64,000 bases of DNA from Gemmatimonadota bacterium. Its GTDB lineage: Bacteria > Gemmatimonadota > Gemmatimonadetes > Gemmatimonadales > GWC2-71-9. The DNA is taken from assembly GCA_039656555.1 (NCBI GenBank), contig JBDHLU010000003.1, positions 3,452 to 67,451 of the forward strand. The letters are read 5' to 3'. This document shows positions 1-64,000 of this stretch, one piece after another; position 1 is the first letter of the stretch, and the number at the start of each line of letters is the position of its first letter. A program made the translations under genes and the position numbers. The notes under the pieces are model-generated. The model made no database searches. It was given only the letters and a program-made list of their open reading frames with translations, and was not told the origin of the DNA.

Positions 1-2820
1 ACGTTCGTCTGCTGCGATGTCACCAAACCTAACTCCCTCATATGGGTGCGTGAGCGGCAGTTCGAGTTGACGGCGGACACGCTGTGTTGATTGCTCTGCC
101 TTTGGAGGAAGCCAGAGTCCGACCTGCCATAACAACTCGCGCCGGGTGAGGCCAAAGGTGTCGCACCCGCCAACCCAGGCGATGTTCTCTATGCCGTTAC
201 GTGCCAGTCTAGGAGGTGCGCGCCGAACCAGGTCACTCAAACTTCGGAAAGGTCCGTGGCGCTCCCGTTCGAACACTACGGCTTCGGCAACGTCCCACTC
301 GACGTCGCGAACGAATCCAAGTCCGATGCGAAGCGACTGCCCTTCGGCGGTGCAATACACGTCACTCGCATTGATATCCGGGAGCTTTACGTCGATGCCA
401 TGTCGCTTGGCGTCGCGACCAAGTGCATCGAGCGAGTAGAATCCCATAGGCTGATTGTTGAAAAGCGCCGTGTAGTACTCGACTGGATAATGGTGTCTAA
501 GCCACGCGGATTGATACGCGAGTAAGCCAAAGGCGGCAGCATGTGATTTGGGAAATCCAAACTCTGAGAATGCGGTAACTTGCTCGAACACACGCTCTGC
601 GATGGTGTCGCGAACGCCGTTTGCCCGAGCACCATCACGAAACTCTTCCCAAAACCCTTCCAGAAGCTCGCGGGACCGGCGCCGGCTCATGGCTCGCCGC
701 AACGCTTCGGCCTGTCCGGCGCTGAATCCAGCGAGCGATTGGCAGACTTGTAGTACCTGGTCCTGATAGATGATGACGCCTAGCGTTTCGCTGAGGGCCT
801 CTTTGAGTAATGGGTGATCGAGTGGAGGTTCGTACACTGCTCCTCGCTCCCGCGCGTATCGTTGGTCTTCCCGTCGTCGGACAAACGGATTTACGGCGCC
901 ACCAACGATGGGACCGGGCCGAACAATGGCGACCTCCATGGCGAGATCCTCCAAATTGCGTGGTCGGGTGCGCCGCACCATTTGGATCTGCGCGCGGCTT
1001 TCGATCTGAAAGAGCCCAACTGTGTCGCCGCTGCAGATCTGATCGTAGACGACCGCCTCTTCGAAATCGATTCGACTCAGATCGGGAGGGGTGCCTTCCT
1101 TTATAGCAATGAGTTCGACGCATTCTTCAACGAGCGATAACATTCCCAGGGCGAGAAAGTCGATCTTGATGAACCGCGCATCGTCACAGGAGTCCTTATC
1201 CCATTGGCAGACGACGCGATCCTCCATTGCAGCACGCTCGAGCGGAACGAGTTCCACCAGGGGTCGGCTGGAAATGATCATCCCGCCAACGTGTTGCGAT
1301 ACATGTCGTGGGAGCCCCGCGATTTCTTCAGCTAGATCGCACAGGTCACGCCAGAGCGGCGCATCGACCCGGCCTTCGAACCCCGGAATTTTGGGCAATT
1401 CTTCTCGTAGCGCGCCAGCCGACCGGAGCTCGGCGAGCTTCGCAACCTGCTCGAGCTCTCCGGTGGGGAGATCGAGCACTTTACCAAGCTCGCGAACGGC
1501 CGACCGGAGTCGATACGTTGGAAACGTGCACACCAGACCCGTGTGCTCATCACCATATCGTTTGTACACCCGCCGGATCAATTCTTTGCGAATTTCCCGG
1601 GGAAAATCGAGATCGATATCGGGGACGGACGCCATCGTCTCATTCAGAAACCGTCCAATGAACAAGTGATTGGCGATGGGATCGATGTGTGATAACCCGA
1701 GGAAATAGCAGATGATCGAGGATACGCATGACCCGCGCCCCCGCCCCCGTAGCAGATTGCCCCGTGCACGTCGTGTCCCCGCGCGGACCTCAGCGGCCAC
1801 CTCTCGCGCAAGATCGAAGAGATCGTTGTAGACGAGAAAGAACCCACTGAGATTGTGGTGCTCAACAAGTCGTAGTTCTTCGTCGAGGCGACGCTCTGCT
1901 TCATCACGATTCTGGGAGCCGAATGGGTACAGTTCGTCGAGTTTGCTGCGGCATAGCTCGGCAAGCACTTGTGGTGCCGGCGTCTGATTGGTTCCACGAA
2001 AATCCGGGAACGTGTATCCGAGATCTTGCGTGAGATCGAACGACGCACAGCGTTCCGCAATCGCAATCGTATTGGCCAGCGCGTCAGGGCGATCGCGAAA
2101 CCGTTCCGCTACAGCTTTTGGTGATTTCAAATAGAAATCACTGTTGGGCTTCCGCTCGTCATGAGACCCATCCAGGGTCGTGCGATGCTTGATCGATACC
2201 AGTGCGTCGTGGAGTCGATGCCCTGATTCGCGGTGATAATGAACGTCTCCGGTAGCGACTACAGAAAGCCCCACAGCATCGGCCAGTTCCCCGAGCAACC
2301 GTGTTCTATATCGATCGCCGAAAGCTTCGTTGCGTTGCAGCTCGACAAAAAAGTTGCGGGCCCCGAACACGGCACGACATCGATGGGCAAATCGCTCCGC
2401 CGCTCGCGGTCCTTCACGCTCGAGTATGGTCGGGAGCAAACCGCGTCGGCAGCCCGAGAGGATGATGATCCCTTCGTGCCGCGCCTCGAGCGACGCGAAG
2501 TCGAGACGCGGGTCGTGCCGGTCTTCTCTTCCGAGATGCGCTTCGGTAATGAGCCGAGCGAGGTTGGCATATCCTGTTGGCGTTTCAGCCAACAACGTGA
2601 CGTGTGAACCGTCGAGTAGTGTGACGTCGGCTCCGGTAATCGGTTGCAACTCGATCTGCCGCGCGGCTTGCGCAAAGATCATGGAACCGTAGAGCCCATT
2701 GTTGTCGGTCAGGGCAAGGGCAGGATAGCCGAGCCCTTTGGCCGCCAGAGCAAGCTGGTCGGGTTGAGCCGTACCGTCTAAGAAGGAAAAGGCCGAATGG
2801 CAGTGAAGCTCGATATACAT
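1..2820 (-). CDS. dnaE2: Error-prone DNA polymerase III alpha subunit DnaE2 (about 940 N-terminal aa; C-terminus runs off the left edge)
   Basis: Absent from the ORF track because it is open to the window edge. My translation of the minus strand from ATG 2820 reads MYIELHCHSAFSFLDGTAQPDQLA (PHP domain) ... DIDLDFPREIRKELIRRVYKRYG ... RHVSQHVGGMIIS ... GLFQIESRAQIQMVRR ... FGFPKSHAAAFGLLAYQSAWL, with no stop down to position 1. It lies directly downstream of an imuB-like gene. Confidence 0.9.
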   Translation of the reverse strand, partial: MYIELHCHSAFSFLDGTAQPDQLALAAKGLGYPALALTDNNGLYGSMIFAQAARQIELQPITGADVTLLDGSHVTLLAETPTGYANLARLITEAHLGREDRHDPRLDFASLEARHEGIIILSGCRRGLLPTILEREGPRAAERFAHRCRAVFGARNFFVELQRNEAFGDRYRTRLLGELADAVGLSVVATGDVHYHRESGHRLHDALVSIKHRTTLDGSHDERKPNSDFYLKSPKAVAERFRDRPDALANTIAIAERCASFDLTQDLGYTFPDFRGTNQTPAPQVLAELCRSKLDELYPFGSQNRDEAERRLDEELRLVEHHNLSGFFLVYNDLFDLAREVAAEVRAGTRRARGNLLRGRGRGSCVSSIICYFLGLSHIDPIANHLFIGRFLNETMASVPDIDLDFPREIRKELIRRVYKRYGDEHTGLVCTFPTYRLRSAVRELGKVLDLPTGELEQVAKLAELRSAGALREELPKIPGFEGRVDAPLWRDLCDLAEEIAGLPRHVSQHVGGMIISSRPLVELVPLERAAMEDRVVCQWDKDSCDDARFIKIDFLALGMLSLVEECVELIAIKEGTPPDLSRIDFEEAVVYDQICSGDTVGLFQIESRAQIQMVRRTRPRNLEDLAMEVAIVRPGPIVGGAVNPFVRRREDQRYARERGAVYEPPLDHPLLKEALSETLGVIIYQDQVLQVCQSLAGFSAGQAEALRRAMSRRRSRELLEGFWEEFRDGARANGVRDTIAERVFEQVTAFSEFGFPKSHAAAFGLLAYQSAWLRHHYPVEYYTALFNNQPMGFYSLDALGRDAKRHGIDVKLPDINASDVYCTAEGQSLRIGLGFVRDVEWDVAEAVVFERERHGPFRSLSDLVRRAPPRLARNGIENIAWVGGCDTFGLTRRELLWQVGLWLPPKAEQSTQRVRRQLELPLTHPYEGVRFGDIAADER

Positions 2821-2854
2821 GAACGGCGGGGAAAGGGGAGCGGAAAGGGTGCTG

Positions 2855-3157
2855 CTAAGGTTTCTGGAGGAACCAGTTGCCGGTTATGAGGTTTTGAAAC
2901 ACGACGACGTGGCCGCCTCCTTCGAGTACGATGTCGAGGTATCGCCGACTGATGGGATTTCTCCACCACTCGTCGTTGATTCGCCATGAATCAATGACCA
3001 TATCCACTGTAGTGCGCTCCACGGTATTGTCGGGACTCCGTGGATATGAAATTGCGCACAACCGTCCACAAGCATCGAGTTCGACGTCGATTTGGACGGG
3101 TTCGTTTAGTGCTCGAAGTCGATCAGCGCGTACCGGCGTTCGGGAATGCGTGACCAT
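2855..3157 (-). CDS. Stand-alone ImuB C-terminal-like domain protein (100 aa)
   Basis: The ORF ends in SWRINDEWWRNPISRRYLDIVLEGGGHVVVFQNLITGNWFLQKP. This W-rich motif is what I associate with the C-terminal module of ImuB proteins. ATG at 3157 overlaps the 3' end of imuB by 52 nt in another frame. It lies 34 nt upstream of dnaE2. Confidence 0.55.
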   Translation of the reverse strand: MVTHSRTPVRADRLRALNEPVQIDVELDACGRLCAISYPRSPDNTVERTTVDMVIDSWRINDEWWRNPISRRYLDIVLEGGGHVVVFQNLITGNWFLQKP

Positions 3158-4344
3158 GGTTGCACCTCGATGATGTGATGTAGCATTGGTCGCTTGAGGC
3201 GACTCTTGATTTCGGTTGCCGCATGCTCGAGCGCACGCTGCCGTCCTGCCCTAACTGAACTCGCAGCGTCGCGAGCAAAGAGTTGTAACTCCTGTGTTCC
3301 CCGAGCAAAGTCGGTGAATTCGACCGTGAGGTTTTCGATGGCTCCAGTAGGTGGCGATTGTTCGAGCCGAACCTTGAGAGGGGCGACGATGCGATCACTA
3401 TTGGCTGTCGGATCTTTGTGAATGACTTCCACGAGCCACGACGCACCATGCTCGAGTTTTGCTCGAACGCGTGTTGCTAGTACTCGCCAACCAATGCGCC
3501 GTGGGTGTTTGAGTGCGCGTTGCACGAGCTTGTGTATAGCGTTCGCAAGCAAGAGGCGATCTGCGATCGGGACGGAAAAGTGCAAGGCTGCAACGATGGG
3601 CTCGGGGTGCTCTTGCCCGATCACCGGATCGCGCGCGCGACCGCTTGCCAGTTGCCATGCCTCCCGGCCCTCCCGACCGAATTGTGAGACCATAGCCACT
3701 TCGGGAAGTCGGGCGATGTCATGAAGTGTCTTGAGCCCGAGTTGGACGAGCCTGCGGTGGGTGTCGGGGAGGATGGGCAAGACAGCAGTCGGTTGCTGCG
3801 CAATGAACGTGTGCTGCTCGTGATCGCGTACGATCATGGGTTTGCCAGGCTTGGCGCGTGCTGCCGCGATCCAGGAAACGAATTTGCCACGCCCCCATCC
3901 CAATCGCGCGATCGATGCCCATGCGGTGCGCCGGCCGAGCGCCTGCCGCATCATTGCCAGTTGCCGTTCCGGAGGACCGATGAGTTTCTCGAGTCCGTCG
4001 ACACCGATGAACACGCGCCCGAGCTCGACGGGCTCGACGACCGGACTCACATTTCCGAGCGCGGCCACAAGGTGTGTGAACTGCTCGTCATAGTACACCG
4101 GGTCCGGTTCGATCAACACGAGCGTTGGACACAAACCAATGGCCTGGCTCACGGTCATACCAGCGGAGACGCCGGCACGCCGGGCTGTTGGCGAGACCTG
4201 CCACACTCGGCGTGTATCGGTTGCAGTGAGCAGTGCCAACGGCTTCTTCTCGAGATCAGGCCGGCGGTGCTCTTCGCAGCGAAGTGGAAAAAGCGGAATC
4301 CAGAGACATGCAGCACGATCGCTGCTGAGCGTTGCCGAATGCAC
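3106..4344 (-). CDS. imuB: ImuB, catalytically inactive Y-family polymerase-like mutasome subunit
   Basis: 412-aa ORF. The N-terminus CLWIPLFPLRCEE replaces the acidic DxD/E catalytic motif of active Y-family polymerases, as is typical of ImuB. The overall UmuC/DinB-like layout is kept. The GTG start abuts the stop of the upstream radical-SAM gene, and the gene sits next to dnaE2. Confidence 0.78.
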   Translation of the reverse strand: MHSATLSSDRAACLWIPLFPLRCEEHRRPDLEKKPLALLTATDTRRVWQVSPTARRAGVSAGMTVSQAIGLCPTLVLIEPDPVYYDEQFTHLVAALGNVSPVVEPVELGRVFIGVDGLEKLIGPPERQLAMMRQALGRRTAWASIARLGWGRGKFVSWIAAARAKPGKPMIVRDHEQHTFIAQQPTAVLPILPDTHRRLVQLGLKTLHDIARLPEVAMVSQFGREGREAWQLASGRARDPVIGQEHPEPIVAALHFSVPIADRLLLANAIHKLVQRALKHPRRIGWRVLATRVRAKLEHGASWLVEVIHKDPTANSDRIVAPLKVRLEQSPPTGAIENLTVEFTDFARGTQELQLFARDAASSVRAGRQRALEHAATEIKSRLKRPMLHHIIEVQPWSRIPERRYALIDFEH

Positions 4345-5352
4345 CTAGGACTCCCAGAACGTGAGCTGTGTCGATGGGGGCTTGGGCGCTTTGGTGTAAT
4401 CGCGCTCTGTGCCGGTGTCTTCGATACCGAAACGCCGCCCGATGTCTCGAAAACGTGTACGAAGAGCGCCAAGATACGTATCTGGGACGTTCTGGCCCTT
4501 GTCGTAGTTGGCGTGATAGCGCGTAACGAGCCCAGGATACGCGCTGGCGAGAATTGGTAAGACGCGCTTGCGCGTGTCGCTATACATCCGTAATGGGACG
4601 GGATGTACAAAATGAGCACCGGCATCACGCGCTTCGGACATGAGAAGTTCGATTTGCTGAACGGTGTCCGTGATACCGGGAAGAATGGGAGCGACGAGCA
4701 GCCCGGCCCGTATCCCATTTCGAGTGAGCTTGTCCAACGCCCGAAGTCGCACGTGCGGTATTGGCGAGCGTGCCTCGAACTGCTTGATGATGTTGATGTC
4801 AGCGCTGATGAGTGAGATGTAGACGGAGACGAGATTACGCCGAGCAAGGGCTTTCAGGAGGTCAGTGTCGCGGCAAATCAGCGGACTCTTGGTGATTATC
4901 CCAATACGGATACCACGTTCGGTGCGAAGCCGGTCGAGAATCGTTCGCGTGATCTGATACAAGCGCTCGGCGGGTTGGTAGGGATCTGTGCTGCTCCCGA
5001 TGAGCAGTGTTTGGGTTCCATCGCGCACCGTCCGCCGCCGCAGTTTACGCAGATCGGTATCGAGTGCCCGAAGGACGGAACTCCGCCGTTTGACGAAGAT
5101 CCGTTGTTCGAACGGTTCGGGACCGAGCGGCACGCTCAGGCGCCCACGACTCCGTGCCCGGTCGACCACGTAGTTGTGTGCGAACCGTGCGTAACAGTAC
5201 GAACACCCGAACTCGCACCCTACATACGGATTGACCGACCAGAACTCCATGTTCGTGGATTCAGGAGTGTTGATGATCGATTGGCAGGTAAGCTCGAGGA
5301 ATTTGGTTCCCCGCCGGCGTTCATCGATGACTGAAAACTCTGTGGCCGTCAT
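4345..5352 (-). CDS. Radical SAM protein, SplB / 'DNA repair photolyase' (COG1533, Rv2578c/PA0069-like) family
   Basis: CxxxCxxC cluster in NPYVGCEFGCSYCYARF, with a TIM-barrel-like remainder (ORF track 4345..5421). I prefer ATG 5352 (MTATEF...) because it forms an ATGA overlap with the stop of the upstream 63-aa ORF. The TAG stop at 4345-4347 is immediately followed by the imuB GTG. Confidence 0.8.
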   Translation of the reverse strand: MTATEFSVIDERRRGTKFLELTCQSIINTPESTNMEFWSVNPYVGCEFGCSYCYARFAHNYVVDRARSRGRLSVPLGPEPFEQRIFVKRRSSVLRALDTDLRKLRRRTVRDGTQTLLIGSSTDPYQPAERLYQITRTILDRLRTERGIRIGIITKSPLICRDTDLLKALARRNLVSVYISLISADINIIKQFEARSPIPHVRLRALDKLTRNGIRAGLLVAPILPGITDTVQQIELLMSEARDAGAHFVHPVPLRMYSDTRKRVLPILASAYPGLVTRYHANYDKGQNVPDTYLGALRTRFRDIGRRFGIEDTGTERDYTKAPKPPSTQLTFWES

Positions 5353-5540
5353 CCGCAGCGCCCCCAACCACAGGTCAGGCATGTCTTGCAGGCCGAGGCA
5401 TGCGCTACCGGCCCTCCACACTCCGGACAGACCGAACCGGGTTCCCGGGTTTCGTAGGGATACCGGGGGTGGTCCGGCCAGGGGTTGAACTGTAACTCGC
5501 CCCGTGGTCGGTGGGCGTACTTCGGGTTTTGTTCGGACAT
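5349..5540 (-). CDS. Cys-rich zinc-ribbon-like small protein (63 aa)
   Basis: MSEQNPKYAHRP...SVCPECGGPVAHASACKTCLTCGWGRCG contains CxxC and several further Cys. Third-position GC looks coding-like. It is translationally coupled (ATGA) to the radical-SAM gene and is the first ORF of the imu cassette. Confidence 0.5.
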   Translation of the reverse strand: MSEQNPKYAHRPRGELQFNPWPDHPRYPYETREPGSVCPECGGPVAHASACKTCLTCGWGRCG

Positions 5541-5548
5541 CTAACCCG

Positions 5549-5576
5549 AATATAACCCGAAGAAAAGCCGATGCAA
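5549..5576 (-). promoter_or_regulatory. Putative sigma70-type promoter of the Zn-ribbon/rSAM/imuB/dnaE2 operon
   Basis: On the minus strand, TTGCAT (5571-5576), 16 nt, TATATT (5549-5554). The ATG at 5540 is only 8 nt after the -10, which would make the transcript leaderless or nearly so. There is no SD. Confidence 0.35.
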
Positions 5577-5678
5577 GGTCTGTTGTACAAGCCTGTTACA
5601 CGTCAATGATTATGCATTAGATTTGGCAAATCACCTTGAAGACCGAGCCGATCGCGCCTACTCGCCAGCTCTAATTTC

Positions 5679-6851
5679 TTGAACGCGCAACTATCTTCAG
5701 TCTCGCGTCCGGCCCAGCCGGCACCGTCCAATACCGTTCTTCGCGTACTTGCCGTTTTCGCGTTGTTATTCGTATTCATGCTAGGTGTGAACGGGCTTGG
5801 GGACGGATTCAAAGCTCTTGGGGGCGGACTCGTAGAGAGCTTCATCGCCGCGACTGAGAACCCGTTCATAGGATTGATGGTCGGTATCCTCGCCACGACA
5901 CTCGTACAGAGTTCATCGGTATCGACTTCGCTCATCGTTGGACTCGTCGCGGCGCCCGAGAATCCGCTGCCCATCGTGAACGCCGTCCCGATGATCATGG
6001 GTGCCAACATTGGGACGACCGTGACGAACACGCTCGTGTCACTCGGTCACATCGGTCGGGCCGAAGAGTTCCGTCGTGCGTTCGCTGTGGCCACGTGCCA
6101 CGACTTCTTCAACTTCATCGCTGTCGCCGTGTTCCTTCCGCTCGAGATGCTCACGGGGTATCTCCGCAAAACTGCGACGGCGTTGTCGTCCTTGCTGACA
6201 GGATTCGGCGGTGTCGAGTACGAGAGCCCCATCAAGAACGTGTTGAAGGCGAGCCTGATACCGATTAAGGGGGCGATTGCCCTTGTGTTCAGTGGGACTA
6301 GGGCGCAGACTGTGACGCTCATTTTATTCAGTGCCGGGTTGATCTTCCTTGCCCTGTACTTTTTGGTGCGAGTCATGCGCTCGGCCATGCGGTCACGGGT
6401 CGAGGGGTTGGTGTCTCGAGGGTTGGGTCAGACGGCGGTGTTGTCGATCATTGTGGGGATCGTGGTCACCGTCATGGTGCAATCGAGTTCGATTACCACC
6501 TCGTTGCTTGTGCCGCTGGCGGGTGCAGGTATCGTCACCCTTCAACAGGCATTCCCGATCACGGTTGGTGCCAACCTCGGTACCACTGTGACGGCGGCGC
6601 TCGCGGCGTTGGCGGCCACCGGTGAAAACGCTACGGCCGGCATCACCATTGCGCTCGTGCATTTTCTGTTCAACCTGAGCGCAATGCTCTTGATCTTTCC
6701 ATGGCAGCCGATCCGACGGATTCCCATTATCGCCGCCCAGCGTTTGGCAGATGTTGCTGTGAAGTCTCGTCGATACGCGCTGCTGTACGTTCTCTTATTG
6801 TTCTATGGGGTGCCGGCGCTGTTCACCGTGTTGAACCAGTTGTTGCAGTAG
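5679..6851 (+). CDS. Na+/phosphate cotransporter family protein (NptA-like, PF02690-type)
   Basis: 390-aa polytopic membrane protein. It has the duplicated motif LATTLVQSSSVSTSLIVGLV / VTVMVQSSSITTSLLVPLA and GANIGTTVTN / GANLGTTVTA, characteristic of Na/Pi cotransporters. TTG start. Confidence 0.85.
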   Translation: MNAQLSSVSRPAQPAPSNTVLRVLAVFALLFVFMLGVNGLGDGFKALGGGLVESFIAATENPFIGLMVGILATTLVQSSSVSTSLIVGLVAAPENPLPIVNAVPMIMGANIGTTVTNTLVSLGHIGRAEEFRRAFAVATCHDFFNFIAVAVFLPLEMLTGYLRKTATALSSLLTGFGGVEYESPIKNVLKASLIPIKGAIALVFSGTRAQTVTLILFSAGLIFLALYFLVRVMRSAMRSRVEGLVSRGLGQTAVLSIIVGIVVTVMVQSSSITTSLLVPLAGAGIVTLQQAFPITVGANLGTTVTAALAALAATGENATAGITIALVHFLFNLSAMLLIFPWQPIRRIPIIAAQRLADVAVKSRRYALLYVLLLFYGVPALFTVLNQLLQ

Positions 6852-6863
6852 TCTGGGGGTTTC

Positions 6864-7553
6864 ATGCTTCACGAATTACTCAAGTTCTTTCGATCCGCCC
6901 AACCACTTCAGGCCATGGGTGATAGCTTCTCGAAAATGTTCGAGTTGGCGTATCACCTGACTTGCGAAGCGGGGGAGATTTATTTCGGTAAGAAGGTCAC
7001 GCCCGAAGAGCGGACGCGGATATACAAACGCGATGTGGAGATCAACAAACTGCAACGCGTCGTCCGCAAGCAAGTCATTGCCCATCTTTCGCTGAGTGGA
7101 AACAGCTCGAACCTGCCCTACTGCCTTGTCTTGGTGAGCCTAGTGAAAGACGTCGAGCGGATCGGTGATTACGCCAAGAACCTCACCGAGGTGCACGACT
7201 TCCGGCCAGAGCCGCTACCGGATGACGACATCGTGGCCGAACTGACTGAGATTCGTGCCGGTGTAGAATCGGCCTTTGCCGCGGCGAAGGATGCGTTTGC
7301 CACTTCGAATCGCGAGCAAGCCATCACGTTGATCCAGGCGGGTCGCGATATGGCGCAGCGGGCTGACGCCTTGATTACGCGAGTGGCGCGCAGTGATTAC
7401 GATGCAGCAACGACGACGGCTGTTGTGTTGGGGGCCCGATACTACAAACGGATTGGCGGGCACGTCTTGAATGTGCTATCGAGCGTGGTCATGCCTCTTC
7501 ACAAGCTCGACTACTACGACGAAGACAACAAAATCGCTGCAGCTGGCGGCTAG
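6864..7553 (+). CDS. PhoU-domain protein
   Basis: 229 aa with the PhoU-like signature KDVERIGDYAKNLTEV and two helical repeats. It lies 12 nt downstream of the Na/Pi cotransporter gene. Confidence 0.75.
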   Translation: MLHELLKFFRSAQPLQAMGDSFSKMFELAYHLTCEAGEIYFGKKVTPEERTRIYKRDVEINKLQRVVRKQVIAHLSLSGNSSNLPYCLVLVSLVKDVERIGDYAKNLTEVHDFRPEPLPDDDIVAELTEIRAGVESAFAAAKDAFATSNREQAITLIQAGRDMAQRADALITRVARSDYDAATTTAVVLGARYYKRIGGHVLNVLSSVVMPLHKLDYYDEDNKIAAAGG

Positions 7554-8248
7554 CCCACCGTCTCGACTGTATCCGCACTTTTTGCTGAGGCCAGATCCAC
7601 CATCATGATATCACCGGCATAGGTTGTCACCGGCGCATCCGACAGATTCGCAATTTTTCGGATATTGGTGGCAATGCGTGTCGCTGCTTCGTGGATACTC
7701 TGCGCCGATTCTTTCTGATCTTCCGTCAAACTCGATCCCTGCGCGGAAAGCATTTGGCTTTCCGTTACGATCGCGGTGAGAGCATTGTTGATCTCGTGCC
7801 GTATCGCAACGGCGAACTGACCAATTGCGGCCATTCGTTCGTTGCGCAACGCGCGGCTGTAAAAGGTATGAAGTTCTTCCGATAACCAACCCACACTTAT
7901 CGCCAAGCTGCCGTAGGCGATGTAGATAGGCACCGTGATTCGCCAATTATCCGGAGTGTAGTTGAGCGCCACGACGAGCTGCACGACCACGAAGAGGGCA
8001 GTGCCCATCAATAGCCCGGCAAAGGCACCCTTGAGCCCGTAGTGCAACGACAGCAAGAATGCAGGTACGAGCGTGACGAGCCATACTAATTCGTCAGTGA
8101 GTCCTGGGTCTTCCGGGAGTGCTACCTGAACCATCACCGGCATGAGGTAAGCGGCGGCACAATAGATTTTGAGACGCGGGTTCAAGGGTGGCCGATGGGC
8201 CAGCGGTCCAAAGCCAATCGTTTCGACGATGCGGGATTTGAGCGACAT
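7550..8248 (-). CDS. Membrane protein with histidine-kinase DHp (HisKA) domain but no ATPase domain
   Basis: About 4 TM helices (aa 25-125) followed by ERMAAIGQFAVAIRHEINNALTAIVTESQML (H-box). The ORF stops about 60 aa later with no N/G1/G2 boxes. Confidence 0.6.
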   Translation of the reverse strand: MSLKSRIVETIGFGPLAHRPPLNPRLKIYCAAAYLMPVMVQVALPEDPGLTDELVWLVTLVPAFLLSLHYGLKGAFAGLLMGTALFVVVQLVVALNYTPDNWRITVPIYIAYGSLAISVGWLSEELHTFYSRALRNERMAAIGQFAVAIRHEINNALTAIVTESQMLSAQGSSLTEDQKESAQSIHEAATRIATNIRKIANLSDAPVTTYAGDIMMVDLASAKSADTVETVG

Positions 8249-8308
8249 TGGGTGATCCGGTGAGCAGTACGGTCCCGAAGATGTATCATGACTGGAGTTC
8301 AGTAAAGG

Positions 8309-10639
8309 TCAGGTTTCCGCAGAACCGTCGCCAATGAGCATTGCGTCGACGGTCATGTGGGTCACCCTGGACCTACGACGATCTTGTGTTACGCACCAGG
8401 CGTGGATCTTTTCCGGCACGAGTTCGTTCGTGAGCGCCACGAGTTGACGCTCACGTCCAATCCGCAGGCCCGCGGCTATTCGATCCAACGCCTCGTTGAT
8501 CAGGTCCACAGTGGTTGCGTTACGAAGCAGTGACGCGGCGCGGGCGGCGAGCATCAACCGGCGAGAGATAACGCGGGCTGGAACACCAACCGGCATGTCA
8601 TGGGCAATCCGGAGCCGGTCTCGTAGATAAGCGAGAAGTGGCCCTGCCCACTTCAACGCAACGGCGCCATCGAGGGGCCGACAGGATGTGAGTCGATCGG
8701 CCAATTCCCGCAGTTCGCCAAAATTTTCGATTGGGAAGGCTTGCGACCCGTGCAGCCCGACTACCTCGGGAATCGAACCCTGCTCGGTGTGCCAACTGAT
8801 AGCAGCGACCAATCCGCGGGGCCCGGCCACGACGGCGAAACAGGAACCTGTATCATCAGACGGGCGGTGGTCGTTGCAGAACATCTCACGCGCTTCCAAA
8901 CCGTGGTTCCAAACGGAGGATCGGCCGACTCGACTCGTGGCTGGAACGCTGGTCTCGACTTGGATTTTTGCCTTGTCGGCGACCCGTTGCCGCAGTCGGA
9001 GACGTGCGTCGAGTGGCGGTGGGGGACAGAACCACCAGACGTGGGCGATCGCATGCCGTGTGCCGAGACGTCGGATTCTGCCGAGCCGTTGCGAAAGACG
9101 CAGGGGCGTCCAGGGCAAGTCATAGTGGATGATTGCGTCGGAGTCCTGCAGATCCAAGCCTTCGCTCACCATGTCGGTGGCGATCAATGTTCGCAGGGAC
9201 AGGTGCCGAGGCGGAGGGCCCGTCTTTCGCGCGGTAGGCGAGAAAAGATCCAAGGCTTTCTGCACGGTGCATCTACCGGTAGCGATCCATGCGTGGCCTC
9301 CGCTGACGACGGCAGTGTGACTCCAATTCAGTTGCCGCGCGAGGTGGATGGCGGTTGCCGTCGCCGATGTGAACACGATGGTGCTGTCGGCACAACGAGC
9401 TTGGAGAAGTTTGACGGCGGCGGCCGCCTTGGGATCGCATTCGTGTCGTAGCGCTCGATGGTGTAGCAATGCGTCCACGCGCTCTCGCTCCGCTCGCAGG
9501 TCTGCGGGATCGACGGGAGTTCCATTCGCAAACAATCCCATCTCGAGTTGTAGTTCGTCTCCGTGGCCGAATAGGCGCGTTGACTCGGCACGCGACAGGC
9601 GCGTGCCGGTCATGGCCGCTGCAGTGGCTCGATCGACGTATGCAAGATGGCGACGCAACGTCTCCCGGGCGGCCGCTGCTGAAGAAGACAGGCGATAGAA
9701 CAAGTGGTTGCGTAAGAGTGACCGGGCTGCAGGGTTGTCGAACGATGGGAACCTCAAGGCCTCGATGTGATCGATGAGGTCTTCCACCGTGGATTCCGGA
9801 ACGGGCGGCAGTTCGATGAGCTGGTAGTCCACGGCGGTCGGCAGGTGTTCGTCCGGAATACGAGCGGCTTTGGGCGACCGCGCGACCATAATGGGTGCCA
9901 GGGCCCTCTGCACTCTGGCGGGCTCCGCTTCCACGACCTCTTGCAGGGATGGAATGCCAAGAGTAGCGAATGCCGAATCGGGGAGAAACAGGCGGAGGAC
10001 GTTCACCAAGTCGCTGAGGCCATTGACGAGCGGCGTAGCCGTGACGGCCAGGATGTCGGCGTTGCCGATGTCGTGCGCCAGTCTATCGTAGCGGCGAGTG
10101 GCGGCGTTTCTGAATCGATGTGCCTCGTCAATGATGATGAAATTCGCGGGCGGTAGGCAATTCCCCCGACTCAGGCTTTCATGGGAATGCAACGTCACCG
10201 GAACGCCAAGCGAGTGGGCGGTCGTTTCCCATTGGGGCAGCAGCACTGCAGGTACGGCTGCGACCGCAGATTGGTAACGAGAGGCAATAGCCAACGCGAC
10301 GTACGTTTTTCCAAGGCCCACTACGTCGGCCAACAACGCCCCCCCGAATTCCCGTATCGAACCGACGAGCCGCTGAGCAGCGGATCGTTGGTGGGGCATG
10401 AGCCAATGTGGTGGTCTCCAGTGCGTTGCAACGGGTCCCGCCATGGCGACCCGCAATGTTTCGAAGACGCGTTCCGGCGTTGTCCGCTGGGCACCTTCGA
10501 GTTTCCAGTGGAGCGGTTCCCGGACGATTCGGAGATCAGTTCCGCTCAGAGAGAGCCATGGTGCGGAGGCGTGCCTGTGTTGCTGTACTGATGTCCAACG
10601 CTTCCGCGACGACTTCGTCGAGCTCGTTTTGTTCGACAT
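8309..10639 (-). CDS. SNF2/DEAH-box superfamily-2 helicase with uncharacterised C-terminal region
   Basis: Motifs [19 protein letters not shown] (I), [11 protein letters not shown] (II), [10 protein letters not shown] (III) and [14 protein letters not shown]...[10 protein letters not shown] (V/VI). The last 250 aa or so have no motif I recognise. The longest ORF overlaps the methyltransferase gene by 104 nt. ATG 10444 (MAGPVATHW...) is an alternative start. Confidence 0.8.
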
Positions 10640-13604
10640 ATTGTTGTGAGTGTGCGCGTTTGCTGATCGAGATCGCTGACGTCAGTCGTGCAGAATCGAC
10701 AGGGATTGGAATTCGGTCCATCACGCGGGCGTTCAATCGTCGGTACCCACCGCGCGCTTCATCTGACGCCGAGCGGACGTACGGTATTACCCAGGTAGAG
10801 TTCAATACAGCGGTTATGATGTGAGCCTCTCGTTCAGATGGCGCTGCCGCGCAGTAGCACGTGTTGAGGGGCAGAACGGCTTGGCTTGAAGCCGCCTCCA
10901 GATAGACGGCTCGCGGATGCCGTGCGAGATCAGGCCATACCACACGGTGAGCGGCGCACGCGGCACCGGTTCGGAACACCGCCCAAAGTGGGCCGGTGTT
11001 GTAGTCCGCCCGTGCCCTCAGTGCCGATGCGTTGGCGGCGATGTATACGTGTGCCAACTCAGGGATTCTTTGGAGTGGAACACCCTCATGATCGCACGCC
11101 CACAAAAGGACCTTGACGGTCGAAAGTCCGAAAGGCCGAACATCTCGGCCACGTATCACGGGTCGGAGTACGCGGCCTTCAGTCCACACCTCGGATGTGG
11201 CGAACTGCACGAGGGTCAGTTTCCCGCGCCTTTGAATGGGCGTACCCACAAAAATACCGTCCGCGCCTGTCTTGACACCCAGGGCAGACCGTGTCAGGGC
11301 AGAGAGAGGTGGCGCAGATTCAAGGAAGTCGCCTATAGCCCGCAGGTCGTGGTCCGGGCGGAGGATCCATGGTCCGGCACGCCGCAGCGAGGATTGACGG
11401 ACGGTAGCCTTCGTCTCAAAACTCAGCCGGACTCTGTGTCGTGGCGGTGGGGTCGACCGGCGCAAGATGATCACGAGCGGATAGGTCGTGGCGCCGAATT
11501 GTTCCGATTGGTGTTCCGGTACGCGGTGGAGGTATTCGAGGGTCGTTTCTCGCACGAGCGTCTGACGGGCGGGTTCACCGTACCCTGAGCTCGTGATTTT
11601 GCTGGGCACCAAGAGAGCCATAACGCCATTTGGTCGGGTGAGTTCCAATCCCCGCTCGACGAATGCCAAGGCGAGATCCGGCAGGTGCGCGTATCCTCTC
11701 CGCCCCGTCGCCTGCCACCAGCGGAAGCGTCGTTTTAACGAAACACGGGCCTCCTTGGATAACCGTTCCGCCCTGACCCATGGAGGGTTTCCAATCACGA
11801 CGTCAAACCCGCCGCGAGCCATAGCCTGAGGCGCATGGACCTCGAACGCGAAGAACGGGATTTGGTTCTCCGAAACTGCCTTCTGTGATCGTTCGAGATG
11901 CTTAACGCTCGACACGAGCCCGTTTCGCATCCGTTGTTGCTCGGCGGTCAATGGGCGGGTGACACCAAACAAATCAGGAGTCGTTTGCAACGTGTCGAGT
12001 TCGCGAAGTCGTACGGCACACGCCGAGCTCGACCGTTCCAGTAACCGGTTGGCCAGGTCGGCTTCGCGATGGCGGAGTTCGCGCATGAGTTTGCGATACT
12101 TGGTGCCCCGCGCGTCGAACAGACGACGACGACAGTTCTCGATGTCCCGCGCTTCAGATGATGCAGACACGAGATCGATGGATACGAATGCACGAGTCGC
12201 CGACACCGGATCCATCAGAGTGTCCCCCTGGCGGACGATGCCGTCGAGGTTCGGAAGTGGTGCAATCTCGCCGATTGTCGTTTCGGGATCATCAGCGATG
12301 ATCGCTAGCCAAAGGCGCAGTTCCGCTAGACGTATGGCCGTCGGGTCGAGGTCCACGCCAAACAGGTTCTGCTCGAGTAGGTGACGGCGAAGGCGCGATC
12401 GGTTCACCGGCTTGTCTGGAGAAAGCTGGACCCACAACGCCGTGAGGTGGTCCAATGCGCCTAGCAGGAAGGCACCCGATCCGCACGCGGGATCGAGGAT
12501 CCGCATCTCGCGTAGACGTTGTCGCAACTTGCCACGGTCTGGTTTGCCGGATCGAAGCATTTCCATGAGGGAATGACAGTGGGATCCACCCTCGAGCACC
12601 GCCTTGTCGATTGCGGTCGTCACGACATGGTGAACCAGTTCTTCTGGCGTGTAGAACGTGCCACTGGTGAGTCGTTGTTGGGTTTCCATGAGACGTTCGA
12701 ACACGTGCCCAAGCATATCTGGGGCGATGGCGTCCACTTCATCCGCTTCGCGGACGCAAAACCGAAACCGCTCGAACACGTCGTCGAATGCTCGACACCA
12801 GATCTCATTGGAAAAGTGTCGGTGGGGCATCCGCTGCTCGACTGGGTGCATCTCGAAGAGCCCACCGTTCAGGTAGGGAATGTCGTTGAAGCGTGACGTC
12901 CGGCGCTTTGCCGGGGGTTGGTTCAGTGTGCCGAAAAAGAGTTCGTCGAGTATCGCAGAGTGAAAGCTCTCCCCAACGGCGAGCGCTCTATCCAACTGCT
13001 TTCGCAAGAAGCGTCTTTCGCCGTTCAGCCATCCTTTGGCCTGAACGAAGTACAGGAAGAGAATTCGTGTCAGAGCCAGGAGGGTGACTTGGCGGCGGTC
13101 GCTCATGCGGTATCGGTTGTCCAAGGATGCCACCATCTCATCGAGGAGTTGACGAAACGCCCGAAAGAAACGGTCTCCCGCTGCTTCTGTCCGAAGGAGT
13201 TCACTGAGCCGGATTGCGTGGCTGAGGGCATTGGCCTCAGGGTCGGGACGGAGCGCTTCGACGAAATCCAGCTGTTCTCTCGTTGGCTCTTCGAGCGGGA
13301 TGGCGTAGGCCTTGGTTGTTGCGGTCTCTCCGATGTGTGGGGCGGCGAGGCAAAGCCTGCCCTGTCCGAGTGAAACAGCCAGACCGCGTTCGCCGAGTCG
13401 ACCGATGGTCCGAGCCAGCGCCCGCGCGGCTGGCGCGGGGTCACTAGACTGAACGGCGATGATCCGAAACCCTCTCCAGCGGGCAACTGTGGATGCCGCG
13501 TCATGGAAGGGCAGCAACTGCGGTTCGTATCCGAGCGCCGTGAATAGATCCGGCAAGTTCTCAACGGTTTCTACCCGTCGCAAGATTGAAGCGGTCCCGA
13601 GCAT
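10536..13604 (-). CDS. Large gamma-class N6-adenine DNA methyltransferase (Eco57I/PglX-like) with TaqI_C-like specificity region and no visible nuclease
   Basis: 1022 aa. Motifs [14 protein letters not shown] (N-terminal helical region), [24 protein letters not shown] (SAM motif I), VVIGNPPWV (motif IV, nt about 11781-11795) and [13 protein letters not shown] in the C-terminal target-recognition-like part. Confidence 0.85.
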
Positions 13605-13676
13605 GGGACCACTGTAAGAAGGAAATTGAGAAGGACCGTCGCCAGAACATCGCGACGACGTACCAGAATCACGCGA

Positions 13677-14198
13677 TCACGATCGTAGGCTTCGTGCCTG
13701 CTCCAGGTCGATGTCCCGGGCAATGGGCGGTGGCCAACTACCCGTCTTCACCTGCAGGTCGATCAATGCCCGCTCGTTCTTGATCCGCTTGTACGTATGG
13801 TTGTCGATGATCTTCGATCGCACCGCTGCTTTCAGCTCGTCTTCATCCAACCACGCAGGGTCACCATTCACCGGTTGCCAGAGATCTAGAAACAAGTCGC
13901 GTGTTCGCCAGTTGGTTCCATCTATTTCCACGGGGGTGCACAGGTTGGTATACCATCCCGTGTGGTTACCATCTGCGTCGTGAAAACGGCCAACGTCATG
14001 CCACGTTTCCGGGAAGACATACCATACGACAGGGGCGCCTGAGGCGAGAATGATCTTGCCGTCGACAACAACGTCATCGTCGTCGAATCGTTCGAGCAGC
14101 AAAACCTTGGTGTCTCCCCGATCCAGTACCAACCATTCGTCGAAGCGTGTGACGCTCTTGCCGGGTCGGTCGTAGTGGAGGTGTATGAGTTCAGTCAT
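13677..14198 (-). CDS. DUF402-domain protein (FomD/Ntdp-like nucleoside phosphatase fold)
   Basis: 173 aa. The WYTNLCTPVEIDG...DLFLDLW pattern is typical of DUF402. Confidence 0.65.
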   Translation of the reverse strand: MTELIHLHYDRPGKSVTRFDEWLVLDRGDTKVLLLERFDDDDVVVDGKIILASGAPVVWYVFPETWHDVGRFHDADGNHTGWYTNLCTPVEIDGTNWRTRDLFLDLWQPVNGDPAWLDEDELKAAVRSKIIDNHTYKRIKNERALIDLQVKTGSWPPPIARDIDLEQARSLRS

Positions 14199-14275
14199 TG
14201 GCCCAAGCTAGCGTCCTTCGCGGCCACGGCCAGCGCGGTATATTCGAGATTCCTCCCGAAGCCCGGAGCATTCCA

Positions 14276-14545
14276 ATGCCCCACATCGTCTTCACGACGC
14301 ACCTGGAACGACACGTGAACTGTCCAGCAAGGAACGTGGACGGAAGCACGGTCAAAGAGGTCTTGGAAGCGGTGTTCGCGGACAACGATCGCGCCCGGGC
14401 CTATGTGCTCGACGAGCAGGGAGCCTTGAGGCATCATATGGTGATCTTCGTAAACGGCCGTGCGGTGAAGGATCGCGAGCGATTGCTGGATCACGTGCCA
14501 GATGACGCGGAGTTGTACGTGATGCAAGCCCTGTCTGGAGGATAG
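14276..14545 (+). CDS. MoaD/ThiS-family ubiquitin-like small protein ending in Gly-Gly
   Basis: MPHIVFTTHLERHV...VIFVNGRAV...DDAELYVMQALSGG-stop. GGAG lies 7 nt upstream of ATG 14276. The longest ORF begins at 14198. Confidence 0.65.
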   Translation: MPHIVFTTHLERHVNCPARNVDGSTVKEVLEAVFADNDRARAYVLDEQGALRHHMVIFVNGRAVKDRERLLDHVPDDAELYVMQALSGG

Positions 14546-14546
14546 G

Positions 14547-15665
14547 ATGAGCGACAAGATCCACGTGGGTACCCGGAAGGGGCTGTTCACCATCGTTCGC
14601 GATGGCAGTGGTGGGTGGGATGTGGCGCGGTCGGCGTTTCTGTCCGACAACGTGCCGATGGTGCTCGCCGATTTTCGTACCGACACGATCTTTGCGGCGC
14701 TTGCGCACAGTCACTTTGGTGGGAAGCTTCACCGTTCCACGGACGGTGGGACGACTTGGGAAGAAGTGAATACGCCCGCGTATCCGGAAAGGCCCGAAGG
14801 GACGGAGCCGGACCGCGATGCGTTCGGCCGCGAAATTCCTTGGAATCTCAAGTTGATCTGGGAGCTGACGGCTGGTGGTGCCGATCAACCGGACGTCCTT
14901 TGGTGCGGCACGCTACCGGGCGGATTGTTCAAGAGCACCGATAGGGGCACGTCGTGGCACCTCGTGACATCTCTATGGGAGGATCCCCGTCGCAAGGAAT
15001 GGTTTGGCGGTGGGTACGACTACCCCGGCATTCACTCCATTACGGTCGACCCGCGCGACTCGAACCGCGTCGTGCTCGGGGTGTCGTGTGGCGGCGTCTG
15101 GGAGACTTTGAACGGCGGTGACTCGTGGGACCTTAGGGCCGACGGTCTGTGGGCGGAGTACATGCCGCCCGACCGCCGTGACGACCCGACGATTCAGGAT
15201 CCGCATCGTGTAGTTAGGTGCGCGGCTGAGCCCGATGCGATGTGGACGCAACATCACAACGGCGTCTTCCGCACGACCGATGCAGCCGCATCGTGGCGGG
15301 AAATCAAGGATGTACCACCTTCCAACTTTGGGTTTGCAGTTGCCGTGCATCCTACCGATCCTGACACCGCCTGGTTCGTTCCGGCGGTCGATGACGAATC
15401 GCGTATCCCCGTGGACGGACAGGTAGTCGTGTCACGCACGACGGACGGCGGGGCTTCTTTCGACGTGCTACGGGAAGGGCTTCCGCAGCATCACGCGTAT
15501 GATCTAGTGTTCCGACACGCGCTCGACGTCGATATGACGGGCGAGCGTCTCGTGTTCGGGAGTACGACGGGATCGTTGTGGGTTTCGGAAGACAGCGGTG
15601 ATTCGTGGATTACGGTGGCGACCCATTTGCCGCCGATATACTGCACCCGCTTTGTAGAGCCCTAG
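14547..15665 (+). CDS. BNR/Asp-box repeat beta-propeller protein (sialidase-like fold)
   Basis: 372 aa with repeated S-x-D-x-G-x-T-W motifs (STDGGTTW, STDRGTSW, LNGGDSW, TTDAAASW, TTDGGASF, SEDSGDSW). ATG is 1 nt after the stop of the MoaD-like gene. Confidence 0.7.
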   Translation: MSDKIHVGTRKGLFTIVRDGSGGWDVARSAFLSDNVPMVLADFRTDTIFAALAHSHFGGKLHRSTDGGTTWEEVNTPAYPERPEGTEPDRDAFGREIPWNLKLIWELTAGGADQPDVLWCGTLPGGLFKSTDRGTSWHLVTSLWEDPRRKEWFGGGYDYPGIHSITVDPRDSNRVVLGVSCGGVWETLNGGDSWDLRADGLWAEYMPPDRRDDPTIQDPHRVVRCAAEPDAMWTQHHNGVFRTTDAAASWREIKDVPPSNFGFAVAVHPTDPDTAWFVPAVDDESRIPVDGQVVVSRTTDGGASFDVLREGLPQHHAYDLVFRHALDVDMTGERLVFGSTTGSLWVSEDSGDSWITVATHLPPIYCTRFVEP

Positions 15666-17068
15666 AGTTCGTCGTCGTCCACTTCGAAATCCCCTCCCAC
15701 CGATGCCGGAGGTGGTATGGGATGGGGCTCGTCGAAATCGACGATCGGATTGGGTTCTTGGAACTCGGAGAGTTTCATCACTGTGAGCGCGTCGAAACTC
15801 GCCAGTGAATCGCGCGCGCCTGCCTCAGTAGTGTGTTCGGCCTTCAGGTTTCCTAACCACGCGTTCATGAAACCGTCCAACACGCCCCGCTCGATCAGGA
15901 AGACCAAGGCTGCACAACTCACAATGCTGATGAAGATGGTTGGATAGACCACCGCCAGAATGGTGTCACCGGTTGCCAAGCCGCGCTGGAGCGGAATCCC
16001 TGCTAGTACAGCCGACGCCAACCCCTTCGGTACCAGCGCTCCCATGAGGGCTCCGTCACGCCGAGAAGTTGTCCGTGGTGTAAGTAGCCGGACCACTGGA
16101 GCCCGGGCTAGCAACACGACCAGAACGAGGGCCGCTGCGACGAGAAAGTCCGAGAGGCGTGTGAATGTCATCGAAGCGCCGAGGTAGACGAAGAAAAACG
16201 TCTTTACCAGGAACACGGCTTCGCCGAAGAATGCTGTTTCGTGATCTGTGAGTGGATTCAGCCGGAACGAGAACACTCGACCGAGCAAGTGCTCGGGGAA
16301 GTTCGGAAAATTGGCGACCGCTACACCGAATGCCAAGGCTGCTATCGCTCCGCTGTATCCGAGCAGCTCAGCCGTGCCATAGAGGATGAAGACGTATGCA
16401 ATTGTCGTGAATACGGTGTTGGGTACACGCCGAACTCGGTCCAGGATTGCCGACCACAGAAACGCACCTAGCGTACCGATGAGGCCAGCCACGAAGAACG
16501 AAGCAGCAATGTTGAGCAGGAGACCAAACCCCGACATGGCCGTGCTCTGCGTGAGCAGCGCCTCGAGGAGCCCCAAGCTCAGCACGATGACGAGCACATC
16601 GGTTAGCGCCGATTCCAAGAACAGGATGACGCTGGGCAACTCCCCCATCTTGAGTACGCGGATGAGCGGGACCACCACGGCGGCCGACGTGCCTCCCAGG
16701 ATGGTGCCGAGGAGGAGCGCGGTCTGGAAATCGATGGGGAGCAACCAATCTGCGACGTACGCGATCAATAACACGGTCAAGAAAAAGGTGCCCAGCGATA
16801 TGGCGAGGGTGTCACGCGCGGCTCTTCGCAGATGCCGGATGTTCAAGTGCACGCCACCTTCGAACAGAATGATGATGAGAGCGAGGGTGGTGAAGACCGG
16901 ACCAATCTTGCCGAAGTCCGCTGGATCGACGATGTCGGTTCCGGGGCCAAGGGCGATCCCGGCGAGCATGAGTATCAGAACATCCGGAACCTTGGTACGC
17001 CGGAAGAAGTCGGCGAGGAAATGGCCGAAGAAGACCAGCAGTCCGATGCTCAGGATTGTGACTGCCAT
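15662..17068 (-). CDS. Cation:proton antiporter (CPA1 Na+/H+ exchanger family)
   Basis: 468-aa polytopic protein with a Na_H_Exchanger-like N-terminus (LLVFFGHFLADFFRRTKVPDVLILMLAGIALGP) and an acidic cytoplasmic tail. Confidence 0.85.
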   Translation of the reverse strand: MAVTILSIGLLVFFGHFLADFFRRTKVPDVLILMLAGIALGPGTDIVDPADFGKIGPVFTTLALIIILFEGGVHLNIRHLRRAARDTLAISLGTFFLTVLLIAYVADWLLPIDFQTALLLGTILGGTSAAVVVPLIRVLKMGELPSVILFLESALTDVLVIVLSLGLLEALLTQSTAMSGFGLLLNIAASFFVAGLIGTLGAFLWSAILDRVRRVPNTVFTTIAYVFILYGTAELLGYSGAIAALAFGVAVANFPNFPEHLLGRVFSFRLNPLTDHETAFFGEAVFLVKTFFFVYLGASMTFTRLSDFLVAAALVLVVLLARAPVVRLLTPRTTSRRDGALMGALVPKGLASAVLAGIPLQRGLATGDTILAVVYPTIFISIVSCAALVFLIERGVLDGFMNAWLGNLKAEHTTEAGARDSLASFDALTVMKLSEFQEPNPIVDFDEPHPIPPPASVGGDFEVDDDEL

Positions 17069-17074
17069 GCGCCG

Positions 17075-18916
17075 TTACTCCTCGAAGCGTCCGCCCATAT
17101 GCTTGGCGAGAAACCGTTCCGCCGCCGCATAGAACTTCAGCCGATTCTCCGGTTTGGCAAATCCATGGCCTTCATCTGGGAACAGCAGGTACTCATGGTC
17201 GATGCCGTTGGTCTTCATGGCTGCTACGATCTGCTCGGATTCTGACTCTTTGACCCGCGGGTCATTGGCACCTTGTGCAATGAGCAGAGGAATCCGAATT
17301 CGATCTACGTGATTGAGCGGCGACCGTGAGTCGAGAAGCTCCTTGTCCCTTTCAGGGTGGCCGACACGCCGGTGTAGCATCTCGAGGTAACTCTCCCAAT
17401 AGGGAGGAATCGTCTCGATGAATGTGATCAGATTGCTCGGTCCAACGATGTCCACAGCGCATTTGAAGAGGTCGGGTGTAAAGGTCGCGCCGACGAGGGC
17501 CGCATATCCACCGTACGAGCCTCCGTAGATCGCGATCCGATCTCTTTCTGCCACACCCTGGTCGACGGCCCATTGGACCGCGTCGACCAGATCGTTGTGC
17601 ATGTTGCCGCCCCACTCTTTGTCCCCGGCGTTTAGGAAGGCCTTTCCGTAGCCGGTCGATCCGCGAAAATTGATTTGCAAGCACGCGTACCCACGGTTCG
17701 CAAGCCACTGAGCCTCCGGATCGTAACCCCACACGTCGCGATGCCACGGACCGCCGTGGACGAGCAACACCATCGGTAGTCTCTGGTCTTCGAAGCCGGG
17801 AGGCACCGTCAAATAGCCGTGAACCGTGAGCCCATCGCGTGAGGCGAACGATATCGGCTGCATCGAGGCGAGCGCATATTTGGCCAGAGCGGGACGGTTG
17901 TAGAAGAGAAACGTAGACCTACCCGTTGCTCGGTCGTATCGATGGTACGATACCGGTCGATCGTCCTCCGTGAAGCCGACGATCCATGTGCTATCGTCGA
18001 GGGTGCGCGAGTGAATCCCGAAATCGCCAGGGTTCAGTGCTCGCACAGCATCGATGTCGTTACGTATCGACTCGTCGAAAACCTCCCACTCTTCGTGCGT
18101 TCGAACCCACGCTACCATCTGAATCTCTCTCGTGTCCGGATGTATCAACACGTCAGCGACGTCATAGTCGGGGTCGCCGGCGATTTTTGTTCTTTTGCCG
18201 GATTCGATATCAATCTGGTAAAGTTGCGCCGCGTTGGCGTCGGTCGAATCGACGACGTAGAGAGCCGTGCCGTTCTTGGTGAACCCAATTGGTGCACTAG
18301 TCATCGCATCGTCGGGTTTCCATTCCAGAAACTGCCGCCACTCGTCGTCGGCCGTACCGCGAACACGGAGTTCCATTCCGCCATCAGCGGTAGATGCCAT
18401 AGCCGCGCGAACGCGCAAATCACTGTCGGCGGTCCATCCAACGACATCCCCCGGGTTCTTGGCGACGAGTTTCAACTCGTTCGTGCGAAGGTCGAGACGG
18501 TACACATCGTGGAAGCGCTCGTCGTCCTTGTTGAGTCCAATGAGCAGCTCGTGTGGGTGTCCCTTGTCACGGCCCACCACCTGCACCTGGACCTTATCGA
18601 ACGGAGTGAGATCGACGATGTCGTTGTTCGTCAGATCGACTTTGTACAAACGCCAGTTCTCGTCACCGCCTTTGTCCTGCAGGTACAGCAGATGGCGGCC
18701 GTCGTAGGCCCAGAAATAGAGTCGCACCCCGCGATCCGTGTCCTGGGTGACAGGTGCATATGTGTTAGAATCGAGCTTGCCCACCCAGACGTTCAGTACG
18801 CCATCCACCGGGGCGAGATAGGCCATTCGCGTTCCGTCGGGCGAGATTTGCGGATCCGCTTTCTCGGGGTTGCCAAAGATCGTCTCACGCGGAATGAGGG
18901 GAGGCAGGTCGGTCAC
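17075..18916 (-). CDS. S9 family prolyl oligopeptidase / acylaminoacyl peptidase
   Basis: Beta-propeller N-terminal half followed by an alpha/beta hydrolase domain with IYGGSYGGYAAL (GxSxG) and PLLIAQGANDPRV...DEGHGF. I prefer GTG 18916 (VTDLPPLIPRE...), which avoids overlap with the upstream gene. The longest ORF extends to 19048. Confidence 0.85.
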   Translation of the reverse strand: MTDLPPLIPRETIFGNPEKADPQISPDGTRMAYLAPVDGVLNVWVGKLDSNTYAPVTQDTDRGVRLYFWAYDGRHLLYLQDKGGDENWRLYKVDLTNNDIVDLTPFDKVQVQVVGRDKGHPHELLIGLNKDDERFHDVYRLDLRTNELKLVAKNPGDVVGWTADSDLRVRAAMASTADGGMELRVRGTADDEWRQFLEWKPDDAMTSAPIGFTKNGTALYVVDSTDANAAQLYQIDIESGKRTKIAGDPDYDVADVLIHPDTREIQMVAWVRTHEEWEVFDESIRNDIDAVRALNPGDFGIHSRTLDDSTWIVGFTEDDRPVSYHRYDRATGRSTFLFYNRPALAKYALASMQPISFASRDGLTVHGYLTVPPGFEDQRLPMVLLVHGGPWHRDVWGYDPEAQWLANRGYACLQINFRGSTGYGKAFLNAGDKEWGGNMHNDLVDAVQWAVDQGVAERDRIAIYGGSYGGYAALVGATFTPDLFKCAVDIVGPSNLITFIETIPPYWESYLEMLHRRVGHPERDKELLDSRSPLNHVDRIRIPLLIAQGANDPRVKESESEQIVAAMKTNGIDHEYLLFPDEGHGFAKPENRLKFYAAAERFLAKHMGGRFEE

Positions 18917-18924
18917 ACGAATCC

Positions 18925-19317
18925 TTACGTTGGTCGGGTGGGCTGCGGGAGATGGGATCTGGCAATGCGCCAGAAGTATACACCGTAGGCAAGCGCATTC
19001 ACGAACAGGACGAGGGTCCCGAGAATGACTCGCAAGCTCACCGTCCAATCGGTCGGGTACAGCACCGGAAGGATGTAGTTCTCAACGAAGCCGCCCGTGT
19101 ATCCGGACTGGCCGGCGAGCCCTCGGAAGTGGTTCTCGAGCGGGGTGAGTGGGCAGACCCAACCGACAAACTCGATTGTCACTCCATAGAGGGCGGTCGG
19201 GATGTGCAGCCAGGCGATGCGTTGCCATCGCCAAGCGAGGAACCCGCCCAACAAGACAAATACTACGAATCCGACGTGAATGATGACTACCGAGTTGGCG
19301 AGAAGCTGGTACCACAT
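18925..19317 (-). CDS. DUF2784-like small membrane protein
   Basis: 130 aa with 4 TM segments and the motif GWVCPLTPLEN. Confidence 0.55.
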   Translation of the reverse strand: MWYQLLANSVVIIHVGFVVFVLLGGFLAWRWQRIAWLHIPTALYGVTIEFVGWVCPLTPLENHFRGLAGQSGYTGGFVENYILPVLYPTDWTVSLRVILGTLVLFVNALAYGVYFWRIARSHLPQPTRPT

Positions 19318-19331
19318 TCGAGTGAGATTCG

Positions 19332-20552
19332 CTAGGAGGGGGTGCGGTCCTCAGTGATGCCATCGAGAATCGATGACGCCGTCATGGTGCCTGTGACGTT
19401 GGTGGCCGTTCGGAACATGTCCGGAATGCGGTCCACGCCAAGAAGCACACCGAGCCCGTCGAGCGGAACACCGATGGTGCCCAGGGCTGGTGCCAGCGTC
19501 AACACGCTGGCGCTTGGCACACCGGCGACCGTAATGGACACGAGTGCGGTTGCGACAACGGCAACAGCCAAGCCCTCGAGTGGAAGTGGAATGCCGAAGA
19601 GCCATGCCAAGTACACCAGTGCTGTGCCCTGAAAGAGCGCGCTTCCGGCGCGGCCGACGGCGGCACCGAGCGCGATGATGAAGCTGGAGGAAGTACGCGA
19701 CAGGTGGAGGCGATCGGCGCTTTCGAGCATCGCTGGTACGGTCGCAGCCTGACTCGTGGTCGCGAACGCGATCATCTGTGGCTCGAGACATTCGCGCAGG
19801 AAGTCTCGCACCGGTACCGACGAGAAATACTTCACGGCTGGAACGTAGAATACTGCGATGAACACGAAACACCCGATGATCACCGCCAGGACGAACACGA
19901 ATAGACTTTGAAGTATGGCCCAACCTGATTGCGCGGTAACCGGAGCCGCGAGCGCGAAAACGCCAACGGGCGCTGTCCAGAGAATCCAGTGCACCAGTTT
20001 GACCATCGCCGCGACTACGGATTCGGCGATTCCGACAAGTCGCGCGCGATGCTCGTCTCCCAACGCACCGACGGCGGCGCCGAAGAAACAAATGAAGACG
20101 ATCAGTGGCAGGAGTGCCCCGTCTGAGGCGGCCCGGAACGGATTGGATGGGATGAGCCCCAGAAAGAAATCGATCGGCCCAGGGAGGGTCGGAACGTCCG
20201 CGGTTGCCGTGGCGGCCACTCCCCGCGCCGCTTCGCTGGCAAGCGGGAGCAGGAGGCGCATCGTCCCCATCCCAAGCAGAATGCTGATGACCGTGGTGCC
20301 CGCGAAGAAGGCCATGGTGAGAAGTCCGAGTTTTCCGAGCTTTTTGAGATCCCCTAACCCGGCCACCCCCACAAATAGTGTGGCGGCGACGAGCGGCACC
20401 ACGACCATTCTGAGAAGATTCACGAATGCGGTCCCCAACGGGGCCACACCGGTGGCGATGTCCATCAACAGGGGTATCTGCGTCGCCGATGCTAGGATCC
20501 CGAGCATAAGTCCGGCAAATAGGCCGATCGCAATGGCGACGTGAATCTTCAT
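19332..20552 (-). CDS. Dicarboxylate/amino acid:cation symporter (DAACS, GltP-like)
   Basis: 406-aa polytopic protein with a typical SDF-family layout (FFGAAVGALG..., ATTSQAATVPAMLE, DRIPDMFRTATNVTG). Confidence 0.85.
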   Translation of the reverse strand: MKIHVAIAIGLFAGLMLGILASATQIPLLMDIATGVAPLGTAFVNLLRMVVVPLVAATLFVGVAGLGDLKKLGKLGLLTMAFFAGTTVISILLGMGTMRLLLPLASEAARGVAATATADVPTLPGPIDFFLGLIPSNPFRAASDGALLPLIVFICFFGAAVGALGDEHRARLVGIAESVVAAMVKLVHWILWTAPVGVFALAAPVTAQSGWAILQSLFVFVLAVIIGCFVFIAVFYVPAVKYFSSVPVRDFLRECLEPQMIAFATTSQAATVPAMLESADRLHLSRTSSSFIIALGAAVGRAGSALFQGTALVYLAWLFGIPLPLEGLAVAVVATALVSITVAGVPSASVLTLAPALGTIGVPLDGLGVLLGVDRIPDMFRTATNVTGTMTASSILDGITEDRTPS

Positions 20553-20632
20553 GGACTACCTTTCCGCGCTTCCCATAGCTTGGGTTGACAGTCGTTCCCA
20601 CGGACGGGGGATTTGTGACGCACGCGCAAACA

Positions 20633-21412
20633 ATGACACCACGATGGGCTTTGGTCCTTGGCGCCTCGAGCGGCTTTGGTGGCGCATGTGTCAGGGCCTT
20701 GGCGAACGCCGGCTACGACATAGCTGGCGTGCATCTCGACCGCAAGGCCGGACTCGAGCGCGTCGAGGAGATCAAGGCCACGGTTGAAGGGGCCGGCCAA
20801 CGAGCGCTGTTCTTCAATATGAACGCAGCCGACGAAGACAAGCGCCAAGAGGTCGTCGATACACTCGCCAGGGATATCGAAGCAAACGGCGGTGGCGTCG
20901 CGGTGCTCATGCATTCGTTGGCCTTTGGGACGCTCAAGCCTTACATCGGCGACGACGTCTTGAGCAAGCCCAATATCCAGATGACTCTCGACGTCATGGC
21001 GCACTCGCTGGTGTATTGGGCCCAGGATATTACGCATCGAAAACTCATGGGGCGTGGCGGACGTATCTTTGCCATGACGTCATCGGGCTCGACGCGGGTC
21101 ATCGAATCCTACGGCGCCATATCGGCTGCCAAGAGCGCTCTGGAATCGCACACCCGTCAGTTGGCTCTCGAGCTTGCGCCGCTGGGTATTACCGCTAATG
21201 CACTCCGAGGGGGCGTCACCGACACGCCAGCAGCCCGGCGAATTCCGGGAAGCGACCGGCTCTTCGAACTAGCGGCTCAGCGCAACCCGTACAAACGGCT
21301 CACGACCCCCGAAGACGTGGCGAATGCTGTGGTGGCTTTGTGCGATCCGGGTACCGATTGGATTACCGGCAACGTCATCAACGTTGACGGTGGCGAGGAA
21401 GTTACGAGTTAA
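20633..21412 (+). CDS. Short-chain dehydrogenase/reductase (enoyl-ACP reductase FabL-like)
   Basis: ALVLGASSGFGGA (Rossmann motif), SYGAISAAKSALES (YxxxK) and ITGNVINVDGG at the C-terminus. ATG at 20633. Confidence 0.8.
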   Translation: MTPRWALVLGASSGFGGACVRALANAGYDIAGVHLDRKAGLERVEEIKATVEGAGQRALFFNMNAADEDKRQEVVDTLARDIEANGGGVAVLMHSLAFGTLKPYIGDDVLSKPNIQMTLDVMAHSLVYWAQDITHRKLMGRGGRIFAMTSSGSTRVIESYGAISAAKSALESHTRQLALELAPLGITANALRGGVTDTPAARRIPGSDRLFELAAQRNPYKRLTTPEDVANAVVALCDPGTDWITGNVINVDGGEEVTS

Positions 21413-21984
21413 CCGGGATACTCGATCTTGAGCCGTGCGAGCTCATCTTCGAGCTGTTTCAATCGTTCGGTAATCACCACCTCAGCCGGCTTGGCAGTCG
21501 TGACCGGTACACCGCGTTTGTCCAGCAACGTTTCTATCAACTCGTCGGTATAGCCCACCACCGCATGCGCGATACACTTGTCGACGATGCGGTTGAGGCG
21601 TAGCAAAATCGCCATGGATTGGCGCACCGACAGAGAGAAGACCGATTCCGACAGGTGGCGGATCAATAACTCACGCAAGTGTTGAATCTCTTCGACCACT
21701 TCACCGGCAGCGAGGCCCCGGATGATGGCGAGACGACCGTACGTGTCGCTCGCGTCGAACCAGAGTTCCGCCCCCTGTCGTCGCAGGGGCCCTGTAACTT
21801 CGATGAGAATGTCGATGAGAAGGCCGAACTGGCGTTCGAGTGTCGAACCAACCTCGCTCGAGACACCGGCCGTTCGGACGGCCACCCACTCTGTCCATTG
21901 GGATACGAGGTCATCACGAACGGCCAGCAGTGCTGTTCGCGTCGCGATTATCGCTGGATTGGACGGGCGGGTCGAAAGACCCAT
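21409..21984 (-). CDS. Hypothetical helical protein (RsbRD-N-like globin-coupled-sensor-type N-domain?)
   Basis: 191-aa ORF in an otherwise empty interval, helical throughout. The family assignment is only an impression. Confidence 0.4.
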   Translation of the reverse strand: MGLSTRPSNPAIIATRTALLAVRDDLVSQWTEWVAVRTAGVSSEVGSTLERQFGLLIDILIEVTGPLRRQGAELWFDASDTYGRLAIIRGLAAGEVVEEIQHLRELLIRHLSESVFSLSVRQSMAILLRLNRIVDKCIAHAVVGYTDELIETLLDKRGVPVTTAKPAEVVITERLKQLEDELARLKIEYPG

Positions 21985-22052
21985 CGACTTCCCCGAAGGC
22001 TGGAGAGGGGTGGGAATCTACGCAAAGGTGAAAGGGAGGTCAAAGCGACCCG

Positions 22053-22901
22053 ATGGCCACTGTAACGACCACGGCATTCGAACTGACAGGCGCGGACGGC
22101 CGACCACTCAGCGGAGACGTCAGGACTGCTGAAGCGGGGCAGGATCGACCGGCAGTCATCATTTGTCACGGATTCAAAGGATTCAAAGATTGGGGGTTCT
22201 TTCCTCATGTGGCACTGCGCCTCGCGCGTGCGGGCATGACGGCCGTCTCTTTCAATTTCAGCGGAAGCGGCATTGGACCCGACGGGCAGACGTTCAGCGA
22301 ACCGGATCGCTTTGGCCACACCACGTTTTCCAATGACCTGCATGACATCGATACGGTGATGGCCCAATGCCGTGCTGGAGACCTGGTAGATGGTTTGGCG
22401 CGTCCTACTCGCACGGGCCTGCTCGGCCACAGTCGAGGCGGTGGCACTTCTACGCTGTATAGTGCCGAACATCATGAAGTCAGCGCGCTGGTCACCTGGG
22501 CGGCGATTTCAACGGTCCACCGTTGGGAAGAAGATGTGGTCGAACGATGGCGGCGCGACGGCAAGACCGACATCGTCAATTCGCGCACCGGCGAAGTGTT
22601 ATCGATGTACCTCGATATGTTGAACGATATGGAACAGAATGCGGGCCGGTTGGACATAGAAGCAGCCGCGTTGACGGTGAGATGCCCGTGGCTGATCGTT
22701 CACGGCGATGCTGACGAGACGGTTGACGTGGCGGAGGGACGCCGCTTGTACGCCGCGGCTGATCCGAACGTGTCGTCTATGGAAGTCGTAGAGGCCGGAA
22801 GTCACACCTTCGGGGTCCAACACCCTTGGGCAGGGAGTACCAAGGAACTCGACCGAGCCATGGACGTGACGGTCGAATGGTTCGTCTCACATCTATTGTA
22901 A
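22053..22901 (+). CDS. Alpha/beta hydrolase
   Basis: VIICHGFKGFKD, nucleophile elbow LLGHSRGGG, and C-terminal HGDADETV...GSHTF. Confidence 0.75.
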   Translation: MATVTTTAFELTGADGRPLSGDVRTAEAGQDRPAVIICHGFKGFKDWGFFPHVALRLARAGMTAVSFNFSGSGIGPDGQTFSEPDRFGHTTFSNDLHDIDTVMAQCRAGDLVDGLARPTRTGLLGHSRGGGTSTLYSAEHHEVSALVTWAAISTVHRWEEDVVERWRRDGKTDIVNSRTGEVLSMYLDMLNDMEQNAGRLDIEAAALTVRCPWLIVHGDADETVDVAEGRRLYAAADPNVSSMEVVEAGSHTFGVQHPWAGSTKELDRAMDVTVEWFVSHLL

Positions 22902-22910
22902 CAAAAAAGA

Positions 22911-22935
22911 AGGGCGACCGCTGCTGGGTCGCCCT
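22911..22935. terminator. Bidirectional intrinsic terminator hairpin
   Basis: AGGGCGACC-gctgctg-GGTCGCCCT, a perfect 9-bp stem. It is flanked by AAAAAAGA on the left, which gives a U-tract for minus-strand transcripts, and by TTTCG on the right. Confidence 0.55.
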
Positions 22936-22941
22936 TTCGCC

Positions 22942-23082
22942 TTACAGGCCGGCCGAGTAGAGCTCTTCTACTGTTTCGTCCCGGTCCGTTAAGATGGGTA
23001 CTAACGCCCTTCGTCGACGCATAAAGAAGCCTGCGACGGCGAGGGTAGCGATGGCCAGAATGCCGACACTAAAGTTTCTGAT
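22942..23082 (-). CDS. Possible 46-aa single-TM peptide with non-canonical ATC start
   Basis: AGGAGG, 5 nt, then ATC AGA AAC... gives (I)RNFSVGILAIATLAVAGFFMRRRRALVPILTDRDETVEELYSAGL-stop. The stop is followed by the hairpin plus T-tract at 22901-22935. There is no in-frame ATG/GTG/TTG near the SD. Confidence 0.3.
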   Translation of the reverse strand: MRNFSVGILAIATLAVAGFFMRRRRALVPILTDRDETVEELYSAGL

Positions 23083-23198
23083 GTTCGCCTCCTTGCTCGA
23101 GTCATGATGTCACCGAACCCGCTTCGCACCAATATACTGAACTACGCAAGGGGTCCAATGTTCCACTTCAACCTGCAACCACCAAAGGCTCAACGCCC

Positions 23199-23762
23199 GT
23201 GAATGTTGGCGATGCCCGATCGATGCTACGGCGCCATGATCCCGTTTGTGTCAGCGATCCGTCACGAAAACAGGCAGCCGTCGCAATCGTGTTGTTGCCG
23301 TTTGGCGACACCGATAGCGAAATCCTGCTCATCAAACGTGCCAACCGCCCGGGCGATCCGTGGTCCGGTCAGATGGCTCTCCCCGGGGGACGCCGAAGCC
23401 CCGAGGATGCAGACCTCGCCGCCACCGCGATCCGGGAGACGAGAGAGGAGACCGGGATCGATTTGGCCCGGGGCGACCTCTTGGGCCAACTCGACGATCA
23501 TGCCCCCAAAACGCCTGAGCTGCCGCCCATTCTGGTTCGCCCCTTCGTGTTCGTATTGGAATCCCGTCCGTCGATCCGGCCGAATCACGAGGTGGAGCGC
23601 CACCTGTGGGCATCCGCCCACGGGCTTGAAGCGTCCGAACGAGAAGCTCGAGTGCGGGTCCGAGATGCGGATCTCATAGTCCCGGCGTTCCACGCGGAGG
23701 GCGAGGTAATCTGGGGGATGACCCACCGTATCATTACTAACTTCTTTGACTTAGGGAGTTGA
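23199..23762 (+). CDS. Nudix hydrolase (CoA pyrophosphatase-like)
   Basis: Nudix box GGRRSPEDADLAATAIRETREETGI, preceded by the AAVAIVLLP...ILLIKRA pattern typical of the NudL/CoAse subgroup. Confidence 0.75.
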   Translation: MNVGDARSMLRRHDPVCVSDPSRKQAAVAIVLLPFGDTDSEILLIKRANRPGDPWSGQMALPGGRRSPEDADLAATAIRETREETGIDLARGDLLGQLDDHAPKTPELPPILVRPFVFVLESRPSIRPNHEVERHLWASAHGLEASEREARVRVRDADLIVPAFHAEGEVIWGMTHRIITNFFDLGS

Positions 23763-23777
23763 GGTGGCGAGGCGAAC

Positions 23778-23820
23778 TTGCCTGGAGGATAAGCCTCAAC
23801 TATAATTTAGGCTGACCTAA
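23778..23820 (+). promoter_or_regulatory. Promoter plus DtxR/IdeR-type operator upstream of the DtxR-family gene
   Basis: TTGCCT (23778-23783), 17 nt, TATAAT (23801-23806). It is immediately followed by the palindrome TTAGG-CTGA-CCTAA (23807-23820), which resembles the iron-box half-sites TTAGG/CCTAA. A GGGAG SD precedes ATG 23836. Confidence 0.5.
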
Positions 23821-23835
23821 CTTTCGCAGGGAGTC

Positions 23836-24540
23836 ATGGTCCCGCCCGCTCAAACAGGATTCAGCCGATCGATCGAAGATTATCTCAAGACCATCTACGA
23901 GCTCGAATTGGCAGGGGGCGCCGCTCAGACGAGCGCCATCGCCGAGGCCTTGGAGGTTGCGCCACCGTCGGTTTCCGGGATGGTCAAGCGGTTATCTGAA
24001 TCGGGATTGCTCGAACATGCCCCATATCGCGGGGTGCAGCTCACGCGATCCGGGAAACGGGCGGCGCTCCGCATTGTCCGACGTCATCGCGTTCTCGAAA
24101 CCTACCTCATGTCGAAGCTCGGCTACGATTGGGACTCAGTGCACGGAGAGGCCGAACGCCTCGAACACGCAGTGTCCGATGAGTTGATCGAGCGAATGGC
24201 GATGGCGCTCGGCAACCCGCAATACGATCCTCACGGTGCCCCGATCCCGACCAAAGATGGAGATGTCGAGGAGCCGGAGACTGTCGCGCTTTCCGATATT
24301 TCAGTAGGCGCGGTGGCGGAACTTCGCATGGTGAAGGATCGCAACCCTGAGGTGCTTCGTTATCTGGCCTCGCTCGGACTCAGGCCGGGTGTGTCGTTCG
24401 AGGTGGTGGGGCGCCAACCCTTCCGTGGACCGATCACCATTCGCGTGCAATCACCCGCAAGGAAGGAAACGGAGAAGGTGATCGGGAACGAGCTTGCGCA
24501 ATCGCTCCATTGCGTCTTGGCCGAAGATGCAGTCGGGTAG
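23836..24540 (+). CDS. DtxR/MntR-family metal-dependent transcriptional repressor with FeoA/SH3-like C-domain
   Basis: IEDYLKTIYEL...TSAIAEALEVAPPSVSGMVKRL (wHTH), RRHRVLETYL and DSVHGEAERLEH (metal sites), plus a C-terminal FeoA-like domain. Confidence 0.85.
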   Translation: MVPPAQTGFSRSIEDYLKTIYELELAGGAAQTSAIAEALEVAPPSVSGMVKRLSESGLLEHAPYRGVQLTRSGKRAALRIVRRHRVLETYLMSKLGYDWDSVHGEAERLEHAVSDELIERMAMALGNPQYDPHGAPIPTKDGDVEEPETVALSDISVGAVAELRMVKDRNPEVLRYLASLGLRPGVSFEVVGRQPFRGPITIRVQSPARKETEKVIGNELAQSLHCVLAEDAVG

Positions 24541-24542
24541 GT

Positions 24543-25493
24543 TTACTTCTCCTTGGCGAGTTCCATACCTCGCAGGATGGCAGCCAGGCGCCGATCACGC
24601 GCTGGCCTGATTCGATCCGCGTCTTCCGCATAAGCTCGTTCGACCGCAGCTACGAGCTTGCGACGCTGTTCGGGTTCGAGTTTGGACCAGGTCGGAAGGT
24701 CTTCCCATATTCCCTCGTACGTTTGCAACAGGTGCTGAATGAACGCCCTCACCCCGCCTTCCCCGGCGGCGAGATGGTAAGTGAGGTGTGGTCCGGCTGC
24801 CGCCCAAGCGAGCGCGGGTCCGAGAGAAACCGCTCGGTCTAGATCGTCCACATCGATAACGCCCTCGAGTACGAGATCGATCGCTTCGCGCCAAACGGCG
24901 GCTGAGATCCGCATGGCTACGTTCCCGGGTACGGGTTTCTTGATCTCGACCGGAATCCGACCGAGGGCCCGCAACCATCCCTTGGCCAACTCGATGAGGG
25001 TATGGTCGGTCTCAGCCCCGGAAACGACTTCTACGAGTGGAATCAGCTCCACAGGAGTCTGCGGGTGGACGACGAAACATCGGTGATGGAGTGTGCACCG
25101 GGCCGCGATGTCTTTGGCCATGAAGGCGCCGCTCGAACTGGTGATTGCCCTCGCGCGTTGAGCCACCGACTCGATGCTTTCGAAAATCTTCTGTTTGAAG
25201 CGGAGATCTTCAGGGCCGGCTTCAATGATCCAATCCGCGTCCCTACACGCTTCGAGCAGGCTCCGCGCGACGACGAGATTGTGCAGTCCCGCTTCAACGT
25301 GCGGTGCGGTTGCTCTGTCCAACGCGACCAGCATCCTTGCCCGCATCTTGATTTCGTCGGGAGCCTTGGCGGTGGCGTCGGCATCGGCATCGAATATGGA
25401 AACCGGCCAACCGGCGGCGGTACATAGGGCGGCCCACCCTTGGCCGACATCGCCGAGTCCAATGATGGCAACACGCACATTTCCGTCAGTCAT
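24543..25493 (-). CDS. 3-hydroxyacyl-CoA dehydrogenase family protein (NAD-binding)
   Basis: VRVAIIGLGDVGQGWA Rossmann motif with a 3HCDH-like middle part. ATG 25493 forms an 8-nt overlap (ATGACTGA) with the upstream gene stop. Confidence 0.7.
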   Translation of the reverse strand: MTDGNVRVAIIGLGDVGQGWAALCTAAGWPVSIFDADADATAKAPDEIKMRARMLVALDRATAPHVEAGLHNLVVARSLLEACRDADWIIEAGPEDLRFKQKIFESIESVAQRARAITSSSGAFMAKDIAARCTLHHRCFVVHPQTPVELIPLVEVVSGAETDHTLIELAKGWLRALGRIPVEIKKPVPGNVAMRISAAVWREAIDLVLEGVIDVDDLDRAVSLGPALAWAAAGPHLTYHLAAGEGGVRAFIQHLLQTYEGIWEDLPTWSKLEPEQRRKLVAAVERAYAEDADRIRPARDRRLAAILRGMELAKEK

Positions 25494-26433
25494 GCATTTT
25501 CTCCGAAAAAGATCGGCCCACCGGCTCACCGAACACCCGAGCGAGGAGCGACCGCATCCGTGGAACTACCACGTGACGAGCAACGGCCGTTGGTGCCCCT
25601 TTCGGACGCACCACTGTATGGCCCCTGTATTCATTCTCGTCAAGATCTACACTTAGCCTCAGCGTCTCGAAATCGAGGATTCCGGGGCTGATCACTTCGG
25701 CGATCGGTAGTGGGTCGTTGACGAAGCAGCCAGCCACGCCAAGCTCACGCTGGTGGGTTTCCACATAGAAGCGAAGCGCCGCCACCAACCATGATATCAA
25801 TGCATTTGGACTCCGGGACAACCGCTCCAACTCGGACGCACCGAGGGCGATTTGGCGGGTGACGTCCAGTCCGACCATGTGACACGCCAGTCCCGATTCG
25901 AGGACGCATTCCACCGCCTCAGGGTCGGACCAGGCATTGAAGTCGGCTTGCCGATCTTTGCGTCCGCGTTCGTCCACAGTCCCGAACATGCCGATATGCC
26001 CACAGGTCTTCTCCAAGACCAAGGCCGAATCCCGTTCGAGGGCGTGCGCCAGATTTGTCAAAGGCCCCAGCGTAACGAGCACCACTGGTGTGGGCTGGAC
26101 GTCGAGAACGTCGAGCAGCACGGTGGGGTTGGGGTCGACGTGCGGTGCCGGACCGACGGGGGCATACCCGACCCCTGATTCGCCATGCGTTTGCGTGGCG
26201 ATGGCCACCGTTCGTCGAAGCGGTTTGCTCGACCCGGGGGCCACCAAGACGTCCGACCGGCCGACGAGGTCGAGCACGATGGTCGCATTCCGGTTGGTTT
26301 TGTCGAGTTCTACGTTGCCGTAGGTCGTCGTGACCGCGCGGACGTCTATTTCAGGCGACCGGGCAGCCAACGCCAGGGCAACGACATCGTCGATGCCCGG
26401 GTCGCAGTCAATGACGACGGGAGTCGTTTGCAT
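25486..26433 (-). CDS. Nucleoside hydrolase (inosine-uridine preferring family)
   Basis: The N-terminal VVIDCDPGIDDVVALALA signature (DxDxxxDD) is diagnostic of IUNH. ATG at 26433. Confidence 0.85.
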   Translation of the reverse strand: MQTTPVVIDCDPGIDDVVALALAARSPEIDVRAVTTTYGNVELDKTNRNATIVLDLVGRSDVLVAPGSSKPLRRTVAIATQTHGESGVGYAPVGPAPHVDPNPTVLLDVLDVQPTPVVLVTLGPLTNLAHALERDSALVLEKTCGHIGMFGTVDERGRKDRQADFNAWSDPEAVECVLESGLACHMVGLDVTRQIALGASELERLSRSPNALISWLVAALRFYVETHQRELGVAGCFVNDPLPIAEVISPGILDFETLRLSVDLDENEYRGHTVVRPKGAPTAVARHVVVPRMRSLLARVFGEPVGRSFSEKMHD

Positions 26434-26476
26434 GTAGAGGGGCGGAGGGCATCTTTCCGTTAGGCAATGAAACGGG

Positions 26477-26863
26477 ATGGGAATGACCACGGAAGTACGG
26501 AGCCAGTATCAGACCTTGCTACGTGATTTCGGAGAGGGATGGTCGACCGGCGATGCCGCCAAGGTCGGGGCACTCTTCTCTGAAGACGGCACGTTCATTC
26601 CTGATCCGTTCGAAGCGGAAGTACGTGGTCGTGCGGCGATTGAGGCGTATTGGAAGGACCTTCCGCACGAGCAAGCCGAGATCGAATTTCGGTTTGGGGA
26701 AGTGTATTCGGTGGGCCCATGGTTCTCCGCGGAGTTCAAATGCACGTTTCGCCGTCGCCGAACCGGCGAGCCAGTAGACGTTCGTGGTGCGATTTTTTGT
26801 GAGACCGTCGATGGAATGATTTCGGAGATGCGCATGTACTACCACCGAACCGTCGGAGGCTGA
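26477..26863 (+). CDS. SnoaL/NTF2-like fold protein
   Basis: 128 aa with the pattern W..GD...V..LF.EDG.F....F......GR.AI..YW typical of SnoaL/DUF4440 proteins. Confidence 0.55.
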   Translation: MGMTTEVRSQYQTLLRDFGEGWSTGDAAKVGALFSEDGTFIPDPFEAEVRGRAAIEAYWKDLPHEQAEIEFRFGEVYSVGPWFSAEFKCTFRRRRTGEPVDVRGAIFCETVDGMISEMRMYYHRTVGG

Positions 26864-26869
26864 CAAAGC

Positions 26870-27685
26870 GTGTCGACCACGGTGCTGTTGGGAACCCAGG
26901 GATGGAAAGTTGGGGCGTGGGTCGGTCCGTTCTATCCTCACGGGACCACTAGCGCTGACAAGCTTGCCATGTACGCCCGAGCATTCGATACGGTCGAGGT
27001 GGGCTCGAGTTCGTTTGCGATCCCGGCCGAGCCCGTAGTCCGCGATTGGGCCGAACAGGTTCCCAGCGAGTTTCGATTCGCGTTCAAAGTGCCGCAACAG
27101 GTCACGCACGAACGGCAGCTGCAAGACACCGAGATCATCGTCCGGCGGTTCCTAGACCGGGTCTCGGTGTTGGGCGAGCGGTTGGGGCCGTTGTTGGTGC
27201 AACTGAGTCCGGCCTTTCGGCCGAACGATGAAAACCACTCGATTGTCGATGCGTTTTGTGGGACACTGCCCCCGGAGTTTCAATGGGCGATCGAATTTCG
27301 GCATGCCGGATGGATGACCGGTGCGACTCTCGATATGCTCCGTAGCCACGGTATCGCAACGGTCCTGGCCGATTCGCGGTGGATCCCTCGCGAGATGATT
27401 CCGGACCTGGCCCTTGAGCCAACGGCCGATTTTGGCTACCTGCGGTGGGAAGGAACCGGCCGGCGACTGACTGATGTTTCCCGGCCTCAACTCGATCGCG
27501 ATAACGAACTAGATCTCTGGCACGACATCATCAACACGCTCGGCGAACGCGTTACGACGATCTATGGCTACTTCAACGATCAGTTTCAGGGACACGCGCC
27601 GCACAGTGTGAGGACGTTGCAGGAGCGCCTGGGTCAATCTCCCGTACCACCGGAGGCCATGCGTGAGCAGGCCGAGCTTTTTTAG
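26870..27685 (+). CDS. DUF72 (UPF0759) family protein
   Basis: 271 aa. GTQGWKVGAWVGPFYP...LAMYARAFDTVEV..SFFAIP-like N-terminus and the FEFRH..W motif are typical of DUF72. Confidence 0.75.
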   Translation: MSTTVLLGTQGWKVGAWVGPFYPHGTTSADKLAMYARAFDTVEVGSSSFAIPAEPVVRDWAEQVPSEFRFAFKVPQQVTHERQLQDTEIIVRRFLDRVSVLGERLGPLLVQLSPAFRPNDENHSIVDAFCGTLPPEFQWAIEFRHAGWMTGATLDMLRSHGIATVLADSRWIPREMIPDLALEPTADFGYLRWEGTGRRLTDVSRPQLDRDNELDLWHDIINTLGERVTTIYGYFNDQFQGHAPHSVRTLQERLGQSPVPPEAMREQAELF

Positions 27686-27700
27686 CCTGGTAGGGTAGCC

Positions 27701-28246
27701 GTGTCTCGAATCCGGGTGCTGTTCATCGACGACGACGAGGCCATCCTCAAGACACTCTGCGCGTACTTCGAACATGAGGGTCACGAAGCGTTGCATGCCA
27801 GTTCGGGTGAGGCAGGGATTCGGATTTGGAGGGAATCCAAACCGGACGTGACGGTCGTGGACATGGCGATGCCCGAGGTGAGCGGATTCGACGTGCTGCA
27901 AATACTCCGCGGCGATGGTGCAATGATGATCGTGCTCACCGCCTTCGGCGATATCGAATCGGCCATGACGGCCATGAAGCTGGGGGCCGAGAGCTTTTTG
28001 ACCAAGCCGATCGAGATGGAGCATCTGGTTCACGCTGTCGTAAACGCGGCAGAGAAAGCGAGACTGCAGCGAGAGAACGCTGAACTCCGAGACCTGGCTC
28101 AGCCGAGCTTTCGCGGGCTGGCCATCAGGGCGTTGATGGTTGCGGTACTGATTGCCGGAGCCTTGGCGATCGGGCGGTTGATCGGTGGGACTGGCGACGG
28201 GCCTGCACCGCGACCGTCTTCCGTCGCGATCGAGCCTCCGGTCTGA
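27701..28246 (+). CDS. Response-regulator receiver domain with C-terminal transmembrane anchor
   Basis: VLFIDDDE...VVDMAMPEVSG...LTAFGD...KLGAESFLTKP (REC domain) is followed by a coiled linker and the hydrophobic segment AIRALMVAVLIAGALAIGRLIG. There is no output domain. Confidence 0.75.
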   Translation: MSRIRVLFIDDDEAILKTLCAYFEHEGHEALHASSGEAGIRIWRESKPDVTVVDMAMPEVSGFDVLQILRGDGAMMIVLTAFGDIESAMTAMKLGAESFLTKPIEMEHLVHAVVNAAEKARLQRENAELRDLAQPSFRGLAIRALMVAVLIAGALAIGRLIGGTGDGPAPRPSSVAIEPPV

Positions 28247-28288
28247 CCCTCTCCCCCGGCATCGCGGCAAGGTCCCTATTTTTCCTCC

Positions 28289-30082
28289 ATGATTGACAGT
28301 ATCAACGTCGCCATCGGGCAAATCCGACCGCGGAAAGGCGATTACGGCGAGAATCTGCGCCGCATCGGGGGTGTCCTTGCTCAAATCGCGCAGCACGATG
28401 CACCGCCTGCTCTCGTCGTCTTTCCCGAGACGTTCTTGTCGGGATACTTCGTGCAAGGTGGGGTGACCGAACTCGTAGTCACCGCTGGTGCGCTCTTTCG
28501 AGACCTCGCCGCACAGCACGAGCATTCCGGCGCCCCGTCGCTCGACGTCGTGGTCGGCTTTTACGAGCAGTTCGACAACCGGGTCTTCAACTCCGCCCTG
28601 TACGCCTCGTTAGGGGGTGCGGCGCCTCGGATCGTTCACGTCCATCGTAAGGTGTTTCTGCCTACCTACGGACTGTTCGACGAAAAGCGATTTGTCGAAG
28701 AGGGCAACGAAATCAAGGCCTTCGATACGCGCTGGGGCCGAGTCGCGATGGGCGTGTGTGAAGACATTTGGCACTCCATTATCCCGACGCTGGCGGCACT
28801 GGATGGCGCACAAGTCATCATCGTGCCAAGTGCGGCACCAGCGCGCGGACTAGCGATGAGCAATACGGGCGTCGCGCGTCCCGAAACCGCAGACGCATGG
28901 GAGTCGAGAATCCGTGAGGTCGCGATAGAACATGGGGTCTACGTGGTGCTCGCGCAGCTTGTTGGGTGCGAAGGCGGGAAGATTTTTCAGGGGAATTCCA
29001 CGATCGTGGCCCCTGATGGTGAGGTAGTTGCACGGGGTCCGGCATTCGAGGATGCGATCGTGACTGCAACACTCTCACCGACAGCCATCGCGAGGACCCG
29101 GGCACATCAGTCATTCTTGGGTGATATCGAAACCAAACTCGACATTCTGCTGCGTGGGCGTTCGCGTCCGGCAACGCTACGCTTCGACTCCCACGGTCTC
29201 GATCGACGCGGTGGCATTCCAGCGGTTACTGGTCGTGTACCCGTGATCGAGCACGGAGACCTGCCCGATCCAATGCAGATCGCACCACAGCTTGCCGAGG
29301 ATTGGCTGGTGTCGTTTCTCCGCGACGAAGTGAAAGTCCGGCGCGGATTCGATCGGGTTCTCGTCGGCCTTTCCGGGGGCGTCGATAGTGCCGTCACGGC
29401 GGCGTTGGCGGTAAGGGCCTTCGGGCAGAAGAATGTGGTTGGTGTTCGCATGCCCTACAAGACATCCAGCGAGGAAAGCCTCAGTCATGCGAGCGACGTC
29501 GGAACGGCGCTTGGGATCGAACTCCAAACCGTCGACATTTCGGACGCGGTCGACGGATATGTCCGGGCCGTCGGCGATGATCTCGACGATACTAGGCGCG
29601 GAAACGTCATGGCACGCATGCGCATGATCACCCTCTTCGATCTCTCCGCCAAACTGGGCGCGCTCCCGCTCGGTACCGGAAACAAGACGGAACGGTTGCT
29701 GGGATACTTCACCTGGCATGGGGATGATTCACCGCCGGTCAATCCCCTAGGTGACCTCTTCAAGACACAGGTCCGCATGCTGGCGCGACACTTGGGGCTT
29801 GCCGACGCGATTGTCGACAAACCGGCCTCCGCCGATTTGGTACCGGGACAAACCGACGAGGCAGATCTTGGAGTGTCATACGATGACGCCGATCGCATCT
29901 TGCATTGGATGCTGAGCGGTTACCGTGACGACGCAATCGTGGCCTTAGGGTTCGCCGCGGAAACGGTCGCGCTTGTGCGGCAGCGACTGGACGCCACCCA
30001 TTGGAAGAGAAACCTCCCAACGGTGGCCGTGGTGAGTGACACTGCGATCGGCGAGGGTTACCTGCGGCCCGCGGACTATTGA
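28289..30082 (+). CDS. nadE: Glutamine-dependent NAD+ synthetase (nitrilase domain + NAD synthase domain)
   Basis: 597 aa. N-terminal CN-hydrolase part (VFPETFLSGY, MGVCEDIWH) and C-terminal PP-loop GLSGGVDSAV. Confidence 0.9.
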   Translation: MIDSINVAIGQIRPRKGDYGENLRRIGGVLAQIAQHDAPPALVVFPETFLSGYFVQGGVTELVVTAGALFRDLAAQHEHSGAPSLDVVVGFYEQFDNRVFNSALYASLGGAAPRIVHVHRKVFLPTYGLFDEKRFVEEGNEIKAFDTRWGRVAMGVCEDIWHSIIPTLAALDGAQVIIVPSAAPARGLAMSNTGVARPETADAWESRIREVAIEHGVYVVLAQLVGCEGGKIFQGNSTIVAPDGEVVARGPAFEDAIVTATLSPTAIARTRAHQSFLGDIETKLDILLRGRSRPATLRFDSHGLDRRGGIPAVTGRVPVIEHGDLPDPMQIAPQLAEDWLVSFLRDEVKVRRGFDRVLVGLSGGVDSAVTAALAVRAFGQKNVVGVRMPYKTSSEESLSHASDVGTALGIELQTVDISDAVDGYVRAVGDDLDDTRRGNVMARMRMITLFDLSAKLGALPLGTGNKTERLLGYFTWHGDDSPPVNPLGDLFKTQVRMLARHLGLADAIVDKPASADLVPGQTDEADLGVSYDDADRILHWMLSGYRDDAIVALGFAAETVALVRQRLDATHWKRNLPTVAVVSDTAIGEGYLRPADY

Positions 30083-30085
30083 GGA

Positions 30086-30562
30086 GTGGCAATGTCTGAC
30101 GACTTAACTCCGCGGCCGATGAGTGCATCTCGGTCGACGATGACCGAGTTGATGATGCCGAACATGGCCAATAACCTCGGTAACGTATTCGGTGGGGTGA
30201 TTCTTTCGCTGCTCGACCGAGTCGCTGCCGTGGCGGCCATCCGACACTCCAAAGGCGCTAGCGTCACGGTGCACATGGATCAGGTGGAGTTTCGTGAGCC
30301 CATTCACCTTGGCGAGTTGGTCAGCGCCCACGCGTGTGTGGTACACGTGGGACGGACGTCGCTCGACGTTCGGGTGCGCGTAGAGGCCGAGAATATTACG
30401 ACAGGTGTGCGACGCCATACCAACAGCTGCTACCTGACGTTCGTGGCAATCGACGAGGACGGAAAACCGCGACTGGTCCCACCGGTCATTCCTGAGACCG
30501 AGGACGAACGCAAATGGTTCGCCGAGGCCAAAGAACATCGCAAACGCCGAGACGCGCGTTGA
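30086..30562 (+). CDS. Acyl-CoA thioesterase (hotdog fold, YciA-like)
   Basis: MPNMANNLGNVFGGVILSLLD...FVAIDEDGKP is a typical 4HBT/YciA pattern. Confidence 0.8.
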   Translation: MAMSDDLTPRPMSASRSTMTELMMPNMANNLGNVFGGVILSLLDRVAAVAAIRHSKGASVTVHMDQVEFREPIHLGELVSAHACVVHVGRTSLDVRVRVEAENITTGVRRHTNSCYLTFVAIDEDGKPRLVPPVIPETEDERKWFAEAKEHRKRRDAR

Positions 30563-30576
30563 AGGAGACGCGCGTC

Positions 30577-31410
30577 GTGGTCGTGATGAGTGGTGGGGGT
30601 GCCAAGTCCGCCGCCCACGTTGGATCGATGAAAGCGCTCGAGGAATTGGGGTTGAAGCCGGCCCATTTCGTAGGTACTTCGATGGGGGCTGTGGTTGCCG
30701 CGTGCTTTGCATCGGGCCTCACGTACGATGATGTATTGCGACGTATCACCGCTTTGACGCGGGGTGACGTGGCCAGGCTGTCACCCTCGCTCCTGCTCGG
30801 CCCATTCGCCGAGTCGTTGCTGAGCGACGGACCCTTGCGGCGAATCATCGCGCAGCTAGTTCCGGCCCGTGAGTTCTCCGACCTGCGGATACCGCTCACC
30901 GTCACAGCGGTCGACATCGACAGCGGCGACTTGGAGATCTTCGGGTCAGGTGGGCGAGACCACGTGCCCTTGAGAGACGCGCTCTATGCGTCGACCGCGC
31001 TTCCGGTGTACTACCCGCCCGCCGCGATCGGTGATCGGCTGTATGCAGACGGAGGCTTGAGGTCGGTGTTGCCCCTCGACATAGCGTACCAACTCGAACC
31101 GGACATGGTGGTGGCGATCTCCGTAGGCCCATCTTTCTACGCGGACGTCGGAAAGAAGGGGGCTGGACTGTCACCGATGTTGCGCGCCCACGATCGATCG
31201 ATGCGCATCATGATGGCCCAGCAAACCGAGCGGGAGATCGCGCGGTGGAGTGAGGCAGACGTTCCACTGATCGTCGTCGAACCCTACCACCGGCAACAGG
31301 CGACCTTCGACGTCGCCGGAGCGATCGGGTACTTGGAGGAGGGATACCGCGCGACCATGCGGGCCTTTGCCAACACCGACCCTTCCTGGTTACCCCAAGC
31401 GGACATCTAA
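30577..31410 (+). CDS. Patatin-like phospholipase
   Basis: SGGGAKSAAHVG (oxyanion GGGxK/R), GTSMGA (GxSxG) and DGG (catalytic Asp). AAGGAG SD precedes GTG 30577. The longest ORF begins at 30514, inside the upstream gene. Confidence 0.8.
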   Translation: MVVMSGGGAKSAAHVGSMKALEELGLKPAHFVGTSMGAVVAACFASGLTYDDVLRRITALTRGDVARLSPSLLLGPFAESLLSDGPLRRIIAQLVPAREFSDLRIPLTVTAVDIDSGDLEIFGSGGRDHVPLRDALYASTALPVYYPPAAIGDRLYADGGLRSVLPLDIAYQLEPDMVVAISVGPSFYADVGKKGAGLSPMLRAHDRSMRIMMAQQTEREIARWSEADVPLIVVEPYHRQQATFDVAGAIGYLEEGYRATMRAFANTDPSWLPQADI

Positions 31411-31417
31411 CTAAAGG

Positions 31418-32566
31418 ATGTCGCCGCTCCTCGTTCTGTTCCTCCTGACAGGCATCGTGTGGGTGTCGATCTACCTGGAGGAGCACATTGCGGTGGCCCG
31501 GGCGCTTGGGTCAGTGTTGCTGGCCATAGTAATCGCAGCGATTGCCGCAAACTTGGGGTTCTTGCCGAGCCAATCAGCGGCCTACGACGCCTTGGGCGGA
31601 ATCGGTGTCAACATAGGTATCGCCTTGATTCTACTTGGAGTCGATTTCCGCTCGGTGGTTAAAGCCGGCCCCAGCATGCTGGTGGCGTTTGGCCTAGGTG
31701 TGGTGGGGACGGCGGCCGGTGCGTTGGTGGCAACGTACTTTCTACATGACGCCGTGGGCCCCGAGACATGGAAACTCGCAGGGCAGTACACCGGTACCTA
31801 TACCGGGGGCGGGGTGAACATGGTGGCGGTCGGTCGCGCACTCGATACCTCTCCCGAGCTGTTCAGCGCCGCCGTGGCGGCAGACAATGTTACAACCACC
31901 ATCTGGATGATCGTGTGCTTTGGCGCACCGGCGTTTCTCGCCCCGCTTTGGCGCGGAGTCGGAAGGTTGCACGAAACGCCGTTGGAACCCTCGCCCAAAG
32001 AGGGCATACCGGTCACGTCATCTCCCTTCATGTCGTCCTTGCGTGCGGTGACGGCAAAGGATCTCGCCGCTCTCGCGGCCATTTCGTTGGGCGCAGTCTG
32101 GCTTTCGGGCGTGTTGGCCGACCGGGTGCCGCAGCTGCCGGAGGTGTTGTGGCTCACGATGACGGTGTTGGTTCTGGCGCAGCTGCCCCAGATCCGCAAC
32201 ATTGCCGGTGGGCCGGTGCTTGGCGCCGGCATACTGCAACTTTTTCTTGCCGGTCTTGGCGCACAGTCCATCATTGCTCAGATCGTACGAGTGGGCCTTC
32301 CCGTTTTCTACTTCACCATAATCGTCGTAGCGATGCACGGTCTGTTACTATTCGGCGTCGGCCGACTTCTGCGTATCGACCTGGGCACGCTGACCGTTGC
32401 GTCTCAAGCGAACGTAGGAGGTCCGGCATCGGCGATGGCACTCGCGACTGCACGAGGATATCCGGACAGATTGTTGCCTGGAGTTGCTGTCGGGCTCCTC
32501 GGTTATGCGGTCGGCAACTTTGTGGGCTTCGGCATAGCGGGGTTGGCGCGAGCATGGCTGGGATAG
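31418..32566 (+). CDS. DUF819-family integral membrane protein
   Basis: 382-aa polytopic protein. The pattern YTGGGVNMVA...QANVGGPASA resembles DUF819. Confidence 0.65.
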   Translation: MSPLLVLFLLTGIVWVSIYLEEHIAVARALGSVLLAIVIAAIAANLGFLPSQSAAYDALGGIGVNIGIALILLGVDFRSVVKAGPSMLVAFGLGVVGTAAGALVATYFLHDAVGPETWKLAGQYTGTYTGGGVNMVAVGRALDTSPELFSAAVAADNVTTTIWMIVCFGAPAFLAPLWRGVGRLHETPLEPSPKEGIPVTSSPFMSSLRAVTAKDLAALAAISLGAVWLSGVLADRVPQLPEVLWLTMTVLVLAQLPQIRNIAGGPVLGAGILQLFLAGLGAQSIIAQIVRVGLPVFYFTIIVVAMHGLLLFGVGRLLRIDLGTLTVASQANVGGPASAMALATARGYPDRLLPGVAVGLLGYAVGNFVGFGIAGLARAWLG

Positions 32567-33009
32567 ACTTGGGCGACATGGACGAAGCACCCACCAAGTA
32601 TTTCACGGTGGAAGAGGCCAACGGCACCCTTCCGTACGTCCGTCGCATCATCGGTGACATCATGGACGAATATGCGCGTTGGCGTGACGGCATCTTCAAG
32701 TACGAAGTGCTTTCCGCCGAGGTGAAGGCCGATGAAGGCGAAAGCGACGAGCAGGTCGCTCTGCGTGACACGGTCGAAACGATCGCCCAACGCATCAACG
32801 CATTGATCGAAGAGCTCGCCCAGGTCGGCTGCGTCTTCAAGGGCTTCGACGACGGACTAGTCGATTTCCGAAGCACTCTGGATGGTCGCGACGTCTACTT
32901 GTGCTGGAAATTTGGGGAACCCGAAATACGATTCTGGCACGAACTCGATAGCGGTTTCGCCGGCCGGCAGGCGCTCGCCCAACAACTCGTCGATGGAGGC
33001 TCGACCTAA
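32554..33009 (+). CDS. DUF2203-like protein
   Basis: YFTVEEANGTLPYVRRIIGDI...GCVFKGFDDGLVDF...YLCWKFGEPEIRFWH is characteristic of DUF2203. This is the true 3' part of the 413-aa track ORF 31768..33009. The start is ATG 32554 or 32578. Confidence 0.6.
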   Translation: MAGIDLGDMDEAPTKYFTVEEANGTLPYVRRIIGDIMDEYARWRDGIFKYEVLSAEVKADEGESDEQVALRDTVETIAQRINALIEELAQVGCVFKGFDDGLVDFRSTLDGRDVYLCWKFGEPEIRFWHELDSGFAGRQALAQQLVDGGST

Positions 33010-33470
33010 TGTCATTTGTGGAGTTGGCTCACCTGATGGGCTCCGCCCTGTGGATTGGTGGAGCGCTCGCCGCCATGGTTCTTGCAATTGGCGCACGCGA
33101 CGAACCGCCTGCGGTACGGGTCGGCGTGTACCGCCTCCTGGCTAAGGTCCAGACCCTGATCATCGGGGTCGGGGCGATACTGGTGGTGGGAACCGGGATC
33201 CTCATGACGATGCAAATGTCAAATGACGCCTCTAGCGAACTCGTGCGCCAACCCCGTCTATGGGTGATGATAGTCGCAGGACTCGTGGGCGGATTGATGG
33301 TACTACTGATGGGGCTCCCGACGGCGATCAAGCTCGGTGGCCTAGCGGTGGTCAACGATCAGGGAGAAGCGCCTCCAGCCTTTGAGATGTTTCGCCGCCG
33401 CCAGGCAATCGTGTCATCGATTGCTGGAGTGCTTGCGTTGATTGCGCTCGCTGCGTGGAAGCTGCTCTGA
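33009..33470 (+). CDS. Hypothetical 4-TM membrane protein
   Basis: 153 aa with four hydrophobic segments. Its ATG overlaps the previous stop (TAATG). Confidence 0.5.
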   Translation: MSFVELAHLMGSALWIGGALAAMVLAIGARDEPPAVRVGVYRLLAKVQTLIIGVGAILVVGTGILMTMQMSNDASSELVRQPRLWVMIVAGLVGGLMVLLMGLPTAIKLGGLAVVNDQGEAPPAFEMFRRRQAIVSSIAGVLALIALAAWKLL

Positions 33471-33492
33471 TTCTCTCCTATCCTTACCACCC

Positions 33493-34326
33493 ATGAGTTC
33501 TTCATCCGGGTGGCGTCTTACGACATCCTATAGTGCGATCCCACATGAACGGGGTCGCTTGACGCGGTGGATTGGGCGGGGAGCCCTACGTGCTGCAAGT
33601 CACGTGGGCCGAGTGGCCAACCTACTGTATGAGATCGCTCGTGGGATCACGGATTGGCGGATATGGGTACCACGGGCCGTCAGCCAAGCCATCCAAGTTG
33701 GATATGGGTCGTTGTTTATCGTTTTGCTCACAGCGTCCTTTGCCGGCGGCGTAGTATCACTGCAGACAGGCTATCAATTCACTGGGAGCATTCCGGTCTA
33801 CTTTGCGGCGGGTGTGATCGTGAAGTCGATCATTCTCGAGATGGGACCGGTCCTTACCGCGTTGATCCTGGCCGGACGCATCGGCGCCCAGTACGCTGCG
33901 GAACTTGGCACGATGCGAGTTACCGAACAGATAGATGCGCTCGAGAGTCTCGGTCGATCGCCCATATCGCACCTCGTCATTCCCCGCGTTGTGGCCGGCA
34001 CGTTGTTGTTGCCGATCCTCGTCATCTTCGCAGATGCCATGGGGGTTGCCGCTGGATGGTTTGCCTCCAAAGGATCGCTGGGAATCTCGAACGCCGATTT
34101 CGTATTCGGGGTCCGGTTTTGGGTCGAGCCGTACGACATCTGGTACTCGATAGTCAAGTCGTTCTTCTTCGGATTGGCCGTCACCATCGTACCCTGCTAC
34201 GTCGGGTTCAACACGCAGAAGGGCGCCGAAGGCGTGGGTCGCTCAACAACGGCCGCTGTCGTGAGCAGTTCCGTGCTGATCCTGTTTTTGGACGCGCTCA
34301 TCGCGCAGGTGCTGTTGCGACCGTGA
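33493..34326 (+). CDS. mlaE: MlaE-family ABC transporter permease
   Basis: Polytopic protein with the MlaE pattern (GPVLTALILAGRIGAQYAAELGTMRVTEQIDALE). It is followed by MlaF and MlaD homologues. Confidence 0.85.
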   Translation: MSSSSGWRLTTSYSAIPHERGRLTRWIGRGALRAASHVGRVANLLYEIARGITDWRIWVPRAVSQAIQVGYGSLFIVLLTASFAGGVVSLQTGYQFTGSIPVYFAAGVIVKSIILEMGPVLTALILAGRIGAQYAAELGTMRVTEQIDALESLGRSPISHLVIPRVVAGTLLLPILVIFADAMGVAAGWFASKGSLGISNADFVFGVRFWVEPYDIWYSIVKSFFFGLAVTIVPCYVGFNTQKGAEGVGRSTTAAVVSSSVLILFLDALIAQVLLRP

Positions 34327-34327
34327 C

Positions 34328-35083
34328 ATGATCCAACTCAAGCAGATCCACAAAGCCTTCGGCGACAACATCGTGCTAGACGGTGTCGACCTGACCATAG
34401 AGTCTGGTCAAACCGTGGTGTTGCTCGGCCCGTCCGGCGTCGGGAAGAGCGTCATGCTAAAACATATCAACGGCTTATTACATCCTGATGCGGGTGAAGT
34501 GTGGGTGGACGGGGTCTGCATATCGGAACTCAGTCGAAAGGCCCTCTCGAGGCTCCGTAGCCGAATAGGCTACGTTTTTCAATTCGGGGCGCTGTTCGAT
34601 TCGGAGGACGTGTTCGAAAACATCCGCCTCGGGATTACCGATGAGGATCGATTCCAAGACCTCGACTATTGCCGATCTCGGATTCGCGAATGTCTGCAAC
34701 TCGTGAATCTTCCGCAGGATACCGCGGGCAAGTATCCGGCCGACCTGTCCGGCGGGATGAAGAAGCGGGTCGGTATTGCACGGGCGATTGCGGGAAGTCC
34801 TTCGTACCTCCTTTATGACGAACCCACGTCGGGCCTAGACCCGGTCAATGCTGATATCATTGATGCACTCGTAGAGAAGCTCCAAGAGGAACTGAGCGTG
34901 ACGTCGGTAGTCGTGTCACACGATGTACGAGGGTCTTTCCGCGTGGCGGACAAGCTGGCGCTTCTCAAGGATGGGAAGATCGTTGCGACGGGAACGCCGG
35001 CCGAGTTGAAAGACAGCGACAATCTGGATGTTCGTGAGTTCCTCGAGAGGGACTTTGGCAGTTCAACCATGACCGAGCAGTAG
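34328..35083 (+). CDS. mlaF: MlaF-family ABC transporter ATP-binding protein
   Basis: Walker A GPSGVGKS, signature LSGGMKKRV, Walker B LLYDEPTSGLD. Confidence 0.9.
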   Translation: MIQLKQIHKAFGDNIVLDGVDLTIESGQTVVLLGPSGVGKSVMLKHINGLLHPDAGEVWVDGVCISELSRKALSRLRSRIGYVFQFGALFDSEDVFENIRLGITDEDRFQDLDYCRSRIRECLQLVNLPQDTAGKYPADLSGGMKKRVGIARAIAGSPSYLLYDEPTSGLDPVNADIIDALVEKLQEELSVTSVVVSHDVRGSFRVADKLALLKDGKIVATGTPAELKDSDNLDVREFLERDFGSSTMTEQ

Positions 35084-35086
35084 TCT

Positions 35087-35980
35087 ATGGATCTCCACTA
35101 CAAGCAGGAACTGCAGGTTGGTGTTCTCGTTATCGCTGCGGCGACCATACTGATCACCGGATTGATCTGGCTGAGCGGGCGTAGTTTTGGAGCCGGGGTC
35201 GCAAAGTTCGATGTCCGCTTTGCGAGCATCCAGGGGGTCTCGAGCGGTGATCCCGTGCATATCTCCGGGGTCCGCGTGGGTCGTGTTGCGGGAGTCGATA
35301 TTGAAGGCGTCGATCAAGTCCTCGTTAGGCTCGAGGTAAGAAAAGATTTCCGTCCGCGATCGGATGCTCGGGTAACGGTCAAGTCGTTGGACTTCTTGGG
35401 TGCGAAGTTCATCGACTACCGACCTGGCACATCGGGCGACTTCATCGAAGACGGAGTTGTGTTGGAAGGATTGGGTGAGGAGGATATTGCTTCGGTGGCT
35501 GCGGATCTCGCGGGTAACATGTCGGAGTTGGTCGGCCGGGGACAAGACTTGTTGTCTCCCGACATGGTGGAACAGGTTCAAGCCACACTCGCGGCAGCGG
35601 AGAGAGCTCTGGACGTCGTGTCGCAGGTAGGTACCGGCGGTCTGGTGGAAGAAGCCACCGCTATGCTGACCTCTCTCAAGAGTGCCGCGGCGCGTCTCGA
35701 TTCGACCCTTGGGAATCCGGCGATCCAAGAATCACTGTCACAGATGGACGAGGTAGTAGAGGGGCTCCAGGAAATGACCGAAGGCCTGGCACTGGTCACC
35801 ACTGCACTCGGGTCGGTCATGCAGAAAATCGATAGCGGCCAGGGGTCCATTGGGATGGCGATCAACGATTCGACCCTGCACCAAGACATGCACGAGGTGT
35901 TGGTATCGCTTCGCGGACTCCTCGACGATATTCGCGAGAACCCGGGTCGCTACGTACCACGCGCGATCAAAATATTCTAA
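35087..35980 (+). CDS. mlaD: MlaD/MCE-domain substrate-binding protein
   Basis: N-terminal TM anchor followed by an MCE domain (F.SIQGVSSGDPVHISGVRVGRV). Third gene of the Mla cluster. Confidence 0.8.
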   Translation: MDLHYKQELQVGVLVIAAATILITGLIWLSGRSFGAGVAKFDVRFASIQGVSSGDPVHISGVRVGRVAGVDIEGVDQVLVRLEVRKDFRPRSDARVTVKSLDFLGAKFIDYRPGTSGDFIEDGVVLEGLGEEDIASVAADLAGNMSELVGRGQDLLSPDMVEQVQATLAAAERALDVVSQVGTGGLVEEATAMLTSLKSAAARLDSTLGNPAIQESLSQMDEVVEGLQEMTEGLALVTTALGSVMQKIDSGQGSIGMAINDSTLHQDMHEVLVSLRGLLDDIRENPGRYVPRAIKIF

Positions 35981-35985
35981 CTGCA

Positions 35986-36013
35986 GTTGACGGTTGACTG
36001 TTGACAGTTGACT
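35986..36013 (+). repeat. Four tandem heptamers GTTGACN in the mlaD-rnz intergenic region
   Basis: GTTGACG GTTGACT GTTGACA GTTGACT, with GTTGAC cores at 35986, 35993, 36000 and 36007. It is followed by gttcttgcc and ATG 36023. Confidence 0.9.
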
Positions 36014-36022
36014 GTTCTTGCC

Positions 36023-36943
36023 ATGCTTTCCGCAACATTTCTCGGAACGTCGGCCGCGCGGCCCACCGTGGAGCGCGGTGTTTCTTCGATCGCGGTCAAG
36101 CGCGAGGGGGAGACTTTCCTGTTCGACTGCGGGGAAGGCACCCAACGACAGATGATGCGCTACGGGGTGAGCTTTGCGCTCTCTGAGATTTTCGTAACGC
36201 ACTATCACGCCGATCACTTCCTCGGGATCATTGGGTTGCTCAGAACTCTCGGCCTCCAGGGAAGGGAAGAACCCTTCAAGCTGTATGGCCCCAAGGGTGC
36301 CACGCGCGTACTCGGTGGCGCCGTCGAACTCGGTGTCGAACGATCACCGTTTCCCATCGAAGTCGAAGAGGTGAGTCCGGGAGATCGGCTAGAGCGTGGC
36401 GACTATGCGCTCGAGGTCTTCGCGGTCGCGCATGGCCGGAGCGCGGTGGGGTACGCGGTGCGGGAGCACGTGCGCCTGGGCCGGTTCGATCCGGACAAGG
36501 CCCGCGCGCTCGGCATTCCAGAGGGCCCACTGTGGGGCAAGATCCACAAGGGCGAGCCGGTCGAAGTCGGCGAGGGAAGCGACAAGCGGATCGTGGATCC
36601 GAGCGAGCTGGTGGGGGCACCGAGGAGGGGCCGGCTTCTGGTATACACTGGAGATACCAGGCCTTCGGAAGACATCGTGCGCGTGGCCGAGGGCGCGGAT
36701 TTGCTGATTCACGAAGCGACGTTTGGTAGCGAAGAGAAGGATCGGGCGAAGGAGACCGACCACTCGACTGCGGTAGAGGCGGCACAGGTCGCGCTGGCGG
36801 CCCGAGTGCGACGGTTGGCCCTGACCCATCTGTCTGCCCGCTATTCCGCCAGCCCGCGAGTGCTGTTGGAGGAGGCTCAGGAGGTGTTCCGGGACACCGT
36901 CGTGGCCAGGGACGGCATGACCATAGAGATTGCTCTCACTTGA
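36023..36943 (+). CDS. rnz: Ribonuclease Z (tRNA 3' endonuclease)
   Basis: MLSATFLGTSAARPT..RGVSSIAV...FDCGEGTQRQM...THYHADH (metallo-beta-lactamase HxHxDH) ...THLSARY. The longest ORF starts at 36008. Confidence 0.85.
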   Translation: MLSATFLGTSAARPTVERGVSSIAVKREGETFLFDCGEGTQRQMMRYGVSFALSEIFVTHYHADHFLGIIGLLRTLGLQGREEPFKLYGPKGATRVLGGAVELGVERSPFPIEVEEVSPGDRLERGDYALEVFAVAHGRSAVGYAVREHVRLGRFDPDKARALGIPEGPLWGKIHKGEPVEVGEGSDKRIVDPSELVGAPRRGRLLVYTGDTRPSEDIVRVAEGADLLIHEATFGSEEKDRAKETDHSTAVEAAQVALAARVRRLALTHLSARYSASPRVLLEEAQEVFRDTVVARDGMTIEIALT

Positions 36944-37038
36944 CGCTAGTTGGGGGCCTTTCTACGTTCCGATCCCCGTCAAGGAGGCCTCTTGGCGGGT
37001 AAGTTTGTTATGGGAAGCATGAGGCGTTGGCGGGTTCT

Positions 37039-37188
<150 letters not shown>

Positions 37189-37243
37189 GTTATGTTGGGT
37201 TTACTTCCCGCCTCTCCGCCTCTCCGCCTTCCCGCCTGTTCGG

Positions 37244-37316
37244 TGCCCCGTGGTGTAACTGGCAACACGTCTGACTCTGGATCAGAAGAGTCCTGGTTCG
37301 ATCCCAGGCGGGGCAA
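37244..37316 (+). tRNA. tRNA-Gln (anticodon CTG), no encoded CCA
   Basis: Acceptor TGCCCCG/CGGGGCA (U1:A72, typical of bacterial Gln), anticodon stem-loop TCTGA-CTCTGGA-TCAGA, T-arm CCTGGTTCGATCCCAGG. The discriminator A is followed by TAC. Confidence 0.9.
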
Positions 37317-37323
37317 TACGACG

Positions 37324-37347
37324 ACGGCGCGCCGACAGGCGCGCCGT
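37324..37347 (+). terminator. GC-rich hairpin after tRNA-Gln (terminator-like, weak U-tract)
   Basis: ACGGCGCGCC-gaca-GGCGCGCCGT, a perfect 10-bp stem, followed by TCGTATGT. Confidence 0.45.
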
Positions 37348-38289
37348 TCGTATGTGCGCTCGCCTGGGACTCGGTTGCTTGCTACGCTCCGTGAGCGGGG
37401 TCAGATCCCGTGAAAAAGGCCGATTTACAATGGTTGTTTGCAAGCTCACGTGGACGGGTCGCTGGGTTACGCACGTTGTCAGCACCCTTACGTGTGGTGG
37501 TCGCAACTGTGCGTGGACTGCGGGCGACTGTGCGGACGCGACGTGCAATGGTCCCGCAGGTGTCAGCACCCTTCCCCACGCCGTCCGCAGGGTTCCATCC
37601 AACGTTCGTCACCGTTGCACACACCCATCGTTGGCTTACAAACATCGATGGGAGGTCTGTTTACCTTCGTCGCCGCCCGCATTTCCTGCCTTATCGCCCG
37701 TATCTCGTCGTGCCGCAGTCGTTCGTACCGGGTGGGACGCGTCCTACTGGTGAGGTATGGTGGACAAACGGTATTGGCTCACGTATTCACAACCATGTTC
37801 GAGCGTCAAACCCGACATCGTACCCTTCTCCTCGGGGCTGTGACATTATCGGACTCGAAGCGGCCGCGCGCCAGTGCACGACCGTGCAGCGCTTTCTTCG
37901 CGTACCTCGATCGTGCTTGGCTCGGAGCAGGTGTTCCTCCGTCCAGGCTGGAGGCAAATCATCGGCGCGTCAGCTTCGCCGAGTTCTTCCCTGCCTTTAC
38001 CACATTCCAGGTTGGATACGAGGGATCTCTTTGGGTGCAACCAGTCAGATCCCCGGCAGATCTTTCCGACAAAGAGATCGAGTTGTACAACTTCATAGAA
38101 GATTTCGGGGCCTCCGGCTGGGGTGTGTTCGATCGAGCCGGGAGGACGAAATCTTTGGGGTGTGGCGAGATGACATCGATGTCCAGTGCGTCGTTCGCCT
38201 GCACGTGATAGAGAGGTGACTTGAAGGCCCTGTAGTGATCGGGACTCATCTCGGGCGAGGGTGCGGAGACAACAAGTGGAGACGAAATC

Positions 38290-38370
38290 ATGAGCCAAGC
38301 AGAGCAAGACCGTCGTGTGGATTACGTAGAGTTCCTGACGACCAACCTCGAGGAGACCAAAGAGTCGTGA
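38290..38370 (+). pseudogene. 26-codon remnant resembling the N-terminus of a VOC/glyoxalase-family protein
   Basis: MSQAEQDRRVDYVEFLTTNLEETKES-stop. The VDYVEF..T.LE.TK pattern is the usual first beta-strand and helix of VOC proteins. The ORF stops prematurely, 5 nt before the next gene. Confidence 0.3.
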
Positions 38371-38375
38371 GTGAA

Positions 38376-38867
38376 ATGATCCATGGACTTCGGTCATCCA
38401 GAATCGGGCTGATCGCAGGGCTCCTGGCGATTGCGACAATCATCAGTTCGGTTGTGCTGGGTCCCGGAGGCGCGCGTCCTCTTCGGATCGTTGGTGCCTG
38501 TATCGGGCTGGTGGCGTTGCCGTTCGCGGTCGTACCCATCTTCACACTCGTGCGCCGCGGTAAACCGACCGAGGGCGAGAGCTATCTGCAAACGACGACG
38601 CTAGTCGACAGCGGTCTGTTCAGTGTCGTACGCCACCCTCAGTATCTGGCCTACATCCTCTTCATGGTGACGTTCGGTCTGCTGGCGCAGCGGATGGTTG
38701 TCACAGGTTTGGCGATCGTTGCGAGCGTCCTACTGTACTGGAACGCGATCCTCGAGGAGGACGAGTGCTCAGATAAGCTGGGCCAGGCGTATCGGGACTA
38801 CATGGAGAGAGTACCGCGTTTCAATCTTGTCGTGGGCGTGGCTCGAAGGCTTCGACGACAGGGCTGA
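38376..38867 (+). CDS. Isoprenylcysteine carboxyl methyltransferase / phospholipid methyltransferase (ICMT/PEMT) family membrane protein
   Basis: TM-rich, 163 aa from ATG 38376, with the LVDSGLFSVVRHPQYLAYILF motif and a downstream EE..L...FG..Y..Y-like pattern (EEDECSDKLGQAYRDYMERVPRF). Confidence 0.7.
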   Translation: MIHGLRSSRIGLIAGLLAIATIISSVVLGPGGARPLRIVGACIGLVALPFAVVPIFTLVRRGKPTEGESYLQTTTLVDSGLFSVVRHPQYLAYILFMVTFGLLAQRMVVTGLAIVASVLLYWNAILEEDECSDKLGQAYRDYMERVPRFNLVVGVARRLRRQG

Positions 38868-38891
38868 GCCAACTGCCTAGCGAGCGGTACG

Positions 38892-39941
38892 CTACTCCCC
38901 TTCCAGTTCGGCCAAGTACTGCCGGCACTCGATTTCCTCGAGCGTCCGTGATTCGTCTGTCTGGATGACGAAGTCGCCCCACTCGCCGGCAGGGGCGGGC
39001 TCGAAGGTGTCGATGTCCTTAACTGGTCGCAGCGAGATGATCATGCGCGAGGTGCCGGGACGGTAGGCCTCGAGGTGCTCCGGCGTGCCAGTACCGCGCG
39101 CAACGTGGAACCCGCCGACCATGTGCAGCACGAGGGCGTCCGGCTGCTCGGCCAAGTACTCCGAGATCCGGTACGCCATCGTCGCGTCCCACAGCACCTG
39201 GCTGTGCAGTTGGTTCCCCATATTGTCGTGCGATCCGGCGGGTACCCGGGCTTGTACCGTATCCTTACCTTCTTCGGGCTCGGGGATCGGCAGACCGCAC
39301 TTCATACCCTCTTCTTCCATCACCTTGGAGATGACCCGGATCCACTGGTTCCGGTACTTCTCGGAAGGCTCTCCATAAGGCAGCGGCGCGAGACTCGCCA
39401 ACGCCTCGGGACTCAAGTCGTACAGCGACTCGCGCCCGTACCTGGTAACCCGAGTCGTGTACCGCCGTGGGGCGTTTGCCGCGATCACGGCCAGCCCGTT
39501 CTCCTTCGAGAACTCGATCAGGGGCCGGTAGTCGGTTTCGTACCTGGGCCACGGCCGGCTGTCGGTCCGGAACGCCTTCTCCGTGATGAGGTCGGCCAGG
39601 TACTCATCGACGATGGGCTGCGCATCGCTTTGAAAGAACTCCAGCGATAGCGCTACCGGGCGGGGCGCGCCGGCGTTCGAACCCGGAGCTCCATAGGCCC
39701 CGTACGCCCGCTCGAGCAGTTCGGCCTCGAGCATGTGGCCAGTCGGGTCGTCGTGGGCCTCGCCGATGAACACGACCTGGTGCCGTCCCATCTCGCCAAT
39801 GATGTCGTCCATCGACGCAGGTTCGCCGGCTCCAGTGAACACGCGGTATTTGCCCGCCACGTACAAAGAGTCCTGGGCGTGGGCCGGCAGCGCGATCAGC
39901 AATAGGAGCGGCAGCGCCGCGAGAATCATCTTTGTTTTCAT
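38892..39941 (-). CDS. ChaN-family (haem-binding uptake / Tiki-like) periplasmic protein
   Basis: Signal peptide MKTKMILAALPLLLLIALPAHA, then VVFIGEAHDDPTGH and later GGFHV, typical of ChaN/PF04187. I prefer ATG 39941. The longest ORF extends to 40337. Confidence 0.7.
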   Translation of the reverse strand: MKTKMILAALPLLLLIALPAHAQDSLYVAGKYRVFTGAGEPASMDDIIGEMGRHQVVFIGEAHDDPTGHMLEAELLERAYGAYGAPGSNAGAPRPVALSLEFFQSDAQPIVDEYLADLITEKAFRTDSRPWPRYETDYRPLIEFSKENGLAVIAANAPRRYTTRVTRYGRESLYDLSPEALASLAPLPYGEPSEKYRNQWIRVISKVMEEEGMKCGLPIPEPEEGKDTVQARVPAGSHDNMGNQLHSQVLWDATMAYRISEYLAEQPDALVLHMVGGFHVARGTGTPEHLEAYRPGTSRMIISLRPVKDIDTFEPAPAGEWGDFVIQTDESRTLEEIECRQYLAELEGE

Positions 39942-40100
39942 GGCAACGAGGATAGCACCGTGACGGGCCGATAGGGAGTTTCGGCATCTGTGACAAGTCC
40001 TCGCCAAGCATCGGTGCTGGGTTTCTTGCGCGCACACTTTCAGGCGCTCAAGTTGTGTGAAGCTGAGATTCGATCTTTCTCCAAAGGAGGAAAGGGTTTC

Positions 40101-40865
40101 ATGAAGGCGTTGACTGCATTCGCTGCTTTCGCGGTAGCAGTGGTAGTGCCGCCTAAGGCCGTAGGACAGGTGCCGGCGCGGTTTCTGGGAACTTGGGTCG
40201 TCGATGCGGAGGCCACTGCCAGCACCATCGCGGCCGATCCCAATATGGATCCGGAGAACAAGCCCGGGTGGACTGAGCGATGGCTCTCGTCCGGGACGGA
40301 AGTCGAAATCGCTGGGACGTCGATCACTTTTCGCCATCTCGAAGGAGCGACATTCGATCTTGCCGTTTCCCTCGAGGATGACTCGGGAGATCGCACGTTA
40401 CTGTCTGCGGTCCTACCTGATCCTTCCCGACAACAGGAGATGAAGCTGTCGGTCGAGTTGCGCCTCGACCAGGGAGGAAGGATGAATCTCAGGATTGGCG
40501 AGGAAAACGATTTCGACCTCGTGGTATGGCAGCGCAGCGACGATGCCGGGCCTGAGCGCCGGGCACCGGCATTCGGTGATGCGATAGACTATTTGGATAG
40601 CCTGAAGTCCTGCGGCCCGGGAGAGTTCCGCTTTTCCTATCCCGGTATCGGTGCCTACCACCAAACAATCCTCGGTTGGGAGGACGATCGCTGCCGGGTG
40701 CGAAGTGAGCACACACAATTCACCGTGATGTGCGACTTCAGCGCCGAGACGATCGAGCTGTTGACATCCGATGCGAAGTACGAAGAGGCGAGGAGCGGGA
40801 TCCTGAGCGGGTCGACCGACTCCGAAGAATCGAGACGAATGGCCGAGGAGTGTCGCGCGGAATAA
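40101..40865 (+). CDS. Secreted hypothetical protein
   Basis: AAAGGAGG SD and ATG 40101. Signal peptide MKALTAFAAFAVAVVVPPKAVG. I recognise no family. Confidence 0.5.
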   Translation: MKALTAFAAFAVAVVVPPKAVGQVPARFLGTWVVDAEATASTIAADPNMDPENKPGWTERWLSSGTEVEIAGTSITFRHLEGATFDLAVSLEDDSGDRTLLSAVLPDPSRQQEMKLSVELRLDQGGRMNLRIGEENDFDLVVWQRSDDAGPERRAPAFGDAIDYLDSLKSCGPGEFRFSYPGIGAYHQTILGWEDDRCRVRSEHTQFTVMCDFSAETIELLTSDAKYEEARSGILSGSTDSEESRRMAEECRAE

Positions 40866-40908
40866 ACGATGGGCCGACACGATGAGCCGAGGGATCGGGA
40901 CGGACTAG

Positions 40909-41601
40909 ATGACTTGGTCTAGACGACGTTTTCTAAAAGAAGGCTCTGCAGCGGCCGCTATGGCCGCAGTTTGGGGCTGCGGTTCGCAGCGCCCGGAAGA
41001 CGCCGTACTGACCGGAGCGCGGCGAACCTTGGCCGATCCCGGGCCCATGGTGCCCCCGGTGCCGGCAATTCTGTTGACCGTTAACGGCGCGCCGGGTGAT
41101 CCGGATGAGATCTCCGTCCTGTGGACGTTCGTGGTGAACGGCGATCCGCCGCAGGTCGGAGTGAGTGCGGGTTCCGAACATGTTGCCCGCCAACTTCTGG
41201 AGCGGCACGACGAATTCGTTCTTAACATTCCGACCGTATCGCTGGTCGAAGCCTTCGACACCGTCGACATGAACTCGAGTCGTGTCGCGGACAAGTTCGC
41301 GTTGTCTGGGCTCACCCGAGGACGTGCAGTGGCGGTAGACGCTCCAACGGTGGAGGAAGCACCGATCCACTGCGAGTGCAGGACCATTGCCTCGCTGGAT
41401 GTCCCGCCCGTTAGAAAACTGTTCATCGCTGAGGTCGTCGCCACAACCGCCATCGAGGGTGCGGTGGACCAGTCGGGGCGCCTGGTGGTCCCGAACGTGC
41501 CGTTCTTCGGAATGACCGCCGGTAGCGGCGAACACTATACAATGGGAAATCGCGTGGGCAACATCGGAATGACGGCGGGTAGGACGGATATCAAGTACTA
41601 G
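40909..41601 (+). CDS. Flavin-reductase-like (FMN-binding split barrel) protein with twin-arginine signal
   Basis: The N-terminus MTWSRRRFLKEGSAAAAMAAVWGCGS matches the Tat consensus S-R-R-x-F-L-K. The body (VLWTFVVNGDPPQVGVS...EFVLNIP...SGLTRG...IHCECR) resembles Flavin_Reduct-domain proteins. Confidence 0.65.
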   Translation: MTWSRRRFLKEGSAAAAMAAVWGCGSQRPEDAVLTGARRTLADPGPMVPPVPAILLTVNGAPGDPDEISVLWTFVVNGDPPQVGVSAGSEHVARQLLERHDEFVLNIPTVSLVEAFDTVDMNSSRVADKFALSGLTRGRAVAVDAPTVEEAPIHCECRTIASLDVPPVRKLFIAEVVATTAIEGAVDQSGRLVVPNVPFFGMTAGSGEHYTMGNRVGNIGMTAGRTDIKY

Positions 41602-41617
41602 CGCATACATTTGGTCG

Positions 41618-42451
41618 ATGGGCATCTATCCCCAACCCAACTCCTGGCTCTGCGGCCCGTTCGCACTCAAGCACGCGCTGATCGCCCTTGGCGTGTTCGA
41701 GAACGAGTGGGCTATTGCCCGTGCCGCAGGAACGGATACCGGCGGCACTGACGAACGGGATCTGGCGCGGGCGGCCCGGCAACATGATTGCAGTGTGAGA
41801 ATGATCCGCGTGCACTACGCAGAGGACGCTCGCGAGGAACTCGTACATCATCTCGATGCGGGAATGCCCACGCTACTCTGCATCGAACAATGGGATCATT
41901 GGATCACGGCCATGCACCACGAAGATGGGCGCTTCGTGCTTTTCGACAGTCGCGGGCCTCACGTGATTCGTGTGATGACGTGGGAAGAGCTCCAGCCCAA
42001 GTGGGAGTATCGCGAAGAGTCAGGGGGGGGCATTTACGATCTACACCCAGTGGTCTCCCGAAATCGGCACGCGAAGGGCACGGCCTCGTTTTCCCTCGAG
42101 CGGGCAAAGTGGCTTGCCCGGCCGCAGCACGCAGGGTTGGCCCGGCAATGGAGCGACTATGCCAAGTTGCTATTGGTTCACGGCAGGTCGCGCCCGACTG
42201 GCGGCAATCACGACATGTTCTCGCGTTCGTTGAGCGATGCGCTAGAGGGTCTGGAACAGCGCCTGGTCGCCGAGGTCGACACCAGGATGGGATCCACCGA
42301 TGCCGATGGGACGCGTCAGGTGCTCGAGCGATTGCGGTTCGTGGCTGACACGTATGCCCTCAATATCGATGCCGAGCGTGAATTGGGCCTGGCCCCAGCG
42401 ATACATGACTTTGTCATCAACCGGCTCCGGATAGCCCGTCCGGTAGAGTAA
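41618..42451 (+). CDS. Papain-fold (peptidase C39-like) domain protein with unknown C-terminal domain
   Basis: QPNSWLCGPFALKHALIALG (Gln...Cys nucleophile context), then TLLCIEQWDHWITAM (His) and FVLFDSRG, laid out as in C39/C39_2 peptidases. No signal peptide and no adjacent ABC exporter. Confidence 0.5.
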   Translation: MGIYPQPNSWLCGPFALKHALIALGVFENEWAIARAAGTDTGGTDERDLARAARQHDCSVRMIRVHYAEDAREELVHHLDAGMPTLLCIEQWDHWITAMHHEDGRFVLFDSRGPHVIRVMTWEELQPKWEYREESGGGIYDLHPVVSRNRHAKGTASFSLERAKWLARPQHAGLARQWSDYAKLLLVHGRSRPTGGNHDMFSRSLSDALEGLEQRLVAEVDTRMGSTDADGTRQVLERLRFVADTYALNIDAERELGLAPAIHDFVINRLRIARPVE

Positions 42452-42525
42452 CTTCTGGTGCTTCGCGAAACGCACCGACGGCCTGCGCCGTAAGTGTGTT
42501 TGAATTCCTTGTTTGGAGGTAGCTG

Positions 42526-43338
42526 ATGCGTGCATGGAAAGTCAGTCTCGCTTTGATCTTTGGGCTCGGATGCGCCTCGGGCGGTTCGCGGGGCCCGACC
42601 TTCGAGTACCAACCAACGAGTGGCCCGGCACGATACACGATGGCCGCGGACAACACTGTTCTAGTGGATACCCCGATGGGCCTTCAAGAAAGCGGAGACT
42701 CGACGCGGGCAACCGTGGCGATCACCATTGGTGGTGCTACCCAAGGGGGGCGTGAGGTCACCGCATCGTACGAAGCTTTGACGATCTGGCTGACCGGTGC
42801 CGCAACAGGAAAGACCGAGGGTGGCTCCCTCATCGACCAACCAATGTCTGGTACACTCTTGCCATCGGGTCGTATCGAGTTCTCGATTGATGTCGAACCG
42901 CTTAACGGGTTGTTCGATTCCCAGGCCGCGTTGGCGGACTTCTTGGTCCCGATGCCCGAGGACGGAAACACGGCCCAGCCTTGGCAGATCAGTCATACGA
43001 CGACGAGCGGCGGTGTCTTCGACGTAACGTCGACGTTCGAGGGCAGTGGGCAGATCATTGGTGATACGGTGTGGAATGGCAAGCCGGCCAAGGTGATTCG
43101 TGTCGATGGTGACCTAACCCAGAACGGCAGTGGACAACCCGCAGAGTCTCCGGCCGCGATCGAGTTCCGGTTCACTGGAAGTACGACGGCGATCTACGTT
43201 TGGGACCACAACGCGGGACTCATGCTGGCCGCGGTTTCATCGGCCGAGTTGCAAGGCCCCCTGACGCTTGTCGGTTTCGACATGACGATGCAGGCCACGA
43301 CCGAGGTAACGGGGCGGATACAACTGATTCAGGAGTGA
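42526..43338 (+). CDS. Hypothetical lipoprotein
   Basis: GGAGG SD. MRAWKVSLALIFGLGCASG carries a lipobox. The remainder looks beta-rich, and I recognise no family. Confidence 0.5.
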   Translation: MRAWKVSLALIFGLGCASGGSRGPTFEYQPTSGPARYTMAADNTVLVDTPMGLQESGDSTRATVAITIGGATQGGREVTASYEALTIWLTGAATGKTEGGSLIDQPMSGTLLPSGRIEFSIDVEPLNGLFDSQAALADFLVPMPEDGNTAQPWQISHTTTSGGVFDVTSTFEGSGQIIGDTVWNGKPAKVIRVDGDLTQNGSGQPAESPAAIEFRFTGSTTAIYVWDHNAGLMLAAVSSAELQGPLTLVGFDMTMQATTEVTGRIQLIQE

Positions 43339-43392
43339 GGTTGGAATTTCCTTCACGCCTTCTTCATCGATAATCGAATACTCTTCTCAGGC

Positions 43393-44463
43393 ATGAGCCA
43401 AACGTTGTCTGCCCGCGACCGTGTCGAGCGCCTGGAAGGTCTCAGAACGCTGATCGGCAATACGCCGCTCCTAGCCATCGATCTCCGCTTTCGTGGTAGG
43501 GATAGGGTCGTGTTTGTGAAAGCGGAAAACCTGAACATGACGGGAAGTGTCAAAGACCGCATGGCGTACCACATCGTGCGGCAAGCGTACGAATGTGATG
43601 TGCTCCGTCCGGGGATGCGGATCATCGAGGCCACGAGCGGGAACACCGGAATCTCGTTTTGTGCCGTTGGCCGTGCCCTCGGCCACCCCGTAACGATCTT
43701 CATGCCCGACTGGATGAGCCATGAGCGTATCAATCTGATCCGTTCTTTCGGCGCCGAAATCCGGATGGTGAGCCGCGACCAAGGCGGCTTCGTCGGCAGT
43801 ATCCAGCGCGCCGAATTGATGGCGCTCGAATCGGATCTGTCTTTCTTGCCACGGCAGTTTTCGAACGAAGAGAACAGCGTTGCTCATCACGAGACCACGG
43901 GCCCCGAAATCTGGTGGCAGCTGCAATCGAGGGAGCTCACGCCCGATGCGCTGGTCGCGGGCGTCGGCACCGGTGGGACTATCATGGGAGCGGGTAGATT
44001 CTTACGAGAGATGAACCCCAACGTGAAGGTCCACCCGGTCGAGCCGGCATCATCACCCACTCTCTCCTCCGGCCATCAGGTTGGGTCACATCGGATCCAA
44101 GGGATATCAGACGAGTTCATCCCTCCCATCGTCCATCTCGAAGATCTTGACGAAGTGCTGGCCGTCGACGATGGAGATGCCATCGTCATGGCACAGAAAC
44201 TCGCCCGCGAGTTGGGCTTGGCCGTGGGGATTTCGTCTGGAGCAAATTTCATTGGCGCACTTCTGGCGCAGGAGCTCCTCGATGCGGATGCGGTCGTTGC
44301 GACCCTGTTTCCGGATAGCAACAAGAAGTACTTGAGTACGGACCTCCTACGAAATGAGCCGGTGAAGGATGAGTTTGTTTCGACGGAGGTCGAGCTTCTT
44401 GGCTTCACGAGCCTTCGCCGCGTATGCCGCATTTGCGATCCCGAGGAGCACGCGACTCCGTAG
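43393..44463 (+). CDS. PLP-dependent cysteine synthase family protein (CysK/CysM/CBS-like) with C-terminal extension
   Basis: [13 protein letters not shown] (PLP Lys), [19 protein letters not shown]. About 40 extra C-terminal residues. Confidence 0.8.
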
Positions 44464-44469
44464 TTTCGT

Positions 44470-45096
44470 ATGGCGTTCCCACGACTCATCCGTTTTGTGC
44501 GCGGCCCGCTCGTAGCGGCGTGTTTGACCATGCCTTCATGGTTGCAGTGTCAGAGCGACGGCAACGAATGGACTATTGTGGCTGGGGCGGCGTTGGGAGC
44601 ATACAGCGGCGGAATCCTCGGCACGGTGGGCGGCGTCATGCCGTGCGGTTACGCGCTCAACCCTTCGAGCTGTAGTTTGACTTGGACCCTCGTTGGCGCT
44701 GGGATTGGCGGCGTTTCCGGCGGTCACATCGGTAGCGTGAGCCGAGAGCGGATGGGTGATTTGGCTACATCGGCTGCGATCGGCTTCGGTGTCGGGACGG
44801 CAGTGGGCGTGGTGCTGGCCCCGTTCGTACATCACTACACATGGCAGGATGCACTCGCCATTGGCATGATCGGAGGTGCGATCGGTGCATCACCCAAGGG
44901 TGCAGCCATCGGATTGGCAGCCGGTCTGGCCGGTGGGGTGCTTCTGTGGCGGGTCATACCGACGGCCACCAGCGAAGACGCGCTGCAAACGGCGTTGCTG
45001 GGTCTCGCAGTGGGCGGAATATCCGGCTGGATGGCAGAGGCGCTCCAGGTAGGTGGGAATGGGGCCGTCGTGTTTCCGATGAGCGTGGCGTTCTGA
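44470..45096 (+). CDS. Glycine-zipper membrane protein
   Basis: 208 aa dominated by GxxxG runs (GAALGAYSGGILGTVGG, GAGIGGVSGG, GLAAGLAGG). Confidence 0.5.
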   Translation: MAFPRLIRFVRGPLVAACLTMPSWLQCQSDGNEWTIVAGAALGAYSGGILGTVGGVMPCGYALNPSSCSLTWTLVGAGIGGVSGGHIGSVSRERMGDLATSAAIGFGVGTAVGVVLAPFVHHYTWQDALAIGMIGGAIGASPKGAAIGLAAGLAGGVLLWRVIPTATSEDALQTALLGLAVGGISGWMAEALQVGGNGAVVFPMSVAF

Positions 45097-45097
45097 C

Positions 45098-46198
45098 GTG
45101 TTGAGGCGAAGGAGGTTGTCGGCGCCCGTTGGTTGGTTGCTGGTCTTGGGAGGGTGCGCCTTGGGCCCAGCGATGACGACTGACGTCGGCCGTCGCGGGT
45201 GCGACGCCTACACGAGTGAGAATGTGGCAGTGTTGTGGATGGTGCCCCGGGACGACAACGATCGACGACAACTCGATTCATGGTGTCGGGCAGTGGGCCC
45301 GATCGTGTTCGTGCCCAATGCCTCGATCGAAGTAGCCGATGCGGGACCCGCCGATCCGGTCGTGTTGGCCGTATGGAACGTCTCGCTGGGTGCTGGAAAC
45401 CTCAGAGCGTTTTTGGAGCGCGAGATCGGCCTGCGTTGCGGCCCGCAGCCCCACGTCGAAACTCATGCGCTTCTCTTGTTGCAGGAAGCGTTTCGCCAGG
45501 ACGAAAGCGTGCCGCCAGATCGACCGGGGGCAAAGAGCCAGTTTACGCTGCGTGAGCGCGAGCCGATTGGCGAACGCGTCGATATCGAGCGAGTGGCGAG
45601 CGAGTGTGGGCTTTCGCTGCTCTACATCCCGAGCGTGCGAAATGGAGACCGGGAAACGGGGGGTAAGCGGGAAGATCTGGGCAATGCGATTCTGTCGACG
45701 CTCCCTCTGCGAGATCCATTTGCGATGGAACTCCCCCGCGAAGCTTCGCGGCGGGTAGCCACGGGGGTCGTGGTCGATTTTCCCGACGGCAGATCCCTCC
45801 GGGCGTTGAGCCTTCACTTCAACACGTTTCCCGGCCCGTGGAAGCTTCTACGGACAGGAAACAGCTCCCGTGTGCGTCAGGCGTTGGCCCTAGCCGAGGC
45901 GCTCACCTTGATGGAAGCGCAACCCGGAGCGGAGCAAATTGCCACCCTGGCAGGCGGCGACATGAACACGTGGTCCACCCATGAGGGAGCGTTCCGGCAA
46001 CTCATGGCTGCGTTTCCCGATTCACCCGAGTGGCATGGGGAGCCGACAAGAGGGTCGTTTCCCACCGACCATTTGTTTTTCCGAAAGGGTTCGACGCCGA
46101 ACGGATTCAGCACTCCGGTTTCCTACCATCCGGTCACCGTCGATTACAATTCGGACCACCGTCCGGTTATTGCGTGGATGTTACTCGGGTCCCGGTAG
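45098..46198 (+). CDS. Endonuclease/exonuclease/phosphatase (EEP) family protein, exported
   Basis: N-terminal signal or lipobox-like LLVLGGCA, WNVSLGAG early, and the C-terminal catalytic SDHRPVIAWM motif. Confidence 0.7.
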   Translation: MLRRRRLSAPVGWLLVLGGCALGPAMTTDVGRRGCDAYTSENVAVLWMVPRDDNDRRQLDSWCRAVGPIVFVPNASIEVADAGPADPVVLAVWNVSLGAGNLRAFLEREIGLRCGPQPHVETHALLLLQEAFRQDESVPPDRPGAKSQFTLREREPIGERVDIERVASECGLSLLYIPSVRNGDRETGGKREDLGNAILSTLPLRDPFAMELPREASRRVATGVVVDFPDGRSLRALSLHFNTFPGPWKLLRTGNSSRVRQALALAEALTLMEAQPGAEQIATLAGGDMNTWSTHEGAFRQLMAAFPDSPEWHGEPTRGSFPTDHLFFRKGSTPNGFSTPVSYHPVTVDYNSDHRPVIAWMLLGSR

Positions 46199-46439
46199 CG
46201 TCGGAAGCGGCTGTCGGGAAATCGAGGTCGTCGATGTCCACGTCCACATCGTCGTACCAGCGTCCTCCACCGTAGTGTGGTCGGACTACCCCGGGATATC
46301 CCCACCCTGGATAGCCTCCGTAACCTCCGTAGCCTCCGTAGCCCCCATACCCACCGTACCCGACGTAGACTGAACTCCCGGCGCATGCCGGCAGTCCGAG
46401 CGCCAAGACTAGGCCCAAACACAGTCGCAACGTTTTCAT
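46167..46439 (-). CDS. Gly/Tyr-repeat lipoprotein with acidic tail
   Basis: MKTLRLCLGLVLALGLPACAGS (lipobox), then VYVGYGGYGGYGGYGGYGGYPGWGYPG, then DDVDVDIDDLDF. It is encoded by 9-bp DNA repeats at about 46311-46350. Its 3' end overlaps the convergent EEP gene by 32 nt. Confidence 0.5.
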   Translation of the reverse strand: MKTLRLCLGLVLALGLPACAGSSVYVGYGGYGGYGGYGGYGGYPGWGYPGVVRPHYGGGRWYDDVDVDIDDLDFPTAASDATGTRVTSTQ

Positions 46440-47350
46440 CGGTTTCCCCTCTCCGGTATGGGCCATTGCTGCAGCGCGATTCCGGCCCCGGTGGGGTCTA
46501 CGATGATCGCGGTCGTGCCTTGTCGAACGTCCGACCGGGGAGCGAACAGGACGCGTCCACCCAGCCCTTCGACGCGTCGTACGTATGCCGGGGCATCGTC
46601 GACCCTGATGTAGGGAAGCCAATTCGAGCTTACCCAGTCCCACGGGGTCATCGTTACTCCGGCGCGCGGTTCCCCGTCAGTCTCGAGGACAAAGTAGTCC
46701 TGATCGATTCCGCCGTCGGCCTTTTCTTGGGTGTAACCCGCGAGTTGCTGGTAGTAGGACAACGCCGCATCTGTGTCGTCCGTCCAGAGTTCTTGCCAGA
46801 GCCAATCGCCAACGTCGGCCTCACGGTCGATCGGGTCGCCTCCCAGCGGAACGACCAACACCACGAGCGCTCCAGTCGGGTCGGCGACTATCGCAAACCG
46901 GCCGCGGTCGGGCCGGTCCTTGGGATCGCGTATGACAGTACCGCCGGCGCTGACCGTTACGGCGACGGCGTCGTCGACGTTGGGCACTGAGATCCAACTG
47001 ACCCACTGAGAGGTGTTGACATCAGCCTCCTCTGAAATGTCGGCCATTCCCGCCATGGGCCTGCCGTCCAAACTTGCCAGCACGTATCTGGAATCGCCCG
47101 TTGGCGAAAACGTCCACCCGAACAGTTCTCCGTAGAATGTTTGCGCGGCCGTGAGATCGGTGGTGAGTAGATCGCGCCAGACGAACTTGCCGACATGGCG
47201 CTCGTTGGTTGGCTCGGGCGTGATGGAGGGGAGAGGGGGTGTGGAACACGCGGCCAGGACGACAGCCGTCCAGGTGATCAATGCCGGGAGGAGACGCCTA
47301 CGCCCCGTCTGGTGGTATGGTGTTTTGATCTGGGTTGGTGTTCTCGGCAC
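46436..47350 (-). CDS. Two-domain VOC (glyoxalase/bleomycin-resistance fold) lipoprotein
   Basis: The AVVLAACS lipobox is followed by two repeats of the VOC pattern (GKFVWRDLLTTDLTAAQTFYGELFGWTF and WLWQELWTDDTDAALSYYQQLAGY). Confidence 0.7.
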   Translation of the reverse strand: MPRTPTQIKTPYHQTGRRRLLPALITWTAVVLAACSTPPLPSITPEPTNERHVGKFVWRDLLTTDLTAAQTFYGELFGWTFSPTGDSRYVLASLDGRPMAGMADISEEADVNTSQWVSWISVPNVDDAVAVTVSAGGTVIRDPKDRPDRGRFAIVADPTGALVVLVVPLGGDPIDREADVGDWLWQELWTDDTDAALSYYQQLAGYTQEKADGGIDQDYFVLETDGEPRAGVTMTPWDWVSSNWLPYIRVDDAPAYVRRVEGLGGRVLFAPRSDVRQGTTAIIVDPTGAGIALQQWPIPERGNR

Positions 47351-48479
47351 TCGGTTCCTTTGGTGTGATGTTCGCGGGGTCTAGTCCGGTCTTGAGCGGC
47401 GGTTCAGACGTCATTTTGGGAGGCGCCGTTGCTTTCCTTTCGAGTGCGTACTCCACTATTGCCGAAAGAGTTTCCTCGAACTCGTACCCAGCAACATCGG
47501 CGGCCTCCATGAAAGATACTCCCTCGGTGAGATCGGGGTTTGGGTTGACCTCGAGAACGTAGGGGACGTCGTCTGGGCCGATACGAATATCCAGTCGAGC
47601 ATAATCACGGCATTCCGTTACTTCGAAGGCCCTCAGTGTCACCTCTTCGACCCGCGCGAGCAGTTCGTCCGAGATCTTGGCGGGACACACCGAATGCACC
47701 ATGTGATACACCTCGGCGAGGGGATTCCACTTGGCCGCGTAACTGATCAACGGCGGATAGTCTTCCGGCAGTTTGGAGAAGTCCCATTCGATTGGCGGTA
47801 GGACTTCGGGCGGATCGTTTCCCAGCACGCCAACGTGCAACTCCTTGCCGGTGATGAACTCCTCGATAAGGACGGGCGCTCCCCACTCCTCGAGGACATA
47901 GGCGAGGCGGGTCTTCAATCCGTCGAAGTCGTTGACGACCGATCCCTTTTCAACTCCGGAGCTAGCGTCTTCCCGAGCGGGCTTGACGATGACCGGATAG
48001 CGAAGTCCATGGTCTTCGGTGATGTCGGGTTCGTACGTCTTTACGAACCTGGGTGTAGGTATTCCGGCGCCGGTCAAGACGTCTTTGGTGAGTCCCTTCT
48101 TTTGGCAGAGCGATAACGCAAAGGGGGTTGCGCCGGTGTAGGCAATTCCGTAGACCTCGAACATCCCGGCAACGTGCGTCTCGAGTTCGGGATCATCACG
48201 AAAATGCTCGACGAGATTGAAGATCGCATCTGGTTTTGAACGTTTGAGCACGCGTTCGAGCTTGTGCACGTCCTCGGCGATATTCACACCGCGCGCGCGA
48301 TATCCGAGGTGTCGCAATCCACGGACGACGGCATTGTATTCCTCTAGTACTGTCGTGACCTTGATGTCGTATTCGGGTTTGAAGTCCAAGGATTTGGGGT
48401 CAACCTCCTTGAGCTTCTCGTAGACGTCCTCACCGGTATGGTTGTAGAGGACGATGATGTTCGGTCTGGCGTCGGACAT
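47298..48479 (-). CDS. D-alanine--D-alanine ligase-like ATP-grasp enzyme
   Basis: Ddl-like N-domain (IIVLYNH...), ATP-grasp core (YPVIVKPAREDASSGV, LIEEFITGKELHV, VLEVNPNPDL) and a Pro-rich C-terminal tail. Confidence 0.8.
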   Translation of the reverse strand: MSDARPNIIVLYNHTGEDVYEKLKEVDPKSLDFKPEYDIKVTTVLEEYNAVVRGLRHLGYRARGVNIAEDVHKLERVLKRSKPDAIFNLVEHFRDDPELETHVAGMFEVYGIAYTGATPFALSLCQKKGLTKDVLTGAGIPTPRFVKTYEPDITEDHGLRYPVIVKPAREDASSGVEKGSVVNDFDGLKTRLAYVLEEWGAPVLIEEFITGKELHVGVLGNDPPEVLPPIEWDFSKLPEDYPPLISYAAKWNPLAEVYHMVHSVCPAKISDELLARVEEVTLRAFEVTECRDYARLDIRIGPDDVPYVLEVNPNPDLTEGVSFMEAADVAGYEFEETLSAIVEYALERKATAPPKMTSEPPLKTGLDPANITPKEPSAENTNPDQNTIPPDGA

Positions 48480-48486
48480 GGTCAGC

Positions 48487-50565
48487 CTATGGCCAGGTAG
48501 CTCCGTACTCTTCGGCCAGTGCTTGCAGGCCCAGTGGTTCGCCGATGATGGTCAAGCGATCCCCCTCTTGCAGTTTGGTTGCACCGCGAGGCACGATGGA
48601 CTGGCCTCGCCGCCAGATCAATGCTATGAGGCTGCCCTCCGGCATCCGGAGGTCACGCAGTGCCCGGCCGTTGAGTGACTCAGTCTTGGTACCGGCCTGT
48701 ACGACGAGCGAAAGGAACCGATCGTTGCGAAGGAGTACCTCTTTCATTTCCTGCTCGTCGACACTAGCCAACCATTCAGTGGTGAAGTTGTCGTCTTCGA
48801 CGCGTCCGGCAAGTTGCGCGAGGATTCTGAGGTGACGTCCGGGGTCCTTCTCGCCACTCACCAGCATGAAGATTGCCGTGACATCCGCATCATCGATCCG
48901 CAATCCGTCCTTAGCTCTCACCAACGCAATCTCGGATTCATCGAGCGCCGGCAGGCGCACGTGGAGGAGTGCTGAGCCGTGAGCCACTGGAGCTCCCACA
49001 GAGATGCTGCGGTGAAAATCGGCCTCCAGTTCGCTGGCCTCGACCGGCAGACGTTCGGTGAGTCTTTCGCATCCTCTCCTGACGATCTGATCGAGATCCA
49101 CAGGTCCGGCTAGGTCCAACACGTAGGCCCTGGCGACCACCTCGTCAAAAGGATCTTCGGCCCGGGCTCCCTTCTCCTTCATGATATCACGTAGCTCGCG
49201 GTCGAGGCCCGCGAAACGTCGCCGTCCCAATCGCTCGAACACGTGGAAGATTGCCCCGTCCCGTTTGATGTGGTCGCGAGCGTAGTAGTTGTACCAGCCA
49301 AAGCCCACAGCCGTCACGCCCACGGTGAACAATACCGGGAGCCAACCCATCTCTCCGACCAGAACCAAGGCGACAAACAGGCCAATGAACTGTACCCACG
49401 GGTATCCGGGCGATCGGAACTCAGGATCGTACGACTCGATGCGGCTTTCCCGCATGACGATTACGGACACGTTGATGAGTCCAAAGAGCAACAGTTGCAA
49501 TGCGCTCGCGACTTTGGCGACCTGCGCAACGTTCAACGCGAGAAGGAACAAAACCAACGTGCCACCGGTCACGAGGATCGCCGGGATAGGGGTGCCGAAC
49601 CGACTAATGGTGGCTAACTGCTTGGGGAGCAACCCGTCTCTTCCCATGGCAAGTGGGTAGCGAGATGCCGCGAGGATTCCGGCATTCGCCATAGAAGCAA
49701 ATGCGACTATGGCCGAAAGTACGACCAACCACTTGGCGACCGTCGCGGGGATCGAGCGCTCGAACGCCATCGCGGTATCCGCCACCGGCGTGAGACTTTG
49801 GCTGAGTTCATCCACACCCAAGATGGCCACCATGAGGTAGACGCCCACGACGTAGATCACGGTAACGGTCGCTAACGCGAGCGTCATGCCAAGCGGGATA
49901 TTGCGTTCCGGTCGGTGAACCTCCTCTGCCAGGCTGGCAACGTTGGTCAGGCCGATGTAGGAGACAAACACCAGGCCGACGGTGCCGAGGAGTCCGTCGA
50001 TGCCGTTCCGCAGCAGGGGCGAGAAGTCGTCACCTGGCATGAATCCACCCGGCCGCCCGGCCACCTCGACTATTGCGCTGAGTATGAATACGCCGAGTAT
50101 GGTGAGCAGCGTCACGACGAAGATGCGAATCAAGCCACTCGTGCGTCGCGAACCGAGAATATTGAGGACACAAAACACGATCGCGAGCGCAATCGACGTA
50201 CGAAATACCGGTACCTCGATCACGATGGCGACGTAGACGCCCATGCCGATGAGTGCGAAACCACTTTTGAGGACCAAAGTCAACCACGTGCTGAACCCGC
50301 CGATCGTGCCTACGAGAGGCCCGAGCGTTCGGTCGAGGTAGTAGTACGTGCCGCCGGCTTTTGGCATCGCCGTCGCAAGCTCGGCCATGCTCAACATGGC
50401 GGGGATGATCAATATTCCCGCGATGATGTAAGCGATGACCACGCCTGCTCCAGCCTCGGCAGCAGCGATGCCGGGGAGCAGGAAAAACCCCGAGCTGATC
50501 ATCGCTCCGGTAGAGATCACGAAGACGTCGAGCAGTTGGAGTTCTTTGCGGAGTTTCTGTGCCAT
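48487..50565 (-). CDS. APC-superfamily amino-acid permease fused to PTS-EIIA(Ntr)-like and TrkA-C domains
   Basis: About 440-aa 12-TM permease (FVISTGAMISSGFFLLPG...), then a cytoplasmic region with VAHGSALLHVRLP...IALVR (EIIA-2-like), then LRDLRMPEGSLIALIWRRGQSIVPRGATKLQEGDRLTIIG (TrkA-C). Confidence 0.8.
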   Translation of the reverse strand: MAQKLRKELQLLDVFVISTGAMISSGFFLLPGIAAAEAGAGVVIAYIIAGILIIPAMLSMAELATAMPKAGGTYYYLDRTLGPLVGTIGGFSTWLTLVLKSGFALIGMGVYVAIVIEVPVFRTSIALAIVFCVLNILGSRRTSGLIRIFVVTLLTILGVFILSAIVEVAGRPGGFMPGDDFSPLLRNGIDGLLGTVGLVFVSYIGLTNVASLAEEVHRPERNIPLGMTLALATVTVIYVVGVYLMVAILGVDELSQSLTPVADTAMAFERSIPATVAKWLVVLSAIVAFASMANAGILAASRYPLAMGRDGLLPKQLATISRFGTPIPAILVTGGTLVLFLLALNVAQVAKVASALQLLLFGLINVSVIVMRESRIESYDPEFRSPGYPWVQFIGLFVALVLVGEMGWLPVLFTVGVTAVGFGWYNYYARDHIKRDGAIFHVFERLGRRRFAGLDRELRDIMKEKGARAEDPFDEVVARAYVLDLAGPVDLDQIVRRGCERLTERLPVEASELEADFHRSISVGAPVAHGSALLHVRLPALDESEIALVRAKDGLRIDDADVTAIFMLVSGEKDPGRHLRILAQLAGRVEDDNFTTEWLASVDEQEMKEVLLRNDRFLSLVVQAGTKTESLNGRALRDLRMPEGSLIALIWRRGQSIVPRGATKLQEGDRLTIIGEPLGLQALAEEYGATWP

Positions 50566-50589
50566 GAACGACTAACAAACCATTGCCTG

Positions 50590-51693
50590 ATGCGTCAACT
50601 GACTCTACTCGGCGTGCTGGTGTTCACGTGGTCTTGCGGCGGACAGGCCCAAGAACGTGCAGCGAGCACCTCCTTTGCGGAGAAAGTGCAAGCGCTCTCC
50701 GAGCCGGGGGGCTTCTTCGACACCGACAACCTCATCTCGAATGAGCGGTCCTACCTCCACGTTATGGATGCGCTAACGCGCGAAGGGGTCGAAGGCGGGG
50801 CGTACATCGGCGTGGGTCCGGATCAGAACTTTTCGTACGTAGCGCAAATTCAACCCGTAGTCGCCTACATGATCGACATTCGGCGCGACAACATGGTGCT
50901 TCATTTGATGTTCAAGGCCATGTTCGAACTGGCTCCGACCCGGGTTGAGTTTCTGTCGCTGCTCGTGGGTCGCTCAACGCCGCCGGTAGACGATGGGTGG
51001 TCAACCTGGTCGATCGCCGAACTCGTGACGTACTTCGACACCGCAAGCGGCGAACAGGGTGTGATCGACATGGTACGCGCGAGCATTGATAGTGCGGTGC
51101 AGACATTCGGTGTGCCGCTTTCGGACGACGATCGGAGCAACCTCGATCAGTTTCACCGGACATTCATTCGCGAGGGACTAGCACTACGTTTCAACTCGTA
51201 CGGGCGGTCTCCACAGTCGTACTACCCGACCTATCGCGATCTCCTGTTGGAAGAGTCCGTTTCAGGCGAGCGACTGAACTACCTATCCACGAGCGATCGG
51301 TACAGCGTCGTTCGGGATCTGCAACTCGCCGATGCCATAATTCCGGTGGTCGGCGATCTGGCCGGTACTCGTGCGTTGCGCGCCATCGGACGGGACATCG
51401 ACGATCGTGGACTGCGTGTCTCAGCGTTCTACACGTCCAACGTAGAGTTCTATCTGTTTGGATCGGGCACCTTCTCGGCGTTCTCGACCAACGTACGCAC
51501 GCTCCCAATAGATCGACACAGTGTGTTTATTCGGAGTTTGTTCCGGAATCCGTACGGTGGCCGGCATCCCATGACGATTCCGGGATACGCGTCAACTCAG
51601 TTGCTGTGGCCGATCGCGGATTTTGCACGGGCGGAACTGGCGGGTGAGATCAGGTCGTACTGGGATCTTGTCGACCGCTACGTGCCAAACTAG
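50590..51693 (+). CDS. Secreted hypothetical protein
   Basis: The 3' part of track ORF 49915..51693. ATG 50590 gives MRQLTLLGVLVFTWSCGGQA (signal or lipobox). I recognise no family. Confidence 0.5.
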   Translation: MRQLTLLGVLVFTWSCGGQAQERAASTSFAEKVQALSEPGGFFDTDNLISNERSYLHVMDALTREGVEGGAYIGVGPDQNFSYVAQIQPVVAYMIDIRRDNMVLHLMFKAMFELAPTRVEFLSLLVGRSTPPVDDGWSTWSIAELVTYFDTASGEQGVIDMVRASIDSAVQTFGVPLSDDDRSNLDQFHRTFIREGLALRFNSYGRSPQSYYPTYRDLLLEESVSGERLNYLSTSDRYSVVRDLQLADAIIPVVGDLAGTRALRAIGRDIDDRGLRVSAFYTSNVEFYLFGSGTFSAFSTNVRTLPIDRHSVFIRSLFRNPYGGRHPMTIPGYASTQLLWPIADFARAELAGEIRSYWDLVDRYVPN

Positions 51694-54575
51694 CGTCTGT
51701 CTGTAGGTCTTCCCAACCGGGCAATCGCCTCGGTGGCCTCCGTGACAAACGGGCGCAATTCCGGGTCGGCGTGCTCCCATGCGCGAGCGACGAAGGAATA
51801 GGCTTCCATCGCCTCTTGGCTATTCCCCAATCGCTCGTTCACGCGCGCACGCTCGAGCACCCACACCACGTCGATGGCGCGACCGACGGCGAGCGCCGTG
51901 GGAAGATCATCCTCGAGGCGCACGCGCGCATCTTCGGTACGTCCTAGGGCTGAAAGCAGTTGGACTCGCGTCACGCGAGGGAGATAGCAATACGAGCAGG
52001 CCGTATCAGGCAACGCGGTGAATTGTTCGAGCGCAGCCACCGAATCACCACGGGCGAGAGTGAGGTAGGCAGCGACAACAGCTTGCTGATACAGGCCATA
52101 GGCCTCCTTGAGGTTCGAGGGCATTTGATCGAAACCCGGTTGCTGATCTCGGAGTGTTTGCCCCAGCTGCTTCAGGTCGAGTGTGTCGTTCTGCTGCGCC
52201 AACCATGGTGCGTAAAGGTCTGCCCTTCCGTCGTACACGGCAAAGGGTTCGAGCCGGTCTCGCACGCCATCCGCTGAGACATTGCCGAGCAGCCCTGCCT
52301 CGGCAACGAGATCGGGCCAGGGTAAGAACAGGTTGTCGAACGACTCGACCAAATGGCCACGATAGGAGAGCGCTCCAGCGAGACGCCACCGCCAGGCCGT
52401 GTCGGCAGGGCCACCTTCTGCCAGCTCGAGAGCTACTCGCGCCATCCGGATTGCGGTTTCGTCTGCATCGGGCCACCGAGCGAGGATTTGAAAAGCAGAT
52501 TCCAGTGTTGCGAAATCGGCCTGGCGCATCTGGGCGTCGCCGGAAGACCCCCGCGCATCGAGAACGTTGCGCACCAGGCTGATGGCTCGAGCCTCATAGC
52601 CGTCAGGGCTCAGTTCTTGGTACTTCGAGGCATACGCCTCCCACCGGTCGGGTCCGGACAGCCACATGCTGATCTGGAACGCGTGCTCGTACGCAGGGGA
52701 GTAGGCTGAATCGAGAGCAATAGATCGATCGAAGGCCTCGATCATCTCCTTCCATGAGGCGCCGGCGTCGCGTCCTTGGTGAACCAAGGCGTCACCGAGC
52801 CGGTGCCAGAATTCCGGATCACTGGGGTACCGTCGGATGCCCTCTCGAAGCGTCGCAAATCCGCGGCGGTAAAGTTTCCAATATGACGAATCCGGCCGAC
52901 TGTTCATGGCCGCATAGAGCGAATCAGCCGTAACGAGCAGGCTTTCGCGTGGGGCGAGGCCGGCATTGAGGCTACCGGCGAGCAACGCGTACTCTGGCAC
53001 GCGCGGATCCAGCCTGGTTTCCGGTCGCCAACCCAGCGTGCGACTCAAACGTGACAAGGCAAGCGCGAACGTGGAGTCGAGATCTATCGCTTGCTCGTAG
53101 TACGCGAGGGCTGTGTCCCATGCGGAACGGCGGAACGCCTGCTCTCCCCGCAGGTAGGCGCGCAAAGCCGGCAATGACGCGGAGCCAAGGGATGCGCGTG
53201 GGACCGCGGCGACCGACCGCGTGCGACCGAGTTCGCGAAGAATTCCAATCACCAGGGAATCGGCGAGGTGATCCATTCGAGTATCGGGCCCGTTTGCGAT
53301 CACCTCGCCGAGAGGCCGGTCGGCATCGACATCGTACAGCGTGGCTGAGACGCGTACGGAGTCGGGGCCTGCCGAGAGGACGCGCCCATAAATCGCGAGT
53401 CCCGCACCGAATTCGTTGGCGAGTGCAGTCGCGGATGCAGCGTCTGCCCGCCCCGACCAACGCCGGATCGACACGGAGGGTGACACGGTCCTTAGCGCTC
53501 CCGCACCGTCCAATCCAGCCGCCAGCCAATCGACCACTCCTTCGCGCCACAGCTCGTGCGACGGGTAGAGCACGTCGAATGGTGCGATGACCACGAGGTT
53601 CGGATCACGGGTCGAAGCGGCAGACGGTGTGAACACGGAAAAGAGGATGAATGCGATCAAAGCGACGCCGGCAAAGGCGCCAAGGAACCGCGAGCCGGTA
53701 GCCGAAACCAGACGCCGAGCCGGGCTCATCGACTGCGGAGTGACGAACATCTCGATTGATGTGAGAAACTCGTCAGCGCGTTGCCAGCGCTTTTCCGGAT
53801 CCTTTTCCAGGCAACGCATTACCACTGTACTCAGTGTTTCAGGGATCTCGGGTCGAACCTGCCGCACGGGCTCCGGCGTTTCGTTTACGTGTGCCGCCAG
53901 GACGCCTTGTGGGCTGGTATCGGCAAACGGGGGCCGGCCCACGAGCATTTCGTAGGCCACGATTCCAAGCGAATAGATGTCAGCGCGGTGATCGACCTGT
54001 TCACCGGCGGCTTGCTCGGGGGCCATGTACGCGGGTGTCCCAACAGCCATCCCCGCGGTGGTCATGGTGCCGGCTTGTGCCGCGTCGGTCACCGCCTTCG
54101 CGACACCAAAATCCATGATCATTGCATGGCGTCCCGACACGATGATGTTGTCGGGTTTGATATCTCGATGGATGACGCCCTGGCTATGCGCATACGCGAG
54201 TGCGTCCGCAAGGTCTTGGATAATCCGAGCCGCCTCTGCCGGATCGAGAGGGCCCGATCGGCTGAGATGAACTCGCAGGGTGGCACCCTCGACCATCGGC
54301 ATGACGTAGTAGAGAATCCCGTCAACTTCGCCGGAATCAAACAACTGGAGGATGTGCGGGTGGTGGAGACGGGCAGCGATGCCGATTTCCCGAACGAAGC
54401 GCACTCCACCCATCGCTGCGGCCAGCTCCGGCCGGAGCGCCTTGACGGCGACAGTCCGGCGATGCTTCAAATCTTCCGCCTTGAAGACAATGGCCATCCC
54501 ACCGCGACCGACTTCACGATCGATCCGGTAACGCGATGCTAGGGCTGCCGTCAGGTGGGCCTGAAGGTCAGACAC
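51690..54575 (-). CDS. Ser/Thr protein kinase with TM segment and large TPR-type C-terminal domain
   Basis: GRGGMAIV, VAVKAL, HRDIKPDN, DFGVAK and GTPAYMAPE, then a TM helix (GVALIAFILFSVF), then about 600 aa of TPR-like helical repeats. Confidence 0.9.
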   Translation of the reverse strand: MSDLQAHLTAALASRYRIDREVGRGGMAIVFKAEDLKHRRTVAVKALRPELAAAMGGVRFVREIGIAARLHHPHILQLFDSGEVDGILYYVMPMVEGATLRVHLSRSGPLDPAEAARIIQDLADALAYAHSQGVIHRDIKPDNIIVSGRHAMIMDFGVAKAVTDAAQAGTMTTAGMAVGTPAYMAPEQAAGEQVDHRADIYSLGIVAYEMLVGRPPFADTSPQGVLAAHVNETPEPVRQVRPEIPETLSTVVMRCLEKDPEKRWQRADEFLTSIEMFVTPQSMSPARRLVSATGSRFLGAFAGVALIAFILFSVFTPSAASTRDPNLVVIAPFDVLYPSHELWREGVVDWLAAGLDGAGALRTVSPSVSIRRWSGRADAASATALANEFGAGLAIYGRVLSAGPDSVRVSATLYDVDADRPLGEVIANGPDTRMDHLADSLVIGILRELGRTRSVAAVPRASLGSASLPALRAYLRGEQAFRRSAWDTALAYYEQAIDLDSTFALALSRLSRTLGWRPETRLDPRVPEYALLAGSLNAGLAPRESLLVTADSLYAAMNSRPDSSYWKLYRRGFATLREGIRRYPSDPEFWHRLGDALVHQGRDAGASWKEMIEAFDRSIALDSAYSPAYEHAFQISMWLSGPDRWEAYASKYQELSPDGYEARAISLVRNVLDARGSSGDAQMRQADFATLESAFQILARWPDADETAIRMARVALELAEGGPADTAWRWRLAGALSYRGHLVESFDNLFLPWPDLVAEAGLLGNVSADGVRDRLEPFAVYDGRADLYAPWLAQQNDTLDLKQLGQTLRDQQPGFDQMPSNLKEAYGLYQQAVVAAYLTLARGDSVAALEQFTALPDTACSYCYLPRVTRVQLLSALGRTEDARVRLEDDLPTALAVGRAIDVVWVLERARVNERLGNSQEAMEAYSFVARAWEHADPELRPFVTEATEAIARLGRPTDRR

Positions 54576-54660
54576 GGTTGATCTCCGAGGGTGTCCATGT
54601 CCAAGGGTGTCCTGTGTTCGTACGAACGATGGCGAGAAACTGTTCCATCAGGGTCGCCAC

Positions 54661-55413
54661 TCAGCCGAATCTCTCGTCTAGATATCGCTGGATGGCTGAG
54701 AGCGTGTCGGGTGCCCGCCAGCGGTCGAGCACTTTCGCATCTTGGTCTGCCGCAACACTTTGCACTCGGTCCATCGTTGGCTGCCGTACTTGGTTTTTGG
54801 TCAGAACGAAGGTCTCACGCGGGATTCCCTGAAGTCGGTGGGCGATCTCGATTGCGCGAGGAAGCAACTCCTCTTTCGTCACGAGTTCGTCGATCAACCC
54901 CCGCTCGTAGGCCTCCCGCGGTCGGTAAGTTTTGCCCAGGTACACGAGTTCCTGGAGGTGTGCGCGGGCCGAAGCGAAGCGGAGGATCTCAAGGGCGATA
55001 GTGGGAAACGGTACTTGCACACGGAGTTCGGGAACTCCAATCGTTCCCTCTCCATCTACCATAATGCGAAAGTCGCACGCACTAGCCAACACGCAGCCGC
55101 CCGCTATGGCGTGTCCGTTGATGGCGGCGATCACCGGGTTCGGCAAGGCGAACAGCATTGTGAACGTGCGAATGAAGGCGGGGACGAATTCGTCGATATA
55201 CGTATTGCCTCCGCGTACGACGCGAAAGAGGTCAACGCCGGCGGAAAAGATCGAACCAGTGCCAGTGAGGACGATAGCCCGATAGTCCGGTCCTTCGGCA
55301 AGAGCGTGCAGATGCTCGTGCAGAGCGGCAACGAGTTCGACGTCAAAGGCGTTCGCCTTGCCTCGCTGCATGCGCAGTATGGTTACGACACCGTGGTCTT
55401 CGCGCTGGATCAT
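54661..55413 (-). CDS. Enoyl-CoA hydratase/isomerase (crotonase) family protein
   Basis: GKANAFD, TGTGSIFSAGVDL and NGHAIAGGCVLASACDFRI. ATG 55413 avoids overlap with the upstream gene. Confidence 0.8.
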   Translation of the reverse strand: MIQREDHGVVTILRMQRGKANAFDVELVAALHEHLHALAEGPDYRAIVLTGTGSIFSAGVDLFRVVRGGNTYIDEFVPAFIRTFTMLFALPNPVIAAINGHAIAGGCVLASACDFRIMVDGEGTIGVPELRVQVPFPTIALEILRFASARAHLQELVYLGKTYRPREAYERGLIDELVTKEELLPRAIEIAHRLQGIPRETFVLTKNQVRQPTMDRVQSVAADQDAKVLDRWRAPDTLSAIQRYLDERFG

Positions 55414-55429
55414 CGACGACTCGTGGTGT

Positions 55430-55882
55430 CTACGGGACAGCCGTGTAGTGTCCGTGAATGCACAACCACTTGCCTCCTTCGCGGACGAAGATCCGGGTGG
55501 ATTTCCCGCGACTCGTAAACCGGTCGCCTCCCGAGACTCCGGAATCGGTCCAATAGTATACGACCCATGCGACGTTTCCCCGTACGGTGACAATGGGATG
55601 GTGCATTTCGGTGTGGACGTTGGAGGCTCGCGTGAGGTAGTCGCGGATGGCACTCACCTCGAGATCCTTACCCTGGGTGAGGTACACGTCGTTTTCGCCG
55701 AATTGCGTAAAATCGGGATGCACGTATTCAGCGTAGGCATCGGCGTCGCCTCGCTCGATGGCCTGCCACATCGCGATCAACGTGGCCTTGACCGCTTCTT
55801 CGTCTCTGGATGTCTGTGCCCAGACCGGGTTCGGCAGCATCAGTACAACGACAGCAAGAATCACAGACCTTAGCAAACGCAT
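55430..55882 (-). CDS. Secreted SnoaL/DUF4440-like protein
   Basis: MRLLRSVILAVVVLMLPNPVWA signal, then EEAVKATLIAMWQAIERGDADAYAEYVHPDF...GKWLCIHGH, an NTF2-like pattern. Confidence 0.6.
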   Translation of the reverse strand: MRLLRSVILAVVVLMLPNPVWAQTSRDEEAVKATLIAMWQAIERGDADAYAEYVHPDFTQFGENDVYLTQGKDLEVSAIRDYLTRASNVHTEMHHPIVTVRGNVAWVVYYWTDSGVSGGDRFTSRGKSTRIFVREGGKWLCIHGHYTAVP

Positions 55883-55991
55883 GGTTGCCTCTCGACGAAT
55901 CAGTGAACGAGTCAAAGTACAGGTAAATGGATGGGTCGACACCGGTGCCCGATCCAATCAACTTACGGTCAATCCGGACTTGGGGAATGGA

Positions 55992-58052
55992 ATGACCGTC
56001 ATCGACATCCTGTCCATCGTGATCCTCACCACTACGCTCGTCATTGGCTTGCGGAGCTGGATCAAGGAGCGCGACTGGCGACTTGCCTTGGTGGTGTTCC
56101 CGCTGCCGCTCGCCGCGCTGAGTCATATCCTGGTGGTTGTGGGCCGATCCTCCCTTTTCCCGATCACGCTATCAACCGAGGCGGAGCAGGTAGTCGATTT
56201 GGCGATGGCATCGTTGATTTTCATGGCCACGCTCATCGCAGGGCAATTGGTCGTGCGTCACAAGGCTGCGCTCTCGGATGCGCACGAGAGTGAGTTTCGT
56301 TACCAAACACTGTTCGAGAGTTCTCCGGTCGGGATTGGGGTGGCCGACATGACTGGGGCACTTCTCGCGTGTAACAAGGCGATCCTCGAACCCGGCGGCT
56401 ATACACCTGAGGATATCGTTGCGCTTGGCAACAACGTTGCAGCCCTGTACTACGATCCAGCCGAGAGAGATGCAGTCCTGGCGGAATTCGCCCGTGACGG
56501 GCGAGTGCATGACCGGGAAGTGCGGTACAACCGGAAGGATGGAGGTTGGTATATGGCCAGCCTCAACTTGGTGCCCATCACGTTCAGGGGCCAACCTTGC
56601 ATCTTGGCCATCGTCATGGATGTCACCAAGAGAACGGAAGCCGAAGCGGCGTTACGAGCCTCGGAAAACTTCTTGCGGTTGTCACAGTCGATCGGGCGCA
56701 TCGGGAGTTGGGAATGGAATTTGGCTACCAACCACGCCCGTTGGTCGACCGAAATGTACCGGCTGCACGGTATTGGACCAGAAGAATTCAACAACATCCC
56801 CGAAGACTATACGCGGTTCGTGCATGTCGACGATCGTGCCAAGGTAGAGCAGGCCATCGCGGATCTGTTGAACGGGCATGCGGAGCCGATCGAGTACCGT
56901 ACCGTCCGCGGTGACGGGGAGGAGCGGGTCATGGCAGGGACCAATGCGATCGTGACCGATGATGATGGAAATCCGGTCAGCGTCATCGGAACTCTGCAAG
57001 ACATCACAGACATGAAGAACGCTGAGGCCGCCCTCCGTGCCAGTGAGCAGCGATTCCGTGCCCTGGCGGATGCCACAGAAGAGGGCGTCCTCATTCATGC
57101 GCAAGGAGTGATCCTCGAGGCGAACAATGCGGCAGCCAGGTTGATGGGGTTGGACCCCGACACGATGGTGGGAATGAATGGACTGCAGTACCTGTCCGAG
57201 GAAACGCGGGACCGCGTGCAGGCACACGTCGCACGTGGCGAACCGTTCGTCGGAACTGGTACGATGAACCGTCCCGACGGGACGAATTTCGAAATGGAGT
57301 TCGCCGCCAATCCGGTCGAATACAAAGGGAAGCAGGCCAGAGTCCTGAATTTCCGGGACGTCACGGCACGCAATGAGGCCGAGAGGTCCCTGCGCGAATC
57401 GAGACAGCGGCTGAGGAACTTCGCGGCAAAGCTCGAAGAAGCACGCGAAAGCGAACGGACCTCAGTGTCCAGGGAGATTCACGACGAACTAGGGCAAACC
57501 TTGACTGGCCTGAAGATGGACTTCGCCTGGTTGGCGAAGCACATCACGGTGGATGAAGCAAGTCAATCGCGCATCGATTCTATGGAGCACCTCATCGATG
57601 GAATGGTCCAGACCGTTCGTGACCTCTCCTCTCGGCTGCGCCCCGGGGTGCTCGACGATCTTGGGTTGGTAGCGGCCATCGATTGGCAGGTACGTGAGTT
57701 CCGAGAACGATCCGATATCACGTGTGAGGTGCGGTTGCCCTCGGATACCTTCGATGTCGATGATGCCACGGCCACTGCCGTGTTCCGAATCCTCCAAGAG
57801 GCGCTGACGAACGTAGCGCGTCACTCGTCGGCTTCGCGGGTGGACATCGACTTATCGGCGACGGAGGATTCGTTGTTCTTGACGATTCGCGACAATGGAA
57901 GCGGCGTTCCGGAAGAAGCACTGTGGTCGGCAGACTCCATTGGACTCATCGGCATGCGCGAGCGCGCGGGGGGGTTGGGCGGACGGGTAGAAATCGAAAT
58001 GAACGACGTAGGGGGTACCTCGATCGCGCTCACGCTCCCGCTCCCGCGATGA
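55992..58052 (+). CDS. Multi-PAS sensor histidine kinase (HisKA_3 / NarX-DegS type)
   Basis: N-terminal TM region, three PAS-like modules (repeated AEAALRASE linkers), H-box SREIHDELGQTLTGL, and an ATPase part with TIRDNGSGVP and GLIGMRERA. Confidence 0.85.
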   Translation: MTVIDILSIVILTTTLVIGLRSWIKERDWRLALVVFPLPLAALSHILVVVGRSSLFPITLSTEAEQVVDLAMASLIFMATLIAGQLVVRHKAALSDAHESEFRYQTLFESSPVGIGVADMTGALLACNKAILEPGGYTPEDIVALGNNVAALYYDPAERDAVLAEFARDGRVHDREVRYNRKDGGWYMASLNLVPITFRGQPCILAIVMDVTKRTEAEAALRASENFLRLSQSIGRIGSWEWNLATNHARWSTEMYRLHGIGPEEFNNIPEDYTRFVHVDDRAKVEQAIADLLNGHAEPIEYRTVRGDGEERVMAGTNAIVTDDDGNPVSVIGTLQDITDMKNAEAALRASEQRFRALADATEEGVLIHAQGVILEANNAAARLMGLDPDTMVGMNGLQYLSEETRDRVQAHVARGEPFVGTGTMNRPDGTNFEMEFAANPVEYKGKQARVLNFRDVTARNEAERSLRESRQRLRNFAAKLEEARESERTSVSREIHDELGQTLTGLKMDFAWLAKHITVDEASQSRIDSMEHLIDGMVQTVRDLSSRLRPGVLDDLGLVAAIDWQVREFRERSDITCEVRLPSDTFDVDDATATAVFRILQEALTNVARHSSASRVDIDLSATEDSLFLTIRDNGSGVPEEALWSADSIGLIGMRERAGGLGGRVEIEMNDVGGTSIALTLPLPR

Positions 58053-58678
58053 TCCACGTGTTCGTTGCAGACGATCATCCCGTGGTCCGCGAAGGACTGA
58101 AGCGACTGCTCGTTGACCATCCGGATATCACGATCAGCGGTGAGGCGGAATCCGCTGACGATGTGCTGCAAGGACTACAAGGAGCGACAGTGGATGTGTT
58201 GCTGCTCGACGTTTCTATGCCTGGGCCGGGATTCATCGAGACCATGCGTTGTCTGCGGAGCCAGTACCCAGCCGTAAAGGTGCTGGTGCTGAGTGTGCAT
58301 TCCGAAGACCAGTACGCGCGTCGCGCACTGCGGCTGGGTGCGTCTGGGTATCTCACGAAGGACCAATCCCCTCGCGAGCTTGTCGAGGCTATCAGACGCG
58401 TACACCGGGGGGGGCGATACGTATCGGTGAGTTTGGCAGAACAATTGGCGGCCGACCTTGCCTCTGGTAGGGAGGGGCCGAGTCACGAGCGCTTGTCGGA
58501 TCGCGAATACGAAGTACTGTGTCTCATGAGTGCCGGGAAGGCGACGAAGGAGATCGCCGCCCAGCTCAAAGTGAGTCCCAAGACGGTGAGCACCTACCGG
58601 GCGCGATTGCTCGAGAAACTCGAACTCAAGACCACGGCGGACCTCATTCGTTTCGCTGTGGAACACGGTTTGACATAG
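58049..58678 (+). CDS. NarL/FixJ-family response regulator (REC + LuxR HTH)
   Basis: VFVADDHPVVREGL, LLDVSMPG, YLTKD, and the HTH LSDREYEVLCLMSAGKATKEIAAQLKVSPKTVSTYR. Its start forms an ATGA overlap with the kinase stop. Confidence 0.9.
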   Translation: MIHVFVADDHPVVREGLKRLLVDHPDITISGEAESADDVLQGLQGATVDVLLLDVSMPGPGFIETMRCLRSQYPAVKVLVLSVHSEDQYARRALRLGASGYLTKDQSPRELVEAIRRVHRGGRYVSVSLAEQLAADLASGREGPSHERLSDREYEVLCLMSAGKATKEIAAQLKVSPKTVSTYRARLLEKLELKTTADLIRFAVEHGLT

Positions 58679-58772
58679 TACCTTGCCTGTCAGGCACGTC
58701 CTACAACTGAAGTTCATCGAAGGCTGACGGCGGCTGGATTCGGTAGTCTCTAGGTTGTAGGGTCTTATCGAA

Positions 58773-59153
58773 TTGGGACGCATCATGACAACACCAACGC
58801 GTGACAAACGCGTCCTCGTGGTCGATGACTCCACCGTCATTCGTGAACGCCTCAATGGGATTCTCGAGGACATCGGCGGAGTTACGGTCGTGGGCGAAGC
58901 GGAGGATGGACGGGAAGCGCTGACGATGGTCGAAGACTTGCGACCCGATGTCGTCATTCTCGACATCCGGATGAGTGGTGGTAGTGGCATCGAAGCCCTC
59001 GAGCGGATCAAGAGCCTCAAACCAGCTCCTGTAGTAGCCATTCTGACCAATTATCCGTACTCGCAATACCGAGATCGCTGTGCCGCGCTCGGCGCTGATT
59101 TCTTCTTCGATAAGTCGACAGAGTTCGCCCGCATAGCGGAGGCGTTCGAATAG
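58773..59153 (+). CDS. Single-domain CheY-like response regulator
   Basis: VLVVDDSTVIRERL, VILDIRMSGGSG and FFFDKS. 126 aa, REC domain only. Confidence 0.8.
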   Translation: MGRIMTTPTRDKRVLVVDDSTVIRERLNGILEDIGGVTVVGEAEDGREALTMVEDLRPDVVILDIRMSGGSGIEALERIKSLKPAPVVAILTNYPYSQYRDRCAALGADFFFDKSTEFARIAEAFE

Positions 59154-62100
59154 TGCTCGCGGTGCTGCTGGCGGTGCACGCTCTGTTGGTGCTGGTGTCG
59201 ATCCGGTTCATGCTCCTGACGGGTCGATACCTCCCTTGGGGACTGATCCTCGCGGGTCTGGTAATCGCGAGTGCTTGGCAAATTTGGTTGGGAGGAGATT
59301 TTGTATCGGATCTGACGATGCTGGCTGTCACGGCACTCGTCGTAGCCGGGGCGGCCATACTCGGCCCACCGTTCGCGTTCGGTGGATCGCTCCTTCGGAG
59401 GCCGCCTGCTTCCGACTCACAGTTCCGGAAGCTCGCCGATGGTAGCCTTGACGTTCTGACCGTTCTGGAGTGGGATGGTCGGATCCGGTATGTGAGCGGT
59501 TCGGTCGAGAGCAACCTTGGTTATCGGTCGGATGAGCTCATTGGGAAGAACGCATTCGAGTTCGTGCACGCGGATGACCGCCGCCGTCTCCTTCGGCTCT
59601 TTGCTAAGCGCACATCGATATCAGGTGCCGCCCCCCCAGTGTCCTACAGATTCCGCCACAGGGATGGGAGCTGGCGAACGCTCGAGACCATTGCCAACAA
59701 CCTGATGGACGATAATCAGGTCAGAGGCATCGTTTTGAGTTCTCGGGACATGACTGTCCGTATGCGCATGGAAGACCAGCTGCGCGTCCGCGCGAAGCAA
59801 CAAGAAACCGTGGCTGAAATCGGCCAATTCGCCCTCACAACCGACGATGTGCAATCCCTTTATGAAAAGGCGACGGACTTGGTGCGGGATGCCTTGGGGT
59901 CTTCTTACTGTGTCGTATTCGACCCCCAAGTTGGAGACGACCGTCTCACTGTAGTCGCGAGTAGTGGCGTTCCGGGAGAGACCAAGGAAAGGCTGTTCGC
60001 GCGTCGCCTACAGGATCTGCCTATCGAGGCAGAGTTTCTTCCCGATGTTGCGCCGCATCCCATGTTTGAAGACGTGCCTGCCTTACAGGATCTAGGCGTC
60101 GTGTGTGGTGCCGTCGTCCGGGTTTCGACCGAGTCCGGCCCCGCTGCGTATCTCGCGAGCTTCTGCACCCGTTACCGCGAATACACCGAACAAGATCTGA
60201 ACTTCCTGCAATCCACGGCGAACATCCTCGCTGTGTCGGCAGGGCGGCGTTGGGCCGAGGATGCACTCCAGACGGCCGAGCGGTCGGTGCACACCATGTT
60301 GACGAGTATGCCACTGATCTTCTGGGCGTGGGACAAGAATGGGGTCTTCACCCTCTCGCAGGGTCAGGGGTTGGAGCGTCTTGGGCTCAAGCCCGGCCAG
60401 ATTGTGGGGCAAAGCGTGTTCGACGTGTACAAGGGAGTCCCGGAGATTCTCGATCACGCGAAGCAGGCACTGGCGGGCCGATCGTTCTCGGCGACGGTCG
60501 ATCTCGACGAGACAGCGTGGGATGTATGGTATCGGCCGATCCGCGACGAGGCCGGCAGCGTGACCGGTGTACTCGGCGTCGGTTTGGACGTGGCCGATCG
60601 CCGTCGCGCGGAAGAAGGCGTACGGCGCATCTTCCAAATGAGTCAGGAACTACTCTGCGTCGGATCGTTGGACGGAAGCCTGCTGAGTGTGAACCCAGCC
60701 TTCACCCGTACGCTCGGCTGGTCGGAAGAGGATCTGATCGGCAATTCCGTGCTCTCGTTCGTGCATCCAGACGACCGTTCGAATTCGGCGATAGAACTCC
60801 AACGTGTCGCCGATGGTCATTCAACCGTGCGATTCGAGAATCGTTGCCGATGTGCCGACGGCGGGTACCGGTGGCTTTCATGGATGGCCACGCCGATGCT
60901 GGAAACTGGATTGGTGTATGCCTCCGCTAGAGATGTGACCGAAGCGAAAATGTCGCAACGGGCGCTGCTGGCCTCTGAAGAAAAGTTCGCCAAGGCATTT
61001 CATTCCAACCCGACCCTGATGGCGATTACTCGCCTCGATGACGGAGGTTACGTCGAAGTCAACGACAGTTATCTCGACGCGCTTGGGTATACCCGTGAAG
61101 AGATCCTGGGCAAGTCGACACTGGAGCTGGAGATCTGGGCCGATCCGTTCGCTCGAGACTCGATTGTCGAGGAGATTGCCGAAAAGGGAGCTGTCCGACA
61201 TCGCTTGGTAGAATACGCAGCGAAGAACGGTGACCTACGTCTCGGCCTGCTTTCGGTGGAGCTCATCACCTTGGGTGGAGAGCAGTATGCACTCGCGCTC
61301 GTTGACGACATTACGTCACGCAAGAAGGCTGAGGAGGCGCTCCTTCGATCCGAGGCAGAGTTCCGCCACCTTGTAGACCATGCCATCTACGGCATCTATC
61401 GCTCTAACGAGAAGGGCCAACTCCTCTCGGTCAATCCGGCACTAGTGGAGATGCTTGGCTACGATTCGGCTGAGGACTTGATGGCAATCGACATGGCGAG
61501 AGATGTGTATGTGGACGAGAGTGAGCGGAAACGCCTCGTCGATCAATACAGGGAGCGCGGGATCATTCGGCACCTCGACGTCGAATGGCAACGCAAGGAC
61601 GGTGCGCCGATCACCGTTCGCCTGTCGGGCCGACCCGTTCGTGACGCGACGACGGGAGAACTCCAATTCGAGATGTTCGTGGAGGATGTTACGGAACGTC
61701 GAGCACTCGAGGCCCAGCTGCAACAAGCACAGAAAATGGAAGCGATCGGCCAACTCACGGGTGGGATCGCCCATGACTTCAACAACATTCTCACAGCTGT
61801 TCTCGGTAACGCAGAAATCCTCGCGGCCGACCTGCCACCAGAATTTGCCAACCTGCAAGCCGAAGTGACGGATATTCGTTCCGCCGCCCAGCGGGGTGCT
61901 GCCATGATCCGGAAGTTGATGACTTTCAGCCGTCGGGAAGCGCTGGAGATGAATGCCATCGATCCTGATCAACTTTGTCGCGATACCACCTCCATGCTCC
62001 GCCGAATCCTGCCAGCGAATATCACCATCGATGTGCAACCGGGCGGGATAGAACGCGCAGTGATTGCCGATCGGGGTGCCATCGAGCAGGTGTTGGTGAA

Positions 62101-62863
62101 TCTGGCGACAAATGCCCGTGATGCCATGGACCGCGGGGGCACACTTTCAGTAAAGACAGCGCTGACCACCATCGATGTGCGCGAGGCGGCCCAACGTGGG
62201 ATCGAGGGCGTTGGGGAGTTTGTTGTGATCAGCGTTGGCGATACCGGGACGGGGATGGATGCCGAGACGCTCGCTCATATCTTTGAACCGTTCTACACGA
62301 CCAAGCCAACTGGGCGCGGTACCGGCCTCGGCATGGCGATGGTGTACGGCTTGGTGTCGCGTCACGGCGGGTTCGTCAAAATCGAAAGCGCACTTGGTGA
62401 GGGAACTACTGTACACGTGTTCTTCCCGGCCGTAGATGCTGTGGTGGACAAGCCCCAAGATCAGGTGGCCACCGACCTTCCTCGCGGTTCCGAGCGCGTG
62501 CTCTTGGTTGAAGACGAAGCTGCCCTTCGAAGGATGGGTGAGCGGATCTTGACTCGGTTCGGCTACAGCGTTGTGACCGCGGAGGACGGCCAAGCGGCGT
62601 GGGACTTGCTTTGCGCGGGTGCCAACGAAATAGACTTGATCGTTACCGACGTGATCATGCCACGCCTGAGTGGCGGTGAGTTGTACGAACGGGTACGGGG
62701 AACAGACTGTCGCACGCCGTTCCTATTCACGACGGGTTACGCTGCCTCGGAAATCGATGGGGGGTCGATGCAAGCGGATGGTGTACCGATGTTGCCTAAA
62801 CCGTGGACGGCTGACCAGTTGGTCCGAGGCGTTCGCGGAGCGCTGGACGCCCAGCGCTCCTAG
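59153..62863 (+). CDS. Hybrid sensor histidine kinase (TM, multiple PAS/GAF, HisKA, HATPase, REC)
   Basis: 1236 aa. Several PAS blocks, H-box [16 protein letters not shown] boxes [17 protein letters not shown] and GTGLGMAMV, and a C-terminal receiver [11 protein letters not shown]...[10 protein letters not shown]...LPKP. Confidence 0.9.
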
Positions 62864-63042
62864 CTTTCTTGGCCCCGAACGAGAGCCACGACGACGTTGA
62901 CGACGGCCTCTCGCGCATTGTCGACTTCCTGCTGTAACACGACCTTGCTACCGATGTGCCTCGCCTCTCGTGCCACAATTGCCTCTTCGAACGCTCCCAA
63001 GGCATCCTGCAACTTCTTCATCATTTCTTTCCCGCGACTCAT
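62860..63042 (-). CDS. Small helical hypothetical protein (60 aa)
   Basis: The ORF fills the gap after the DUF4342 gene. It looks like an amphipathic helix (MSRGKEMMKKLQDALGAFEEAIVAREA...). Support is weak. Confidence 0.3.
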   Translation of the reverse strand: MSRGKEMMKKLQDALGAFEEAIVAREARHIGSKVVLQQEVDNAREAVVNVVVALVRGQES

Positions 63043-63056
63043 CGATATCTCTCTTC

Positions 63057-63311
63057 CTAGTCTTTGACTTTTTCAACGACAATCGTGAGGTCGACAGCGA
63101 GCGCCGCGATCGCGCCCACCGCCGCCCACACAGGCATCAACATTGCGCCGACCACACCAATGGTGAGAGGAATCTCTATGAGAGTCTTTCCCTCATCATT
63201 CTTGATGATGATTCTCCGGATATTGCCTTGGCGGAGAATCTCCTTGATCTTGGCAACGAGTCCGTCTCCTTGAACGCGATGCTCTTCCGTGTGGACGGAT
63301 TCTTCCGTCAT
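63057..63311 (-). CDS. DUF4342-like protein
   Basis: GLVAKIKEILRQGNIRRIIIKNDEGKTLIEIPLTIGVVGAMLMPVWAAVGAIAAL is the pattern I associate with DUF4342. Confidence 0.55.
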   Translation of the reverse strand: MTEESVHTEEHRVQGDGLVAKIKEILRQGNIRRIIIKNDEGKTLIEIPLTIGVVGAMLMPVWAAVGAIAALAVDLTIVVEKVKD

Positions 63312-63314
63312 CAG

Positions 63315-63677
63315 CTATCTCCGCTTTGCCTTGCTGGTCTTACGCTTGGTCGCTTTTTTCTTCTTTGTCTTCTTGGTGGCTTTCCGCTTCTTCGCCTTCT
63401 TCTTGCGTCGGCTCAAAAGTCCGGCGGCGGCAGCCGCACCCACGGCGACAGCGGCGCCGGCGGCAGCAGCCAGAGTCGTCCGGCGCTTGGTCGACTTCTT
63501 CTTGCGCGTCGTAGCCTTCTTGACGCGTTTCTTCGCGGCCGTAACTGCCTTCTTGGTGCGCTTTCTCACTTTGGTCGCTGTGCGCTTCGCCCTCTTCGTG
63601 CCTTTCTTGAGTGCTGCTCGACCCCGCTTGACCATCTTCTTCGTTCGAGATGCTGTTGAGCGTTTTCGCGTTGCCAT
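63315..63677 (-). CDS. Lys/Ala-rich histone-H1-like basic protein
   Basis: GGGAGA SD and ATG 63677. MATRKRSTASRTKKMVKRGRAALKKGTKRAKRTATKVRKRTKKAVTAAKKRVKK..., interrupted by an Ala/Gly hydrophobic stretch (LAAAAGAAVAVGAAAAAGLL). Confidence 0.55.
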   Translation of the reverse strand: MATRKRSTASRTKKMVKRGRAALKKGTKRAKRTATKVRKRTKKAVTAAKKRVKKATTRKKKSTKRRTTLAAAAGAAVAVGAAAAAGLLSRRKKKAKKRKATKKTKKKKATKRKTSKAKRR

Positions 63678-63792
63678 CGTCCAGAGTCTCCCGTCATCAC
63701 ACAAGGTTGGATCTTCAATATAGTGGCCCATCGCACAGTGATGCGAGCAGTTGGGTCACCCGCCCGTCACTAGAACCACCATATGCGCATGA

Positions 63793-64000
63793 CTATTGAC
63801 CCGTTGCAATCCGATCGATGAGTTCCAGGTTGGTTTTCGTGCCCTCCACGAGCGAGATGAGTTCCTTCATCGCGTTGACCGGTGTGAGGTTGGCAAGCCG
63901 ATTCCGGAGCAGGTGTGACACCTTGAGCGCGTCGGGCGAGAGCAGAAGTTCTTCGCGACGTGTGGCACTCGCGTTCAGGTCGATCGCCGGATAAACCCGG
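63793..64000 (-). CDS. rho: Transcription termination factor Rho (C-terminal about 68 aa; N-terminus off the right edge)
   Basis: My translation of the minus strand gives RVYPAIDLNASATRREELLLSPDALKVSHLLRNRLANLTPVNAMKELISLVEGTKTNLELIDRIATGQ-stop, which matches the conserved Rho C-terminus (FPAID...SGTR.EELL...AME.L). It is open to the window edge, so it is absent from the ORF track. Confidence 0.8.
   Translation of the reverse strand, partial: RVYPAIDLNASATRREELLLSPDALKVSHLLRNRLANLTPVNAMKELISLVEGTKTNLELIDRIATGQ

What the first reader, a model, noticed from the sequence alone, without database searches (positions are those of the whole stretch)
7550..13604. Nuclease-less PglX/Eco57I-type m6A methyltransferase + SNF2-like helicase (+ kinase-dead DHp membrane protein): candidate non-canonical defence or epigenetic module
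Three co-directional minus-strand genes form the module.

(1) 10536-13604 encodes a 1022-aa protein with gamma-class N6-adenine MTase motifs: [20 protein letters not shown] at nt about 12456-12500, and GNPPW at nt about 11781-11795. Its N-terminal helical region of about 300 aa carries [14 protein letters not shown], as in BREX PglX and type IIG enzymes. Its C-terminal region of about 400 aa looks like a TaqI_C-type target-recognition domain ([13 protein letters not shown]). I see no PD-(D/E)xK, HNH or PLD signature.

(2) 8309-10639 encodes an SF2 helicase with GLGKT (nt about 10304-10318), DEAH (nt about 10118-10129), TATP and [10 protein letters not shown] motifs. About 250 C-terminal residues carry no motif I recognise. 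The two ORFs overlap by up to 104 nt, or lie 92 nt apart if the helicase starts at ATG 10444.

(3) 60 nt further downstream, 7550-8248 encodes a 4-TM protein with a histidine-kinase H-box but no ATPase domain.

The partners that define known methylase-plus-helicase systems are all missing from the window. There is no PglZ/BrxC/BrxL (BREX), no DrmA/DrmB(DUF1998)/DrmC (DISARM), no Res/HsdR/HsdS, and no Mrr-type head as in type ISP enzymes. The flanks are housekeeping genes (PhoU/NptA on one side, DUF402 on the other). A modification enzyme coupled to a translocase without a visible nuclease follows BREX/DISARM logic in a much smaller package.
Basis: partly seen in the sequence, partly recalled or inferred. 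Interest (0 to 1): 0.75.

Follow-up and report, generated by a model that had tools for sequence, protein, structure and literature searches.

The report
Lineage-conserved nuclease-less methylase–Snf2 helicase pair
Two overlapping genes for a DNA adenine methylase (a restriction-enzyme relative with no detectable cutting site) and a Snf2-type DNA motor are inherited together with the chromosome across Gemmatimonadota and some Acidobacteriota, which fits a built-in epigenetic system better than a mobile anti-phage weapon.

Summary
The window encodes a 1022-aa Eco57I/MmeI-type gamma-class m6A methyltransferase (10536-13604, minus strand). A 776-aa Swi2/Snf2 helicase (8309-10639, minus strand) overlaps its 3' end by 104 nt.

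I found no nuclease in either protein, and no BREX, DISARM or BR partner in the window or in about 160 related loci.

What is new is how the pair is inherited:
- The helicase follows the MTase in every testable locus (at least 74 GTDB species, plus metagenome contigs). The one exception is a genome whose MTase has decayed.
- The catalytic motifs are invariant in 58/58 species.
- The two proteins co-diverge (r=0.95).
- Their divergence tracks housekeeping neighbours (r=0.86-0.97) inside lineage-specific synteny.
- Viral contigs and PLSDB plasmids hold no orthologue.
- The MTase target-recognition domain is nearly as conserved as the catalytic core (ratio 0.87-0.93). In defence-type relatives, which carry an HKD nuclease and an ATPase, the ratio is 0.58-0.65.

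The HisKA-only membrane protein is a facultative neighbour, not part of the module.

Best reading (about 0.5): a vertically inherited, fixed-specificity "methylase plus remodeller" epigenetic module. A nuclease-free, BREX-like defence system fixed in the lineage remains possible (about 0.28). This is a new variant of a known kind, of moderate to high interest.

The parts
10536..13604 (-). 1022-aa gamma-class N6-adenine DNA methyltransferase of the Eco57I/MmeI type. Its layout is that of a type IIG enzyme, but no nuclease active site is detectable.
   Evidence: ORF. Pfam Eco57I, N6_Mtase and MmeI_Mtase. PADLOC type IIG 5e-38 and DrmMI 3.7e-29. More than 100 full-length homologues at 45-93% identity. 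NPPW and motif I are invariant in 58/58 species.
13230..13604 (-). MTase N-terminal domain (aa 1-125): an alpha/beta domain that occupies the position of the type IIG nuclease domain and lacks catalytic residues. I read it as a relic restriction-endonuclease-like fold.
   Evidence: AF2 pLDDT 91.8 with alpha-beta-beta-beta-alpha-beta-beta topology. Foldseek gives no significant hit; the weak top hits are enriched in PD-(D/E)xK folds (Hjc, RecU, splicing endonuclease, R.BspD6I). No invariant D, E or K. No Pfam or PDB-sequence hit. The profile finds only this family among 1.84 billion representatives.
12705..13229 (-). MmeI-type helical spacer (aa 126-300), including [14 protein letters not shown] and PYLNGGLF.
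   Evidence: Pfam MmeI_hel and DUF7814, weak. The family profile aligns to MmeI residues 190-429 (PDB 5hr4). Mean pairwise identity 0.54.
11400..12704 (-). Methyltransferase catalytic domain (aa 301-735): FYTP, motif [13 protein letters not shown], a variable insert at aa 471-590, and motif IV GNPPW.
10695..11399 (-). Target-recognition domain (aa 736-970), of the TaqI_C / M.BseCI type, unusually conserved across species.
   Evidence: The profile matches the M.BseCI TRD (PDB 7qw5; domain E 6e-7). Invariant blocks LGVKTGA, RGRD, PLNxCY and DEARGGYRR. The TRD-to-catalytic identity ratio is 0.87-0.93, against 0.58-0.65 in defence-type relatives.
10536..10639 (-). 104-nt overlap between the MTase 3' end and the helicase 5' end, which probably couples their translation.
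   Evidence: In 57 other species the helicase reading frame likewise runs back into the MTase gene, with no intergenic gap.
8309..10639 (-). 776-aa Swi2/Snf2-family helicase/translocase, the dedicated partner of the MTase.
   Evidence: ORF. Pfam SNF2-rel_dom, Helicase_C and ResIII. The best solved relative is RapA, followed by ISWI, CHD, INO80, DDM1 and LSH. The Walker A lysine, DEAH and motif VI are invariant in 58/58 species. About 400 homologues.
8312..9034 (-). Helicase C-terminal domain (aa 536-776): a beta-sheet plus a helical bundle, specific to this family, with no nuclease fold detected.
   Evidence: AF2 pLDDT 77.8. Foldseek against the PDB finds nothing, all TM below 0.2. No Pfam or PDB-sequence hit. 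The invariant residues are W, K, Q, G, R and L only.
7550..8248 (-). 232-aa membrane protein with a HisKA (DHp) domain and no ATPase domain. It is a facultative neighbour and not part of the conserved module.
   Evidence: Pfam HisKA 1.9e-9. Directly downstream only in L002, L003, L005, L011, L014 and L016; absent or displaced elsewhere. No PADLOC hit.

Best explanation
This is a chromosomal, vertically inherited two-gene 'methylase plus remodeller' module.

The first gene encodes a derivative of a type IIG restriction-modification enzyme. It keeps the full layout (N-terminal REase-like domain, MmeI-type helical spacer, gamma-class m6A methyltransferase, TaqI/BseCI-type recognition domain) but has no nuclease active site. 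The second gene overlaps the first and encodes a dedicated Swi2/Snf2 ATP-driven DNA translocase with a family-specific C-terminal domain.

I propose that the two proteins act together as a housekeeping epigenetic system. The methylase writes m6A at one fixed, probably short and asymmetric, motif across the host chromosome. The Snf2 motor uses ATP either to move the methylase along DNA or to clear DNA-bound proteins so that sites become accessible after replication.

Shown: the genes and their intact catalytic motifs; the lack of any detectable nuclease or defence partner; strict two-way co-occurrence; co-divergence; vertical inheritance; a conserved recognition domain.

Inferred: a physical complex, m6A activity, the nature of the motif, and the housekeeping role.
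For: - Pairing: the MTase lies directly upstream of the helicase in every GTDB species locus with upstream DNA except L001, in Gemmatimonadota and Thermoanaerobaculia. Conversely, every family MTase on metagenome contigs with at least about 500 nt of downstream DNA is followed by the helicase. Remote branches keep the pairing.
- Coupling: a 104-nt overlap in the window and no intergenic gap in 57 other species.
- Function retained: NPPW, motif I, the Walker A lysine, DEAH and motif VI are invariant in 58/58 species.
- Co-divergence: r=0.95 between the two proteins.
- Vertical inheritance: the same synteny (DUF402, pair, PhoU, Na/Pi, radical SAM, ImuB, DnaE2) is found at 43-48% helicase identity. 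Distant Gemmatimonadales and Thermoanaerobaculia each have a different but internally conserved synteny. Divergence of the pair tracks neighbouring housekeeping genes at r=0.86-0.97. GC content is not atypical.
- All recurrent neighbours are housekeeping genes.
- No orthologue in IMG/VR viral contigs or in PLSDB plasmids.
- The TRD is conserved almost as well as the catalytic core (ratio 0.87-0.93). In the nearest defence-type relatives the ratio is 0.58-0.65. Those relatives carry an HKD nuclease on the helicase and an extra AAA ATPase.
- No nuclease was found.
- The nearest solved helicases are RapA and chromatin remodellers, including the methylation-linked DDM1 and LSH.
Against: - No methylome, expression or genetic data exist for any member, so activity and role are inferred.
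- The best HMM matches are all to defence families (type IIG, DrmMI, PglX; DrmD, DpdE, BrxH, HmaA), and the nearest outgroup operons are defence-type. A defence ancestry is therefore likely, and a retained defence function cannot be excluded.
- One complete genome (L001) keeps the helicase but has lost the MTase. The helicase is therefore not strictly dependent on the methylase.
- TRD conservation is only indirect evidence for fixed specificity.
- The helicase C-terminal model is of moderate confidence only, so a very divergent catalytic fold could have been missed.
Confidence: 0.5

Rival explanations
1. A nuclease-free anti-phage or anti-plasmid system with BREX/DISARM-like logic that has become fixed in these lineages. 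The MTase marks self DNA. On unmethylated invading DNA, the MTase-helicase complex recognises its site and the Snf2 motor blocks replication or strips proteins, without cutting.
For: - The top PADLOC and NCBIfam matches are defence proteins: type IIG 5e-38, DrmMI 3.7e-29, PglX; DrmD 7e-23, DpdE, BrxHI, HmaA.
- Class 1 DISARM contains an adjacent Snf2 (DrmD) and N6A MTase (DrmMI), and deleting both nearly abolished protection against one phage (bioRxiv 10.1101/2021.12.28.474362).
- The closest outgroup loci are defence-type operons combining Snf2 with a type IIG-like MTase.
- The MTase keeps the whole type IIG layout.
Against: - Inheritance is vertical and syntenic, and tracks housekeeping genes.
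- There is no defence-island or mobile-element context, and no viral or plasmid copies.
- The TRD does not diversify as it does in defence relatives.
- There is no effector, ATPase or PglZ.
- The scores are far below every curated family cut-off.
- L001 tolerates the helicase without the MTase.
Confidence: 0.28
2. A module coupled to DNA repair, replication or transcription. A RapA-like Snf2 motor works on stalled polymerases or damaged DNA. The methylase provides strand or age discrimination, and the module is functionally tied to the neighbouring radical-SAM, ImuB and DnaE2 mutagenesis cassette.
For: - RapA is the best solved relative of the helicase (2.7e-20).
- The radical-SAM/ImuB/DnaE2 cassette lies 2-10 kb from the pair in many Gemmatimonadales loci.
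- Lineage-wide conservation suits a core DNA-metabolism role.
Against: - The cassette is separated from the pair by oppositely oriented phosphate genes, and it is absent near the pair in Thermoanaerobaculia and in many Gemmatimonadales loci.
- The RapA equivalog scores 34.5 bits against a cut-off of 576, and the match covers lobe 2 only.
- The proximity can be explained by conserved chromosome synteny.
Confidence: 0.15
3. A decaying, non-functional remnant of a type IIG, DISARM or BR-type restriction system.
For: - The N-terminal domain looks like a dead nuclease.
- One genome shows a truncated MTase.
Against: - Both ORFs are full length in at least 58 species. Every catalytic motif is invariant, and mean identities are similar to those of neighbouring housekeeping enzymes.
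- Hundreds of full-length homologues exist.
- This amount of conservation is incompatible with neutral decay.
Confidence: 0.05

Closest known systems
Type IIG / IIL restriction-modification enzymes (Eco57I, MmeI, BpuSI)
   Same: One polypeptide of about 1000 aa with the same domain order: N-terminal alpha/beta domain, MmeI-type helical spacer, gamma-class m6A MTase (NPPW), C-terminal TRD. Supported by the Pfam Eco57I and MmeI_Mtase hits, by PADLOC type IIG as the best hit, and by the profile alignment to the MmeI spacer plus MTase. Definition from PMC3874165.
   Different: The N-terminal domain has no conserved D...(D/E)xK and no sequence similarity to the type IIG nuclease. The protein is obligately paired with a Snf2 helicase. 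It is vertically inherited and has a conserved TRD.
DrmD + DrmMI sub-module of class 1 DISARM
   Same: An adjacent Snf2-like helicase and N6-adenine MTase. DrmD is the best PADLOC and NCBIfam hit for the helicase, and DrmMI is a strong partial hit for the MTase.
   Different: There is no DrmA, DrmB (DUF1998) or DrmC (PLD) in the window or in about 160 related loci. DrmD scores 93 bits against a cut-off of 610. No PF13659 hit. The gene order is MTase then helicase, the reverse of drmD then drmMI. The context is chromosomal housekeeping, not a defence island.
BREX type 3 (BrxHII + PglXI) and DUF499-centred BREX-Related / Hma systems
   Same: They combine a RapA-like Swi2/Snf2 helicase with an N6A MTase. 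Some of them (type 3 BR) also lack a nuclease (PMC12839542).
   Different: Those systems require BrxC or a DUF499 ATPase, usually a helicase-REase fusion or PglZ, and a DUF1156- or BrxXI-type MTase. None of these is present here. Hma was reported to have a patchy distribution indicative of horizontal transfer (PMC8565338). The distribution here is vertical.
Type ISP enzymes (LlaGI, LlaBIII)
   Same: The same set of activities in one machine: an SF2 translocase, a gamma-class MTase and a TRD that recognises an asymmetric site (PMC3874165).
   Different: Type ISP enzymes are single polypeptides with an N-terminal Mrr nuclease. Here the motor and the MTase are separate proteins and no nuclease is present.
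Lineage-conserved orphan MTases (Dam, CcrM, CamA), and the eukaryotic Snf2 remodeller / DNA methyltransferase partnerships (DDM1 or LSH/HELLS with DNMTs)
   Same: Vertical, lineage-wide conservation of an MTase with no cognate nuclease and a stable specificity domain. CamA, DDM1 and LSH appear among the solved-structure hits. The comparison is functional only and rests on my general knowledge of those systems.
   Different: To my knowledge, no bacterial orphan MTase is described with an obligate Snf2 partner. The resemblance to DDM1 and LSH is one of logic, not orthology.

Membership tests
Type IIG R-M enzyme (Eco57I/MmeI type) | N-terminal PD-(D/E)xK endonuclease domain with catalytic residues | tested here: not met
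   There is no invariant D, E or K in aa 1-125 across 24-58 homologues. No Pfam or PDB-sequence hit. The MmeI alignment starts at MmeI residue 190. Foldseek gives only weak resemblance to the PD-(D/E)xK fold, with E at or above 0.02.
Type IIG R-M enzyme (Eco57I/MmeI type) | Gamma-class N6A MTase domain (motif I FxGxG, motif IV NPPW/Y) fused to a helical spacer and a C-terminal TRD | tested here: met
   Pfam Eco57I 86.6 bits and MmeI_Mtase 41.6 bits, both above their cut-offs. NPPW is invariant. The spacer aligns to MmeI and the TRD to M.BseCI.
Type IIG R-M enzyme (Eco57I/MmeI type) | DNA cleavage at a fixed distance from the site | not testable with these tools
   This needs biochemistry.
Class 1 DISARM | Core genes DrmA (helicase) and DrmB (DUF1998), with or without DrmC (PLD) | tested here: not met
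   None among the ORFs of at least 450 aa in the window. No conserved additional neighbour in 83 loci. Definition.
Class 1 DISARM | DrmD and DrmMI orthology | tested here: not met
   NCBIfam DISARM_DrmD scores 93.2 bits against a cut-off of 610. The PADLOC DrmD and DrmMI hits are partial and cover the core only. There is no PF13659 hit.
BREX (any type) | PglZ phosphatase and BrxC/PglY ATPase | tested here: not met
   Absent from the window and from related loci. The Phosphodiest-like neighbour in Thermoanaerobaculia gives no PADLOC hit, PglZ models included.
BREX (any type) | PglX orthology | tested here: not met
   The NCBIfam BREX MTaseX models score 48-66 bits against cut-offs of 400-900.
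BREX-Related type 1 / Hma | DUF499 (HmaC) ATPase, a DUF1156-type MTase and a Snf2-REase fusion | tested here: not met
   No ATPase gene is adjacent in any locus. The Pfam hits do not include DUF1156. The helicase C-terminus has no REase catalytic residues or fold hit. Definition.
Type ISP R-M | A single polypeptide: Mrr nuclease, SF2 translocase, gamma-class MTase, TRD | tested here: not met
   There are two separate ORFs and no Mrr domain. Definition.
Swi2/Snf2 family helicase | SF2 motifs I, II (DEAH), III and VI, with an SNF2-related N-lobe | tested here: met
   Pfam SNF2-rel_dom 42.7 bits and Helicase_C 41.4 bits, both above their cut-offs. The motifs are invariant in 58/58 species. The PDB profile hits are all Snf2 enzymes.
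RapA (RNA-polymerase-associated Snf2) | Equivalog-level similarity, with the tandem Tudor N-terminus | tested here: not met
   NCBIfam RapA scores 34.5 bits against a cut-off of 576. The PDB match covers lobe 2 only. The N-terminal region is only about 75 aa.
Lineage-conserved orphan (housekeeping) DNA MTase, as a functional class | No cognate nuclease, vertical lineage-wide conservation, and a stable specificity domain | tested here: met
   within the detection limits of sequence and fold searches.
Lineage-conserved orphan (housekeeping) DNA MTase, as a functional class | Near-complete methylation of one motif genome-wide, with regulatory or replication phenotypes | not testable with these tools
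   The only lead is that the Gemmatirosa methylome has an unassigned m6A motif, ATGCAC, methylated at more than 99% of sites (PMC3974934). Whether an orthologue is present there was not verified.

The most novel reading that the evidence does not exclude
Bacteria of the Gemmatimonadota, together with some Thermoanaerobaculia and remoter branches whose taxonomy I did not determine, possess a prokaryotic counterpart of the eukaryotic DDM1 or LSH remodeller / DNA methyltransferase partnership. In this reading a domesticated restriction enzyme that has lost its nuclease needs a dedicated Snf2 ATPase to maintain a chromosome-wide m6A mark. That would be a core epigenetic machine rather than an immune system.
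Probability: 0.3. Interest if true: 0.8.

Novelty: new variant of a known kind. Interest (0 to 1): 0.62.

Why it matters
Pairings of a methyltransferase with a Snf2 helicase are known so far only as parts of multi-gene anti-phage systems (class 1 DISARM, BREX type 3, BR/Hma). Those systems are patchy in distribution, horizontally transferred, and carry a nuclease, an ATPase or PglZ.

Here the same two activities form a minimal, overlapping gene pair. It has been inherited with the chromosome across a whole phylum-level lineage, keeps every catalytic motif, has no detectable nuclease, and does not diversify its recognition domain.

If the housekeeping reading is right, this would be an example of a restriction-type enzyme domesticated into a core epigenetic function. 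To my knowledge it would also be the first bacterial case of a DNA methylase with an obligate chromatin-remodeller-type partner, which offers a tractable bacterial parallel to DDM1 or LSH-assisted methylation.

If the defence reading is right instead, it would be the smallest nuclease-free methylation-based immunity module, and an unusual case of an immune system fixed over deep evolutionary time.

Either outcome can be tested directly in cultured Gemmatimonadota, provided they carry the pair.

Tried and rejected
- Cryptic nuclease in MTase aa 1-175. The AF2 model is confident, but Foldseek against the PDB gives no hit at E<=1e-3 and only weak resemblance to the PD-(D/E)xK fold. Pfam scans of all 24 members and a profile search of PDB sequences give nothing. 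An exhaustive profile search of 1.84 billion representatives returns only this family, with no D..ExK that I could see in the remote members.
- Cryptic nuclease in helicase aa 530-776. AF2 pLDDT is 77.8; Foldseek, Pfam and PDB-sequence searches are all empty. I could not confirm a relationship to the RapA/BrxHII C-terminal domains described in PMC12839542.
- A third conserved gene. Clustering all neighbours in 83 loci found none present in more than 31 loci. The recurrent ones look like, or were confirmed by Pfam as, HAD hydrolase, aminotransferase, PhoU/DUF47, PHO4, glycosyltransferase, malate synthase, peptidase S9, permease and aldehyde dehydrogenase.
- PglZ in Thermoanaerobaculia. The divergent upstream Phosphodiest-like gene gives no PADLOC hit.
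- The start at ATG 10444 with a 92-nt gap. Rejected.
- The HisKA protein as a module member. Rejected.
- Apparent loss of the helicase in L084. This was a gene-listing gap; the helicase is intact.
- Mobile-element association. Viral contigs and plasmids hold only generic Snf2 helicases at about 25-30% identity.
- Linking the family to the Gemmatirosa ATGCAC motif. I could not fetch that genome, and no cultured species was named among the listed homologues.
- Literature searches for a previously described stand-alone pair found none.
- The promoter and terminator scan was uninformative, at chance level.

Full report
**1. Checking the observation**

The three co-directional minus-strand ORFs exist exactly as described: 10536-13604 (1022 aa), 8309-10639 (776 aa) and 7550-8248 (232 aa).

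Pfam places the first protein in Eco57I (2.8e-24), N6_Mtase and MmeI_Mtase. MmeI_hel, DUF7814 and TaqI_C hit weakly, below their cut-offs. The second protein matches SNF2-rel_dom, Helicase_C and ResIII. The third matches HisKA with no ATPase domain.

The flanks are DUF402, PhoU, a Na/Pi cotransporter, a radical-SAM protein and an ImuB-like IMS protein. GC content across the module is not atypical. None of the other ORFs of at least 450 aa in the 64-kb window is a BREX or DISARM component. They are NadE, ChaN, a permease, DUF7790, a Ser/Thr kinase with TPR repeats, PAS histidine kinases, peptidase S9 and a Na/H exchanger.

The overlap-versus-gap question can be settled. A helicase N-terminal motif, W-P-x-I-x-A-E-x-L-x-x-V-x-E-P-L, is conserved in 58 species. 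In the window it begins upstream of the MTase stop codon, and ATG 10639 is the only canonical start upstream of it. The 104-nt overlap is therefore real.

**2. What the two proteins are**

The MTase family profile matches, among solved structures:
- M.BseCI, over the TRD and catalytic domain;
- MmeI, but only its helical spacer and MTase (residues 190-429), not its N-terminal nuclease;
- CamA;
- BrxX/PglX, weakly.

The helicase profile matches RapA best. Next come ISWI, CHD, INO80, DDM1 and LSH.

PADLOC and NCBIfam give defence families as the best hits. For the MTase these are type IIG, DrmMI and PglX. For the helicase they are DrmD, HKD+Snf2, DpdE, BrxH and HmaA. All are partial, core-only matches far below the curated cut-offs; for example, DrmD scores 93 bits against 610, and the PglX models score 48-66 against 400-900.

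**3. Is there a hidden nuclease?**

The MTase N-terminal 175 aa model confidently (pLDDT 91.8) as an alpha-beta-beta-beta-alpha-beta-beta domain followed by a long helix.
- Foldseek finds no significant PDB match. The weak top hits are enriched in PD-(D/E)xK folds: Hjc, RecU, the tRNA-splicing endonuclease and the R.BspD6I small subunit.
- The domain has no invariant acidic or lysine residue.
- It has no Pfam or PDB-sequence match in any of 24 members.
- A search of 1.84 billion representative proteins returns only this same family of about 1000 aa.

It sits where type IIG enzymes carry their nuclease. I therefore read it as a relic, inactive REase-like domain. That reading is an inference.

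The helicase C-terminal 247 aa (pLDDT 77.8) form a beta-sheet plus a helical bundle. They have no structural, Pfam or sequence match and no conserved catalytic-type residues.

**4. Distribution and inheritance: the main new result**

Both proteins have hundreds of full-length homologues, and all those with a source name are from Gemmatimonadota.

The best 80 are Gemmatimonadota plus several Thermoanaerobaculia. In every one of these loci with upstream DNA, the MTase lies directly upstream on the same strand. The one exception is L001, a complete 3.17-Mb genome, where only a TRD fragment of the MTase remains beside an intact helicase.

The converse also holds. Every family MTase on metagenome contigs with at least about 500 nt of downstream DNA is followed by the helicase. 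More remote branches keep the pair too, among housekeeping genes, once with an extra 182-aa ORF between the two genes.

Across 58 species with both genes intact:
- NPPW, motif I, the Walker A lysine, DEAH and motif VI are invariant;
- the two proteins co-diverge (r=0.95);
- the helicase reading frame always runs back into the MTase gene.

The genomic context is conserved within lineages:
- The window's order (Sortilin/BNR, ThiS-like, DUF402, MTase, helicase, with or without HisKA, PhoU, Na/Pi, radical SAM, ImuB, DnaE2) recurs at 43-48% helicase identity.
- Distant Gemmatimonadales share a different block: pair, HAD hydrolase, aminotransferase, then PHO4 and a PhoU-like gene.
- Thermoanaerobaculia share yet another.

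Pairwise divergence of the MTase and helicase tracks that of neighbouring housekeeping genes in the same loci. The correlations are r=0.97 for radical SAM, 0.91 for HAD, 0.93 for the aminotransferase, 0.92 for the glycosyltransferase and 0.86 for IMS, at similar absolute identities.

No other neighbour is conserved with the pair, and all recurrent neighbours are housekeeping genes. The Phosphodiest-like gene next to the pair in Thermoanaerobaculia is not PglZ. IMG/VR viral contigs and PLSDB plasmids contain no orthologue. The HisKA-only protein is adjacent in only six of the closest loci and so is not part of the module.

**5. A controlled comparison with defence-type relatives**

The metagenome scan also returned an outgroup of Eco57I/MmeI-like MTases at 23-30% identity with no match to the N-domain. 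Most have a Snf2 gene upstream rather than downstream.

Two of these loci, examined in detail, encode:
- a helicase of about 1100 aa matching the HKD+Snf2 and HmaA models;
- a type IIG-like MTase;
- an AAA ATPase resembling mad3, PtuA and GajA.

This is a defence-type operon with a nuclease.

At matched catalytic-core identity (0.4-0.8), the TRD-to-catalytic identity ratio is 0.58-0.65 in this outgroup but 0.87-0.93 in the family studied here. Invariant TRD blocks (LGVKTGA, RGRD, PLNx[11 protein letters not shown]) span the family. The recognition domain is therefore not diversifying as it does in arms-race relatives. That points to a fixed target sequence.

**6. Mechanism**

Best-supported model (confidence about 0.5): a domesticated type IIG-derived m6A methylase with fixed specificity works with a dedicated, translationally coupled Snf2 translocase as a chromosomal epigenetic module. 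The motor either carries the methylase along DNA or clears bound proteins to expose sites.
- Shown: gene structure, motif integrity, two-way co-occurrence, co-divergence, vertical inheritance, a conserved TRD, and the lack of any detectable nuclease or partner.
- Inferred: complex formation, activity, the motif, and the physiological role.

Rivals:
- A nuclease-free BREX/DISARM-like immunity system fixed in the lineage (0.28). The defence-family HMM affinities and the DrmD/DrmMI precedent support it. The inheritance pattern, the conserved TRD, the lack of an effector, and the tolerance of helicase-only L001 argue against it.
- A role coupled to repair or transcription, linked to the nearby radical-SAM/ImuB/DnaE2 cassette or RapA-like activity (0.15). 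The association is only syntenic and is not kept in Thermoanaerobaculia.
- A decaying remnant (0.05). The conservation data effectively exclude it.

**7. Comparison with what is known**

The pair works like a split, nuclease-free type ISP enzyme, or like the DrmD/DrmMI sub-module. It fails the membership tests for type IIG (no nuclease), class 1 DISARM (no DrmA/B/C, and below cut-offs), BREX (no PglZ or BrxC), BR type 1/Hma (no DUF499 ATPase, no DUF1156 MTase, no helicase-REase fusion) and RapA. The definitions come from PMC3874165, bioRxiv 10.1101/2021.12.28.474362, PMC8565338 and PMC12839542.

Literature searches found no description of a stand-alone, vertically inherited MTase-Snf2 pair.

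One lead remains. The methylome of Gemmatirosa kalamazoonensis reports an unassigned, non-palindromic m6A motif, ATGCAC, methylated at more than 99% of sites (PMC3974934). That is the type of site Eco57I/MmeI-family enzymes make. I could not verify that an orthologue is present in that genome.

**8. Verdict**

Novelty: a new variant of a known kind, namely a minimal, vertically inherited MTase-Snf2 pair related to defence modules but with the hallmarks of a housekeeping epigenetic system.

Interest is about 0.6. The most novel reading still open is a bacterial analogue of remodeller-assisted DNA methylation. I put it at about 0.3, and it would deserve about 0.8 if true.

Noticed in passing
window 3106-5421 (minus strand); L002 15106-21007; L003 15216-21323: A radical-SAM gene directly abuts an ImuB-like IMS gene. 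In relatives these are followed by a small ORF and a DnaE2-type Pol III alpha. This looks like a mutasome-type cassette with a radical-SAM protein in the position usually held by ImuA. It lies 2-10 kb from the MTase-helicase pair in many Gemmatimonadales loci.
   Followed up: partly
window 7550-8248 (minus strand): A membrane protein with a HisKA (DHp) domain and no ATPase domain is wedged between the helicase and PhoU. It is present in only some close relatives (L002, L003, L005, L011, L014, L016) and lies several kb away in others. It may belong with the phosphate genes rather than with the MTase-helicase pair.
   Followed up: partly
window 5679-7553; L018-L055 (clusters c7 and c11): Phosphate-transport and regulator genes recur next to the pair in both Gemmatimonadales subgroups. 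The window group has PhoU plus a Na/Pi cotransporter. The distant group has PHO4 plus a PhoU-like/DUF47 gene. I do not know whether this reflects ancestral synteny or a functional link.
   Followed up: no
L001 8504-12220 (CP070792.1, complete 3.17-Mb genome): The helicase is intact with all its motifs. The MTase is reduced to a 266-aa ORF covering only TRD residues of about 769-982, preceded by an unrelated 184-aa ORF. This is a natural helicase-only state.
   Followed up: partly
L166 10384-10932 (and probably L205, L207 and L215, where the spacing is 600-915 nt): In an outer branch of the family an extra ORF of about 182 aa sits between the MTase and the helicase. It has no Pfam, PADLOC or NCBIfam match.
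   Followed up: partly
L227 2300-12957; L229 503-11666: Outgroup metagenome loci encode an HKD+Snf2 helicase (about 1100 aa), a type IIG-like MTase, an AAA ATPase resembling mad3, PtuA and GajA, and a fourth protein of 556-649 aa. This is a defence-type operon that does not fit the published Hma / BR type 1 definition exactly.
   Followed up: partly
window 51690-54575 (minus strand): A 961-aa Ser/Thr kinase with TPR repeats scores strongly against the PADLOC PD-T4-6, mad6 and PglW kinase models. This is probably generic kinase-domain similarity. It lies about 40 kb from the module.
   Followed up: no
L041 5009-6682 (minus strand), and the equivalent position in L062, L069, L076 and L077: In Thermoanaerobaculia a conserved, divergently oriented Phosphodiest-like protein (alkaline-phosphatase superfamily) lies immediately upstream of the MTase. 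It gives no PADLOC hit at all.
   Followed up: yes
window 48487-51693: Two long ORFs on opposite strands overlap by about 650 nt: an amino-acid permease with EIIA and TrkA_C domains (48487-50565, minus strand) and a DUF7790 protein (49915-51693, plus strand). The true start of the DUF7790 gene is probably further downstream.
   Followed up: no
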